Shown: piece by piece, positions 1 to 64,000 of the stretch
How positions within the stretch are numbered: the first letter of the stretch is position 1
Layout: every line of letters begins with the position of its first letter
Assembly: GCA_963978095.1 (NCBI GenBank)
Contig: CAXBQP010000002.1
Coordinates: 81,733-145,732, forward strand
DNA: 64,000 bases
From: an uncultured bacterium
GTDB taxonomy: Bacteria; Gemmatimonadota; Gemmatimonadetes; Gemmatimonadales; Gemmatimonadaceae
Direction: 5' to 3'
The notes under the pieces: model-generated
The model's input: the letters and a program-made list of their open reading frames with translations, nothing else
Databases searched by the model: none
Told to the model about the DNA's origin: nothing
Translations under genes and position numbers: made by a program

Positions 1-4272
<4,272 letters not shown>

Positions 4273-4275
4273 GGG

Positions 4276-7200
4276 TTACTCCTCACCAGCGCTGAAGGGA
4301 AGGCCGCTGTATCCGCCCTCCGCGTTTGCGTCCATCGTGACGTGGATGCCGAGCGCCTGCAGTTCCTTCACCAGCACGTTGAACGACTCCGGCGTGCCCG
4401 GCTCGGGCAGGTTCTGCCCCTTCACGATCGCCTCGTACACGCGCGACCGGCCGTTCACGTCGTCCGACTTCACCGTCAGGATCTCCTGCAGGGTGTGGGC
4501 CGCGCCGTACGCCTCCAGCGCCCACACTTCCATTTCTCCGAAGCGCTGACCACCGAACTGGGCCTTGCCCGCCAGCGGCTGCTGCGTCACGAGCGAGTAC
4601 GGTCCGATGCTGCGCGCGTGGATCTTGTCATCCACGAGGTGGCTGAGCTTGAGCATGTACACGTTGCCCACCGTCACCGGCGACGTGAACTTCTCGCCGC
4701 TGCGCCCGTCGCGCAGCGCGATCTTGCCACCAGGCATCAACCCGGCGCGCGTGATCAGCTCCTTGCTCGCGGCATCCACGTCGGCTTCGCTCTTCTTGCC
4801 GAGCGTCGCCGCGAGGGCCGGCAGTCCCATCGACTCCAGCAGCTCCGGAGCAGAGAGCGCGTCGCGCTTCTCAAGCTCCTTCAGGGCCTTCTTGTACTCC
4901 GCCTTCGCCGCCGCCGACACCTCCTCCGAGGCGATCTCCGCCTCGTGGAACGCGATGGCGTGCTTCAGGTCGGTATGCTCGCGCTCGGCCAGCTCCTTCG
5001 CCGCCGCCGCGATGTAGTCCCGGACGCGATGGAAGACGTCCTTCGTCTCGGCCGACATCCCGCGAGCATTGAGGTCGTTGATGTCCGCGTCGTGCAACAG
5101 CTCCACCTTCTCCTCGCCGATGGCCGGACGCAGATCCGACAGGAACGTCTTGATCTCCTTGTCCGAGATCTCCAACGCCGCCGTCCGCAGGTCGAGCGCC
5201 TCGTGCGACCACCGGAGCGAGGCCAGGCGGATCAGCAGCCCGACTTCCTTTTCCGTGGCGCCCTGGAAGACCGGCGTCTTGGCGTAGAAGCCCAGGATGC
5301 GCGCCGCCCACCCGAGATGCGTCTCGAGGATCTGTCCCACGTTCATGCGCGACGGCACACCGAGCGGGTTCAGCACGATGTCCACCGGACGACCGTCCGG
5401 CAGGAACGGCATGTCCTCCTCGGGCACGATGCGCGCCACGATACCCTTGTTGCCGTGACGGCCGGCCATCTTGTCGCCCACCGAGATCTTGCGCTTCTCG
5501 GCGAGATAGACCTTCACGAGCTGGATGACGCCCGGGGGCAGTTCATCCGGCTGCAGGATGCGGTCGATGCGCTCTTCCGCCTTCTCCTCGATCTTCGCCT
5601 TCACCTGATTGGCGGCGTCGATGATCTCGCGGAGGTCGTCGTTGACCTTCTTGGCCTCGACGCGGAAGGTCTTCAGGTCGAGCGTCGCGAGCCGAAGTCC
5701 GTTCAGCACGTCGGCCGTGAGCTTCGTCCCCGGCGCGAGCGCCTCCTCGACCGTGCCCGACTTGAGGGCAAGGGCGACGGTCTGCCCGATGAGCAGTTCC
5801 TTCAGTTCGGCGTCGCGCACGTCGTTGACGCGCACCTTCTCCTCACCCTCGAGGCGGCGCACCTCGCCGATACGCTCACCACGATCCTTCTCGACCACCC
5901 CGTCTTCCACGCGCGAGAAGATCTTGACGTCGATCACGACGCCCTCCATCCCCGGCGGCACCTTCAGCGACGAGTCCTTCACGTCCTTCGCCTTCTCGCC
6001 GAAGATGGCGGTGAGCAGCTTCTCTTCCGGCGACAGCTCCGTTTCCCCCTTCGGCGTGATCTTGCCGACGAGGATGTCGCCCGGGCGCACATGGGCCCCG
6101 ATGCGCACGATGCCGCGCTCATCGAGATCCATGAGAGACTCTTCGGAGACGTTCGGGATCTCGCGCGTGATCTCTTCCTGGCCGCGCTTGGTGTCGCGGA
6201 CGTGCAACTCGAGTTCCTGGATATGGATCGACGAATAGACGTCGTCCTTCACCAGACGCTCGGAGAGGACGATGGCGTCCTCGAAGTTGTGTCCGTACCA
6301 GGGCATGAAGGCCACGAGCACGTTGTTGCCCAGCGCGAGCTGACCGTGCTGCGTCGCCGCGCCGTCCGCCATGACCTCACCGGCCTTCACCTTCTGTCCG
6401 AGCTTCACGATCGGACGCTGGTTGATGGCGGTGTCCTGGTTCGTGCGCCAGTACTTCTTCACCCGGTAGCGGTCCTGCGCGCCCAGACGGGCGAGCGGCG
6501 CTTCGCCGTCTCCCTTTGCGGTCGCGCCGGCATCCACGATGATCTCGTCCGCCGTCACGCGCGTCACCACGCCCGCGCGCTTGGCGATGATCGTCGCCCC
6601 GGAATCGCGGGCCACGGTCTCTTCGAGGCCGGTCCCCACGTACGGGGTCTGCGGGTTCAACAAGGGGACCGACTGGCGCTGCATGTTGGATCCCATGAGC
6701 GCACGGTTGGCGTCGTCGTGCTCGAGGAACGGAATCAGCGCCGCGGCGATCGACACCACCTGCTCCGGTGCCACGTCCATGTAGTCGATCCGGTTCGGCT
6801 GGACCAACGGGACGTCACCCTGCTGACGGCTGAGCACGAACTCATCCACGAACGAGCCGTCGTCGTTCAGGCGCGCATTGGCCTGGGCGATGATGGCGTC
6901 CTCTTCCTTGTTGGCATCGAGCCACGCGAGCTGGTCGGTGACCTTGCCGTTCTTGACCACGCGGTACGGCGTCTCGATGAAGCCGAGGTCGTTCACGCGC
7001 GCGAAGCACGCGAGCGACGTGATCAGGCCGATGTTCGGACCTTCCGGCGTTTCGATCGGGCACATGCGCCCGTACTGCGAGTAGTGCACGTCACGAACTT
7101 CGAAGCCGGCGCGCTCACGGGTGAGGCCGCCCGGTCCGAGGGCCGAGAGGCGACGCTTGTGCGTCAACTCGGCCAGCGGATTCGTCTGGTCCATGAACTG

Positions 7201-8847
7201 CGAAAGCTGCGACGACCCGAAGAACGCCTGGATCACCGCCGACACCGTGCGCGCGTTGACGAGGTCGTCGAGCGCGATCTTGTCGGTGTCCTGATTGATG
7301 CTCATGCGCTCCTTGACCAGACGCGCCATGCGCGAGAGGCCGACGGAGAACTGGTTGGCGATCAGCTCGCCGACCGAGCGGATGCGACGGTTGCCGAGGT
7401 GATCGATGTCATCCACATGCCCGCGCCCTTCGTGGAGTTCCACGAGATAGCGGATGATGGCGATGAAGTCGTCCTTGGTCAGGACCGTCTGGCTCGCCGG
7501 CGTGTTGAGGCGCAGGCGCTGATTGATCTTGTAGCGGCCCACGCGGCCGAGGTCGTACCGCTTGGGGCTGAAGAACAGGCGATCGAGCGCCTGCTTGGCC
7601 GTCTCCTTGTTGGGCGCATCGCCCGGACGGAGCAGCGAGTAGATCTGCTTCAGCGCCATGTCCTCGTCGTGCGTCGGATCCTTGGCGAGCGTGTTCTTGA
7701 TGAGCGTGCTCTCGGCGCGGCCGCTCGGCACGAAGCACTGGACCTGGAGCAGCCCGTGCTTGCGGAGGCGCTTGACCAGCATCTCCTTCAGCTGCTGTCC
7801 CGCCTCGGCGATGACTTCGCCCGTCTCCGGATCGATGGCATCGACGGCGAGCACGCGCGGCGTCGGGCGCTCCTCGCGTTCGATCGCGTCCAGCTCGTCG
7901 CGGAGGTCCACGTTGCCGTAGCTGGCGAACACCTTGACCTTGTCGATCTTCTGGCGGCGAAGGCGGTTGAACACCTCTTCCGTCAGCTCGTCCCCTTCCT
8001 TGACAAGGAGCGAGTTCTCGTTGCGCTCGCGCTCGGCGCGGGCCTTCTTGGTCTTGGCCTTCGGCGCGTCCTCGGCCGTGGCCTCGCCCGGCAGCTCGAT
8101 GTCCTCGGCGATGATCGCGCCGACGACCTCACGGTTCTCCGCGCGTCCTTCGCGCTTCTTCGTCAGGTCCAGCTCGCGGACGGCGAAGAAGAGGCGGAGG
8201 ATGTCGGAGTTGTTGCCGAAGCCGAAGGCGCGCAGGAGCGCGGTGGCCGGGAACTTCTTCTTCTTGTCGATGTGGACGTAGATCACATCGTGGATGTCCA
8301 CGGTGAACTCGACCCACGAGCCGCGGAACGGGATGATCCGCGACGAGATCAGGCGCTGTCCGTTCGGGTGCGTGCTCTCCTCGAACACGACGCCCGGCGA
8401 CCGGTGCAGCTGGCTCACGATCACGCGTTCGGCTCCGTTGATCACGAAGGTGCCGAGGGCGGTGAGGAGCGGCAGCTCACCCAGGTAGACTTCCTTTTCG
8501 ATCTGGTTCTTGATGCGCTTCTTGCCGTCGGCGGCCGCTTCCTCGAAGACCGTCAGGGCGAGGGTCGCCTTGAGCGGCGCGGAGAAGGTCATGTCGCGCT
8601 CGATGCACTCCTCGACGGAGTACTTCGGCTCGCCCAGCGTGTAGCGCTTGAAGTCCAGCGAGAAGTTCTCGTGCACGTCGGTGATCGGGAACAGGTCCTT
8701 GAAGACCCGTTCGAGTCCGACGTCCTCGCGGTCGTGCGAGGCCGCATCCAACTGGAGCAGCGTTTCGAACGCGCGCGTCTGGATGTCGAGGAGATGGGGC
8801 ATGTCCATGCCCGACTCCAGCTTCCCGAACGAAATTTGCTTGATCAT
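4276..8847 (-). CDS. rpoB: DNA-directed RNA polymerase subunit beta
   Basis: 1523-aa ORF with [22 protein letters not shown] and [13 protein letters not shown] motifs. Confidence 0.99.
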
Positions 8848-9001
8848 ATCAACCCTGGCTCGGCCGATGGACGGCGAAAGCCGCCCGCCCCCGGCGCGCG
8901 AGGATTTCGCGCGGCGGAGCGGGACGGACGGAACTTCAGTTGTACGTCGGTGCGAATGCGATCATGGACGGCGAGACCACGTGAGGGGGAGGATGTCGTG
9001 A

Positions 9002-9027
9002 CCGGCTGCCGCGTCGCGGTCAGCCGG
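9002..9027 (-). promoter_or_regulatory. GC-rich hairpin in the rplL-rpoB spacer (possible attenuator or processing site)
   Basis: Inverted repeat CCGGCTG-CCGC...GCGG-T-CAGCCGG; no U-tract. Confidence 0.3.
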
Positions 9028-9045
9028 CCACGAGAACCTGCCGCC

Positions 9046-9435
9046 TTACTTGATCTCGGCCGTCGCGCCCTGCTCTTCGAGCTTGGCCTTGATGGACGCG
9101 GCTTCGTCCTTCGACACGCCCGCCTTCACCACCTGCGGGGCGCCGTCGACCATGTCCTTCGCTTCCTTCAGGCCCAGGCCGGTGAGCTCGCGCACCACCT
9201 TGATGACCTGGATCTTCTTCGCGCCGGCATCCTTGAGCGTGACCGTGAACTCGGTCTGCTCCTCGGTTGCGCCGCCGCCGCCCGCACCCGCGCCACCCGC
9301 CGGGGCCGCAGCCGCGGCGACGACGGTCACGTTGAACTTCGTCTTGAACGCATCGATCAGCTCGGCGAGCTCGATGACCGACATGTTGCCGATCGCGTCG
9401 AGGATCTCGTCCTTGCTCAGAGTCGCATTAGCCAT
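9046..9435 (-). CDS. rplL: 50S ribosomal protein L7/L12
   Basis: [28 protein letters not shown]; Ala/Gly hinge. Confidence 0.99.
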
Positions 9436-9486
9436 TGTCAGATATCTCCGTGAAGAATCCCCCAGGACAGCCTGGGGCGTTGTTGG

Positions 9487-9990
9487 TCAGGCAGACGCCT
9501 GGGGATTGGAACCGGCCTCGAGTTGCGCCACGCGCGCCTCGAGCGTGAGCGCGAACATCGAGAGCACACTGTTGAAGCAGCCGAGCAACTGGCCGAGCGC
9601 TTCGTCCCGGGTCGGGAGCGAGGCGAGCTTCTTCACGAGCGCCGCATCCACCGTGGCGCCCTCGTAGATCCCCCCCTTCACCTCCGGACGCGAATCATTG
9701 GCCTTCGCGAAGTCGGTGAGGATCTTGGCCGCCACCACCGCATCCTTCGCGACGACGACGCCCGTGGGGCCCTTAAGCCGCACGCCGACGCGACCGCTCT
9801 CGTTCACGGCCTTCAGCGCCAGCGTGTTCTTGATGACGACGTAGTCCACGCCCGCCTTGCGGAACTGGCGACGGAGCTCGGTCATCCGCTTCACGTTCAG
9901 CCCCGTGAAGTCGGTGTAGTACAGGGCGTTCGCGCCCGCCATCTTGTCCTTCAGCTCGGCGACGAGCTGTTCCTTGTCGGATCGCTTCAT
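9487..9990 (-). CDS. rplJ: 50S ribosomal protein L10
   Basis: [29 protein letters not shown]; position between rplA and rplL. Confidence 0.98.
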
Positions 9991-9996
9991 CGTCGG

Positions 9997-10686
9997 TTAC
10001 CGGTACGGGGTGGTATCGATACGGACGCCGGGGCCCATCGTGCTGGACACGGCCACCGTCTTCACGTACACGCCCTTCGCCGCGCTCGGCTTCGAGCGCA
10101 CGATGGTGTCCATCAGGGCGGTGAAGTTCGTCTCCAGCGACTCGAGCGGGAACGACACCTTGCCGATCGCGGCATGGACGTTGCCTCCCTTGTCGACGCG
10201 GAACTCGATCTTGCCCGCCTTCGTCTCCTTCACGGCCTGGCCGACGTTGAACGTCACCGTCCCCGCCTTCGGGTTCGGCATCAGTCCGCGCGGACCGAGC
10301 ACGCGACCAAGGGCACCGATCTGCCCCATCTGGTCCGGCGTCGCGATCAGCACGTCGAAATCCATCCAGCCTTCCTTGATCTTCGCGATGTAGTCGGTGC
10401 CGACGAAATCCGCGCCGGCGGCCTCGGCTTCCTTCGCCTTGTCGCCGACGGCGATCACCAGCACGCGCACCGTCTTGCCGGTGCCGGCCGGGAGCACCAC
10501 CGTGCCACGCACGATCTGGTCGGCGTGACGCGGATCGACACCCAAGCGGATCGCCACGTCGACGGTCTCGTCGAACTTGGCGAACGCGGCGCCCTTCACC
10601 TGCTCGAGCGCGGCCTTGGGGGCCACCGCCGCGTTGAGGTCACGCCCCTCGGCGACCTTGCGATACTTCTTCCCGTGGGTGCGCAT
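9997..10686 (-). CDS. rplA: 50S ribosomal protein L1
   Basis: Start reassigned to ATG 10686 ([13 protein letters not shown] overlap with the rplK stop); [28 protein letters not shown]. Confidence 0.98.
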
Positions 10687-11108
10687 CAGTCGCGAACCTC
10701 CACACCCATCGAGCGCGCCGCGCCTGCGATCATGCGCATGGCGGAATCGATCGATTCGGTGTTGAGGTCGGGCATCTTCAGCTCGGCGATCTGCTTGACC
10801 TGAGCCTTCGTGATGGTCCCCACCTTGTTGCGATTCGGCTGCCCCGAGCCCTTCTCGATCCCCACGGCCTTCTTGACGAGCACCGCAGCAGGCGGCGTCT
10901 TCAGGATGAACGTGAAGCTCTTGTCGGCGAAAATCGTGATCTCGACCGGGAGAATCGTATCCTGGCCCTGCGTCCGAGCGTTGAACTCTTTGCAGAACGC
11001 CATGATGTTGATTCCCTGCGGTCCGAGCGCGGTGCCGACCGGAGGGGCCGGGTTCGCCTTGCCTGCAGGAATCTGCAGCTTGACGAATCCTACGGCCTTC
11101 TTTGCCAT
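10686..11108 (-). CDS. rplK: 50S ribosomal protein L11
   Basis: [20 protein letters not shown]...GAARSMG; GAGGAG Shine-Dalgarno upstream. Confidence 0.99.
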
Positions 11109-11122
11109 GGAACTCCTCTAGA

Positions 11123-11184
11123 CACGTAGAGCGGAGCATGCGCCGGGGACCCTGCCCCGCGAATGTCCGCTGACTCCCACGGTG
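11123..11184 (-). promoter_or_regulatory. Putative L1-binding autoregulatory leader of rplK-rplA
   Basis: Minus strand CACCGTGG-GAG-TC-AGCGGA...TCCGCT-CTACGTG forms a stem/internal-loop/stem with a GTGGGAG motif just upstream of the rplK SD. Confidence 0.45.
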
Positions 11185-11299
11185 TGATTAGCGTCGTTGT
11201 GGTAGCCGACGGGTGCGCTCCTCGCTGGTTCTCAGCTGCCCCGCGCAAGGGCACGAACACCTTCAGTTGACCTGCACCAACCACCAGCACCAGCCGCGC

Positions 11300-11842
11300 C
11301 TAGTGCGCGCGCAACTGGAGATAATCGAGTTCCACCGACGTGGGACGACCGAAGAGCGAGACGCTCACCCGGACCTTCCCCTTGTCGGGCATGACGTCCT
11401 CGACCGTGCCATTGAAATCCGTGAAGGGCCCTTCCGTGATCGCCACGGCCTGCCCGACGAGGAACGGGATCTCCTCCTTCGGCGCGACCTCCTCCGCCTC
11501 CTCGGCGCGGCCGAGCAGGCGGTTGACCTCGTCCTGACGCAGCGGCTGCGGATCACGGTCCTTGCCCACGAACTTGATCACGCCCTGGATGCTGCCGACG
11601 GTGTGCAACGTTTCCTCGCCGACGACCATCTCGACGAGGACGTAGCCCGGGAAGACCTTGCGCTCGACGGTGACCTTCTTGCCATTCTTGATCTCCACCG
11701 CCTGCTCGGTCGGCACGAGGGCCTGCCGGATGAGGCGCAGCTCCGCCGGCGCAGGATCGCCGTCGATCTTGCGCTGCAGCAGGTTCCGGACCTTGTTCTC
11801 GTGGCCGGAGGTCGTCTGCACGGCGTAGAAGTGATGCGTCAC
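11300..11842 (-). CDS. nusG: Transcription termination/antitermination factor NusG
   Basis: GTG start at 11842; [25 protein letters not shown] motif [19 protein letters not shown]. Confidence 0.97.
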
Positions 11843-11843
11843 G

Positions 11844-12074
11844 TCAACCACCGAAGAGCGCCGGGATCCAGCGCACCAGGAGGTTCTGGAAGAGCAGATC
11901 CATGAGCGCGATGACGCCACCGATGAAGAGCGAGAGGATGACCACGCCGATGGCCAGCTGCCGCACCTGCGGCACATCCGGCCAGGTGACGCGCTTCATC
12001 TCCACCACCACCTCACGATAGAACTCCGTGAGGCGCTGGGGGACACTCGCCTTCGGGACCTCGGCGACGGCCAC
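11844..12074 (-). CDS. secE: Preprotein translocase subunit SecE
   Basis: EMKRVTWP motif plus one TM helix; GTG start overlaps the rpmG stop. Confidence 0.95.
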   Translation of the reverse strand: MAVAEVPKASVPQRLTEFYREVVVEMKRVTWPDVPQVRQLAIGVVILSLFIGGVIALMDLLFQNLLVRWIPALFGG

Positions 12075-12226
12075 TACTTGGTCTCCTTGTGCACCTGATG
12101 CTTGTCGCACCGGGGGCAGTACTTCTTCCACTCCACGCGCTCCGGGTGGGTGCGCTTGTTCTTGGTCGTGAAGTAGTTCCGATTCTTGCACTCGCCGCAG
12201 GCGAGGATGATCTTTTCGCGGGGCAT
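12074..12226 (-). CDS. rpmG: 50S ribosomal protein L33 (zinc-ribbon form)
   Basis: 50 aa [18 protein letters not shown]...[17 protein letters not shown]. Confidence 0.97.
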
Positions 12227-12273
12227 GACCTTCGTCCTCAACAAAAGTTCGACCTTCACCAGCACCTGCTCAG

Positions 12274-12346
12274 AGCACGCAATCGGGATCGAACCGATGA
12301 CCTCATCCTTACCAAGGATGTGCTCTACCGACTGAGCTATGCGTGC
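12274..12346 (-). tRNA. tRNA-Thr(GGU)
   Basis: Cloverleaf GCACGCA...TGCGTGC-T; anticodon arm CATCC-TTGGTAA-GGATG; GGTTCGA T-loop; no encoded CCA. Confidence 0.96.
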
Positions 12347-12409
12347 AACGTGCGCACCAACGCACCGATCGTCGACCGACGACTGAATCCAACATCCTGC
12401 GACCACCAG

Positions 12410-12482
12410 AGCGGGAGACGGGGCTCGAACCCGCGACATCAAGCTTGGAAGGCTTGCGCTCTACCAGCTGAGCTACTCCCGC
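12410..12482 (-). tRNA. tRNA-Gly(UCC)
   Basis: GCGGGAG...CTCCCGC-T; anticodon arm CAAGC-CTTCCAA-GCTTG. Confidence 0.96.
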
Positions 12483-12565
12483 ACACTGCCGCCCGCCCAC
12501 ACGTCCCTCGACCGCTCACGCACTCGATCTGCCACTTGCGCCAGCTCCTGCGAATCCCGCTCCGA

Positions 12566-12648
12566 TGGTGGGGGAAGGATTCGAACCTTCGAAGGCTTGC
12601 GCCGGCAGATTTACAGTCTGCTCCCGTTGGCCACTTGGGTACCCCACC
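12566..12648 (-). tRNA. tRNA-Tyr(GUA)
   Basis: GGTGGGG...CCCCACC-A; anticodon arm GCAGA-CTGTAAA-TCTGC; long variable arm. Confidence 0.96.
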
Positions 12649-12740
12649 CTCACAAAACCGCGACTTCAGTTCGCCAAAGGGCGTCCCTGACCTGACTTGC
12701 CGCCACAACGAAAAACAGGCTTTTGCGGCCAGAGCCAAGT

Positions 12741-12769
12741 AAGATAAGCTGAATCAAGGGTTTGGTCAA
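12741..12769 (-). promoter_or_regulatory. Sigma70-type promoter for the tRNA-Tyr/Gly/Thr-rpmG unit
   Basis: TTGACC-17 bp-TATCTT on the minus strand, in an AT-richer spacer. Confidence 0.7.
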
Positions 12770-12983
12770 TGGGGAAAGTACAGGAACGTGACCTGTGCAC
12801 GGACAAGAATGCATCAGGCGTTCCTACGAATCACAGCGGGCACCGAGGGTGGTCGCTCACTCGCCCCCCCCTCCGAGCCGACCCGCATTCGGGCCGACGG
12901 CAATGAAGTGTTACAAAATTGTAGAGAATCGACTTTTCAGGGGAGAATGGCCTCCTTTTCAGCTCCGAAATCGACGCCGACTG

Positions 12984-13012
12984 TTTACAATCCACGCACT
13001 TTTCTGTAGTAT
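12984..13012 (+). promoter_or_regulatory. Candidate sigma70-type promoter for the pilin cassette
   Basis: TTTACA-17 bp-TAGTAT about 40 bp upstream of the first pilin ORF. Confidence 0.55.
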
Positions 13013-13053
13013 TTCGTCCCTCTGATTCACTTGCTCTTCCAACTGTCAATAAC

Positions 13054-13506
13054 TTGCCCGTTTCCTGTCGCCATCGTGCGGGCTATACGCTCATCGAAGC
13101 AATGGTCGTCGTGGTGATCGTTGGGATGATGGCGACGATCGCTATGCCGCGTATCGGCACGACTGTCGCTCGATCACGTATCGCCGCTCTCGAGGTTGTG
13201 GTCGGCAGTGATATGGCCAACGCTTTCGCGCTGGCAGCGCGCACGCGACGGCCGGTCACGCTGACCTACGACGGCACCACGAAACAGTTGCTCACGAAGG
13301 ACCGGGCGTCGGGCATCACACTCAGCGCCCGCTATCTGGGACAAGCGGCCGACCTTTCGGTCACGCGCGTGACGCTGTCGCCGGCGACCGGCATCACGAT
13401 ATTCCCCACGGGACTGGCGGACGATGCGCTCCAAGTGACCATCGCGAACGGCAGTTTTTCCCGGCAGCTCCGCTCGACCATCGCAGGGCAGATCACACGG
13501 CAATGA
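13054..13506 (+). CDS. Type IV minor pilin/pseudopilin, FimT/GspH-like
   Basis: Class III signal RAG|YTLIEAMVVVVIVGMMATIAMP with Glu at +5; start codon uncertain. Confidence 0.85.
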   Translation: MPVSCRHRAGYTLIEAMVVVVIVGMMATIAMPRIGTTVARSRIAALEVVVGSDMANAFALAARTRRPVTLTYDGTTKQLLTKDRASGITLSARYLGQAADLSVTRVTLSPATGITIFPTGLADDALQVTIANGSFSRQLRSTIAGQITRQ

Positions 13507-13937
13507 TCCGGCCGGTGCGCGAGCGGCCCCGACGGGGGGCGGGACTGCTTGAAGTGATCATCGCCGTTATCCTCTTCGGCGTCATCGCCACCGTGAATCT
13601 GTCGGTCCTCACGCAACTCTCGCGCCGCCTGAGGGTCGTGGCGGCGGGCGCTGCGCGGTATGGGACGGAGAGTGAGGTTTCGAACCGCATGGCGTCATTG
13701 CCATACGACTCCGTGAGTGCGCACGCCGGCTGTCGCACCCTCACCACGGAGACGACGCCAAGCCGAGTGTGCGTTTCGGTGAGCTCGCAATCGACCACGC
13801 GCACCGTCACCGTGGTCTGGACTCCGACGGATGCCGCGATCCGGCCGGATTCGGTCATCCTCACGCGTAGCACCGCACCGACCGGCGCGTTGCGTCCCTA
13901 CCCGACCACGTGGTCCAACAACAGCAAGGGATATTGA
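13503..13937 (+). CDS. Type IV minor pilin, PilV/GspI-like
   Basis: RRG|AGLLEVIIAVILFGVIA; ATGA overlap with the previous gene; Cys pair. Confidence 0.75.
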   Translation: MIRPVRERPRRGAGLLEVIIAVILFGVIATVNLSVLTQLSRRLRVVAAGAARYGTESEVSNRMASLPYDSVSAHAGCRTLTTETTPSRVCVSVSSQSTTRTVTVVWTPTDAAIRPDSVILTRSTAPTGALRPYPTTWSNNSKGY

Positions 13938-14794
13938 CCGTGGTCGCCACGACGCCATGGCCACCGCGGCGCGGGATGCGCCGGTGCGGATTCAGCATGA
14001 TCGAGCTCCTCATCACCTTGGTGATGGTGGCGATCCTCGGTGCCGCGGCGAGCAGCATGTTGAAGAGTCAACTCCGCGGTTTCTCGCGCGTGAACGACCG
14101 CCAGGAAGCTCGAGCGGTCGCCCGGCTCGCGATGCAAGCGCTGGAGACGGAACTCGCGATGGTCGATGCGACGGCAGGCGGCGTGAATGGCGTGATCGCC
14201 GCCTCCAACGACTCGATCACCGTCCGCGTCCCGTACGCGTCGGGCGTCTTCTGCGCGAGCGGCACGATGTTGCAGTTCCCGGGCGATTCGGCCGCGCAGT
14301 CCAGCGCGGTCTACGGGGGCTTCGCCATCAAGGACACGTCCGCGACGGGGGCCTACAGCTACACCAACTCGTCGACCACCCCGTCAGCGGGCACGGGGGC
14401 GAACTGCACCAGCATCGGGCTCACGGCTCCCACCGGTGGGACCTACGTGTCGGTCAGTGGGGTGTCGGGGAGCGCCGGCGCGCCGATGTTCCTGTACCAA
14501 GTGATCACCTACCGGTTCAGCAGCTCGACGCTCTTCGCCACGCGCCGCGGGCTGTACCGGCGCGTCGGCGCGGGCACGGCCCAGGAGATCGCGGCCCCGT
14601 TCGATACGGCGGCGACGTTCCGATACTACACAGCGGCCTCGGACACCGCGCTCGCCACCACGCCGGCGGCATCGGCGATCCGCGGCGTTCAGGTGCGCGC
14701 GGCGGCCTTCAGCCCGCATCGCACGGCGGGGCGCGCCTCACCAGAGCGGGTCACGATCACATCGGCCATCTTCTTCCGGAACCGGACCGATTGA
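13934..14794 (+). CDS. Type IV minor pilin, PilW/GspJ-like
   Basis: RCG|FSMIELLITLVMVAILG; start is either TTG 13934 (overlapping the upstream stop) or ATG 13976. Confidence 0.8.
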   Translation: MTVVATTPWPPRRGMRRCGFSMIELLITLVMVAILGAAASSMLKSQLRGFSRVNDRQEARAVARLAMQALETELAMVDATAGGVNGVIAASNDSITVRVPYASGVFCASGTMLQFPGDSAAQSSAVYGGFAIKDTSATGAYSYTNSSTTPSAGTGANCTSIGLTAPTGGTYVSVSGVSGSAGAPMFLYQVITYRFSSSTLFATRRGLYRRVGAGTAQEIAAPFDTAATFRYYTAASDTALATTPAASAIRGVQVRAAAFSPHRTAGRASPERVTITSAIFFRNRTD

Positions 14795-15873
14795 TGGTCA
14801 CGCGCACCACGCCCCGTGGATTCGCGCTGCCCGTAGTGATCCTGGTGCTCTTCATCCTGACGAGCGCGATCGCCACAGGGGTGATGTTGATGCGCACCGA
14901 GCGTCGGCTCAACGACAACGGGGACGAGCTGCTGCGCGCCCGCCTGCTCGCCGAGTCGGGTTTGCAGCGTGCCGTCGGCGACCGCGCGGCCCTGGGACTG
15001 GCGGCGGTGCCGACGGCGAATGACAGCGTGCGCGTGACCGTCAGCGACGGGTACTATGACGTCACGTCGACGATCCTTCGGCCCGCGGCGTCCCCGGTCC
15101 CCGCGCTGATCCTCTTGCGCTCCCACGCGGTCATCTCGCGCGCCAAGGTTGCGGGACAACCGGCGGCGAACTTCACCGTGTCCCTCGTGGCACGGGGACC
15201 GTCGGCTGGCAGTGTGACCTGGAGCATCCAAGGCGCATGGACCGCGGCCAACGGGGTGAACATCGACGGGAATGCCGGCTCGGTCAGTGGGACGGACAGC
15301 TGCGCGAAGTCGGCCGGTGGGACGGGAAGCGTGGCGGCGATCAGCGTGCCGGTGCGGGCGCTCGACAAGAACGGCTTCGAGGGAAACGCCAACAAATTGA
15401 GCGGATCGCAGAAGCTGGACACGCTGGCACTGACTTCGTCGGCGGCCGCCGACTCCATCCCCATCAATTGGTCGAGCCTGTCCAAGGGCACGGGGATCAC
15501 ACCGGACTTCACGGTGAGCGCCTCTGGATCCGGCTTCCCGGCGGCCTCGTACTTCACGTCGAATCCCACCAAGTGGCCATTGATCTTCATCAACAACTCG
15601 GGCGGCACCTTCAACTTCCCGAACTACCTGGTGCGGGGACTCGTCATCGTCGTGGGGAACGCGACGCTGACCGGAAACTCGCTCTTCCAAGGACTCATCG
15701 TGACCGGTGGGTATGTGAACACCGATGGGAGCAGTTCCATCCAAGGCTCCTTGATCACCGGGCTGGACTACAAGCTCGGGAAGACGCCCCAGCCCAACGA
15801 ACTGCGTGGTAACAAGACGACGCAGTACAACTCGTGTTACGTCAAGAATGCTCTGACACAGAAGATCTTCTGA
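14794..15873 (+). CDS. PilX/GspK-like large minor pilin
   Basis: ATG 14794 (TGATG overlap); PRG|FALPVVILVLFIL with non-Glu at +5; ARLLAESGL motif; beta-rich C-terminal domain. Confidence 0.8.
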   Translation: MVTRTTPRGFALPVVILVLFILTSAIATGVMLMRTERRLNDNGDELLRARLLAESGLQRAVGDRAALGLAAVPTANDSVRVTVSDGYYDVTSTILRPAASPVPALILLRSHAVISRAKVAGQPAANFTVSLVARGPSAGSVTWSIQGAWTAANGVNIDGNAGSVSGTDSCAKSAGGTGSVAAISVPVRALDKNGFEGNANKLSGSQKLDTLALTSSAAADSIPINWSSLSKGTGITPDFTVSASGSGFPAASYFTSNPTKWPLIFINNSGGTFNFPNYLVRGLVIVVGNATLTGNSLFQGLIVTGGYVNTDGSSSIQGSLITGLDYKLGKTPQPNELRGNKTTQYNSCYVKNALTQKIF

Positions 15874-15886
15874 GTCACGCGGTCAG

Positions 15887-15959
15887 AGCCGACGGCCGGG
15901 ATCGAACCGGCGACCGCCCGATTACAAATCGGGTGCTCTACCAACTGAGCTACATCGGC
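15887..15959 (-). tRNA. tRNA-Thr(UGU)
   Basis: GCCGATG...CGTCGGC-T; anticodon arm CCCGA-TTTGTAA-TCGGG. Confidence 0.96.
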
Positions 15960-16003
15960 GAATCAGGGGCGGCAGACGTCCAGGCCGACCCGTTCCAGCA
16001 CAC

Positions 16004-17416
16004 CTACCGCACCACCTTCCACCGCGTCCCGCCGGCGGCATCCTCGATCGCGATCCCCTTCTCCTCGATCGCCTGGCGGATCGCGTCGGCCTGCCCAAAG
16101 TCCCGGCGACCACGCGCCTCCGCACGCTGCCGCAGCTGCTCCTCCACCCACGCCGCCAGCGCGGCGTCGTCCACGCCGCGCTCAGGCACGATATCGAGCA
16201 CGGCGTTCACCCGCGCAAAGACCTCCCGGGCGCGAACCAAGGAGCCCTTGTCGATACCGCGACGGTCGAACTCGCGATTCGCCGCACTGATGAACTCGAA
16301 GAGCGCGGCCATGGCCCGCGGGGCGTTCAAATCGTCGTACAGCGCGGCGGTCGCCTCGATCATCAACGTCTCCGCCAGATGCGCCAGCTCCGGCGTGCCC
16401 GCGGACTCCCGCTCGAGACGGTCGGAAAAATCACCCACGCGCCGCACCGCTTCCTGACTCGCCTCGAGCGCCTCGCCCGAGAGATTCAACTGCTTGCGAT
16501 AGTGCGTGCTGAACACGAAATGCCGCAACGCCGCCGGACTCACCTTGTTGGCGCGGAGATCCGCCACGGTCGCCACATTGCCGACACGCTTGGCCATCTT
16601 GGTGCCGTCGGTGAGCAGGAACTCCCCATGGCACCAGCAGCGCGCGAAGGGCTTGCCGGTCGCGGCCTCGCTCTGCGCGATCTCGTCCTCGTGGTGCGGG
16701 AACATCAGGTCGATGCCCCCGGCATGCAGGTCGATCGTCTCGCCCAAGATGGCCATGGCCATCGCCGAGCACTCGAGATGCCATCCCGGACGCCCGCGCC
16801 CCCACGGGGAATCCCACGCGGCCTCACACGCCTCGTCCTCGGACTTGGCCGACTTCCAGAGCGCGAAGTCCTGCGCATTCTCCTTGGCGTACTCGTCCTG
16901 CGACACGCGCGCCCCGGACTTGATCTCGCGCGTATCGAGACGCGAGAGCTTGCCGTAGGCCGGGAACTTGTCGATGGCGAAGTACACCGAGCCGTCGTCG
17001 GCCTTGTAGGCCACGCCCTTCGCCTCGAGGCGCTGGACGAGCGTGATCATCTCCGCGATGTAGTCCGTGGCGCGCGGATAATGCTCGGCGCGCTGCACGC
17101 GCAGGAACTCGCGGTCGGCATGGAAGGTCTCGACCACGGGGTCCGTGACCTGGCGGATGGTCCTCCCCTGCTCGGTGGCGCGCTTGATGATCTTGTCGTC
17201 GACGTCGGTCAGGTTCATCACCTGCTCGACGTTCCACCCGCGCAACCGGATCACCCGCCGCAGCAAATCCTCGAAGAGGAAGGTGCGGAAGTTCCCGAGG
17301 TGCGCGGGATTGTACACGGTCGGACCGCAGGTGTAGAGACGCACGGTGTGGCCGTCCGCGGGAGCGAACGGTTCATCCTGGCGCGTGAGCGAGTTGTACA
17401 GGCGGAGTTCCGGCAC
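16004..17416 (-). CDS. cysS: Cysteine--tRNA ligase
   Basis: CGPTVY..HLGN, DFALWK, GRPGWHLECSAM, FPHHEDE, KMAKR (KMSKS variant). Confidence 0.98.
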   Translation of the reverse strand: MPELRLYNSLTRQDEPFAPADGHTVRLYTCGPTVYNPAHLGNFRTFLFEDLLRRVIRLRGWNVEQVMNLTDVDDKIIKRATEQGRTIRQVTDPVVETFHADREFLRVQRAEHYPRATDYIAEMITLVQRLEAKGVAYKADDGSVYFAIDKFPAYGKLSRLDTREIKSGARVSQDEYAKENAQDFALWKSAKSEDEACEAAWDSPWGRGRPGWHLECSAMAMAILGETIDLHAGGIDLMFPHHEDEIAQSEAATGKPFARCWCHGEFLLTDGTKMAKRVGNVATVADLRANKVSPAALRHFVFSTHYRKQLNLSGEALEASQEAVRRVGDFSDRLERESAGTPELAHLAETLMIEATAALYDDLNAPRAMAALFEFISAANREFDRRGIDKGSLVRAREVFARVNAVLDIVPERGVDDAALAAWVEEQLRQRAEARGRRDFGQADAIRQAIEEKGIAIEDAAGGTRWKVVR

Positions 17417-17425
17417 GCCTGAAAA

Positions 17426-18508
17426 CTAGCCCGACTGCGTATCCCCGTACACCCGCTGAATGAGAATCGTGCGGACGAGAACCATCATCACGGCGAGCAG
17501 CGGGACTGCCACGAGGAGGCCGACGGGGCCGAGCACCTGCCCCACGACCAGCACCGCCATGATGGAGAAGACCGGCGGGAGGTGGACGCCGCGCTGCATG
17601 ATCAGGGGCGCGACGAGATTCCCTTCGATCAGATGCACGACCACGCCGATCAACGTCACCACGACCGCTCCGGCCATCCCCCCTTCGCCGCCGAGTACGA
17701 ACAGAGCCGGCAGCACGGTGGAGACGAGCGTTCCGAAGAAGGGAACGATGGCGGCCACCCCGGCGAAGATCCCGAAGGTGAGCCAGTACGGCACCTTGGC
17801 GAAGTAGAACAGGATCGCGGTGAGGGCGCCGAGGACCGTCATCGCAAGCAGTTGCGAGAGGACCCAGGAGCGCAGCGTCTTGCTCAGCGCGGCCAGGATA
17901 TCGCGTGTCGCATCGCGATACGCGGGCGGGGTGACGGCCACGACCATCGCCTCGTACTCCTTGGGATGCAGCGCCATGTACAGTCCCATGACCCCGACCG
18001 AGACGATCTCGATGGCGCCGTGCACGAGGTCGAACACCTTGGGAAGAAGTCCGCTCGCGAACCCCTGCGCCTCGCTCAGGGCGGTCTGGATGAGCTCCGT
18101 CTGGTGCTCGGCGCCGATGTACGGGTCGAGAAAGGGATACCGCGTGACGAGCGCCGCGAGCTGCAGCTTCCAGTTGGCCGCGATCTCCGGGAAGCGCGAG
18201 ACCAGCAGTCGCGTCTGCTCGACGACGGGCGGCACGAGCAGCGCCCAGAGCATCCAGGCGAGCACGGCGGAACAGCCGACCGCCGCCATGAACGCGACGC
18301 GGACCGGGAGTTTGAGCCCGGACTGGAACAGATCGCGGACGGCATCCAGATAGACGGCGAGGAGTACGGCGAGGAAGAAGAGCAGCAGGATCGACGCGAC
18401 GCTCTGCGCGAGCACCACCAGGGTCGCAACGATGATGACCCCCGCCAGCCCCGGGGCCAGCTGCACCAGCCGGGACTCGGCGGGTGCGCCGCTTCCGCGC
18501 GCCATCAC
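17426..18508 (-). CDS. AI-2E family (PerM-like) transporter
   Basis: Multi-TM protein; IVPFFG, LIEGNLVAPLI, GPVGLLVAVPL. Confidence 0.9.
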   Translation of the reverse strand: MMARGSGAPAESRLVQLAPGLAGVIIVATLVVLAQSVASILLLFFLAVLLAVYLDAVRDLFQSGLKLPVRVAFMAAVGCSAVLAWMLWALLVPPVVEQTRLLVSRFPEIAANWKLQLAALVTRYPFLDPYIGAEHQTELIQTALSEAQGFASGLLPKVFDLVHGAIEIVSVGVMGLYMALHPKEYEAMVVAVTPPAYRDATRDILAALSKTLRSWVLSQLLAMTVLGALTAILFYFAKVPYWLTFGIFAGVAAIVPFFGTLVSTVLPALFVLGGEGGMAGAVVVTLIGVVVHLIEGNLVAPLIMQRGVHLPPVFSIMAVLVVGQVLGPVGLLVAVPLLAVMMVLVRTILIQRVYGDTQSG

Positions 18509-18510
18509 CG

Positions 18511-19269
18511 CTACTGCTTGTCCCGGATCTCGGCCTGCACGATTTCCTCACCCGCGCCGAGTCGGCGGGGTGCCGAGGCCGTGCCCGGCAAGAGACCCAT
18601 CTTCTGCTTGAGGGCCAGGAGCTTGTCTTCGGCGCTGGCCGAACCCGCGGCCTTCTCGAGCTGCTTGAAATCGCTGGCCAAGCGATCGCCCGAGAACTCC
18701 TCGTTGATCTCGGCGCTCGCCTTGATCATGCGCTCGTTGGTGTCGATTTTCGCTTCCATGCGGGCGAAGGCGTCGAAGGCGCTGTTCTCGCTCATCCCCG
18801 ACATGGTCTCGGCGATCTGTTGCTGGGCTTGCGCCCGCCGCTGGCGAGCCAGCAGGAGGTTCTTCTTGCGCTTGGCTTCTTCGATCTTGTCGTTGAGGTC
18901 GCGCAGGGAGTTCTTGAGCTTCTCCGTTTCCGCCTGCTGCGCGGCCCAGGTGGCGTGGAGCTGCTCGCCGTGGCTCTGGTGCTCGCCCTGGCGGACGAGC
19001 GCCTGCCGCGCGAGATCCTCGCGATTCTCCTTGAGGGCGAGCATCGCCTTGCTCTCCCAATCGGCGGCGGCCTTGAACTCGGCCTCGGCCTGGTCCTTCA
19101 ACTTCTTCTCGTCGGCGATGGCGGAGGCCACCTGCTGCTTGGCCTTCGTCAACTGATTGCGCATGTCCACGAGGATCTGGTCCAGCATCTTCTCCGGATC
19201 CTCGGCCTTCGAGATCAGGTCATTGATGTTGGACTTGAACAACGTCGCGATGCGGTCGAAAATACCCAT
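18511..19269 (-). CDS. pspA: PspA/IM30 family protein
   Basis: MGIFDRI...NINDLISKAEDPEKML, REDLARQAL, AFARMEAKI; coiled coil. Confidence 0.95.
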   Translation of the reverse strand: MGIFDRIATLFKSNINDLISKAEDPEKMLDQILVDMRNQLTKAKQQVASAIADEKKLKDQAEAEFKAAADWESKAMLALKENREDLARQALVRQGEHQSHGEQLHATWAAQQAETEKLKNSLRDLNDKIEEAKRKKNLLLARQRRAQAQQQIAETMSGMSENSAFDAFARMEAKIDTNERMIKASAEINEEFSGDRLASDFKQLEKAAGSASAEDKLLALKQKMGLLPGTASAPRRLGAGEEIVQAEIRDKQ

Positions 19270-19271
19270 CG

Positions 19272-19676
19272 TCAGCGAGCCTCTCGGTACGACGCGAGCT
19301 CGCGAATGTGCGACGCCAGCGCCAGGGTGATGCTTTCGTAGGCGGCGAGGAACTCCTCGAAGTCGAGATGGCTCAACTCGAGGGCCTCGGTGAGGACCAC
19401 GGTGTTCTGCTGGATGCCGTAGGAGCCGTGGAGCAGATCCGTGGCATTGAGTTCGAGCAGACGACGCGCGAGGGCGTTGAGTTGCGTGGCGTCAGCCGGA
19501 AGCTCCATGACGTTGACGCGGAGCACGACGACCGGCGGCGATCGATGGACGACCACGCCGAAGTCGAGTTCGCCCGCCGGCTTGATGTTCCAGATGCCCG
19601 GGCCGATTTCGGTGTGCGTGGCGCCGTCGGCCGCGAGTCGGTCGAGGAAGTGCTCGATGTCTTCTTGCGTGACCAT
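19272..19676 (-). CDS. YbjN/CesT-like (type III secretion chaperone fold) protein
   Basis: 134 aa; PPVVVLRVNVM...RRLLELNATDLLHGSYGI; 2 nt upstream of pspA. Confidence 0.7.
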   Translation of the reverse strand: MVTQEDIEHFLDRLAADGATHTEIGPGIWNIKPAGELDFGVVVHRSPPVVVLRVNVMELPADATQLNALARRLLELNATDLLHGSYGIQQNTVVLTEALELSHLDFEEFLAAYESITLALASHIRELASYREAR

Positions 19677-19800
19677 GGGTGTGCTCCGTTGGATGCAGGC
19701 CTCCCTACGGAGACCTGCCCCAGTGAAGTTTCACCACGACACGCGGATTGCGCCAGAGAGGGGCCGCCCGGCGGCGCTTCAGGGGGCGCGGTGGCGAGGC

Positions 19801-21174
19801 TCAGCGCGTCCAGATCAGCACGACGCCGCACCCGTTGGCCGGGTCGTACTGGGTCGGGATGGAGCCGAAGCCCTTGTAGATCTCGACGGCGCGGATCTCC
19901 TCGGGGCGGAAGAAGTTGGAGAGGTCTTCGATGGCACTGGTCCCGCCGGTCGCCCCGCCGGACATGGCCCCGCCCGCCCCGGACGTTCCCCCCATCCATC
20001 GGATGCCGTCCACGAAATACGTGGGAGCGCAGTTGTTGCTTGAGGACCCTCGCATCAGCAGGTTGCGCTTGCCGTCGCGTGACATGCTGTACGTGAGGCC
20101 TGCGCGCGACAGCAGGCTGAGCATGTCGGCCGGTTGGCGGCGCTCGATCTCATCGGCGGTGATGTACTGCCCCAACCCGGTCTTCTGTCGTTCGGCGAAC
20201 TCGGCGAACCGGCCGCGCGCGGTCTGTTTGCCGCTGATGGCGACCATCGGAAGTTCGACCACCGCCGTGGTGAAATCGATATCGACCCGCTTCGGGATCT
20301 CGGCCTCGAGATCGACACTCATCCGTGCCGGGCGGGCGCCGATCACGCGGGCTTCGATGAGTTGCGTACCTGCGGGGGCATTCGGCAGGGCATAGCGCCC
20401 CTGGGCATCGGTGCGCGTCGACACGATGCCCGGCCCGACCGACACGGCCGCGTCGGCTGCGGGCTTTCCGTTGGCGGCGCGCACGATACCGCTGAGCGCG
20501 GTGCGGCCGCTGCCGTCGAGGTTGAGTACGAAGTCGCGGCGCAGGACGACGCGGTCGTTCAGAAAGATCTCGACCGGGCCCGTGCGCGCCGAGTCGCGCG
20601 AAGCGCGCAGTTCGGTGCTGATGTCCGTCGGCACGAAGCAGAGCACGTATGCTCCGGTCGCCAGGGTCCGCGTCGTGGCCGACCGCGGGTTGCGGCGCAT
20701 CGCGTTGTGCAGCTCCACCTCGACCCATTCGGTCTGGACCTGCGCCCCGGGCACCGGCAGACCGGTCGTGGCGTCCCGGACGGTGCCGAGCACGAGGCCG
20801 GTTTCGGGCTCGGCGTTCGGACAGACGCGACGCACCAAGTCGCTCGGACTCGGCGTGGACAGCCGGAGGAGGGGTGCCGAGGTATCGGCGACGACGAACT
20901 GTTGCGTCGGGGCCGCGATCGAGAGGGAATCGAGGACCGGATGCAGGAAGGTCACGGACCAGGTCCCGGCGGGAATCCGTTGCGCGAAGGTGAAATGCCC
21001 GCTGGCGTCGGTGGTGGTGAAGAGGTTGAGCTCGGTGATGACGACGCTCGCGTCCACGAGCGCCGCCTTGGTGCGCAGGGAGTCGTAGACGTAGCCGCTG
21101 ACCACCGCTTGCGCCGTTCCCCGCTGAGCGACGGCACAGAGCAGTGCGGCGTACAGGAGGCGAAATCGGCGCAT
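19801..21174 (-). CDS. Secreted protein with carboxypeptidase-regulatory-like domains and a C-terminal TonB-plug-like domain
   Basis: Signal peptide MRRFRLLYAALLCAVA; repeated GxVRD/TTTDASGHF units; YFVDG...PEEIRAVEIYKG...GCGVVLIWTR. Confidence 0.75.
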   Translation of the reverse strand: MRRFRLLYAALLCAVAQRGTAQAVVSGYVYDSLRTKAALVDASVVITELNLFTTTDASGHFTFAQRIPAGTWSVTFLHPVLDSLSIAAPTQQFVVADTSAPLLRLSTPSPSDLVRRVCPNAEPETGLVLGTVRDATTGLPVPGAQVQTEWVEVELHNAMRRNPRSATTRTLATGAYVLCFVPTDISTELRASRDSARTGPVEIFLNDRVVLRRDFVLNLDGSGRTALSGIVRAANGKPAADAAVSVGPGIVSTRTDAQGRYALPNAPAGTQLIEARVIGARPARMSVDLEAEIPKRVDIDFTTAVVELPMVAISGKQTARGRFAEFAERQKTGLGQYITADEIERRQPADMLSLLSRAGLTYSMSRDGKRNLLMRGSSSNNCAPTYFVDGIRWMGGTSGAGGAMSGGATGGTSAIEDLSNFFRPEEIRAVEIYKGFGSIPTQYDPANGCGVVLIWTR

Positions 21175-21184
21175 CGGCGATCGG

Positions 21185-22063
21185 TCAGGAGCGTTTGATC
21201 TGCACGAGGCGTTCGCGGGCGAGCCGACGTCCCGTGGGGGTCGCCGCGAGTCCACCGCCGGCGGTCTCGCGGTAGCGGACGTCCATCTCGCGTCCGATGT
21301 CGCCCATCACGTCGATCACTTCGTCGGCGGGAATCGCGAAGGTCACGCCGGCGAGCGCCATCTCGATGGCGGCCATGGCAATCGCGGCCCCGGTGGCGTT
21401 CCGGAACACACAGGGCAGCTCGACGAGCCCGCCGAGCGGGTCACAGACGAGTCCCAGCGTCCCCTGCTGCGCGAGGGCGACGGCATGTCCCACCTGACTC
21501 GGCGAACCCCCGAGCATCTCGGTGGCGGCGCCAGCCGCCATGCCGGCCGCGGCGCCGGTCTCCGCTTGGCAGCCCCCTTCGGCGCCACTGAGCGAGGCGC
21601 GCTCGGCGACGACGGCACCGATCAGTCCCGCCGTTGCGAGCGCGCTGACGAGTGCCGCCTCACCGATGCCGCGCGCGGCGGCGATCCCCGTGAGCACGGC
21701 GGGGAGAACGCCAGCCCCACCCGCGGTGGGGGCGGCGACGATCACTCCCATGGCGGCGTTGACTTCCTGAACCGCAAGTGCGCGGGCGAGGACATCGCGA
21801 AAGAGCGTGTTGGCGAGCGGGCCGTTGCCACTGGCCATGAGCTTGGCCGCGTCGCCCCCGACGAGTCCGCTGGCACTCGTGAGATCGCCAACGACCCCCT
21901 GCTCCACCGCGCCGCGCATGACGATGAGGGCGCGGTGCAGCGCGTCACGGATCTCGGCGATCGGGCGCGCCTGATCGGCGGCCTCGGCTTCGAGGGCGAC
22001 CTCGCTCAGGGACTTGCCCTGGGCCTCGGCGTCGCGGATGGCGTCGGCGAGTGCGCGATACAC
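21185..22063 (-). CDS. sdaAA: L-serine dehydratase alpha subunit (Fe-S)
   Basis: IVAAPTAGGAGVLP, SGAEGGCQAE, GLVCDP..GLVELPC, RETAGGGLA. Confidence 0.95.
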   Translation of the reverse strand: MYRALADAIRDAEAQGKSLSEVALEAEAADQARPIAEIRDALHRALIVMRGAVEQGVVGDLTSASGLVGGDAAKLMASGNGPLANTLFRDVLARALAVQEVNAAMGVIVAAPTAGGAGVLPAVLTGIAAARGIGEAALVSALATAGLIGAVVAERASLSGAEGGCQAETGAAAGMAAGAATEMLGGSPSQVGHAVALAQQGTLGLVCDPLGGLVELPCVFRNATGAAIAMAAIEMALAGVTFAIPADEVIDVMGDIGREMDVRYRETAGGGLAATPTGRRLARERLVQIKRS

Positions 22064-22730
22064 TAGGCGCTGACCTTGTCGAGGCGGTGGGTCCAGCGGA
22101 CCCAGGGGAGCGCACGCAGATCGTCGCGGACCTGTTCCCCCGGTTCTTCGTCGACCTCGATCACCATGAACGCATCGCCGCCGCGCTGCTGACGGGTGAG
22201 CCGCAGGGTGGCGATGTTGACCCCGTCCTCGGCGAGCAACGTCGCGATGCGGGCAATCGAGCCTTTGATGTCCTCGGCCACGAGCACGATCGTGTGATGG
22301 CTTCCGCTGACTTCGACGGGATATCCGTCGATCTCGGTGATGCGGATGCGCCCCGCGCCGATCGACTCGCCGATGAGCGAGTGATGGCGGTGGGCGCGGT
22401 CGAGGGTGATGCGCACGGTGTTGGGGTGCGCGTCGTCGCGGATGGTGGTCTTTTCGAAGCTGAAGTCGAGGCCTTCCTTCTCGGCGATCTCCAGCGCCTG
22501 CCGGATGCGGTCGTCGTCGGGACGGAAGCCGAGCAGCCCGCCGATGATCGCCTTGTCGGTGCCGTGCCCTTCACCGGTGCGGGCGAAGGAGCCGTGGAGC
22601 TCGATGCGGGCGCGTTCGAAGGTGCCGCCCACCAGTCCACGCGCGAGGAGCCCGATGCGGCAGGCACCGGCCGTGTGGCTGCTGCTGGGCCCGACCATGA
22701 CGGGGCCGATGATGTCGAGCAGTGAGACCA

Positions 22731-22731
<1 letters not shown>
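22063..22731 (-). CDS. sdaAB: L-serine dehydratase beta subunit with ACT domain
   Basis: IIGPVMVGPSSSHTAGA, GSFARTGEGHGTD, HPNT. Confidence 0.95.
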
Positions 22732-25556
<2,825 letters not shown>

Positions 25557-25721
25557 AGCCTGATAAAACTGGGGACGGCACCTCACCGGGACAAGCGCGG
25601 GAACACCAGAAGTTTCTGATGGCGCGTCGTTCGTCGCCCCTCGGCATTGCGCCGGGTGGGCACGTAGATTGGAGGGAGGCTCCGCACCGGTTCCGCGCCC
25701 TCCCCCCATTTCATCCCCTCG

Positions 25722-26711
25722 TTGTCGTATCCCTCCGGCGTGCATTCTTCCGATTCCGAGCAGCTGCCTCTTGGAGTGTTCGACCTCGCACCGGCGGGAG
25801 TAGACCGTTCGCTCGTCGGCACCCTGCTCGCGGACGCGCCCCCACGCGAACCTCCGGTGTGTGGGGAGTGGTCGTTCGATGTCAGCGACGATTTTGATGC
25901 GCGTGCTGCGGCGTTGCTCGCCGGCACGGCTCCAGCGCCCTCATTGACACCCGAGTTGCGCGCGGCACCACCCGCGCCTCCCGCGCCGATGCCGGCCAGC
26001 GCGCCCGTGGCGCCAGCGGCGCCGGCCATTCCGCCCAAGCCCGCCGCGCTGCGTCCGGCGTCGGAGGGACGCCCGCCGGGCTACGGCTCTGGGGAGTTTC
26101 AGCTCGGCAATCCGCGCGCGGGTGACGCGAAGCCCGTGGCGGCGACTCCCCTTCCGGCACTCGCCGAGTTGCGAAGCGTCCACGAGGCGCAGCCCAGCGA
26201 GGCGGCCGTGGCCATCGCGCTTGCCACGGCGCTGGATCAGCGGGGGAACATCGAGGGAGCGCTGAGTGTGCTGCTCCGCTCCATCGAGGCGGGCGCCGAC
26301 GGCGTCGCCCTGCGGTGTGCCCGGGCCACCATCCTCGCGGGCCGGCTTCGCTTCGACGATGCCGAGGCGGAGCTGCAACGCGCCGCGAAGCTCCGCGCGG
26401 ACGACACGGACGTGCTCTTGCTGCAGGGTATTCTTGCCTGTCGCCGCGCCAAATGGCGCGAGGCGATCGAGCCGCTGACGCGTGTGGTGAAGATCGATCC
26501 GTCGTCGGCGTCGGCGCATTTCTACCTCGGCGAGGCGCTGAGCCGATTCGATCGCTGGCCGGAGGCGTTGGCGGCGTACGAGCGCGCGACGGAGCTCGAG
26601 TCCACGAACTGGCGCGCGTGGAAGGGCGCTGGCATGGTCCTGGACCGGCTTGGACGCTCGGCGGACGCCGCCACGTTCTATCGCCGCGCTCGCGACGTCC
26701 AGCGCGGCTGA
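25722..26711 (+). CDS. TPR protein with a Pro/Ala-rich N-terminal region
   Basis: TPR-like helices ([29 protein letters not shown]); start uncertain. Confidence 0.75.
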
Positions 26712-26727
26712 CCGGGAGCGTCGGCGC

Positions 26728-28323
26728 GTGCCGTCGTCGGAGCCGCTCGCGCGTTCACGCCGTCGAGGACGGTGGCGTGGGCTGACGGCCGTCGTGATCG
26801 TGGTGGCGTGGCTGGCCGGCGTCGCGGTGCTGGTTCGCCGCGAGTTCTTCGTGGGGACCGCGGCGCGACTGGCCGATGCTGCGCTGCGCTTGAGTCCCGG
26901 TGCGAGCTATTTCGTGGTATCGCAGGGCGGCGAACGGATCGGCTTCGCGTCCAACACGCTGGATACGCTCGCGTCCGGCATCGAAGTCGTGGACTGGTTC
27001 ATTGCCGATCTGCCGGTGGGCGGGAGCACGCAGCGGGCGAGTGCCCGATCGGTGATTCACCTGACGCGCGGGTTGGCATTGCAGAACTTCGACCTGCAGG
27101 TCGAGACGCAGGGGACCCCGCTTCATGTGGGTGGCCGCACCGATGGGGACAGCGCCGTGGTCTTCAGCTTGCGCAGCGGGCCGACGCCACCGGACAGCCA
27201 GCGCATCGCGGTGCGCGGACCGATTCTCCTGCCTACCCTCGTCCCGCTGGTGATCGCGTTGGGCGAAACGCCGAAAGTCGGCAAGAGCTACCGAGTTCCG
27301 ACGTTCGATCCGCAGGCGATGCTGTCGCGCGACCTCGCGATCGCCGTGCGGGCGGAGTCACTGTTCACGCTCGTCGACAGCGCCACGTACGACGAAGGAC
27401 GTGCCGAGTGGGTGGCAGCGCACGCGGACACGACCCGGGCGTGGCGGCTCGAACCGACGAACGGCAGCGGCTTCACCGGCTGGATCGACAGCGAGGGCCG
27501 CATCGTCGCCAGCACGCAGCCCGGCGGGATTACGGTGCAGCGCGCCCCGTATCAGATGGCGTTCGAGAACTGGCGCATCGCGCGCGATCGTCGGGCGGTC
27601 TCCGCGGCCGGGTCGCGCGCGAACGACATCATTGACCGGTCCGCCATCAGCGCCGGCGCCGCGCTTGGGCGGGCGCGCCTCGGCTCGCTCTCCGTGCGAC
27701 TGCGCGGCGTGGATCTGACCGGGTACGATCTCGATGGCGGGCGACAACAGCTCCGCGCCCATGAGCTACGCGTCGTTCGCGAGACACCCGACGCGCTCGT
27801 GGCGACGTGGTCGCTTGCTGGGAAGGGGACCCTCGATCGTGCGCGATTCCGCGCCGAGCTGGCGACGGAGCCACTCCTGCAAGCGAGCGACGACCGCATC
27901 GTATCGCTCGCGGTGCGAATCGCCGGCAACGACCGCGACCCGCGCGTGGTCGCCGAGAAGGTGAACCGATGGGTGTTCGATTCGCTCAAGAAAGCGGTCA
28001 CGCTGAGCGTCCCGAACGCGCTCGACGTGCTTCGCACGCGGACGGGGGATTGCAACGAGCACACGCAACTCTATGTCGCCTTGGTGCGGGCCGCGGGAAT
28101 CCCCGCACGGATCGCGACGGGGCTCGCGTACGTCAACGGCAAGTTCTACTACCACGCGTGGCCCGAGATCTGGCTCTCCAACTGGGTGGCGGTGGATCCA
28201 ACGTTCGGACAGTTCCCGGCGGACGCGTCACACCTCCGCTTCGTGGTGGGAGGACTCGCGCGCCAAGCCGAGCTGCTCCGCTTGATCGGTACCCTGCACA
28301 TCGACGTGACCGCCGTCCGATGA
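26728..28323 (+). CDS. Membrane-anchored transglutaminase-like cysteine protease
   Basis: N-terminal TM; triad GDCNEH / YHAW / VDPT; RAAGIPAR. Confidence 0.9.
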   Translation: MPSSEPLARSRRRGRWRGLTAVVIVVAWLAGVAVLVRREFFVGTAARLADAALRLSPGASYFVVSQGGERIGFASNTLDTLASGIEVVDWFIADLPVGGSTQRASARSVIHLTRGLALQNFDLQVETQGTPLHVGGRTDGDSAVVFSLRSGPTPPDSQRIAVRGPILLPTLVPLVIALGETPKVGKSYRVPTFDPQAMLSRDLAIAVRAESLFTLVDSATYDEGRAEWVAAHADTTRAWRLEPTNGSGFTGWIDSEGRIVASTQPGGITVQRAPYQMAFENWRIARDRRAVSAAGSRANDIIDRSAISAGAALGRARLGSLSVRLRGVDLTGYDLDGGRQQLRAHELRVVRETPDALVATWSLAGKGTLDRARFRAELATEPLLQASDDRIVSLAVRIAGNDRDPRVVAEKVNRWVFDSLKKAVTLSVPNALDVLRTRTGDCNEHTQLYVALVRAAGIPARIATGLAYVNGKFYYHAWPEIWLSNWVAVDPTFGQFPADASHLRFVVGGLARQAELLRLIGTLHIDVTAVR

Positions 28324-29099
28324 CCCTCCCTCCGACGTCCCCGATGATCGAACTGACCGGACTGACCAAGCGATACGGTTCCTTCACGGCGGTGAATGCG
28401 ATCGACCTCACGGTTCCGGCCGGTGAACTCTTCGGCTTCCTCGGCCCCAACGGCGCCGGAAAGACGACGACGTTGCGCATGATCGCCGGCATCCTCAAAC
28501 CAACGGCCGGGACGGTACGGATCGCCGGGATCGATCTGGCCGCGGATCCGATCGCGGCGAAGGCGCAGTTGGGATTCATCCCGGACCGCCCGTTCATCTA
28601 CGAGAAGTTGACCGGGGGTGAGTTCCTCCGCTTCGTGGCCGGGCTCTTCGGCCAGTCGGGGGCCGAGATCGAGCACCGTGCGCGGGAGCTGATGGCGCTC
28701 TTCGACCTGGAGGAGTGGCGCGACGAACTCGTGGAGAGCTACTCGCACGGCATGCGGCAGAAACTCATCATCGCGAGCGCATTCGTGCACCGGCCCGCCG
28801 TGATCGTGGTGGATGAACCGCATGTCGGACTCGACCCCAAGTCGATCAAGATCCTCCGTGATCTCTTCAGAGAGTACACGCGGCGGGGACACACCATCAT
28901 GATGAGCACGCATACGCTCGACGCCGCCGAGAGTCTGTGCGATCGGATCGCGATCATGCATGCAGGGCGCATCGTCGCGTGCGGCTCGATGGCCGACTTG
29001 CGGTCGGGTTCGGCGCACGACAGCGGTCTCGAGGAGATCTTCCTGCGCCTCACCGGCCAGCGGGCGGCGCGGAATCTCGTGGACGTGCTGGACGCGTGA
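28320..29099 (+). CDS. ABC transporter ATP-binding protein
   Basis: GPNGAGKT, YSHGMRQK, VVDEP, STH; ATGA overlap with the upstream gene. Confidence 0.95.
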   Translation: MTLPPTSPMIELTGLTKRYGSFTAVNAIDLTVPAGELFGFLGPNGAGKTTTLRMIAGILKPTAGTVRIAGIDLAADPIAAKAQLGFIPDRPFIYEKLTGGEFLRFVAGLFGQSGAEIEHRARELMALFDLEEWRDELVESYSHGMRQKLIIASAFVHRPAVIVVDEPHVGLDPKSIKILRDLFREYTRRGHTIMMSTHTLDAAESLCDRIAIMHAGRIVACGSMADLRSGSAHDSGLEEIFLRLTGQRAARNLVDVLDA

Positions 29100-30850
29100 C
29101 GGCTCCCGCGAATCGTCCGCACGCCGCGGCGCACGTCGCGGCGCACGACGGCGTGCCGACCGGCGCGTTGCCTGACGCGCCACTGCTGCACGTCCTGACG
29201 CCGAAGTGGCTCACGGCCAGGGCGCGCACGGTGTCGACGGCGGATGGCCGCGGGACGCGCGTCGCGCTGTTGGGGGTGGTGGGCCTCCTGTTCTGGAGCG
29301 TGGTCTTCGCCGTGCTGTACCGGTTGCTCGCCTACTTCAAGAGCGTGCAGGAGATCGGTCCGCTGCTGGCCGGCAAGTTGCTGGGCCTCATGCTGGTCAC
29401 CTTTTTTTCGATCCTGCTGCTCTCGAACGTGATCACCGCGCTGTCGAGTTTCTTCCTCGCGAAGGATCTCGACCTGTTGGTATCGGCTCCGGTCGATTGG
29501 CTGCGGGTGTATCTGGCGAAGTTGCTGGAGACGGTGCTCGCCTCGAGTTGGATGGTCGCGTTGATGGCGATCCCGATGTTGGCGGCGTACGGAATCGCGT
29601 ACCGCGGCGGATGGGCGTTCCCGTTGCTCGCGGTCGCGGTCTTCGTTCCGTTCCTCGTGCTGCCGTCAGCCGTGGGAAGCGCGTTGACCCTCCTCCTGGT
29701 CAACGTCTTTCCGGCACGACGCACGCGCGACATCCTGAGCGTCATCGCGGGCGTGACGGCCGCGGGGATCGTCCTGCTCTTCCGGCTCGTGCGGCCAGAG
29801 CGCCTCGCGCGCCCCGAAGGGTTCCGGTCCCTGGTGGAGTTCGTCTCCGTCCTCCGCACGCCGACGTCGCCGCTCCTGCCGAGCGAGTGGGCCCAGCGGA
29901 CGATCATGGGGGCGCTCACCGGGCATCAGGACTGGCTCGCCCTGTACCTGCTCTGGACGACCGCCGCAGTCGCCGTGACATGCGGCGCGCTGTTGCACCG
30001 CACGCTGTACCTCCACGGGTTCAGCAAAGCCCAGGAGAGCGCACAACGGGTGATCCAGGCCGGACGGTGGAGCGCGCTCGGCCAGCAACTGCTCGCCCCG
30101 CTCGGCGTGCTGCGTCGCGAGTTGGTCGTCAAGGAACTGCGCCTCTTCTTCCGCGATACGACGCAGTGGTCGCAGCTGATCCTGCTCGCGGTGCTCGTGG
30201 TGGTGTACGTGTTCAACATCAAGTTCCTGCCGTTGCACGGCGAAGGGGTCACCTTCTTTCTCGTCAACGTGATCCCGTTCCTGAACCTCGTGCTCGCCGG
30301 GTTCGTCTTGGCTTCCATCGCGGCGCGCTTCATCTTTCCCGGCGTGTCGTTGGAGGGACGGACGTTGTGGCTCCTGCGGTCGAGCCCGATGCCGGTGCGC
30401 GACCTGCTCTGGGCCAAGTTCTGGGTCGGCACCGCGCCCTTGCTCGTGCTCGCGATTGGGATCGTGGGGGTCACGGACTACCTCCTGCAGGTGTCCGCGT
30501 TCATGTTCCTCGTGTCGGTGCTGTCGATCACGCTGCTGACGTTCGCGGTCTCGGGCATGGCGATCGCGTTCGGTACGCTGTTCCCGCAGTACGAGACGGA
30601 GAATGCCGCGCAGATTCCCACGTCGTTCGGCGGATTGCTGTTCATGATGGCGTCGATCACGCTGATCGGCATCGTCGTGGTGCTGGAGGCCAAGCCGGTC
30701 TACGGCTACCTGTCGGCGGAGGCGTTCGGCACGCCTGCGGATCCGACGGAGATGATCATGGGATTCACCGCCGCGGCGTTGCTGTGCGTCGCTGCGACGG
30801 TCGTCCCCATACGCGCGGCGCTCCGGCGCCTCGAGGTGGTGGAACGCTGA
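29096..30850 (+). CDS. Putative ABC exporter permease (many TM helices)
   Basis: DLDLLVSAP, KELRLFFRD, SLEGRTLWLLRSSP; GTGA overlap with the ATPase. Confidence 0.85.
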   Translation: MTAPANRPHAAAHVAAHDGVPTGALPDAPLLHVLTPKWLTARARTVSTADGRGTRVALLGVVGLLFWSVVFAVLYRLLAYFKSVQEIGPLLAGKLLGLMLVTFFSILLLSNVITALSSFFLAKDLDLLVSAPVDWLRVYLAKLLETVLASSWMVALMAIPMLAAYGIAYRGGWAFPLLAVAVFVPFLVLPSAVGSALTLLLVNVFPARRTRDILSVIAGVTAAGIVLLFRLVRPERLARPEGFRSLVEFVSVLRTPTSPLLPSEWAQRTIMGALTGHQDWLALYLLWTTAAVAVTCGALLHRTLYLHGFSKAQESAQRVIQAGRWSALGQQLLAPLGVLRRELVVKELRLFFRDTTQWSQLILLAVLVVVYVFNIKFLPLHGEGVTFFLVNVIPFLNLVLAGFVLASIAARFIFPGVSLEGRTLWLLRSSPMPVRDLLWAKFWVGTAPLLVLAIGIVGVTDYLLQVSAFMFLVSVLSITLLTFAVSGMAIAFGTLFPQYETENAAQIPTSFGGLLFMMASITLIGIVVVLEAKPVYGYLSAEAFGTPADPTEMIMGFTAAALLCVAATVVPIRAALRRLEVVER

Positions 30851-31311
30851 TGCAGATCGGAGTGGCGCACGAGACGGACATTCAGGCGGTGGTCGACCTG
30901 AACAATCGATTCGCCCCGCAGGGGCTCACACTGCCGCGCTCGCCGAACTTCGCGTATGCGCACCTGCAGGACTATCGGGTGCTGCGCGACGCGGACGGCG
31001 GGATCGTCGGATGCGTCGCGCTGGACGAGTACTCGCCCTCGGTGGTGGAGCTGATCTCGCTCGCCGTCTCGCCGGACGCGCAGGGCATCGGTCACGGCAA
31101 GGTGCTCATCGCGGCGGCCGAACGGTTGGCGCGCACCCGCGGGTACCGGGAGCTGTTCGCCGTCTCGTATTCGGACGACCTCTTCCTCTCCTGCGGATTC
31201 TCCCGCTCGGCGCTGTCGCGGTTTCCGGAGAAGATCGTGCGCTACCAGTCGCTCGATCAGAGTGAGATCCTGGTCGGCGAGAAACATTGTTTCGCCAAAG
31301 TCCTGCGCTAG
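30850..31311 (+). CDS. GNAT N-acetyltransferase (short ArgA-like)
   Basis: LPRS..., ELISLAVSPDAQGIGHGKVL acetyl-CoA motif, FPEKI; TGATG overlap. Confidence 0.85.
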   Translation: MQIGVAHETDIQAVVDLNNRFAPQGLTLPRSPNFAYAHLQDYRVLRDADGGIVGCVALDEYSPSVVELISLAVSPDAQGIGHGKVLIAAAERLARTRGYRELFAVSYSDDLFLSCGFSRSALSRFPEKIVRYQSLDQSEILVGEKHCFAKVLR

Positions 31312-31341
31312 CGTTTCACCAACAGGTCGTGCGGCGGGCGC

Positions 31342-32715
31342 TCAGGACGCCCGGGATGACCACCGGGCGACGGCCGCTTCCGCCGCCGCATCGCGCCGTT
31401 GCTCCTCGGCACGGTCCACGTCTCGCGTGTCAGCGACTGCGACCGCCAATCGAAGCAGGGCGCCGATCCAGAGCATGGTGGCGCCAATCTCCAGCAGCAC
31501 GCGGAGCGGCCACAAGGTGATCTTCATGGTGGCGCCGGCCGGACCGATGTCCAACAGCGCGAGTTGTGCATCCACGAGCACACCGGTGGCGCGTCCGGTC
31601 GTCATCATCGGCTCGTAGCGGGAGTCGCCGCGTCCGTCCACATATTCGCGCTGCTCGGCGGTAATCAGCGGAAGCCGCCGGGACCCGACGCGCGGGGCCA
31701 GCGACAGGGCCAGCACATACTGGTTTGGCGGACGCTCGAAACGACTGGTGCCTTGGCTCGTGAAGGTCCACACACGGCCGAACCGATCCGTCATCGTGGT
31801 CGACTGGCCATCGCGGAGACCGACTTCACGCTGCGTACGCAGCGGAACGAGCATGAGGCCGAGCAGCGCCACCAGCGCTCCCGTGACGCTCACGCGGCGA
31901 GCGAAGGCGCCGAGCCCGCCCTCGACGCGGGGGGTGGTGGCCCACGAGGTGACGAGCGCCACCACGAGCACGATGACCGCACCGAAATGCAACTGATCCC
32001 ACAGGCGGAAGCCGCCAACGCCGACCTGAGAGGCCGCGCGGAGGCCGAGCAGGATCGCCGGCACCAGCACGAGTTCGGTAAGGGCGACGAGCTGGCGCAC
32101 GAGCACCGTCAGTCGCGCCGCGTACAGGCGATCCAGTGCCGTCAATGCACCCACGAGCGCGGTCGTCGTGGCGATCCCCAACCCGAACAGGATGAGCGGG
32201 TTGGCCAGCAGAATCGATGCGCGTTGCAGCTCGGGTTCCATGCCCAGCCCGTCGATCGGGGCGGGATCGATGGACGTGAACGGATTGTATTGCACCACGC
32301 AAAGGATCAGCGCGAAGAGCACGGTCACCGCGAGCGAGAGCAGCAGCATCGCACCGCGCCGCCCCTCCTCGTGGAGGGCACGGCGTGCGACGATCCCGGC
32401 CGCGGCGGTGAGTCCGGTGGACCAGAGGAGAAGCACGCCGGGAGGGCCCGAGGCGATCGCGCCGAGCTTGAAGGCATCCGGCAAGCTGAAGGCGGTGAAG
32501 GTCGCGACGTACCGGACGGAGAAGTCGCTCGCGATGAGCAGTCGGGCGAGAACGCCGAGAGCGAGCGCCGACAGGACCGCCGCCCCATTCAGCGCCCACG
32601 ACGCCCCCGGCAGCCATGCCGAGCGTCGCGTGGCGCCGGCGAGCGTCGCGAGCGTCGCGGCGACTCCCGCGCAGAGGAACGCGCCCCAGAGTGCGCACTG
32701 CCCCAGCGTCGTCAT
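31342..32715 (-). CDS. CcmF/NrfE-like membrane protein, divergent and shortened
   Basis: SDFSVRYV, GVLLLWS, NPF, GLGMEPELQ match the CcmF N-terminus; the C-terminus resembles CcmF_C; conserved heme-handling motifs are degenerate. Confidence 0.65.
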   Translation of the reverse strand: MTTLGQCALWGAFLCAGVAATLATLAGATRRSAWLPGASWALNGAAVLSALALGVLARLLIASDFSVRYVATFTAFSLPDAFKLGAIASGPPGVLLLWSTGLTAAAGIVARRALHEEGRRGAMLLLSLAVTVLFALILCVVQYNPFTSIDPAPIDGLGMEPELQRASILLANPLILFGLGIATTTALVGALTALDRLYAARLTVLVRQLVALTELVLVPAILLGLRAASQVGVGGFRLWDQLHFGAVIVLVVALVTSWATTPRVEGGLGAFARRVSVTGALVALLGLMLVPLRTQREVGLRDGQSTTMTDRFGRVWTFTSQGTSRFERPPNQYVLALSLAPRVGSRRLPLITAEQREYVDGRGDSRYEPMMTTGRATGVLVDAQLALLDIGPAGATMKITLWPLRVLLEIGATMLWIGALLRLAVAVADTRDVDRAEEQRRDAAAEAAVARWSSRAS

Positions 32716-32722
32716 GCGCGCA

Positions 32723-33046
32723 TCACCGATCGAATTGCCGCATGAGCACGGCCCCCGAGGCCGCGCCGATGGCATCCCAGGCGAGATCGCGGAGACTGAA
32801 ATCCGCGTGCCGTTCTCGATCCCAGAGTTCTTTGCCGATGCCGACCGCGGCCGTCATGCCCGCCGCGCCTCGGCTCGCAAGACCGTAGCGCATGCCTCGC
32901 GACCGGAGTGTAGTGTGCGCGACCGATTGGATGACCGCCGACGCGGTGAAGTGCAGCAGTTTGTCCGGGCCGAACCACCGGTCACCCGGCGCGGCGGGCG
33001 TGGGCGCGGGGCCGCCCCACAGCGCGAACACCAGTACGAAGTTCAT
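32723..33046 (-). CDS. YfiM/DUF2279-like small membrane protein
   Basis: DRWFGPDKLLHF...GIGKELWD...FSLRDLAWD. Confidence 0.75.
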   Translation of the reverse strand: MNFVLVFALWGGPAPTPAAPGDRWFGPDKLLHFTASAVIQSVAHTTLRSRGMRYGLASRGAAGMTAAVGIGKELWDRERHADFSLRDLAWDAIGAASGAVLMRQFDR

Positions 33047-33052
33047 GGCGCG

Positions 33053-34540
33053 CTACCCGGCATCGCGCGCCCACGCGACGGCGGCGCGCACCGCCCGGTG
33101 CCAGCCACGCAGCGCGTGCTGCGCGGGCAGCGCGCCTTCGCCCGGCACGAACCGCTGGTAGGTGCGCGCCGTGAGGAACGCGTCGGCACTCGGCCACACC
33201 CCCGCCGCGATCCCCGCCAACGCGCCTGCCCCCATCGCCGTCGTCTCGACGATGTCCGGGCGCTCCACCGGGACCGACAGGACGTCGGACTGGAACTGCA
33301 GCATCCAGTGGTTGGCTGCGGCCCCGCCGTCCACGCGCAGGACGTCGAGCGGTGCGCCACTCGCCGCGCGCATCGACTGCAGGACGTCCGCCGTCCCGAA
33401 GCACATGGACTCCAGCGCGGCACGCACCAGATGGTCGCGCGTCGTCCCCCGGGTAAGGCCGACAATCGTCCCGCGGGCGTCGGGCTCCCAGACCGGCGCC
33501 CCGAGTCCGGTGAGTGCCGGCACGAAGTAGACGCCATCGTTCGCGCGCAGCCCCCGCGCCATCGCCTCGGAGTCCGATGCGCGCTCGAGCACGCCGAGCC
33601 CGTCGCGGAGCCATTGGACCGCGGCGCCGGCGATGAAGATGCTGGCTTCGAGCGCGTAGGCCGGCGCACCGTCCGCGTCACAGCAGAGGGTCGTCAGCAG
33701 CCCGTCCCCGCCGGCCGGTCGTTTCACGCCGGTATTCAGCAACAAGAAAGCGCCGGTCCCATAGGTGTTCTTACTCGTCCCTGCCGTCCAGCACCCTTGC
33801 CCGAATAGCGCTGCCTGCTGGTCGCCGGCGACGCCGCAGATCGGCAACGCGCGACCCAGATGCTCGGCCGCGGCCACACCGAACGAGCCGCTCGACGGGC
33901 GGACATCGGGCAACAGGTGCATGGGGATGTTGAACAGCGCACAGAGCGGCGCACTCCACGACTTGGCATCGATGTCATACAGCATCGTGCGCGACGCATT
34001 CGTCGGGTCCGTGGCGTGCACGGCGCCATTGGTGAGGCGCCAGATGAGCCAGCTGTCGATGGTGCCCGCCGCGACCGTGTCCAGCGGCCGCGGGGCGACC
34101 CCGAGCCGGTGTTCGAGCAGCCACTCGAGTTTGGTCGCGGAAAAATACGGATCGGTCACGAGCCCCGTCGCCGCCGCGATCGCCTGCCGCTGCGGGGTCA
34201 GCGCGGCGCAGCGGGCGGCGGTGCGGCGATCCTGCCAGACGATCGCGCGCCCGATCGGGACGCTCGTGGCACGGTCCCAGAGGAGCACCGTCTCGCGTTG
34301 GTTGGTGATGCCGATCGCGTCCGGGAGGATGCCGCCGGCGGCGCTTTGTGCGATCGCATCGCGGGCCGCTTCCATGGTGCGCACGAAGATCTCGTCGGCG
34401 TCGTGCTCCACCCAGCCGGGCTCCGGGAAATACTGCGTGATCTCGCGATAGCCCCGCCCGCAAATCCTCCCGTCCTCGGTGATCACCAGACAGGTCGAGC
34501 CGGTGGTCCCTTGATCGATGGCCAGGACGGCGCGCATCAT
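33053..34540 (-). CDS. glpK: Glycerol kinase
   Basis: AIDQGTTGS, GITNQRET, WQDRRT, DPYFSATK, GDQQAALFGQ, KNTYGTG. Confidence 0.93.
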   Translation of the reverse strand: MMRAVLAIDQGTTGSTCLVITEDGRICGRGYREITQYFPEPGWVEHDADEIFVRTMEAARDAIAQSAAGGILPDAIGITNQRETVLLWDRATSVPIGRAIVWQDRRTAARCAALTPQRQAIAAATGLVTDPYFSATKLEWLLEHRLGVAPRPLDTVAAGTIDSWLIWRLTNGAVHATDPTNASRTMLYDIDAKSWSAPLCALFNIPMHLLPDVRPSSGSFGVAAAEHLGRALPICGVAGDQQAALFGQGCWTAGTSKNTYGTGAFLLLNTGVKRPAGGDGLLTTLCCDADGAPAYALEASIFIAGAAVQWLRDGLGVLERASDSEAMARGLRANDGVYFVPALTGLGAPVWEPDARGTIVGLTRGTTRDHLVRAALESMCFGTADVLQSMRAASGAPLDVLRVDGGAAANHWMLQFQSDVLSVPVERPDIVETTAMGAGALAGIAAGVWPSADAFLTARTYQRFVPGEGALPAQHALRGWHRAVRAAVAWARDAG

Positions 34541-35586
34541 GCGCCTCCGCGGTGCGGGAAGGTGAAGGCGTAGGGCGCACGGTAAATGCCGCGGTCGGTG
34601 ACGACGGCCGTCACCAACTCGTGCGGGGTCACGTCGAAGGCCGGGTTGCGCACGGCGATGGTGGCGGGTGCGACCGCCATGTCGCGCAGGCGGCGTACTT
34701 CGTCGGCGTGGCGCTGCTCGATCTCGATGGCGTCGCCGGAGGGTGTCGCGTGATCGATCGTACTCCACGGCGCACACACGTAGAACGGGACGCGGTGATG
34801 CCGGGCGATCACCGCGATGTTGTACGTCCCGATCTTGTTGGCGACATCGCCATTGGCGGCAATCCGGTCGGCGCCGACGAAGACCATGTCGATCTCGCCG
34901 GCGCGCATCAGGCTCGCGGCCATGGCGTCGGTGATGACGGTGACGGGTACGCCGGCGCGTTCGAGTTCCCACGCCGTGAGCCGGCTTCCCTGCAGCAGGG
35001 GGCGGGTCTCGTCCGCCACCACCTGCACCGCGCGTCCGGCGGCGTGCGCGACATACACCGGAGCGAGTGCCGTTCCGATGCCGGCCGTGGCGAGCGCGCC
35101 CGCATTGCAATGTGTCAGCACGCGACTCCCGTCCGGTATCAGCGTCGCGCCATGGGACCCGATGGCGCGGCACATCGCCACGTCCTCGTCGAGAATCGCC
35201 GTGGCTTCGCGGCGCAGGAGGTCAAGCAGCCCCGCCGTCGTCGCCACCGGTCGCGCGGCGGCGGCATCGAGCATCCGGCGCAGGGCCCATGCGAGATTCA
35301 CCGCGGTGGGGCGCGTGCCGGCGATGAGCGCTGCGTGCGCGTGCAGCCGCGCCCGGAACAGCGGCGGATCGTCGTCGCGGAACGGAAGGAGCGACGCCAC
35401 CACACCGATGGCGGCTGCCACGCCGATGGCCGGCGCCCCGCGTACCGCGAGCGTGCGGATCGCGTCCGTGACGTCCTCGACGGTGCGCAGGTCGCGCTCG
35501 ACACACGCGTCCGGAAGGAGGCGTTGGTCGATGATGCGAAGCGCGTCACCCGCAGGCGACCACTGCACGGCTCGGATGGGTTCCAC
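34537..35586 (-). CDS. mtnA: S-methyl-5-thioribose-1-phosphate isomerase
   Basis: VRGAPAIG, RPTAVNL, THCNAGALAT, ETRPLLQG, NKIGTY, NPAFDVT. Confidence 0.96.
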   Translation of the reverse strand: MEPIRAVQWSPAGDALRIIDQRLLPDACVERDLRTVEDVTDAIRTLAVRGAPAIGVAAAIGVVASLLPFRDDDPPLFRARLHAHAALIAGTRPTAVNLAWALRRMLDAAAARPVATTAGLLDLLRREATAILDEDVAMCRAIGSHGATLIPDGSRVLTHCNAGALATAGIGTALAPVYVAHAAGRAVQVVADETRPLLQGSRLTAWELERAGVPVTVITDAMAASLMRAGEIDMVFVGADRIAANGDVANKIGTYNIAVIARHHRVPFYVCAPWSTIDHATPSGDAIEIEQRHADEVRRLRDMAVAPATIAVRNPAFDVTPHELVTAVVTDRGIYRAPYAFTFPHRGGA

Positions 35587-35665
35587 ACGTGGAACCTAAC
35601 CTCCGCCGACGCGCTGCGGCATTCGCGGATAGATTTCCGGTTCACCTCTTTTCGGTCGCCCCGTC

Positions 35666-36445
35666 ATGTCCTTCGAGATGCTTCGTGTCGAGATCGTGGA
35701 CCGCATTGCTACCGTCACGATCAACCGTCCAGACAAACTCAATGCCCTGAACGCCACGCTGATGGGTGAGATCGGGCGGTGCGTGACGGATCTGCAGCAG
35801 GATCCGGCGGTGGGGGCGATCATCCTGACCGGCGCCGGACGGGCCTTCGTCGCGGGTGCGGACATCGGGGCGATCGCCACGCAGGACGCGACCGCCTTGG
35901 CGGAGACATCACGCATCGGACAGGAGGTCTTCCGATCCATCGAGCGTGGTCCGAGACCGGTGATCGCGGCCGTGAACGGGTTCGCCCTCGGCGGCGGTTG
36001 CGAGCTCGCGCTGGCCTGCCACATCCGCATCGTGTCGAGCGCGGCGAAGCTCGGCGTACCCGAGGTCAAGCTGGGACTCATTCCAGGCTACGGCGGCACC
36101 CAGCGGCTGGCGCGGCTCGTCGGACGTGGCCGGGCGCTGCAGCTGCTGCTGACTGGTGATCCGATCGACAGCGCCGAGGCGTACCGTCTCGGCATCGCGA
36201 ACGCAGTGGTCGCGCCGGAGGCGCTGCTCGAGAGTGCCCGCACGATGGCGGCCGCGATGCTCAAAAATGGTCCGCTCGCGCTGGCCGCGGCGATCGACGT
36301 CGTGGACCGGGGCCTCGATCTCGCGCTCGATCAGGCGCTCGAGCTCGAGACCACGCGGTTCGGCGGGCTCGCGAACACGGCCGACATGAAGGAAGGCACC
36401 GCCGCGTTCCTCGAAAAGCGCGCGCCAGACTTCCGCGGCGCCTGA
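35666..36445 (+). CDS. Enoyl-CoA hydratase/isomerase
   Basis: AFVAGADI, GFALGGGCEL, PEVKLGLIPGYGGTQRL. Confidence 0.95.
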   Translation: MSFEMLRVEIVDRIATVTINRPDKLNALNATLMGEIGRCVTDLQQDPAVGAIILTGAGRAFVAGADIGAIATQDATALAETSRIGQEVFRSIERGPRPVIAAVNGFALGGGCELALACHIRIVSSAAKLGVPEVKLGLIPGYGGTQRLARLVGRGRALQLLLTGDPIDSAEAYRLGIANAVVAPEALLESARTMAAAMLKNGPLALAAAIDVVDRGLDLALDQALELETTRFGGLANTADMKEGTAAFLEKRAPDFRGA

Positions 36446-36452
36446 GCCGGGC

Positions 36453-37643
36453 GTGACCGCTCCTGCCGTATCGTCACGCGATGCCGGGACGCCCGTCACG
36501 GCCCCCCGGGGTGCGCGCGTGACCCTGACGTCGTTGGCCCTGCGCGATTTCCGGAACATCGCCGCGGCGGAGCTGCGGTTTCCCGCCGACGGGGTCGCCA
36601 TCATCGGCGAGAATGGACACGGCAAGACGAACCTGCTCGAGGCGATCGCCTACCTGGAACTGCTCCGTTCGACGCGCGGGGCGCGGGACCGCGACCTGAT
36701 CCGCTTCGGTGCGACGGGCTTCCATATCGGCGCGACGATGGACGGCGCATCGGCGCAAGCCTGTGGCGCCGGCTCCGATCGTGCGGGGCGCAAGAAGGTG
36801 ACGCTCGACGGCGTCGAGATCACCCGACTCACCGATGCGCTCGGCGCGTTGCCATCGGTCGGGTTCTCACCCGCCGACGTCGTTCTCGTCGCAGGGGCCC
36901 CCGCCGAACGCCGACGCTACCTCGACATCGTCCTCGCGCTGACCTCCGCCCCCTATCTGCAGGCGCTTCGGCAGTATCGAGCGGCGCTCGCGCGTCGCAA
37001 CGCCACGCTCCGCGACGCGGCCCGCAGTCCGGCCCGCCGTGCAGCGGCCGCGGCGTCGGTCGCGGCATGGGAGCCGATGCTTGCGCAACATGGCGCCGTG
37101 CTCGTTCACGAGCGGCGCGCGTGGATTGCGGCGCAGGCGGACGAGTTCGCGCGCCTCGTTCACGCCATCGGCGAACGCGCGCCGATGACGCTCGCGTACG
37201 GGTCGTCGCTCGCCGAGGCCTCCGACCTCCGCGGCGCACTCGCCGACGCCCTCCACCGGGGACGCGAGCACGACATTCGCCGCGGGCTCACGCACGCCGG
37301 CCCGCATCGTGACGATCTCGCGATCGCCCTCGACGGCCGTGACCTGCGCTCTGTCGGCTCCGCGGGTCAACAACGCACCGCCGCCATCGCGCTGCGGCTG
37401 TTGGAGGCCGCCACCCTCAGGACACGCGGCGCGCAGCCCCTGCTGCTGCTCGATGATCCGTTCGCCGAACTCGATCGGCGGCGCACCGAGCGCGTCCTCT
37501 CGCTGATCGACGCGGCATCCGCGCACGGGCTCGGCCAGACCGTGCTGTGCGTTCCGCGCGAAGAGGAGATCCCCGACGGCTTCACCCGCCTCGAACGGTG
37601 GCGCGTGGTCGACGGCATCTTCACCCCCGTGCGCGCCGCATGA
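36453..37643 (+). CDS. recF: DNA replication/repair protein RecF
   Basis: DFRN, GENGHGKTNLLEAI, RRRYLD, GPHRDDL, SAGQQR, LLLDD. Confidence 0.95.
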   Translation: MTAPAVSSRDAGTPVTAPRGARVTLTSLALRDFRNIAAAELRFPADGVAIIGENGHGKTNLLEAIAYLELLRSTRGARDRDLIRFGATGFHIGATMDGASAQACGAGSDRAGRKKVTLDGVEITRLTDALGALPSVGFSPADVVLVAGAPAERRRYLDIVLALTSAPYLQALRQYRAALARRNATLRDAARSPARRAAAAASVAAWEPMLAQHGAVLVHERRAWIAAQADEFARLVHAIGERAPMTLAYGSSLAEASDLRGALADALHRGREHDIRRGLTHAGPHRDDLAIALDGRDLRSVGSAGQQRTAAIALRLLEAATLRTRGAQPLLLLDDPFAELDRRRTERVLSLIDAASAHGLGQTVLCVPREEEIPDGFTRLERWRVVDGIFTPVRAA

Positions 37644-37650
37644 GCCCGCG

Positions 37651-37965
37651 ATGAGCGACGCGCGCCCCAAGCGCACACCGAGCAGCATCGGCGACGCGCT
37701 GGCCAGCTTCCTGAAGGAGAGCGGGCTTGACGGCCGCGTTGGACGCGCGCGCGTGCTGGTCGACTGGCCGACGATCGTCGGCCCCCAGATCGCCGGGGTG
37801 ACGGCGCCGCGCATGCTCACGGAGGACGGCACGTTGTTCGTCGGCGTCAAGACGCACGGATGGATGCAGGAACTGTCGATGATGGAGCGCACGCTGGTCG
37901 CCAAAATCAACGCGCGTCCGGGGCCGGCGGCGGTCACGCGCATTCGGTGGGAGCTCCTCCCCTGA
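37651..37965 (+). CDS. DUF721/DciA family protein
   Basis: WPTIVGPQIA...LFVGV...WMQEL; position between recF and gyrB. Confidence 0.85.
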   Translation: MSDARPKRTPSSIGDALASFLKESGLDGRVGRARVLVDWPTIVGPQIAGVTAPRMLTEDGTLFVGVKTHGWMQELSMMERTLVAKINARPGPAAVTRIRWELLP

Positions 37966-38064
37966 GCGGGAGGACGAACGGCCGGTAAGTCCTTGGGGGA
38001 CGGCTCTTTGCGGGCTGTTGGCACGGCGGCGACGGCGATTGCGCACGTGCGTTCCGATGTCTAA

Positions 38065-40110
<2,046 letters not shown>

Positions 40111-40148
40111 GCACGGCCGGCGACGGTCGGCTCCAGGGGAGATGCAAC

Positions 40149-40185
40149 AAGACCACGCCGCGCGCTGGAGCGCCGGCGTGGTCTT
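40149..40185. terminator. Intrinsic (possibly bidirectional) terminator after gyrB
   Basis: 12-bp inverted repeat AAGACCACGCCG...CGGCGTGGTCTT between convergent genes. Confidence 0.7.
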
Positions 40186-40197
40186 TGCGTTCGACGG

Positions 40198-40449
40198 TTA
40201 GTGCATCGGCTTCGCGCCGCTCTTCAGATCGCGGGCGAAGGCTACGTGCGCTCCGGCGAGGATCGTCACGGGCACGGCCATGGCGATGGCCAGCACGGTC
40301 CACAACAGCGGCGTGATCCCGCCCGTCGCGCCCGGCGCTCCGCTGGTCGCGGTTGGGCGCCACACGAACAACAGCAGTGCGTAGAGCGCGACAATCCCGC
40401 CAGCCATCGTCATCGCGCCTTGCGCTGCCATCTTCTCGAACTTCTCCAT
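40198..40449 (-). CDS. Small hypothetical membrane protein (2 TM)
   Basis: MEKFEKMAAQG... with two hydrophobic segments; GGAG SD upstream. Confidence 0.6.
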   Translation of the reverse strand: MEKFEKMAAQGAMTMAGGIVALYALLLFVWRPTATSGAPGATGGITPLLWTVLAIAMAVPVTILAGAHVAFARDLKSGAKPMH

Positions 40450-40516
40450 CGTGCGCGCTCCCTGTATTTCCAGTTCCGGAGGCCGGATCCCCTGATTCGG
40501 CCGTATCCTCATGAAT

Positions 40517-41848
40517 CTAGGCGAGCTGTTCCACTCCGCCAGTCGTAATGCGGTGCGAAATCAACGGCCGGGGATGGACAGGGGTTGGACCAATCACCAC
40601 CGCGCCCGCCAACGCGGCCCGCCCTGCCTCCGCACACTCCGTGTCCCGCGCCTCGATGATCGCCAGCGTGTCGCCAGTCCGCACCGTGTCGCCCGGCCGC
40701 GTGGTGATGCGAAAGCCCACCGCAGGATCGACCACATCGGCCATCGTGGTGCGCCCACCCCCCATGGCGGTGATGCCTCTGCCGATCGCGCGCGGTTCGA
40801 CGCGTTGGACGACGCCATCGCTCTCGGCGAGGAACGGGAGGCGCAGCGCGGGCTGTGGCAGCAGCGCGGTCGGATCGTCGCAGACCTGCGGGTCACCACC
40901 CTGCGCGGCGACGATGGCGCGGAACCGTTCGAGCGCCGCGCCGGAGTCCACGGCATCCCGCGCGCGGCCATAGCCGGCCTCACGGGTGGCGTCGGCGCCG
41001 CCGAGCACCAGCATCTCCGCGGCCATGCGCAGCGTCAGCTCCCGCAGGTCGGCCGGGCCTCTCCCCTTGAGCAGGTCGATGGCTTCTGCGACCTCGTTGG
41101 CGTTGCCACAGGCCTCACCCAGCGGCGCATCCATGTTGGTGAGCAGTGCCACGACGGGGACGCCGTGGCGCGCGCCGAGCGCGATCATGGTCTCTGCGAG
41201 CGTGATCGCGTCGTCGAGGTCGGGCATGAACGAACCGGCCCCAGTCTTCACGTCGAGCACGAGTCCCGTCAGCGACTCCGCCATCTTCTTGCTCATGATG
41301 GACGCCGAGATCAGCGGGATGCTCTCGACCGTCGCCGTGGCATCGCGCAGGGCATACAGCACACGATCCGCCGGCGCGATCTCCGCGGATTGCCCGATCA
41401 GCGCGCAGTGAAGTCGCTCGAGCTGCCGCGTGGCGTCGGCCAACGGGATCCGGGTGCGGAATCCGGGGATCGATTCGAGCTTGTCGAGCGTGCCGCCGGT
41501 GTGGCCAAGGCCGCGCCCGGACATCATGGGGACGGCGACGCCGCACGAAGCGACAATCGGCGCGAGCGCGATCGAGACTTTGTCGCCCACGCCGCCGGTG
41601 CTGTGCTTGTCCACGCGGCCCACCGGCAAATGGCGCAGGTCGAGCGATCGGCCGCTGGCGAGCATGCCGTCCATGAGGGCCGTGGTTTCGCGCGCAGTCA
41701 GCCCCCGGAAATAGATTGCCATGAGCAGCGCCGACACTTGATAGTCGGCCAAAGTTCCCGCGGCCAGCGCGCGCGTGAACGCGTGCCACTCGGCGGCGGG
41801 AATCTCTCCGCCGTCACGCTTGCATTCAATGAGGTCGCGAAGCGTCAT
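40517..41848 (-). CDS. Thymidine/pyrimidine-nucleoside phosphorylase
   Basis: KRDG, DKHSTGGVGDK, MSGRGLGHTGGTLDKLES, ASIMSKK. Confidence 0.95.
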   Translation of the reverse strand: MTLRDLIECKRDGGEIPAAEWHAFTRALAAGTLADYQVSALLMAIYFRGLTARETTALMDGMLASGRSLDLRHLPVGRVDKHSTGGVGDKVSIALAPIVASCGVAVPMMSGRGLGHTGGTLDKLESIPGFRTRIPLADATRQLERLHCALIGQSAEIAPADRVLYALRDATATVESIPLISASIMSKKMAESLTGLVLDVKTGAGSFMPDLDDAITLAETMIALGARHGVPVVALLTNMDAPLGEACGNANEVAEAIDLLKGRGPADLRELTLRMAAEMLVLGGADATREAGYGRARDAVDSGAALERFRAIVAAQGGDPQVCDDPTALLPQPALRLPFLAESDGVVQRVEPRAIGRGITAMGGGRTTMADVVDPAVGFRITTRPGDTVRTGDTLAIIEARDTECAEAGRAALAGAVVIGPTPVHPRPLISHRITTGGVEQLA

Positions 41849-41914
41849 TGACCCCGTCCGCGGGGATGGCGAACGTTATCAGAGGGTGCTGGGCTTCTTC
41901 CGTGACGGTGGCGC

Positions 41915-42703
41915 ATGACCTTGGGTCGGCAGTTGACAGCAGTCGTCTGGTGCATGATCGCGGTCGCGGCATCGGCAGCGACCGCGCATCCGGCGTGGTC
42001 GCAAACCACTGCGCGTGAGCAGATCGCGCTCGGCGACCACGAGTACACGCTCCGCAAGGTACCCGCGGCACTGGAGCGGTATCGCGCGGCGCTCCAAGCG
42101 GAACCTAAGAACTACGACGCGCTCTGGAAAGCGTCACGCGCCGAGGTGGATCTCGCCGAGTCGTACGGCAAGGGAAAAGCGCAGGACGACGCCCTCACCC
42201 GGGCGGAAGCCTTCGGCCGCCGCGCAGCGGAGGTGAATCCCCTTGGCACGGAAGGGCATTTCGCGCTGGCACGCGCCGCGGGACGCCGTGCGCTGAGCGT
42301 CAGTGCGCGCGACCGCATCAAGTTCGCCGACCTGGTGCGCACCGAGGCGCTGGCGTCCCTCCGCGGTGATTCCCTCAACGCGGGGGCGTTGCACGTGCTC
42401 GGGATGTGGCATGCCGAAGTCATGCGCACCGACGTGATCTCCCGCACTCTGGCGCGTGCGTTCTTCAAGACGGACATGTTCAAGGTGGCGAGCTGGAACG
42501 AAGCGCAGCGACTCATGGAGCGGGCGGTGGCGTTGGACCCCGACCGGCTGGTGCACCGCATGGATTTGGCCGCGATCTACGCCGACCGCGGACTGAAGGC
42601 AAAAGCGCGTGCCACGTATGAGGCCGTACTGGCCGCACCGGTCCGCGAGTTCAATGATGAGGTGTACCAGCGACTCGCCGCCGATCGGCTGCGGAAACTG
42701 TGA
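41915..42703 (+). CDS. Exported TPR-like alpha-helical protein
   Basis: Signal peptide-like N-terminus; YDALWKASR, ALHVLGMWH, ERAVALDP. Confidence 0.7.
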   Translation: MTLGRQLTAVVWCMIAVAASAATAHPAWSQTTAREQIALGDHEYTLRKVPAALERYRAALQAEPKNYDALWKASRAEVDLAESYGKGKAQDDALTRAEAFGRRAAEVNPLGTEGHFALARAAGRRALSVSARDRIKFADLVRTEALASLRGDSLNAGALHVLGMWHAEVMRTDVISRTLARAFFKTDMFKVASWNEAQRLMERAVALDPDRLVHRMDLAAIYADRGLKAKARATYEAVLAAPVREFNDEVYQRLAADRLRKL

Positions 42704-44721
42704 CCGCCGCCGCGCGCGCCGCCGAACTTCGTGAGCGCCTCGAGCGGGCGTCGCACGAGTACTATGTGCTGGACCGCCCGACGCTGTCGGACCGCGACTA
42801 CGACCTGCTGTTCCGGGAGCTGCAGGCGATCGAGCGCGACCACCCGGAACTGCGCACGCTCGACTCCCCCACGATGCGCGTGGGCGCGGAGCCGGCGACC
42901 AGCTTCGCGAAGCACGCGCATCTCGTGCCGATGATATCGCTCGACAACGCCTTCAGCGATGCCGAGGTCGAGGATTGGGATGGTCGCGCCGTGAAGATCG
43001 TGAGCGGGGCGGTCGCCGCCGACGGCTATTGCACCGAGCTCAAGATCGATGGCGCAGCGGTGAGTCTCACGTATCGCGACGGCGTGTTCGTGACGGGGGC
43101 CACGCGCGGCAACGGAACGGTCGGCGAGGACGTCACGGCGAATCTGCGCACGATCCGCGGCATACCGCTCCGCCTCCAGGGGAGCGGACACCCGCCGGTC
43201 ATCGAGATCCGCGGCGAGGTGTACTTCCCATTCGACGGATTCGAGCAGCTCAACGAAGAGCGCGCGAAAGCCGGGGAGCCCGTCTTCGCCAACCCGCGCA
43301 ACAGTGCCGCCGGCTCGCTCCGGCAACAGGATCCGGCGATCACCGCCGCTCGTCCCCTGCGTTTCTTCGGCTACGCGTTTGCCGTCCCGGGCAGCGCCAC
43401 GCTGCCGTTCCGCACGCAATGGGAGCTGCTCGAGACGCTCGCGGCTTGGGGCATCCCCGTGGCGCCGCACCGCAAGCGCTGCGCGACGCTCGCCGAGGTG
43501 CATGCGCACGCGCATGAAGTGGAGTCCACCACGCGTGCCGCGCTGAACTTCGGGATCGACGGATTGGTCGTAAAGGTGAACGCCCTGGCGCTGCAGGGTG
43601 AACTCGGAGTCGTCGGCGGCCGGGTCCCGCGCTGGGCAATCGCGCGGAAGTTCGCGCCCGACATCGCCGAGACGCGGCTCGTGGCCATCGAAGTCAATGT
43701 CGGCCGGACCGGGAAGATCAATCCGTACGCCGTGCTCGAGCCGGTCGAGGTCGGGGGGACGACGGTCCGCTATGCCACGCTGCACAACTTCGAGTTGATC
43801 ACCCAGAAGGACCTGCGGGTCGGTGACGTGGTGTTGCTGAAGCGCGCCGGCGAGGTCATTCCGCAGATCATCGGACCGGTCCCCGAGAAGCGCGATCCCG
43901 CGAATCCCCCCGCACGCACGGCGTTCCCGGAGGTCTGTCCGTCGTGCGGCGAGGAGGTGCGTCGCGACGAGAAGGACATCTTCTGCGAGAACGACCGATG
44001 CCCGGGACGCCGCCTCGAGGCCTTGGTCCACTTCGCCTCGCGCGGCGCGATGGATATCGACGGCCTCAGCACCGCGCGCATCGAGCAGTTGGTGGAGAGC
44101 GGGTTGGTCCACGACTCGGCCGACCTCTACCAGCTCACCGCTGCGCAAGTATCGGAACTCGAGCGGTTCGCGGCCAAAAGTGCCCAAGCGCTCGTCGAGG
44201 CGATTGCCGCCTCCAAGCAGCAACCGCTCTCACGACTCCTCTTCGGACTGGGGATCCGTCATGTCGGGGCGGAGGCGGCGCAGTTGCTGGCGCGACAGTT
44301 CGGCACGTTGGATGAACTGTCCGCGGCGGCCATGCCGGGACCGGACGCCATCGAGGCGGTCCACGGCATCGGGCCGATCATCGCGGCGTCCGTCCATGAC
44401 TATTTCGCGGACACGCACGTTCAGCGGTTGCTCGAGAGACTCAAAGCCGTCGGCATCAACACCGTCGAACCGCAAAAAGCGGAAGTGTCATCGGTGTTCA
44501 AGGGGCTGACCGTGGTCGTCACCGGCACGCTCCCGACGCTGAGTCGCAATGAAGCCAAGGAGCTGATTCAGTCCGCCGGCGGCAAGGTGACCGACTCCGT
44601 CTCCAAGGCCACCAGCCTGTTGGTCGTCGGCGCCGACGCGGGCAGCAAGCTCGACAAGGCGCGGGCGCTCGGCACCGAGGTGATCGACGAGGCCGAACTC
44701 TTGCGCCGGATCGGGCGCTGA
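42700..44721 (+). CDS. ligA: NAD-dependent DNA ligase
   Basis: ELKIDG, TRGNG, EIRGE, NPRN, GRTG, Zn finger, BRCT domain (GSKLDKA). Confidence 0.98.
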   Translation: MTAAARAAELRERLERASHEYYVLDRPTLSDRDYDLLFRELQAIERDHPELRTLDSPTMRVGAEPATSFAKHAHLVPMISLDNAFSDAEVEDWDGRAVKIVSGAVAADGYCTELKIDGAAVSLTYRDGVFVTGATRGNGTVGEDVTANLRTIRGIPLRLQGSGHPPVIEIRGEVYFPFDGFEQLNEERAKAGEPVFANPRNSAAGSLRQQDPAITAARPLRFFGYAFAVPGSATLPFRTQWELLETLAAWGIPVAPHRKRCATLAEVHAHAHEVESTTRAALNFGIDGLVVKVNALALQGELGVVGGRVPRWAIARKFAPDIAETRLVAIEVNVGRTGKINPYAVLEPVEVGGTTVRYATLHNFELITQKDLRVGDVVLLKRAGEVIPQIIGPVPEKRDPANPPARTAFPEVCPSCGEEVRRDEKDIFCENDRCPGRRLEALVHFASRGAMDIDGLSTARIEQLVESGLVHDSADLYQLTAAQVSELERFAAKSAQALVEAIAASKQQPLSRLLFGLGIRHVGAEAAQLLARQFGTLDELSAAAMPGPDAIEAVHGIGPIIAASVHDYFADTHVQRLLERLKAVGINTVEPQKAEVSSVFKGLTVVVTGTLPTLSRNEAKELIQSAGGKVTDSVSKATSLLVVGADAGSKLDKARALGTEVIDEAELLRRIGR

Positions 44722-44737
44722 GCCTTTCTTTGAGACC

Positions 44738-45301
44738 GTGACCACTCCGATCGACCTGCCCGCCGACGCACTCGTCGCCGTTCCCCGCGAGGCGCTCCTC
44801 GCCCTGCGCGCGGCGATGCGGCGTGGCGCAGGGGACGCGGCCGCCGCCTGGTTGCAGGCGGGGGGATTCGCGGCAGGGACGGCAGTCTTCGCCGCGTTCG
44901 AGCGCTGGAGTGGGGCCCGAGGCGTGGCCTCCGCCGCGACGCTGGACCTCGAGCAGTTCCGCGACGTGGCGGCCCAGTTCTTCCGCGAGAGCGGCTGGGG
45001 GGAGGTCACGATCTCGGCACTCGATGGGGTGGTCGCGACGGTCGACGCGCCCGACTGGGCAGAGGCCGAGGCCGGGGCCGCGTTGCCACACCCAGGGTGC
45101 CACTACTCGAGCGCGCTCCTCGCCGACTTCTTCGGGCAGGTGGCGGACGCGCCGCTTGCGGCACTCGAGGTCGAGTGCCGATCGAGTGGGGGATCGCGCT
45201 GCCGCTTCCTGATCGGCAGCGAAAGCGTGCTGAATGCGATCTATGACCAGATGGCGACGGGCGTCGCCTACGGGGTCGCGGTTCGCACCGTCGCGAACTA
45301 G
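44738..45301 (+). CDS. Stand-alone V4R (4-vinyl reductase-like) domain protein
   Basis: GWG, GCH, EVECRSSGGSRCRF (C/E/C/C Zn-site pattern). Confidence 0.8.
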   Translation: MTTPIDLPADALVAVPREALLALRAAMRRGAGDAAAAWLQAGGFAAGTAVFAAFERWSGARGVASAATLDLEQFRDVAAQFFRESGWGEVTISALDGVVATVDAPDWAEAEAGAALPHPGCHYSSALLADFFGQVADAPLAALEVECRSSGGSRCRFLIGSESVLNAIYDQMATGVAYGVAVRTVAN

Positions 45302-45816
45302 GTCAACCCCTCGTATTTCGGATTCGGCGACAGTTCGCCGTCCACGAGAATCTCCCGATCCCACGGCAGGACGATCGCGCTCTCGAGGGCGAGCGCGTGG
45401 AAATCCGGGACGAAGCTCCCCGTCTTGAAGCTGACGGCAGTTCGCAACTCCACCGCCCCGGCATTCACGATCGCGGCGATCGCCAGGCGCAACGTGTCGC
45501 CCGAATCACAGGTCTCATCGACGATCAGGACCCGCTTGCCCCGGACATCGGAGGGGGCCTCGCCGAACACCGACGGGGTCGCGCGCACGGTCTCGGTGCG
45601 ATACCGCCGGCTCACCATCATCGAGTGGAATGGCCGGTCGAGAATGGCTGCGACGACCGCCCCTGGCACGACCCCGGCGTTGGCCACCCCGATCACCACC
45701 TCCGGGTCGAACTCCCGGGCGACTTTGAGCGCGAGGGCGCGCGCGAGTTCGCCGAAGACAGGCCAGTCCACGACGAAGGGGTCCTTGTGCGGGCGGGGCG
45801 ACCGGTTGGTGGGCAT
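45298..45816 (-). CDS. Type I phosphoribosyltransferase-family protein
   Basis: VIGVANAG, RVLIVDETCDSGDTL, IVLPW; start ATG 45816. Confidence 0.85.
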   Translation of the reverse strand: MPTNRSPRPHKDPFVVDWPVFGELARALALKVAREFDPEVVIGVANAGVVPGAVVAAILDRPFHSMMVSRRYRTETVRATPSVFGEAPSDVRGKRVLIVDETCDSGDTLRLAIAAIVNAGAVELRTAVSFKTGSFVPDFHALALESAIVLPWDREILVDGELSPNPKYEGLT

Positions 45817-46006
45817 ACCGGAAGCTATGGCCGGCGCGCGCGCACGGGTACTCAGGGGTTCCCTGACCGCCGTCCACGCCTCGTCCAGGTTGCTCGCCTT
45901 CACGAGTCCCCCTAGCTTGTGCCGTTGAGGGGGAGCGGCGCGTCATTGTGTGGGGGAAGTGTCCCCCCGCTGTCCGACCGTCCCCTTGCCCTGCCCCCGC
46001 CCCGCT

Positions 46007-46498
46007 ATGTCCTGGTTGAGCCGCCTGTTCGGTGGCAGCTCCGACTCGAGCCCCAGACCGCAGCGCCTCGACTATCTGTCCGAGGCGCTGGTTTTGGAGC
46101 GCCAGGGGGACTACGACGCCGCGCTCACCTCGTACCGGCTCGCGCTCCGCGACAATCCGAACGACCTGAAGGTCCTCCAGAACATGGCCATCGCCTTCTC
46201 CCGGACTGGGCGTCTGGAAGAAGCGGTGCGCGCCTATCGACGGTCGCTGGAGATCGACCCGACCTTGTCCGGCGCCCACTACGGACTGGCCTTTCTGTTG
46301 ATCAAACGCAACGATGCCGCCGGCGCGGAGAAGCATCTGGCGGCCTTCCTCAGGCAGCCGCCCACCGGCGAGGAAGCCGAGCGCTGGATCCGGCACGCAC
46401 AGTCGACGCTCGATCAACTCCGCCACGAGGCCGGCGACACATCGGGTGGCACAGCCGGTGGCACGGTCGGCGGTGGCACCGCGGCGAGCGAGGGATAG
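46007..46498 (+). CDS. TPR protein
   Basis: MSWLSRLFGG; three TPR-like repeats. Confidence 0.85.
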   Translation: MSWLSRLFGGSSDSSPRPQRLDYLSEALVLERQGDYDAALTSYRLALRDNPNDLKVLQNMAIAFSRTGRLEEAVRAYRRSLEIDPTLSGAHYGLAFLLIKRNDAAGAEKHLAAFLRQPPTGEEAERWIRHAQSTLDQLRHEAGDTSGGTAGGTVGGGTAASEG

Positions 46499-46499
46499 G

Positions 46500-47270
46500 G
46501 TGGGCGCGATTCTCGCCGTGGTGAGTCAGAAAGGGGGAGTTGGCAAGACCACGACCGCCGTCAATCTGGCGGCCGCGTTTGCGCGACGGGGACTCAAGAC
46601 GCTGATCGTCGACGTGGATCCGCAGGGGTCGGTGCGCTTCGGCGCCGGGCTCCGTCAGGGGCACGCGACCGTGGGATTCGCCGACTACCTGCGCGGAGCG
46701 GTCGCGCTCCGCGACGTCATTCTGCCGACCACGCTCCCGTGGCTCCGCGTGATGCTCGTGGGAAGCGTCGCGGACGAGGCGGATCATGCGGAATACGCCA
46801 GTGCCATCGCCGTCGGCGATGTGCTGCCGCAGATGCTGGCGGTGGCGCGCGAGCGGTGCGACATCGTGGTGGTGGACACGCCGCCGGGATTGGGGGCGGC
46901 GAGCCGACGCGTGCTGGAATGCAGCGATCGCGTGCTCGTGCCGCTCCAGTGCGAGCCGCTGGTCCTTCAGACGACTCCGCAGATTCTGCGCGGCATCCAG
47001 AGCGTGGTCGCGACGCACCCTACTTTGGTCTTCGACGGTATCCTCCTCACGATGTTCGAGGAGGGCAACACCGCGTGCGAGCGGACCGCGGCGCACGTGC
47101 GGCAGCACATCCCGGCCAAGCTGCTGTTCGACTTCACCATCCCGCGGAGCGCGGCGGTCAGCGATGCGTTCTCCGCCGGCGTTCCGGCCGTCGTGCGGAG
47201 CCCTGCCGACCCGGCCTCGCAGGCGTATGTGAACCTCGCGACACGACTCGCCGCGCGGTTCCGTCCGTGA
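46500..47270 (+). CDS. ParA/Soj family ATPase (no adjacent parB)
   Basis: SQKGGVGKTTT, VDVDPQG, DTPP, PLQCE, GILLTM; GTG start. Confidence 0.92.
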   Translation: MGAILAVVSQKGGVGKTTTAVNLAAAFARRGLKTLIVDVDPQGSVRFGAGLRQGHATVGFADYLRGAVALRDVILPTTLPWLRVMLVGSVADEADHAEYASAIAVGDVLPQMLAVARERCDIVVVDTPPGLGAASRRVLECSDRVLVPLQCEPLVLQTTPQILRGIQSVVATHPTLVFDGILLTMFEEGNTACERTAAHVRQHIPAKLLFDFTIPRSAAVSDAFSAGVPAVVRSPADPASQAYVNLATRLAARFRP

Positions 47271-48052
47271 AGCGCGGACGTGTCCTGCCGCTCGGGCTCG
47301 TGCTCGCGGCGGCGATCGGTGCGGGATGCACCACGGTCACCACGGATGTCAGTCGCGCCGTCTCCGTGGAGTTCGACACCGTGGCGTTCCCTGCCATCGT
47401 CACGGGTGACACGCTCCGGGACTCGCTGGGCGTCGTCGCGCCCTTGCATCCGCTCGCGTACAACAGCATCGGCTCGGTGATCAGCGGCGCGTCGTTCAAC
47501 TTCGTCACCTTCGACACTGGGCTGACGATCACGCGCGCGGGGATCGTGACGGCGCAAGGACGCAACGGGACCGTCCGACTCGTGGCCTCGATCAACGGCA
47601 TCCAGAGCGTGCAACGGACGCTGGAAATCACCAGACGGCCCGACACCGTCTACGCCACCAGCAAGCTCCGCGACACCTTGTTCTATGTGCTCCCCGACGT
47701 CCCGGCCACCAACACGCGCACCGGGATCGGGGTGACGCTCGTGAGCGGCGACAGTTCGGGTGGCGTGAGGTTCCCGAAGGGATGGCTCGTGTCGTATCGC
47801 GTCCTGTATCACGGTCGCCCGATGCCCAAAGGGGACACCACCGTGGCGACGCTGCTCACGGAAGGCTCCATCCCCTCGGTCGTCGACACGTCCGATGCCT
47901 CCGGACTGACGGCACGCGGGCTTCGGGTACACCCCGCGGGGTTGATCGGGAACCCGGACTCGGTGATCGTCGAAGCCACGGCACGCTACAAGGGCGCGCA
48001 GGTTCGGGGCTCCCCGGTGCGCTTCGTCCTGATCACGCGACCGAAGAGCTGA
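47267..48052 (+). CDS. Putative lipoprotein with Ig-like beta domains
   Basis: KRGR, then a hydrophobic stretch and lipobox-like IGAG|C; Thr/Val-rich. Confidence 0.7.
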   Translation: MKRGRVLPLGLVLAAAIGAGCTTVTTDVSRAVSVEFDTVAFPAIVTGDTLRDSLGVVAPLHPLAYNSIGSVISGASFNFVTFDTGLTITRAGIVTAQGRNGTVRLVASINGIQSVQRTLEITRRPDTVYATSKLRDTLFYVLPDVPATNTRTGIGVTLVSGDSSGGVRFPKGWLVSYRVLYHGRPMPKGDTTVATLLTEGSIPSVVDTSDASGLTARGLRVHPAGLIGNPDSVIVEATARYKGAQVRGSPVRFVLITRPKS

Positions 48053-48117
48053 CCGGCCCCCCATCAGGTGGCGCGGGTGCTGGCGCCCGTCGCGAGATGC
48101 TGTAGAATCAGCATACC

Positions 48118-49959
48118 ATGACCGACGCCTCGCCGCCGACCTCCGTCGCACCTCCATCGACGCCCGGTACGCTCAACGCGCTCTTCTTCTTCGGGCTCGA
48201 TACCTTCAGCCGCCAGGATGCCTACCAGGTCCGGCGTGACGGGCGCTATCACTCGATCAGCCACGCGGAGGTGCTGCTCCGGGTACGTCGCGTGGCACTC
48301 GGCCTGCGTGACCTCGGACTCGCCCGCGGCGATCGGGTTGCGATTCTGTCGGAAAACCGCCCCGAGTGGGCGTTCGCCGACTGGGCTTGTCTCTCGCTGG
48401 GAATGGCCGACGTGCCGGTCTACCCGACACTGCCGGCGGACCAAGTCACGCACATCCTGCGCGACTCGGGCGCAGTCGCGATCTTCGTCTCGAATCAGGA
48501 CCAGGCGGCAAAAGTCGCGTCGATTCGCGCCGAGCTCCCCGGGCTGAAGTACGTCATCACCTTCTTGCCTGCGTTGGCCGTGGGCACCGATCTGACGCTC
48601 GCGTCCATCGAGGCACGCGGGGCCGCGTTGGATTCCCCCGAGCACGCCGCGGCGTGGAAGGCCGACGCGCTCACGGTGGCGCCGGATGACCTCGCGACGC
48701 TCATCTACACGTCGGGGACGACCGGTCTGCCGAAAGGCGTGATGCTCACGCACCGCAACCTGACGTCGAACGTCATCGAAAGCCGCACCAAGATCCCTTT
48801 TTCCGGGCACGATGTGGCCCTCTCGTTCTTGCCGCTCTCGCATGTCTTCGAGCGGATGGGGGATTACCTGTTCTGGGCCACCGGGACGTCGATCGCGTAC
48901 GCCGAGAGCATCGATACGGTGCCGCTCAACCTGCAGGAGGTGCGTCCGACGTTCTGCATGTCCGTCCCGCGGTTGTACGAGAAGATGTACGCCCGGATCC
49001 TCGAAAATGCGTTGGCCGGCGGTGGGCTCAAGAAGCGGATCTTCTTTTGGGCGCGCTCCGTGGCTGAGCGGTGGGCGGACGAAAAGCTCGCGGGTCGCGA
49101 ACCATTCGGGATGTTGGCGTGGCAGTATGCGCTCGCGCAGACGCTCGTGTTCAGCAAGCTCCTCGCACGGACCGGCGGACGCCTGCGCTTCTTCGTCTCC
49201 GGCGGCGCGCCGCTCGCCCCGGAGATCAACAAGTTCTTCTACGCGGCGGGACTGGTGATTCTCGAGGGGTACGGGCTGACCGAGACATCGCCGGTGATCG
49301 CCGTCAACACCCCGGACGCCTTCCGGATCGGGACCGTCGGCAAACCGATCGACGGCGTGGAGGTCCGCATCGCCACCGATGGAGAAATCCTCACGCGCGG
49401 CCCCCACGTGATGCGCGGGTACTACAACAATCCGGTCGCGACGGCGGAGGCGATCGACGCTGATGGCTGGTTCCACACCGGGGACATCGGGGTGCTGGAG
49501 GAGGGATTCCTCCGCATCACGGACCGCAAGAAGGACATCATCGTGACCGCCGGCGGCAAGAACATCGCGCCCCAGCCGATCGAGAACAAGATCAAGACCA
49601 ACAAGTACATCAGCCAAGCCGTGATGATCGGCGACAAGCGCAAGTTCCCGGTGCTGCTCGTGGTGCCGAACTTCGATCAGCTCGAGCCGTGGGCCGGCCG
49701 CAAGAACATCATCTGGACCGATCGTGCACAGCTGCTCACCATGCCGACGGTCAAGGCCAAGATCGAGAAGGAAGTGGCCAAGGAAACGGAAGGGCTCGCG
49801 CGGTACGAGACGCCCAAGAAGATCGCCCTGCTCGAACACGATTTCTCCGTGGAGCGCGGGGAACTGACCCCGACGCTCAAGGTCAAGCGCCGCGTGATCG
49901 ACCGTGACTACAAGCCGCTCATTGATGCCCTGTACGCGGAGCCGCACGCCGGGGAATGA
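48118..49959 (+). CDS. Long-chain fatty acid--CoA ligase
   Basis: YTSGTTGLPKG, EGYGLTE, WFHTGDIG, TPTLKVKR. Confidence 0.95.
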   Translation: MTDASPPTSVAPPSTPGTLNALFFFGLDTFSRQDAYQVRRDGRYHSISHAEVLLRVRRVALGLRDLGLARGDRVAILSENRPEWAFADWACLSLGMADVPVYPTLPADQVTHILRDSGAVAIFVSNQDQAAKVASIRAELPGLKYVITFLPALAVGTDLTLASIEARGAALDSPEHAAAWKADALTVAPDDLATLIYTSGTTGLPKGVMLTHRNLTSNVIESRTKIPFSGHDVALSFLPLSHVFERMGDYLFWATGTSIAYAESIDTVPLNLQEVRPTFCMSVPRLYEKMYARILENALAGGGLKKRIFFWARSVAERWADEKLAGREPFGMLAWQYALAQTLVFSKLLARTGGRLRFFVSGGAPLAPEINKFFYAAGLVILEGYGLTETSPVIAVNTPDAFRIGTVGKPIDGVEVRIATDGEILTRGPHVMRGYYNNPVATAEAIDADGWFHTGDIGVLEEGFLRITDRKKDIIVTAGGKNIAPQPIENKIKTNKYISQAVMIGDKRKFPVLLVVPNFDQLEPWAGRKNIIWTDRAQLLTMPTVKAKIEKEVAKETEGLARYETPKKIALLEHDFSVERGELTPTLKVKRRVIDRDYKPLIDALYAEPHAGE

Positions 49960-50578
49960 CGAGCGCGGCCGCATCGAACGCGGCCACCTTCTGCGCCACC
50001 CACTGGTCCGCGTCGCGGGCGATCTCTTCCATGCCGTCCGGTCGCGCGGTGGCGACGGGGGCCACGAGACGTCCGCCCTGCACCAGGGCTGCGGCGGCAG
50101 CGATGGCGAACGCCGACGAGGCGCGATCGATGGCGACGCCCCGCACACTGCCTCGCGCGAGCGGCAGCTGATCCCCAGCGCCGCGGATCGTGGCGTCGGC
50201 CTCGACGCCAGGCGGCGGCGAGAGGAGGATCCACCGCGCGGTATCGAAGGGATTCAACTGGGAGACGGCCGTTGCCAGGGCGCCATCCAGCACATACAGC
50301 CCGCCGCGCTCATCCACATTGAGCAACGCGGCGAGTCGCAACGCGGCGGGTCGCAACGCGGTGCCGGCATCCGGCACGAACGCTGCGGGGCGGCAGGCGG
50401 GTTCGTCATCGCCCATCCATACGTCACCCGCAGACACCCGGAACTCTCGACGGCAGACCGGGCAGCCGAGCGTTCCCTCCAGGATTCGTCGGTCGATGGA
50501 CCGATCCGCGTGCGCCACCAGCCACGAATCGGCGTGCGGCGCCGTGCAGCGCAGCCGATCGATCAGCTCGACGTGCAT
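49919..50578 (-). CDS. Hypothetical protein: Trm112-like N-terminus plus a degenerate Rossmann/methyltransferase-like part
   Basis: MHVELIDRLRC...EGTLGCPVCRREF; DQLPLARGSV, LVQGGRLV; 3' end overlaps the ligase by 41 bp. Confidence 0.6.
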   Translation of the reverse strand: MHVELIDRLRCTAPHADSWLVAHADRSIDRRILEGTLGCPVCRREFRVSAGDVWMGDDEPACRPAAFVPDAGTALRPAALRLAALLNVDERGGLYVLDGALATAVSQLNPFDTARWILLSPPPGVEADATIRGAGDQLPLARGSVRGVAIDRASSAFAIAAAAALVQGGRLVAPVATARPDGMEEIARDADQWVAQKVAAFDAAALVIPRRAAPRTGHQ

Positions 50579-50582
50579 CGGC

Positions 50583-51308
50583 TCAACTCCGCGAGAGCCG
50601 CAACTCGTCGATGTTGACCGTTGCGGGTTGCGTGACCGCAAAGAGCACGGCGCGCGCGACATCGTCCGCGTGGAGCATCTGATCACGATTGGGGAGATCG
50701 CTGCGCGCGTCGGGATCGAGGAGATCCCACAGGGCGGTGTCCGTGGGGCCCGGTGACACCAGCGTGGCCCGTACGCCGCTCCCGCGGGTCTCGAGGCGCA
50801 GGACCTCGTGCATGGCACGGGCGCCGAACTTCGTCGCGGCGTACGCACCGTTCTCCGGGAAGGCGGTGCGGTCTGCCACCGACCCGATCGTCACGATATG
50901 TCCCGCGCCGGCCGCCCGCATCGCCGGCAGCAGCCCTCGCATGAACCGGAACGGGGCCACGAGATTGGCGGCGATCGCTTCGGACAGTTGGGTATCCGTG
51001 AGTTCGTGCATCGGCGCAAAGGGGAAGACCCCGGCGCAGTTCACCAACAGTGTCGGACTCCCGTCCAACCGGCGCGGCAGCTCGGTGAGCACCGCCGCGA
51101 CGGCCGCCGCATCGGTCAGATCACAGGGAACCGAGACACCATGGCGCCCGATGGACCCGGCGATCCGATCCAAGGCTTCCTTGCCTCGCGCCACCAGCGC
51201 CACCCTGGCGCCAGCGCCAGCGAGCGCACGGGCAATCGCCTCGCCGACCCCACGCGAGGCGCCCGTGACGACCGCCCGCGTCCCCACGAGCGGCGCGTGA
51301 TGTGTCAC
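50583..51308 (-). CDS. Short-chain dehydrogenase/reductase (NADP-type)
   Basis: [16 protein letters not shown], catalytic S...YAATK, PG; GTGA overlap with folE. Confidence 0.92.
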
Positions 51309-51961
51309 CGCAGAGGGGACGACGGCCCGTGGGCCAAGCGGAGGAACTCGTCGCGGGTCATCGCATCGTCGCGGAAGTTGCCCCGCAGCGCGGACGTGAG
51401 GGTCTTGGAGTTCTGCTTCTCGACGCCGCGCATCATCATGCAGAGGTGATACGCCTCGATCACGACGCCGACGCCCATCGGCTGCAGCACATCCTCGACG
51501 GCCGTGGCGATCTGTTCCGTCAATCGCTCCTGCACCTGCAGCCGACGCGAGAAGATCTCCACGATGCGCGGCAGCTTGGAGAGCCCCACGATGTGACCGT
51601 TCGGGATGTAGGCGATGTGCGCCTTGCCGAAGAACGGGAGCATGTGGTGCTCGCACATCGAGTAGAGTTCGATGTCCCGCACCATCACCATCGAATGGTG
51701 CTCCTCCTCGAACACCGCATCGCCGACGACCTCGAGCACGTCCATCTCATAGCCGCGGGTGAGCCAGGTCATCGCCTTGGCGACGCGGGCCGGGGTCTTC
51801 ACGAGGCCTTCGCGCTGCGGATTCTCGCCGAGCAGTTCGAGCTCGCGCTGGATCAGCGTCTCGAACTCGAGCAAGCGATCGCCACCGCCCTCACGCCCCG
51901 CCTCGAAGGGATCGTCCACGGCATCGACGCGCCGGGGGGGGCGCTTTGATTCACCGCCCAT
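51305..51961 (-). CDS. folE: GTP cyclohydrolase I
   Basis: [48 protein letters not shown]. Confidence 0.97.
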
Positions 51962-52364
51962 CGTACTCGACATAGTTGTTCTCCGTTTCCCACAGACGAA
52001 GCCGTGACAGACGGCCTGGCCGCAAGGCGGGCTCCAAGCGCCGCCAACATGCCAGAATAATGTTCTCTGAGGTCGGATTGGTTCCCTGCAGGAAGGGGAC
52101 CTCGAGGTTCAGGTTCCGGTGATCGACGTGCGACACGAACTCGGCTTCGACGATCCGCTTGACCTCCCCAAGGTCCACGACGTACCCCGTGCGCGGGTCC
52201 GGCTCGCCAGTCACAGATACTTCCAAAACGTAGTTGTGACCGTGCCAGTTCGGATTGTTGCACTTTCCGAACAGCCGGGTGTTCTCCTCATCGCTCAGCG
52301 CGGGGTTGTGCACCCGATGCGCGGCGTTGAAGGTGAGGCGACGCGTGACGGTGACGGCGGGCAT
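51951..52364 (-). CDS. 6-pyruvoyl-tetrahydropterin synthase family protein (C-X5-HGH type)
   Basis: [52 protein letters not shown]. Confidence 0.93.
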
Positions 52365-52378
52365 GGCTGAAGCTTACC

Positions 52379-52981
52379 TCAGCGGCGCCCGGAGAGCCAC
52401 TTCGCCACCAATGCGCCACCGAGGAACCCTCCGAGGTGTTCTTGCCAGCTGATCCCGGGCTGCCCCGGCAACACGCCGAAGACGAGTCCGCCCCAGAGGA
52501 ATGTGACGGCACCGCTGACCACAATGGTCCCGAGACTGCGGGCGAACCATCCGCCGAGCATCAGGAATCCGAAGTAGCCGAAGATCACGCCGCTCGCCCC
52601 GATGTGTACGCTGCCTGGCACGCCAAGCAGCCACGCCACGAGGCCGCCGACGATGGTCGCCGTGACCGTGACCCAGACGAAATGGCGGGTGCTCCGCAAC
52701 AACACGAGCCAGCCGAGGACGACGAAGGACGCGGAGTTGGCAACCAGATGCGCGAGATTCGCGTGCAGGAACGGGGCGGCGAAGATTCCCCAGAGTCCCC
52801 GTTCCGTCCACGGTTGCACGCCGAAGACATCCAGCGCATGGCCCAGCAGGGCATCGAGGCCGAAGACACCCCACATCACCGCGAGCGACCCGCCCAGCAC
52901 CTGCACATGCTGGGTCACCGCGCCCGTTGTAGAGCGCCACAGACCGGGGGACCGGGGAGCGCGGCGGGTTTGCAGAGCCAT
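52379..52981 (-). CDS. Rhomboid family intramembrane serine protease
   Basis: FLHANLAHLVAN, HIGASG, ISWQEHLGG. Confidence 0.93.
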   Translation of the reverse strand: MALQTRRAPRSPGLWRSTTGAVTQHVQVLGGSLAVMWGVFGLDALLGHALDVFGVQPWTERGLWGIFAAPFLHANLAHLVANSASFVVLGWLVLLRSTRHFVWVTVTATIVGGLVAWLLGVPGSVHIGASGVIFGYFGFLMLGGWFARSLGTIVVSGAVTFLWGGLVFGVLPGQPGISWQEHLGGFLGGALVAKWLSGRR

Positions 52982-53012
52982 GGACGCACGATGGTAGAAT
53001 GGTGGGACAAAC

Positions 53013-53044
53013 GAAAGCCCCGCCGTCACTGACGGCGGGGCTTC
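53013..53044 (-). terminator. Intrinsic terminator of the minus-strand ncRNA
   Basis: Perfect stem GCCCCGCCGTC/GACGGCGGGGC followed on the minus strand by TTTCGTTTGT. Confidence 0.85.
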
Positions 53045-53063
53045 TGTTCCGCGAAGCTGGGAT

Positions 53064-53227
53064 CACAGGAGGTGGAACGAAGAGGGGTTTTTGAAGCCCT
53101 GTCGAATGTATGAGGTCCTCACCCAGCTTTCCGCCTTCCCGCCGTGCGGGCATGGCGTCAACCAAGATATCGAACCCACTCGGAGGACTTATCGGCTCAA
53201 AAGTTATTCCTCTTCGCCCCTACTGTG
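53064..53227 (-). ncRNA. ssrS: Probable 6S RNA
   Basis: About 165-nt rod: CACAG/CTGTG and CGAAGAGG/CCTCTTCG closing stems, TTTTGAGCC/GGCTTCAAAA (resembles the 6S TTGAACC/GGTTCAA helix), central bubble, GTCCTC/GAGGAC inner stem; flanked by a promoter and a terminator. Confidence 0.75.
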
Positions 53228-53231
53228 CGGG

Positions 53232-53260
53232 AATGTAGGATGCGGTATCTTTCGCGTCAA
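53232..53260 (-). promoter_or_regulatory. Sigma70-type promoter of the ncRNA
   Basis: TTGACG-17 bp-TACATT; predicted +1 coincides with the 5' end of the rod (about 53226). Confidence 0.75.
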
Positions 53261-53290
53261 CGCACCAAACCCCTACAGGAGTCGGACCCG

Positions 53291-53461
53291 ATGGACGTGG
53301 GCATCATCGCAGCGATCGGCATGCTCATCCTCTGGGGCGTGGGCACCTTCGCGCTCGAGGCGCCAGGGTACATCCACATCCTGCTGACGGGCGGCGTCTT
53401 TCTGCTCGTTTGGCGCATCGTCAAGCGGCAGGATGACACCGCCGCGACGTCCCGCCGCTAG
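53291..53461 (+). CDS. Small membrane protein (lmo0937/DUF5670-like)
   Basis: 56 aa MDVGIIAAIGMLILWGVG...GYIHILL; AGGAG SD upstream. Confidence 0.7.
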   Translation: MDVGIIAAIGMLILWGVGTFALEAPGYIHILLTGGVFLLVWRIVKRQDDTAATSRR

Positions 53462-54432
53462 ATCTCCCAGTTCGAGATGAGCAGCCCGGCGGCGGGCGCG
53501 CGCTCCTCGTAGTCGCTCAGCGACATCCGGAGGTCGGTCCACCGCACGCGCGCGCCGACCTCGATCAACGTCCGGAAGGTGCGGGCGTGCTCGCTCTGCA
53601 CGCGGATCGCGGCCCGCACGGCGCCGCTCCGCCGCGCATAGTCCGCGAGCAGGGGCAACAAATCCATCAGCGCGGCCTCATCCTGAAGCACGATCTTCAG
53701 CACCCGTAGCTCGTCGCGCGCGCGCCCTTCGACCAGTGACGTGCTGTGGCACAGTGCGAATCCCACGAGGCGCCCATCTTCGTGCACGAGGATCGTGTCG
53801 CCGAGGCCGAGTGCGGCGGTGAGGCGCAGTTCGCGCGTGTAGTCGTAACCCGCCTGCACGCGGCCGGCGAGGGCGGCACAGGCCGCAATCGCACGCTCGC
53901 GCTCGGCGGGCTCGAGGGCCGAGAGCAACATCGGGGCACGGAGCGATGGCGAGGCTTCCAGCGTCATCGTGAGCGTGAGGCGGCCGGGCACGAATCCCAA
54001 TGACGCGTAGAACCCGATGTTGTCCATCGTTCGGGGCATGGTCTCCAGCCCGATGACGCGACACCCCGACGCCTTCAAGTGGTCGATCGCGGCCTGCACG
54101 ATCAGCTTGCCGTATCCGAGCCCTTGGCTCTCCTCACGGACCGCGAGCGGACCCATCCATCCTTCGCCGCCGGAGTGGTGCGCGAGGTTGAAGGCGACGA
54201 TCCCGCCGCGCGAGTCGCGCCAGAGCATGGCACCCGCGTCGGCATTCTCGATCGCGTAGCGCCAGATCGCGGGGTTCAAGGGCGGCACGCGCACGCCCAC
54301 CAAGCCGTCGCGTCGATAGCGATCGGTGAAGGCCTCGCTGAACATCACGTTGAGAGGCCCGATATCCTGCTCGAGGATCGGGAACGGGCCGTGGAGTTGG
54401 CCTTTCACATGCGTGTCCGGCTGCATGGCCAT
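53458..54432 (-). CDS. Tandem GNAT-fold acetyltransferase
   Basis: GPLAVREESQGLGYGK, FYASLGF; second GNAT-like half; TGATG overlap with the SMC gene. Confidence 0.85.
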   Translation of the reverse strand: MAMQPDTHVKGQLHGPFPILEQDIGPLNVMFSEAFTDRYRRDGLVGVRVPPLNPAIWRYAIENADAGAMLWRDSRGGIVAFNLAHHSGGEGWMGPLAVREESQGLGYGKLIVQAAIDHLKASGCRVIGLETMPRTMDNIGFYASLGFVPGRLTLTMTLEASPSLRAPMLLSALEPAERERAIAACAALAGRVQAGYDYTRELRLTAALGLGDTILVHEDGRLVGFALCHSTSLVEGRARDELRVLKIVLQDEAALMDLLPLLADYARRSGAVRAAIRVQSEHARTFRTLIEVGARVRWTDLRMSLSDYEERAPAAGLLISNWEI

Positions 54433-56858
54433 CAGAGCGCCTCGACGCCGACCGGCGCCGAGGCGCCGCGTCGCACCGTCGCCGCCCCGCTGTTCGGATC
54501 GAAGGTCACCTCGATGACCTGATCGAGCCCGTCCCGGACACCCTCGATGTGCGTGATCAGGATGACCTGCTCGAAGCGGTCCTGGAGTCCGCGCAAGAGC
54601 TCGACGACATTCTGGCGTCGCGTGTCGTCCAGCGATCCGAAGATCTCGTCGAGCACCAGCAGCGAGAACGACTGCCCGGCCCGCTCGGCGATCATCTGCG
54701 AGATCGCGAGCCGCAGCACGAGATTCGCGAGATCCTCCTCTCCCCCCGAGATCACCGGTTTCGGGATGCCGTCCTCGAGGACGACGATCCGGTATTTGTC
54801 ATCGAGTTCGACTTCGGTGTAGCGCGCGTCGGTGAGTTCGGTCAGGAACGCGCTTGCCAACTCCGACAACTCGGGACGCAACTGGAGATTCAGCTCGGTG
54901 CGCAGATCGGCGTACGCGCGATGCAGTTCGTCGTGCATGCGCTTGTCGGCCTCGCGTTCGGCGAGCTGCGCCTCGATCTGCAGCAGCTCCGCTCGCGTCG
55001 CCGTCGCGCGAGCCAGCGCCTCTGAGGCCATGGTGGCCGCGCCCTGCGCGCCCACGGTGTCGAGCGCGGCCGTGCGGCAGGCATTGTCGGCGACGCGATA
55101 TGCGTCCTTGAGCGCGGTGAACTCCTCCTCGGTACCCGGAACGTCGCGGCGTCGACGGACGATGTCCTCGCGGCGCGCGTCGAGGTCCGCGATCTGCCGC
55201 GCGATGCCGTCCTGCTCACGCTTACAGGAGGATTCCCGATCCACCTGAAGGGACAGCCGATTCGCCTGCGTGGACAGCTCGGCCAGAGCCTCGAACCGCT
55301 GCTCGAGCACCTGATGGGCCACGGCATCGTACCCGCCGGGAATCGCCTCCAGTTGCTGCAACAGGGCTTGGTGGCGCAGTTCCTTGGTCGCGATCTCACG
55401 CCCCAGGCGCTCCAGCTGCGCCACCGCCGCTTGCACGCGTACCAGCTTCTTTTCCAGCGCGGCATGTTCCACCTGCAGCACTTTGCGGCGCTCGTCGAGC
55501 GCCGCGAGCTCGGGCGGCATGTCCTCCAGCTGCTCGAGGCGGCTCTTGAAATAGCCACCATCCGTAGCGACCGTTTCCACCTGACCATCGAGCAGGTCCA
55601 GGACTTGGCGATAGTGGTCACCCAGTGGCCGCTGGCAGGTGGGACAGGTACCCTGCTCCCCGAGGTCGACGAGCCGCTCGCGCTGGTCACGCAGCTCGGC
55701 ATACTGCGCACGCAGCGCGTTGCGCTTGGTTTCCGCCTCTTGCCGGTCCCGTACCCATTCAGTGCGCCGCAGCTCGAGGAAGCCTTGGGCGTCCTCGAGT
55801 TCCCTGGCCTTGGCTTCGAGCGCCAGGACGGTTTCCTCCTCGAGGATCGGCGCCGTGGAATAGCGTTCGCGCTCCTGCCGCGCCGCCGACAGCTCGGCCT
55901 GCAGTTCGGACTCCTGTGTACTGAGCACCGCACGCTGCAGGTGCTGTGCTTCGAGGGCTTTGACCGCGGCGAGCTGCTCGCGGACGACGGCGAATGGCTG
56001 GAGTTCCACGAGCAGTGGTGCCAAGGCCGCGCGCGCGGTGGCAACGGCCACCAACTCGCGCGCCATCCGATCGGCATTCTCCCGCAGCGACTGCAGTTGG
56101 GAATCCGCCACCCGAAGATCCGCGTCCAACTGCTGCTGCGTCTCGCGCTGGCGTTGCGCCTCGATCCAGCGTGGCGCGATCGCATCATACGCGCTCTGCG
56201 CCGTCGCGCGCTGCAACTCGGCCACCGCGAGCCGCTCGTGCGCGCGCGCCAACGCTGCCTCGGCCTCCGACACCTGTTTAGCCACGATCGCCGGATCGGG
56301 CATGCCCAGCCGGATGCCCGCGATGATGCTGCGGAGATCGCGACGCCGATTCTCCACCAACTCTTGCGCGGCCCGAAGTTTCTCGTAGCCCAGCACGCGG
56401 GAGAGGAACTGCCCACGTTCTGCGGCCGTGAGCGACGCCATCACCGTCAGCTCCTTCTGTCCGGTGAAATAGGTATTGAAGAACTCGCTCCGGCTCATCC
56501 CGAGTCGCCGCTGCAGCACGTCGCCCACCGCGGTCGCCGAGTTCGCGATGGCCTGGTCGCCACCATCGAGGTAGAGCTCGGCCATTGTGAGTCCGCGAAC
56601 CACGCGATACCGATGTCCCCCGAGCTCGAACTCCAGTTCCACGCGCACCTGGGCGCGCGCCGCTGCCCGCACGAAGCGGATGGAGTCCTTGCCGCCGCGG
56701 GCGGTATCACCGCCGTACAGCGCCCACGCCACCGCCTCGAGAATGGTGGACTTCCCCGCGCCATTCGGACCGATGATCCCCGTGAGCCCACGCTCGAAAT
56801 CGATCGTGGTGTCCGCGTGCTGGCGGAAGTTGACGAGCCGGATGCGAGAGAGCTTCAT
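54432..56858 (-). CDS. sbcC: Rad50/SbcC SMC-family ATPase
   Basis: GPNGAGKST, Q-loop, coiled coils with a central CPTC zinc hook, SGGE signature, LVLDEIFGSLD, ITH. Confidence 0.93.
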   Translation of the reverse strand: MKLSRIRLVNFRQHADTTIDFERGLTGIIGPNGAGKSTILEAVAWALYGGDTARGGKDSIRFVRAAARAQVRVELEFELGGHRYRVVRGLTMAELYLDGGDQAIANSATAVGDVLQRRLGMSRSEFFNTYFTGQKELTVMASLTAAERGQFLSRVLGYEKLRAAQELVENRRRDLRSIIAGIRLGMPDPAIVAKQVSEAEAALARAHERLAVAELQRATAQSAYDAIAPRWIEAQRQRETQQQLDADLRVADSQLQSLRENADRMARELVAVATARAALAPLLVELQPFAVVREQLAAVKALEAQHLQRAVLSTQESELQAELSAARQERERYSTAPILEEETVLALEAKARELEDAQGFLELRRTEWVRDRQEAETKRNALRAQYAELRDQRERLVDLGEQGTCPTCQRPLGDHYRQVLDLLDGQVETVATDGGYFKSRLEQLEDMPPELAALDERRKVLQVEHAALEKKLVRVQAAVAQLERLGREIATKELRHQALLQQLEAIPGGYDAVAHQVLEQRFEALAELSTQANRLSLQVDRESSCKREQDGIARQIADLDARREDIVRRRRDVPGTEEEFTALKDAYRVADNACRTAALDTVGAQGAATMASEALARATATRAELLQIEAQLAEREADKRMHDELHRAYADLRTELNLQLRPELSELASAFLTELTDARYTEVELDDKYRIVVLEDGIPKPVISGGEEDLANLVLRLAISQMIAERAGQSFSLLVLDEIFGSLDDTRRQNVVELLRGLQDRFEQVILITHIEGVRDGLDQVIEVTFDPNSGAATVRRGASAPVGVEAL

Positions 56859-58045
56859 CCCTCCTCCACCGTGGAGGGGGCGTCGCGAACGACGCCGGCC
56901 TGCTCCGCCTCGTGCAGGTAGTGCATGCCGAGCCGCACCATGTCGTCGCGATCGATGTCGGAGGTCAGCTTCCGCGATCGCAGATGATCCGCGAGGAGCT
57001 CGTCAAGGGAGGGGCGGCGCCCCGGGGCCCCCGCCCCAACCTCACGGCGCAACACCTCGGGGCGCCGTGTATCGAGATGGAAATGCAACGCGCTCCGCTG
57101 ATACTCGCGCAGCGCCTTGTGGTCGAGTTCACGGGCCACATGGCGCGGCACATCACGTGCCACCAGACGGATCACCTTCTCGTGGATCCCGCCGTTCACC
57201 GCGCCGACGGCCGCCGCGATCGCCGCGTCGAGATCGGCGGACGACATCCCCCGCCCCTCGATCGGAGGGAGATCATGGAACTCGCGAAAGCGCTTGATCT
57301 TGTGCTGCCTTTGTCTGGCCGTCTCGAGGTCCCACTCGAGCAGCCACTTCCCGGGGAGCCGCTGCGCCTGCTCTTCCGCCAGCTCCCCCCACGGATTGGA
57401 ACTCGTGTACTCGATCGCGCCGGAGTAGAACGCCTTGGGCCCGACCTTCTTGTACACGTGATAGTCGCCGAGTGCGATGTAGTCCCACCGCGGGTCCTCG
57501 AGGACCGTGCGCGGGATCGTCAGCCCCACGCGTTCGGTGTGCCGCGGAATCGAATCCTCGACCTCGCCATGGACGAGCAGGACGTTGTAACGCGCGTTCG
57601 GATCCTGATCGAAATGGATGTCGTGCGGCGGAAGATCGGGAACGGCGAGCACCGACAGGGCGCCGTCGCGCAGCGTCAAGCGTTGCGGTTCGGTGTCCAC
57701 GACATGGATGCCGAGGGGACGGAAGAGCCGCAGGATGCAGGTCGTCTCGCTCGAGCGCGGCATGTCGTGGTTGCCGGCCACCATCACCACGTCCGTGCCG
57801 GGTAGCGCCTGCACCAGTCGCTGGAACTGCAGGAAGGCATGGATGATCGCCGGATTCGTCGGGCGGACGGTATGGAACACGTCCCCCGCGACCACGATCA
57901 GCTCGGGTTTCAAGGCGATGGCCTGCTCGACGAGGTGCCGGAACACGTCCGCAACGTCCGCCTCGCGCTGGTTGATGCCAGTCTGAGTCGTGCGCTGGAA
58001 CTGCCGGAAGCCGAGATGCAGGTCGGAGAGATGCAGGAGCCGCAC
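56855..58045 (-). CDS. sbcD: Mre11/SbcD metallophosphoesterase nuclease
   Basis: SDLHLG, AGDVFH, GNHD, VHGE, ALGDYH, YSG; ATGA overlap with sbcC. Confidence 0.92.
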   Translation of the reverse strand: MRLLHLSDLHLGFRQFQRTTQTGINQREADVADVFRHLVEQAIALKPELIVVAGDVFHTVRPTNPAIIHAFLQFQRLVQALPGTDVVMVAGNHDMPRSSETTCILRLFRPLGIHVVDTEPQRLTLRDGALSVLAVPDLPPHDIHFDQDPNARYNVLLVHGEVEDSIPRHTERVGLTIPRTVLEDPRWDYIALGDYHVYKKVGPKAFYSGAIEYTSSNPWGELAEEQAQRLPGKWLLEWDLETARQRQHKIKRFREFHDLPPIEGRGMSSADLDAAIAAAVGAVNGGIHEKVIRLVARDVPRHVARELDHKALREYQRSALHFHLDTRRPEVLRREVGAGAPGRRPSLDELLADHLRSRKLTSDIDRDDMVRLGMHYLHEAEQAGVVRDAPSTVEEG

Positions 58046-58089
58046 AGCCGTAATCTACGTGCGTTGCCGTCCGCACGTCACCGCATGCG

Positions 58090-60042
58090 TCAGAAGCTGT
58101 AGGGGTCGTCCGGCGGACTGCTCTTGAGCGGCGCGACGCGTGGCCGAGATTCGGCGGACTTCGGCGCCACGCGCCGCTTCAGCTGGGACCGAAAGTAGCC
58201 CTTCACGTCCTCCGGCTTCGCCATCAGCGTCCGGTTGCGCGCACGGATCACCTCGTCCTCCTCGGCGAGCGCGATGCTCTCCTTGACCCAGTCGAGCGTC
58301 ACCGAGGGATCGAGCAGGCGCAACGCCCGCGTCACCGCACTCTCCAGCGTTTGCTCGGGCGCTTGCGGGAATCGCTCCACTCCTTCGCGTCCCGAGAGCA
58401 CGGCCGGACGCGGGAAGCGCACGAACACCGGCTGGGTGAAGTGCGGATGGCGCACCATCAGCTGTCCCTTCTCGAGGGTGCTCAGCTTGGTACGGGTGGC
58501 GGGCGTGAGCGTGGCGTAGCCCGGCGTGGCGAGCTCATCGGGGTCCATGCGGCCGAAGAGCGCCGTGCCGGAGTTGCCGACCACGCGGCGGTGCACCTGC
58601 GAGCGGAACTGCTGCGCGGCGAAGAGCACGAGTCCGAGATAGCGTCCCCGCTCGGCGATATCGAGCAGCATCGCGCGCACATAGGTGTCCGGACCGTCGC
58701 TCGGCGCGTACTTGTTGAGTTCGTCGACGAACACCACCACGTGCTCCACGCCGAGCGTGCGCGACTCCAGTCGCTCACGCAACTGCGAGACGATGCGCGC
58801 GAAGATGAGGTCCTGTGCGTCCTCTTCGAGGTTCGCGACGTCAACGACGTACACCGCCCGATCCTCGAAGGCCCCGAACGGGAGATCACTCACCGAGCCG
58901 TCGTCGGTCACGAGTCCGCGGCAGCGCGTCGAGATGTTGGTGAGTCGATTGCGCACCTTGCGGATCGTGGCCACGTGGTGGGTGCGCCACGACTCCTGGT
59001 TCTTCGACTCCATCATCTGAAGGAGGTCGCGGAACCACGCTTCGAGCTCGCCGAACGACTGCACGGTGTGCGGCTCGCTCAGCATGGTGTCGCTGAACGG
59101 CTGGTCGACCACGCGCTCCTTGATGAAATCGATGAGCGCATCGGCCTTCGCGTCGATGTCATCCTTGTTGAGCAGGACCTCCGCGAACTGCAACACTTCG
59201 CGCAGCCCCCACGTGAGCGGGTGCACGTTGTGCGCGAGCGCTTCGTTCGACCGCAGCGTGTTGAGTGCGTAGCCGCGCGCCGTATACGGCGCGTAGTACT
59301 TCACGTTCCGGAACGGCTCGGCCGGGACGCCGAGCGTGTCGTAGAGCGCGCGATCGGAGTCGTCGAGCCGGGAGGCGGGCTGATCGAGGAAGCAGAGGTC
59401 CGGCCCCTTCACGTTGAAGCAGACGGCGGCAACCTTCCCCTTCTTCTCGGGGAAATGCGCGAAGATCGAGGCGAGCAGCCATTCGACCGCGCTGGTCTTG
59501 GTTGCCAATCCCGAGACGCCGCTGATGTTCAGGTGGGCAGCTTCGGGGCCGAGCAGGAAATCGGCGTCGAGGTGCACCGGCGACGACGTCGCTCCGGCGC
59601 GGTACAGTCCGACCGGGATGGCGGTGCGGTTCTCCCCGGAGGCATAGCCGTCCATGCGAAGTGCGGCGGCCACGTCGTGGTCGTCGGCGAGATGCACCGT
59701 GCCTGAGCCCACGGGCTGGAGCGGCTCCTCGGGCACGTGACGCAACACGGCGGCGGTGTAGAGCCGGATCTCCGTGCGGCGCGTCGGGGCCTGGTGCGCG
59801 GTGCCCGGCTGTCCGTCGTGCCCGAGCACATCGTGAAGCGGCGTCTCGAGGTCGGTGTAACCGAACCCTTCCGTGACCACGCCGAACGCGACCGGGAGCG
59901 CACCGTTCACCGGGGTCGCACCCTCCACGCGCACGATCGTCCCGATCCCGACCGGCGAGTCGAGCGCGGTCCAGAAGTGGAACTCGTGCGGCGTGTTGGG
60001 ACGTCGCTCGGTGGCGACGACGCGGCCCAGAACGGTAGTCAT
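58090..60042 (-). CDS. herA: HerA-family ATPase/DNA translocase
   Basis: N-terminal HAS-barrel-like region; AHLNISGVSGLATKTS (HerA Walker A variant), FNVKG, VFVDELNKYAP, ERGRYLG..LFAAQQ. Confidence 0.88.
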   Translation of the reverse strand: MTTVLGRVVATERRPNTPHEFHFWTALDSPVGIGTIVRVEGATPVNGALPVAFGVVTEGFGYTDLETPLHDVLGHDGQPGTAHQAPTRRTEIRLYTAAVLRHVPEEPLQPVGSGTVHLADDHDVAAALRMDGYASGENRTAIPVGLYRAGATSSPVHLDADFLLGPEAAHLNISGVSGLATKTSAVEWLLASIFAHFPEKKGKVAAVCFNVKGPDLCFLDQPASRLDDSDRALYDTLGVPAEPFRNVKYYAPYTARGYALNTLRSNEALAHNVHPLTWGLREVLQFAEVLLNKDDIDAKADALIDFIKERVVDQPFSDTMLSEPHTVQSFGELEAWFRDLLQMMESKNQESWRTHHVATIRKVRNRLTNISTRCRGLVTDDGSVSDLPFGAFEDRAVYVVDVANLEEDAQDLIFARIVSQLRERLESRTLGVEHVVVFVDELNKYAPSDGPDTYVRAMLLDIAERGRYLGLVLFAAQQFRSQVHRRVVGNSGTALFGRMDPDELATPGYATLTPATRTKLSTLEKGQLMVRHPHFTQPVFVRFPRPAVLSGREGVERFPQAPEQTLESAVTRALRLLDPSVTLDWVKESIALAEEDEVIRARNRTLMAKPEDVKGYFRSQLKRRVAPKSAESRPRVAPLKSSPPDDPYSF

Positions 60043-60055
60043 CCCTGAAAATACG

Positions 60056-61069
60056 CTACGGCGCGATGGCGCGCAGATAGCGCTCGCAGTCGGCAATCCC
60101 GTACGCCATCGCATGCCAGCGGTGGTCGGGGAGGGCCAGTGGGGTACGCTCGGCCAGCACCCAGCGCGACACCAAGTCCGCACGCTCGGCACGGAACCCC
60201 TCGCGCGCGATCTCGATGCGGACCAGCCCGAACATCGGGTCGGTGGCCTCGCGCAGGCGCAGGTACCAACTGGCCACGGCGGTCCGGCGCGGCGAACGGA
60301 TCTCGAACGCCGTCGTCCGCTCGCCGACGCGCAGGCGCGTCACCACGCCGATTCCCTCGCCCGCCGCATACAGCGTCCGATGCGACTTCACCACACCGAC
60401 CGCGCGCGGACTCCGCGCCGCATCCCCCGCGCCGGAGATCCCTCCGTCAACATAGATCGCCCCACCGCCCGTGGCGCACCACCGTTCCGCAAGCGCGGTC
60501 TCGAGGCGCTCCCGTTCGCGTTGCACCGCCGTGCGTGCGAGGGCCAGCAACAACTGCGGATGCTGGGCCTCGGCGGCATCGCCACCATCGAGCGTGTCGT
60601 GCACCGGGATCCCGGCGGCATCGAACGTCGCGAGTTGTCCGGTCGGGGTGACGGCGCGCGGGAGATAGACGCGCGTCGAGAGTTCGGGCGCGCCGTTCCA
60701 GGTGTGCAGGGTGCGATCGCGCCGCTCGCGGACCACCGCCGCCACGGTGCCGAAGATCACGGGCACCCCGCCCGGGAGATACTGCAGCACACGCGTCGAC
60801 TGGATGCCATCGAGGAACGCGGCGATTCCCACGAGCGGGGTCGGATCGAGCGCCCGCACGGCGAGCGTCTCCCCTTCGATCGGCACGGCGGCCTCAGTGC
60901 GCGGCGGCTCCATCTCGAGCGCCAATCGCTCCAGCGACGGCGCTCCCGCTGTCTCGAGCCGCCATCCCCCTGCCGGCGCCCCGGGCGCCGCGCGAAGCGC
61001 GCGCAACACATCGGACACCCCGACGGTCGCCGCGCGACTGGCGCGTCCGTCGTCGGGCGCGGCGATCAT
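60056..61069 (-). CDS. nurA: NurA-family nuclease (RNase H-like fold)
   Basis: AFLDGIQ, RERLE, YVDGG, GVVKSH, SWYLRL, late E.YL; directly upstream of herA. Confidence 0.75.
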   Translation of the reverse strand: MIAAPDDGRASRAATVGVSDVLRALRAAPGAPAGGWRLETAGAPSLERLALEMEPPRTEAAVPIEGETLAVRALDPTPLVGIAAFLDGIQSTRVLQYLPGGVPVIFGTVAAVVRERRDRTLHTWNGAPELSTRVYLPRAVTPTGQLATFDAAGIPVHDTLDGGDAAEAQHPQLLLALARTAVQRERERLETALAERWCATGGGAIYVDGGISGAGDAARSPRAVGVVKSHRTLYAAGEGIGVVTRLRVGERTTAFEIRSPRRTAVASWYLRLREATDPMFGLVRIEIAREGFRAERADLVSRWVLAERTPLALPDHRWHAMAYGIADCERYLRAIAP

Positions 61070-61347
61070 CACTCGATCCCGATGTCCCACGCCTGCTCGA
61101 GATCCGCCTTGGAATAGGCGCGGAACGCCGTCAGCGTCGTGGTGCGCTGGATCCCCGGGACCTCCGGGAACTGCTCGGTGACGATACGCGCGATATCCTC
61201 ATACGCCGGCACCTTGACGATCACCACGAGGTCCCACTCACCGGACACTGAATACACTTCCGCCACACCGTCGATTCCCGCGAGCGCATGGGCACACGTC
61301 GGAATCAGGCGCGGCTCGGCCTTCACCAGCACGATGGTCGTTATCAT
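61069..61347 (-). CDS. Stand-alone Lrp/AsnC ligand-binding (RAM) domain protein
   Basis: 92 aa; GVAEVYSVSGEWDLV, GIQRTTT; no HTH; TGATG overlap with nurA. Confidence 0.88.
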   Translation of the reverse strand: MITTIVLVKAEPRLIPTCAHALAGIDGVAEVYSVSGEWDLVVIVKVPAYEDIARIVTEQFPEVPGIQRTTTLTAFRAYSKADLEQAWDIGIE

Positions 61348-61442
61348 GTCGCGTCAGGGACTGGAGGGAGCTGCAGGAACCACGGACCTGCGGGGAACAC
61401 ATCGAGCGTCTTCCCTGAACCGCGTGCAGTCTGTCAACGGCA

Positions 61443-62657
61443 TCAACGGTCCCCGGCGAGGACCGCGCGGTACGTCTTCACCAGCAGATGCATCGCGCGC
61501 TCCACCTCCGACTGATCCGCCGCGTAGGAGACGCGTACCCATTCCGGGGTGCGGAACGCCGACCCCGGGACGATGGCCAGCCCCGCGTCGTCCAGGAGCC
61601 GCGCACAGAATGCGTCGCCGTCGCGGCTGCCGCCCGGTGCCGCCGGCGCGCGCAGGAACAGATAGAACGCCCCTTGCGGATCCAGCACCTCGATCCGCGG
61701 CTCCTGGCCGAGGATTGCCAGCGCGGCATCCCGACGTTGGCGGAATGCGGCGACCATCGCATGCACTGCGACATCGGCCTCGTCGACCCGCGCGAGCGCC
61801 GCCAGCGCCGCATGCTGCGACACCGTGGCGGCGTTCGACGTCGTGTGGGATTGGAACGCCGTCATCGCCTTGGCGACCGGCGCCGACGACACGCTCCACC
61901 CGATCCGCCATCCGGTCATGGCATAGGCCTTCGCCACGCCGTTGATCACGACGAGTCGATCGCGAGCCGACGCCACATCCAGCGCCGACGCCGCTGGCCG
62001 CTCGTAGGCGATACGCTGATAGATCTCGTCGCTGATCACGAACCACCCGCGGCGCTGCGCCAAGTCCAGAATGGCGCGAAGCTCGTCGGGCGCGTACACC
62101 GAGCCCGTCGGATTCGAGGGGGAGTTCAGCATGATCCCCGTGGTCCGCGTCGTGGCCTGCGCCTCCAGCATCGACGGCGACACCTTGAACCCGTTCGACG
62201 GATCCCCGAGCACGGCGACCGGCGTGGCCCGTGCCAACTCGACCATCTCGTAGTAGCTCGTCCAGGCCGGTGTGGGCACCAGCACCTCGTCACCGGGACC
62301 GAACAGGCAGACGCAGGCGTTGTAGAGCGACTGCTTGGAGCCCGTGGACACCACAACGTCCGTGGCCGCCACCCGATCGGCGCCGACATAGCGCGCATTC
62401 GCCTGGTCGGCGATGACCTGCCGCAGCGGCAGGATTCCGTCGACGGCGGTGTACCGCGTGGCCCCCTGCTCCACGGCCAGCGCGGCCGCACTCCGAATGA
62501 AGGCTGGCGTATCGAAATCCGGCTCACCGGCCCCGAGATCGATGATGGTGCGGCCCGCGGCCTTGAGCGCCTTCGCCTTTTGCGAGACCGCAATGGTGGC
62601 CGACTCGCGCAATAGCGCGATGTTCGCGGACGGGACGAAGCGGAGGTCGGACGACAT
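61443..62657 (-). CDS. PLP-dependent class I/II (aspartate) aminotransferase
   Basis: ATG 62657; GAGEPDFDTP, NSPSNPTG, SDEIY, KAYAMTGWRIG. Confidence 0.95.
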   Translation of the reverse strand: MSSDLRFVPSANIALLRESATIAVSQKAKALKAAGRTIIDLGAGEPDFDTPAFIRSAAALAVEQGATRYTAVDGILPLRQVIADQANARYVGADRVAATDVVVSTGSKQSLYNACVCLFGPGDEVLVPTPAWTSYYEMVELARATPVAVLGDPSNGFKVSPSMLEAQATTRTTGIMLNSPSNPTGSVYAPDELRAILDLAQRRGWFVISDEIYQRIAYERPAASALDVASARDRLVVINGVAKAYAMTGWRIGWSVSSAPVAKAMTAFQSHTTSNAATVSQHAALAALARVDEADVAVHAMVAAFRQRRDAALAILGQEPRIEVLDPQGAFYLFLRAPAAPGGSRDGDAFCARLLDDAGLAIVPGSAFRTPEWVRVSYAADQSEVERAMHLLVKTYRAVLAGDR

Positions 62658-62774
62658 TCGAAAGGTCAGCGTGGGGGACAGTACGCAAGTGGCGATCCCA
62701 CTCGCTAGATTTACCGGCTGAAGGTGAAGGATATCCCTGCGGCGCATGCCGCGCCATTGACATCTGAGGTAGCA

Positions 62775-64000
62775 GTGACTGAGCAAGAACGCGAGACGGC
62801 CGGAGCCGTCCGTAGCACCAATGTGGCCCATTTTCTCGCCCCCGACTGGACTCAGGCGGCTCAGCGCGCCGCGGGCGCCCTGGAACGCATCGACCGTGAG
62901 CGCCCCATGGTGCAGCTCCTGGTCGTGGTCCCCGATGACGAAGCCGCCGACAGCGTCTCCCGTGAGCTCCGCCTGCTCTCCGCCGCCCACGGCGTCGCCG
63001 TGGTACCGGTCACCAGTTCGGCGCGGGCGGGTCGCATGCTCAAGGCGGGCCCGGCACATGTCCTCGTGGGCCGCGCCCGCGCCCTGGCCGACCTGCTCCC
63101 GGATTCGACGCTCAAGCTCGGCGATGTCGCCGCTGTGATCCTTGTGGCCGCCGACGAACTCGAGTCCGACGCCGACGCGCTGTCGACCCTCATGGCGGAG
63201 CTCCCCAAGAAGGGCGCGCGCATGCTGCTCGCGGCCGACGCGACGCCGTTCGTGGAAAGCCTGCTCGAGCGCTATCTGCACCGGGCCCGTCGCATGGCCG
63301 ATGCCACGCCGGAACCGCTCCCCCTCCCGGAAGGAACGCCGCCGACCATCTCGGTGATCACCACCCAGGCGGGCAAGCCGCTGGCCCCGATGGCCGCGGT
63401 GCTGGACGACATCGACCCCCCGTCGCTCGCGATCGTCGTCGGCGACGCACGCGAGGAAGGGCGTGCCCGCGCGGCGCTCGAGGCGCTCGGATATCCGGCC
63501 GACTCGTCGCTCGTGACCGTCACCCGTGGCGCGGTGACCCTCCACACGGCCCTGGTGATCTTCGCGGGACTCCCCGACGCCGCACAGTTGCGCGCGGCCT
63601 TCGGTGCGCATCCGGCACGCATGGTCGCGCTCGTCACGACCCGCCAGCGGAGGACGCTGGCGGCCCGTGCGGTGGGCGCGAAGATCGTGCCGTACGACCG
63701 CATGCGCTCGGCACGCGCGGCCCGTGCCCGAGAGGACGCCACGCGCGCGGCCTTGCAGCAGGTCCTGGACCGCGGCCTCTCCGTGCGCGAAGTGCTGGCG
63801 TTGGAGCCGATGCTGGCCGAGCACGACGGCCTCGCGATCGCCGCGGCCGCGCTCCGGTTGTATGAAGAAGCACGCGAAGCGACCGCCGCCGCGCACGCGG
63901 CAGGGCGCGAGGAGTTGCGACTCGAGATCAAGGCCCGCGCCGACGCCGCGGCCGAGCGGGCCGAGCGCCCGAAGGACGGTGGCGCGCCCCGCAAGCCGTT
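62775..64000 (+). CDS. Degenerate DEAD-box helicase-like protein (3' end outside the window)
   Basis: GAGG SD plus GTG 62775; manually translated frame is open to the window end: QLLVVVP, HVLVGRARALADLL, LKLGDVAAVILVAADEL, ELPKKGARMLLAA; not in the ORF track. Confidence 0.7.
   Translation, partial: MTEQERETAGAVRSTNVAHFLAPDWTQAAQRAAGALERIDRERPMVQLLVVVPDDEAADSVSRELRLLSAAHGVAVVPVTSSARAGRMLKAGPAHVLVGRARALADLLPDSTLKLGDVAAVILVAADELESDADALSTLMAELPKKGARMLLAADATPFVESLLERYLHRARRMADATPEPLPLPEGTPPTISVITTQAGKPLAPMAAVLDDIDPPSLAIVVGDAREEGRARAALEALGYPADSSLVTVTRGAVTLHTALVIFAGLPDAAQLRAAFGAHPARMVALVTTRQRRTLAARAVGAKIVPYDRMRSARAARAREDATRAALQQVLDRGLSVREVLALEPMLAEHDGLAIAAAALRLYEEAREATAAAHAAGREELRLEIKARADAAAERAERPKDGGAPRKP

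Follow-up and report, generated by a model that had tools for sequence, protein, structure and literature searches.

To our knowledge, work on how HerA-NurA and Mre11-Rad50 act together has come almost entirely from hyperthermophilic archaea. In Sulfolobales and Thermococcales, the four families are encoded by a co-oriented herA-mre11-rad50-nurA operon, and archaeal Mre11 has been reported to bind HerA (PMC2288612). For bacteria, a 2026 review describes nurA as lacking stable clustering with herA, mre11 and rad50 (PMC13748450). The NurA-HerA pair of Deinococcus radiodurans is reported to resect DNA ends (PMC9960219), and the sections on these genes place the pair away from sbcCD in both Deinococcus (PMC4663267) and Thermus (PMC5448004). 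For Deinococcus, the link from SbcCD to HerA-NurA 'remained to be uncovered' (PMC4663267). A bacterial precedent comes from a 2017 paper, which records that in Oceanithermus profundus nurA-hepA is followed downstream by sbcD and sbcC; in that passage, its authors read the cluster as an archaeal-like architecture for double-strand-break repair (PMC5448004). This case concerns one genus mentioned in passing, and it is compared here by description only.

The locus described here lies in the genome of an uncultured bacterium of the Gemmatimonadaceae (contig CAXBQP010000002.1, positions 81,733 to 145,732). The whole stretch of 64,000 nucleotides that was analysed is referred to as the window. This soil-type bacterium carries the four DNA-end-trimming genes of heat-loving archaea together with a GNAT acetyltransferase gene, and thus offers a bacterial setting in which their cooperation can be tested. 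The finding is no new kind of system. The four-gene bacterial core is known, and the conserved, GNAT-bearing five-gene form is a variant of it.

Gene order and protein identities

Reading of the open reading frames places six co-oriented minus-strand genes at 53458-61347, in the order RAM > nurA > herA > mre11 > rad50 > GNAT. The features of the locus are as follows.

61348..61442, minus strand: spacer of 95 bp that separates the RAM gene from the aminotransferase gene upstream and may hold a promoter in the window
61347..61069, minus strand: stand-alone RAM (Lrp/AsnC ligand-binding) protein, 92 aa, without HTH (PF01037)
61069..60056, minus strand: nurA-like nuclease of bacterial type, 337 aa, RNase H-like fold (profile and AF2/Foldseek)
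60042..58090, minus strand: herA-like translocase ATPase of Deinococcus type, 650 aa (phmmer against the PDB)
58045..56855, minus strand: mre11/sbcD nuclease, 396 aa, GTG start (PF00149)
56858..54432, minus strand: rad50/sbcC ABC-ATPase with a short coiled coil, 808 aa (Pfam AAA_23, SMC_N and SbcC_Walker_B)
55635..55646, minus strand: codons of the Rad50 zinc hook, CPTC, midway along the coiled coil (translation GTCPTCQR)
54432..53458, minus strand: tandem-repeat GNAT acetyltransferase, last gene of the operon, 324 aa (PF00583)
53291..53461, plus strand: small convergent ORF, 56 aa, hydrophobic, overlapping the GNAT stop and marking the 3' end of the operon

All five junctions were read from the nucleotide sequence. 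Both RAM/nurA and rad50/GNAT meet in TGATG with a 1-nt overlap, so that in the window the RAM stop overlaps the nurA ATG and the two genes are translationally coupled, while mre11 and rad50 overlap by 4 nt (ATGA). The remaining gaps are 13 bp (nurA/herA) and 44 bp (herA/mre11). Counterparts of the small convergent ORF were found by tblastn in 27/51 related loci, on the opposite strand and at most about 250 bp past the GNAT in all but one (L029). At the other end, the spacer may have promoter activity. A sigma-70 consensus scan found no site in the spacer or at the 5' end of the operon, and sigma-70 and terminator scans gave no more sites than shuffled sequences. The same window also encodes rpoB/C, nusG, uvrA, a recF-like gene, gyrB and ligA.

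The assignment of NurA rests on profile and fold because the window protein had no Pfam match, including to PF09376 at E <= 10, and no usable NCBIfam match. Within its family of 60 sequences, 14 members match PF09376 NurA at E <= 0.1 (best 4.8e-7), and a profile of all 60 retrieves TM1739 (1zup, 6.5e-10) and NurA (7f6d_H, 1.4e-8) from the PDB. The AF2 model (pLDDT 92) gives 7f6d_G (8e-12), 1zup (2e-9) and 2ygk (1.2e-6) among the top Foldseek matches, with chain G of 8wfd, described as a TdpAB complex, in fifth place (E 3.4e-6). TM-scores to the solved NurA structures are low, at 0.46-0.55, and identity to 7f6d_G in the structural alignment is about 16%. NurA nucleases are described as having DG motifs I and II, along with acidic catalytic residues (PMC13748450). 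The family carries an FLDG motif (D87 in 58/60 members, G88 in 60/60) and a VDG motif (D208 and G209 in 60/60), and E190 is likewise present in 60/60. No histidine-containing motif III could be made out; a conserved E329 (58/60) occupies its place. By profile and model, the product of 61069..60056 groups with D. radiodurans NurA, TM1739 and Sulfolobus NurA. The activity of this class, that of a dimeric 5'-3' exonuclease and endonuclease stimulated by HerA, is predicted for the window protein.

The HerA protein matches D. radiodurans HerA (7f6d_B) with an E-value of 4.6e-45 over residues 6-284 and 327-556 (phmmer, PDB). Its Walker A motif, NISGVSGLATKTS, aligns to NISGISGVATKTS of 7f6d_B, and its Walker B motif is VVFVDELNKYAP. 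There was no Pfam match, the match to the NCBIfam model HerA_Thermprot was weak (7e-4, 18 bits against a cutoff of 800), and the PADLOC HerA model matched at 1.7e-5. Identity to the other bacterial copies seen is 25-34%. A hexameric ring whose N-terminal HAS barrel binds NurA is a feature of the class and is predicted here, with the N-terminal residues 6-284 aligning to 7f6d_B.

Mre11 possesses the motifs DLHLG, GDVFH, GNHD, LVHG and GDYH and matches PF00149 above the cutoff (E 1.1e-11, 46 bits against 21.5). The match to TIGR00619 sbcd falls just below its cutoff (1.7e-20, 73.9 bits against 77.65), that to Mre11_Sulfo is 1e-18, and the NCBIfam Mre11 equivalogs stay far under their cutoffs. 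The best PDB matches are the Mre11 chains 3auz and 4tug (2.5e-12), with SbcD chains at 1.7e-7. The metal ligands D8, H10, D55, H93, H159 and H196 are present in 37/37 orthologues and N92 in 36/37. At position 194, the window and 3/36 relatives have D and the remaining 33 have H.

In Rad50, GPNGAGKST, the Q-loop, CPTC, SGGE, LDEIFG and the H-loop could all be read, and CPxC (at the same place), SGGE and Walker B occur in 37/37 orthologues. Among NCBIfam models, archaeal Rad50 fits best (PRK03918, 5.1e-53, with 180 bits where the cutoff is 700), compared with 6.3e-28 (97 bits against 478) for sbcc TIGR00618. The best PDB matches are the Rad50 chains 3aux (1.5e-30) and 3qku (1.5e-28), and no SbcC-named chain occurs among the 26 matches at E <= 1e-5. 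All NCBIfam scores of Mre11, Rad50 and HerA lie under their curated cutoffs, which weighs against reading the locus as a resection operon.

A preliminary description made from the sequence had proposed six co-oriented genes with these overlaps and gaps, and this layout agrees at every position. It had also reported a zinc hook, ABC motifs and nuclease motifs, all of which were located in the Rad50 and Mre11 translations. Its identities for the four core proteins are upheld by motifs, PDB matches and the NurA fold. It had made the NurA fold a point to be checked, and the family profile, the pLDDT-92 model and the Foldseek matches answer it in favour of NurA. The nurA and herA assignments in particular are borne out by the PDB, profile and fold routes and not by Pfam.

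Compared with the archaeal operon, the window contains the same four co-oriented families with the same pairing of HerA with NurA and Mre11 with Rad50, and its Rad50, likewise short (808 aa) and with a zinc hook, fits archaeal models best. In contrast, the host is bacterial, the order is nurA-herA-mre11-rad50, a GNAT is fixed in fifth place, and other genes are inserted in 15/37 related loci. HerA and NurA are also of the Deinococcus/TM1739 type, and 7f6d and 1zup resemble the NurA model more closely than 2ygk does. Both proteins have their nearest solved relatives in the D. radiodurans and Thermus thermophilus pair (7f6d; PMC9960219, PMC5448004, as far as described there). The unusual HerA Walker A, ...SG(V/L)ATKTS, and the position of nurA directly upstream of herA are common to Deinococcus, Thermus and the window, whereas the linkage to mre11 and rad50, constant in Gemmatimonadota, is the point of difference.

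Escherichia coli SbcCD shares the phosphoesterase motifs, the ABC-ATPase architecture and the overlapping two-gene arrangement, but the window proteins are less similar to it than to their archaeal counterparts. SbcC is also much longer than the 808-aa Rad50. HerA-based anti-phage systems and TdpAB similarly pair a HerA-family ATPase with a nuclease effector. Unlike these, the locus has no Sir2 or DUF4297 partner and no modification-like neighbouring gene, and it has a core chromosomal setting and no system-level match in PADLOC.

Linkage in Gemmatimonadota and in other phyla

The 51 related loci used to judge conservation come almost entirely from Gemmatimonadota, and the counts cover scorable loci only. 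The gene herA follows nurA in 49/49, mre11 follows herA in 37/37, rad50 follows mre11 in 39/39 and GNAT follows rad50 in 37/37. This order holds across NurA identities of 35-82%. Since nurA-herA-mre11-rad50-GNAT recurs in every scorable related locus, the arrangement is not due to chance, and in this phylum the operon always ends with the tandem GNAT as its fifth gene. The herA-mre11 junction is contiguous in 22/37 loci and is interrupted by 0.8-1.75 kb of unrelated genes in the other 15, including two (L006 and L026) whose insert is encoded on the opposite strand. Ten of the inserted ORFs were compared with Pfam; two have DUF6263 domains, one has CarboxypepD_reg domains and seven have no match. 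Because of these inserts, the herA and mre11 halves need not share a transcript.

Outside Gemmatimonadota, every record of a plasmid collection with a HerA-like match, six in all, also encodes a NurA-like ORF, sbcD and sbcC next to it, and thus the four-gene core. They belong to Cyanobacteriota, Chloroflexota and Actinomycetota, and one of them, LT559118, is 11.85 Mb in length. Two gene orders occur, nurA-herA-sbcD-sbcC, as in Oceanithermus profundus, where sbcD and sbcC likewise lie downstream of the nurA-herA pair (according to the passage in PMC5448004), and herA-sbcD-sbcC-nurA. The latter, found in Streptomyces and Nonomuraea, is the Sulfolobales order quoted in PMC13748450. Since the linkage survives such rearrangement, selection on linkage can be argued. 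In the five plasmid-collection loci that were searched by tblastn, no RAM or GNAT gene was detected, and the Nostoc flanks have no annotated GNAT or Lrp gene.

A whole phylum and the records of three other phyla therefore present the opposite of what the 2026 review states for bacterial nurA. This clustering supports a functional link between HerA-NurA and Mre11-Rad50 in bacteria, and the Gemmatimonadota are a possible setting in which to test it.

Repair, defence or separate modules

It seems moderately likely that the locus is a chromosomal, vertically inherited Gemmatimonadota operon that processes the ends of double-strand breaks as a housekeeping form of end resection. The proteins are identified, their catalytic motifs are intact and their order is conserved. 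Mre11-Rad50, a nuclease with a zinc-hook ABC-ATPase, would recognize and clip DNA ends. The HerA hexamer would then drive duplex DNA into the NurA dimer, and long-range degradation of the 5' strand (or of both strands) by NurA would leave 3' tails for RecA. The same division of labour has been proposed for thermophilic archaea and their herA-mre11-rad50-nurA operon; here it would be carried out with a Deinococcus-like HerA and NurA. Physical contact and joint action of NurA-HerA and Mre11-Rad50, the polarity of resection and a contribution of the GNAT are inferred. A literature search for RecBCD or AddAB in Gemmatimonas found no mention of Gemmatimonas in the papers listed.

An alternative that we regard as unlikely is that the locus serves defence rather than repair, destroying incoming linear or foreign DNA of phages or plasmids in the manner of RecBCD. 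The occurrence of the same core in 6/6 plasmid-collection records with a HerA-like match is consistent with such a role, as are the neighbours of some of these copies. In Streptomyces CP134205, the core adjoins TIGR02680/TIGR02678/DUF2397 genes and an ImmA/IrrE peptidase, and in Chlorohelix CP128402 a TIR-domain gene and an ImmA/IrrE peptidase. Such Wadjet-like, TIR and ImmA/IrrE genes weigh against housekeeping resection. Moreover, the NurA model resembles a chain of the TdpAB complex, a nurA-herA pair is carried by a Thermotogae virus, and bacterial NurA-HerA are viewed mainly as immune nucleases against foreign DNA in the 2026 review (PMC13748450). Nevertheless, the Gemmatimonadota operon lies among core chromosomal genes, between conserved flanks, and not in a variable island, it contains no modification or sensor gene, and divergence tracks across all five proteins, as vertical descent predicts. 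PADLOC found no complete defence system among the locus proteins. Its matches are weak ones to generic ATPase models (mad3, mad8, LmuB, PbeC and PtuA) and to HerA, with none for NurA, RAM or GNAT.

It is likewise improbable that nurA-herA and mre11-rad50-GNAT are independent modules that are neighbours by descent and do not cooperate. The interrupted herA-mre11 junctions, two with an insert on the opposite strand, would fit this explanation, as would the unlinked pairs of Deinococcus and Thermus. The Thermus nurA-hepA pair is described as embedded in metabolic operons (PMC5448004, in the part dealing with gene context), so the neighbours of nurA-herA can be functionally unrelated. However, the linkage survives in 37/37 Gemmatimonadota loci despite the inserts, and its recurrence in three other phyla with a different order is hard to explain without selection.

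The RAM and GNAT genes

The end-resection operon favoured above leaves the first and the last of the six genes to be placed. The RAM protein matches PF01037 (E 7.5e-15, 55 bits against a cutoff of 25) and aligns solely to the C-terminal parts of the NCBIfam Lrp, LysM and AsnC models. With 92 aa, a match limited to this C-terminal region and no HTH, it is not a transcription factor. Among 42 scorable relatives, the RAM gene adjoins nurA in 2 (L001 and L018, directly 5' of nurA), is 0.9-1.7 kb away in 30 and is absent upstream in 10. Where the two genes are separated, the best-conserved reading frame in the gap is on the opposite strand. This ORF of about 310 aa has no Pfam match, nor does a 167-171-aa ORF between the aminotransferase and RAM genes of relatives. 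The RAM gene probably became the first cistron in this lineage only, after loss of the opposite-strand gene, and it is probably unrelated to the resection machine.

The GNAT matches PF00583 at residues 76-147 (E 7e-14). The top Foldseek matches of its AF2 model (pLDDT 92.3) are tandem GNATs, namely 3tt2, 7q3a, 6wqb, 5kf1, 1ozp and 2wpw, with alignments of 307-353 columns to 3tt2, 7q3a, 1ozp and 2wpw (E 3e-11 to 1e-9). The acetyl-CoA binding motif of these enzymes is Q/RxxGxG/A. It is present as QGLGYG at residues 103-108, with Q103, G106 and G108 invariant in 37 sequences. The motif occurs in the N-terminal domain and not in the C-terminal domain, which is GNAT-like but degenerate. By sequence, the catalytic domain is nearest to the protein N-terminal acetyltransferases RimI and Naa30 (E 4e-7 to 1e-5).

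These results divide the preliminary description. Its four core proteins and their linkage stand, the latter conserved across Gemmatimonadota (herA, mre11 and rad50 each in place in every scorable locus). The tandem GNAT it had named is confirmed by fold, and the conservation of this neighbour, on which it had made its reading depend, holds throughout the scorable relatives. In contrast, membership of the RAM gene is not borne out, and the lrp neighbour fails the same dependence. With RAM next to nurA in only 2/42 relatives, the conserved unit is five genes, and the proposed six-gene unit is a lineage-specific juxtaposition. The suggestion that the unit may be undescribed gives way to the four-gene core already noted, if briefly, in Oceanithermus (PMC5448004).

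A six-gene machine whose resection is tuned by a RAM sensor of amino acids and by GNAT-dependent acetylation of its parts is therefore very improbable: the coupling of RAM to nurA in the window, its adjacency in two relatives and a conserved GNAT coupled to rad50 would suit it, but RAM is displaced or missing in 40 of 42 relatives, both genes went undetected in the five plasmid-collection loci searched and in the annotated Nostoc flanks, the apparent Rad50-GNAT fusions look like frameshift artefacts, and the similarity to RimI and Naa30 is too weak to give a substrate class for the GNAT.

The fusions came from a search of metagenome proteins for Rad50- or Mre11-GNAT fusions, which gave seven matches at E <= 1e-10, three of them with Rad50 C-terminal Pfam domains. 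They were rejected, and are read as frameshifted gene calls, because of Arg/Ala-rich out-of-frame stretches and broken GNAT motifs. In the plasmid collection, the GNAT has four weak, partial matches and no orthologue. A complex prediction for Mre11 and GNAT from 37-row alignments, run without controls, scored 0.06 where the mark is 0.32, and speaks neither for nor against a contact.

With its invariable linkage, the tandem GNAT is a concrete candidate regulator of the resection machine. A bolder and doubtful proposal is that it is a dedicated accessory of Mre11-Rad50/HerA-NurA that gates resection, and that the core found in four phyla is a widespread alternative to RecBCD/AddAB. The GNAT would then be an acetyl-CoA-dependent modifier of one core protein or a DNA-end-binding protein. 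If so, it would be the first known accessory subunit of a bacterial Mre11-Rad50 complex and would tie end resection to metabolic state. A grouping of the GNAT with the downstream pterin genes was also considered and rejected, as the convergent small ORF lies between them; 9/26 scorable loci are without the downstream PTPS and folE genes yet retain the GNAT.

Gene order and its conservation across the phylum

The four-gene core of NurA, HerA, Mre11 and Rad50 belongs to a known kind of system; it is seen here in a new phylum, where a fifth gene specific to that phylum joins it. The open reading frames of the operon and those that follow it are:

61347..61069, minus strand: RAM-domain protein, 92 aa
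61069..60056, minus strand: nurA-like gene, 337 aa
60042..58090, minus strand: herA-like gene, 650 aa
58045..56855, minus strand: mre11 (sbcD), 396 aa, GTG start
56858..54432, minus strand: rad50 (sbcC), 808 aa
54432..53458, minus strand: GNAT, 324 aa
53291..53461, plus strand: convergent hydrophobic ORF, 56 aa, two predicted membrane-like stretches
50583-52364, minus strand: pterin/queuosine-precursor cluster of PTPS (6-pyruvoyl-tetrahydropterin synthase), GTP cyclohydrolase I (folE) and a short-chain dehydrogenase (SDR)

Read from the sequence, RAM and nurA overlap by 1 nt (TGATG), as do rad50 and GNAT (TGATG), and mre11 and rad50 overlap by 4 nt (ATGA), while gaps of 13 and 44 bp separate nurA from herA and herA from mre11, respectively. 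The preliminary description had presented these genes as one unit of six, and it gave the coordinates, overlaps and gaps correctly throughout. The window belongs to the core chromosome; rpoB/C, nusG, uvrA, a recF-like gene, gyrB and ligA also lie inside it.

A scan of one genome per species recovered 51 loci in which the NurA-like protein has a relative, 50 titled as Gemmatimonadota lineages and one only as 'bacterium'. Synteny was scored by tblastn of the window proteins on these loci (E <= 1e-5), counting only loci that were long enough. The herA gene follows nurA in 49/49, mre11 follows herA in 37/37, rad50 follows mre11 in 39/39 and GNAT follows rad50 in 37/37. This order is kept across NurA identities of 35-82%, and synteny extends to the operon's flanks throughout the phylum. 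By gene order, GNAT is a real and invariably linked fifth gene that is specific to the phylum. At the herA-mre11 junction the two genes lie within 400 bp of each other in 22 loci, and 774-1750 bp carrying one or two extra genes is inserted in 15 of the 37. Inserts lie at these positions of the compared loci:

L043, 12701-14481
L032, 12957-13937
L034, 12703-13575
L046, 10606-11460
L006, 9634-10689

Ten candidate ORFs were taken from such gaps, with DUF6263 in two (L034 and L046) and no Pfam match in seven; the L006 insert, common to L026, encodes an opposite-strand CarboxypepD_reg protein. Judged from these sequences, the junction looks like a recurrent insertion point, and it is chiefly the inserts that speak against one obligatory transcript.

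The RAM protein (PF01037, E 7.5e-15) lacks an HTH and is highly conserved, at 71-97% identity. Of the 42 scorable loci, 32 have its gene upstream of nurA, directly adjacent in only two (L001 and L018) and 0.9-1.7 kb away in 30; none was found upstream of nurA in the other 10. In most relatives, the intervening gap holds an opposite-strand ORF of ~310 aa, divergent from nurA and matching no Pfam family (L007 9043-9984, minus strand; 39 other loci have it at the corresponding position). Conservation of this gap is much stronger when it is read on the opposite strand than on the same strand (40 loci versus 29, with far higher scores). The window lacks this ORF, and RAM abuts nurA there. Because of this ORF, RAM and nurA cannot be co-transcribed in most relatives, and their tight coupling in the window is a secondary juxtaposition. 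Thus, of the two neighbours that the preliminary description had attached to the core, GNAT is conserved and the lrp-like RAM gene is not; neither the unit of six nor the proposed tuning of the operon by RAM sensing is supported.

Two further observations concern the region upstream of RAM. In L007 (8057-8572) and L003 (7964-8467), an ORF of 167-171 aa that Pfam does not recognize runs exactly up to the RAM start codon; the window has no such ORF, and an aminotransferase gene ends there 95 bp before RAM. The frame of that gene (61443-63896, minus strand) is open for 817 aa, with the class I/II aminotransferase domain at residues 450-803 only. Pfam matches nothing in the first 449 aa, which probably means that translation begins well inside the frame or that a separate gene occupies this part.

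The 3' end of the operon is marked by the 56-aa ORF, whose stop codon overlaps that of GNAT in the palindrome CTAG. This ORF was found by tblastn in 27/51 loci and, except in L029, is encoded on the opposite strand no more than about 250 bp past GNAT. The operon therefore ends with GNAT, and the PTPS, folE and SDR genes are not part of its transcript. PTPS or folE follows GNAT in 17 of 26 scorable relatives and neither does in nine. A promoter-like site lies at 53260-53232.

Identity of the encoded proteins

Neither the NurA nor the HerA candidate has a Pfam match, even at E <= 10. As a single sequence, the NurA candidate reaches only E 0.068 against 7f6d_H. One set yielded 1783 homologues at E <= 0.001 and another 566 representatives, and a family profile was built from the window protein and 59 near-full-length sequences picked by eye among 150 representatives listed, fragments excluded. 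This profile matches 1zup (TM1739) at 6.5e-10 and 7f6d_H NurA at 1.4e-8. The nearest PDB entries to the AlphaFold model (pLDDT 92, pTM 0.90) are 7f6d_G (8e-12), 1zup (2e-9), Sulfolobus NurA 2ygk (1.2e-6) and chain G of TdpAB 8wfd (3.4e-6), with Endonuclease V and Argonaute PIWI folds as weaker neighbours; TM-scores are modest, at 0.46-0.55. Pfam NurA is matched by 14 of the 60 aligned family members. In addition, both DG motifs described for NurA in PMC13748450 are intact in this family, D87 being conserved in 58/60 and G88, D208 and G209 in 60/60; E190 is also invariant. Together, the profile, fold, motifs and Pfam matches indicate that 60056-61069 does not lack the NurA fold, in agreement with the preliminary assignment.

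In PDB, phmmer matches residues 6-284 and 327-556 of HerA to the HerA chain (7f6d_B) of the HerA-NurA complex from Deinococcus radiodurans, with E 4.6e-45. Both have an unusual Walker A motif, SG(V/L)ATKTS, and a DE Walker B motif. On these sequence matches, the identity of HerA is clear despite the silence of Pfam.

Pfam recognizes the phosphoesterase PF00149 in Mre11 and AAA_23, SMC_N and SbcC_Walker_B in the Rad50/SbcC head. Rad50 carries, in order, GPNGAGKST, the Q-loop, a CPTC zinc hook (residues 405-408; 55635-55646, minus strand, from the translation), SGGE, LDEIFGSLD and the H-loop; hook, signature and Walker B are kept in 37/37 orthologues. Mre11 carries DLHLG, GDVFH, GNHD, LVHG and GDYH, with six metal ligands conserved in 37/37 orthologues. 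Sequence comparison places both proteins closer in score to archaeal than to canonical bacterial models. In NCBIfam, where all scores fall under the curated cutoffs, Rad50 matches PRK03918 at 5.1e-53 versus 6.3e-28 for sbcc. Its best PDB chains are 3aux and 3qku, and no SbcC-named chain is among the matches at E <= 1e-5. Mre11 matches Mre11 chains at 2.5e-12 versus 1.7e-7 for SbcD chains. At residue 194 of Mre11 (57464-57466), within motif V, aspartate replaces a putative metal-ligand histidine: the motif is GDYH in the window, L001, L003 and L026 but GHxH in the other 33 of 37 sequences aligned.

In the GNAT gene, Pfam recognizes one GNAT domain, and the predicted structure (pLDDT 92.3) aligns full-length to tandem-repeat GNATs, namely 3tt2, 7q3a (MAB_4324), VipF, glucosamine N-acetyltransferase, MshD and 2wpw. 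The acetyl-CoA motif QGLGYG, with invariant Q103, G106 and G108, is found in the N-terminal domain only. By sequence profile, this domain is nearest to RimI and Naa30 at E 4e-7 to 1e-5, which is too weak for substrate assignment. Three metagenome proteins joining the Rad50 C-terminus to GNAT (P0275, P0278 and P0280) were rejected as fusions; their broken motifs and extended Arg/Ala-rich segments point to frameshift artefacts, gene calls that run across indel errors in high-GC DNA.

Clusters outside the phylum and the role of the operon

A tblastn search with HerA matched six of 72,556 plasmid-collection records, and in all six the HerA-like gene has sbcD and an sbcC/SMC-type gene as immediate neighbours, together with a NurA-like ORF. 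The order is nurA-herA-sbcD-sbcC in Sphaerospermopsis AP018315, Aulosira AP018313, Nostoc CP091916 and Chlorohelix CP128402 and herA-sbcD-sbcC-nurA in Streptomyces CP134205 and Nonomuraea LT559118, the last of which, at 11.85 Mb, is possibly a chromosome deposited among the plasmids. The ORFs were tested for resemblance to NurA by hhalign against the family profile (E 6e-11, 6.5e-22, 3.4e-18 and 9.1e-11) and otherwise by tblastn. No GNAT or RAM homologue was found by tblastn at E <= 1e-3 in the five records searched, and around the Nostoc cluster the annotation shows neither a GNAT nor an Lrp gene. HerA-like matches occur in two records of the phage collection; in Marinitoga camini virus 1 (L059 4927-7635), an annotated NurA-like exonuclease gene and herA adjoin without Mre11/Rad50, near a LexA-like repressor gene.

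That this linkage recurs in four phyla and two gene orders is the strongest reason to think that the two halves cooperate. Mre11-Rad50 would handle DNA ends and HerA6-NurA2 would degrade DNA over long distances, an activity demonstrated biochemically for the pair from D. radiodurans (PMC9960219). A housekeeping end-resection operon is the reading we consider probable, given the core chromosomal location, the syntenic flanks and the absence of any defence system found by PADLOC. A role in defence, which PMC13748450 (a 2026 review) names as the main one of bacterial NurA-HerA, seems rather unlikely for this operon; it accords better with the plasmid contexts than with that in Gemmatimonadota. 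Some plasmid-collection clusters adjoin ImmA/IrrE metallopeptidase genes (L053 1-5947; L054 1-5829), that of Streptomyces also adjoins a TIGR02680/TIGR02678/DUF2397 trio of Wadjet type, and that of Chlorohelix adjoins TIR-domain and Ser/Thr-kinase genes. These neighbours suggest defence-island or damage-response contexts.

As for earlier work, the same review describes bacterial nurA without stable four-gene co-clustering, PMC5448004 places sbcD and sbcC downstream of nurA-hepA in Oceanithermus profundus and reports Thermus nurA-hepA to be co-transcribed with metabolic genes, and PMC4663267 states that the link of SbcCD to HerA-NurA in Deinococcus remained to be uncovered. The operon appears undescribed in the literature on NurA in Gemmatimonadetes or on NurA, HerA, SbcD and SbcC together, and earlier mentions of bacterial clusters may exist. 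The observation in the preliminary description stands, and its interpretation is borne out in part, including the core and the NurA fold.

Other open reading frames in the window

A frame of 701 aa (29206-31311, plus strand), beside ABC-type ATPase genes, ends in a second GNAT domain (residues 590-665) that is, as far as checked, unrelated to the operon GNAT. A 2688-aa frame without Pfam match (1387-9453, plus strand) runs antisense to rpoB and rpoC. Long antisense ORFs are numerous across the window, the usual artefact at about 67% G+C, and call for caution in ORF-based reading.
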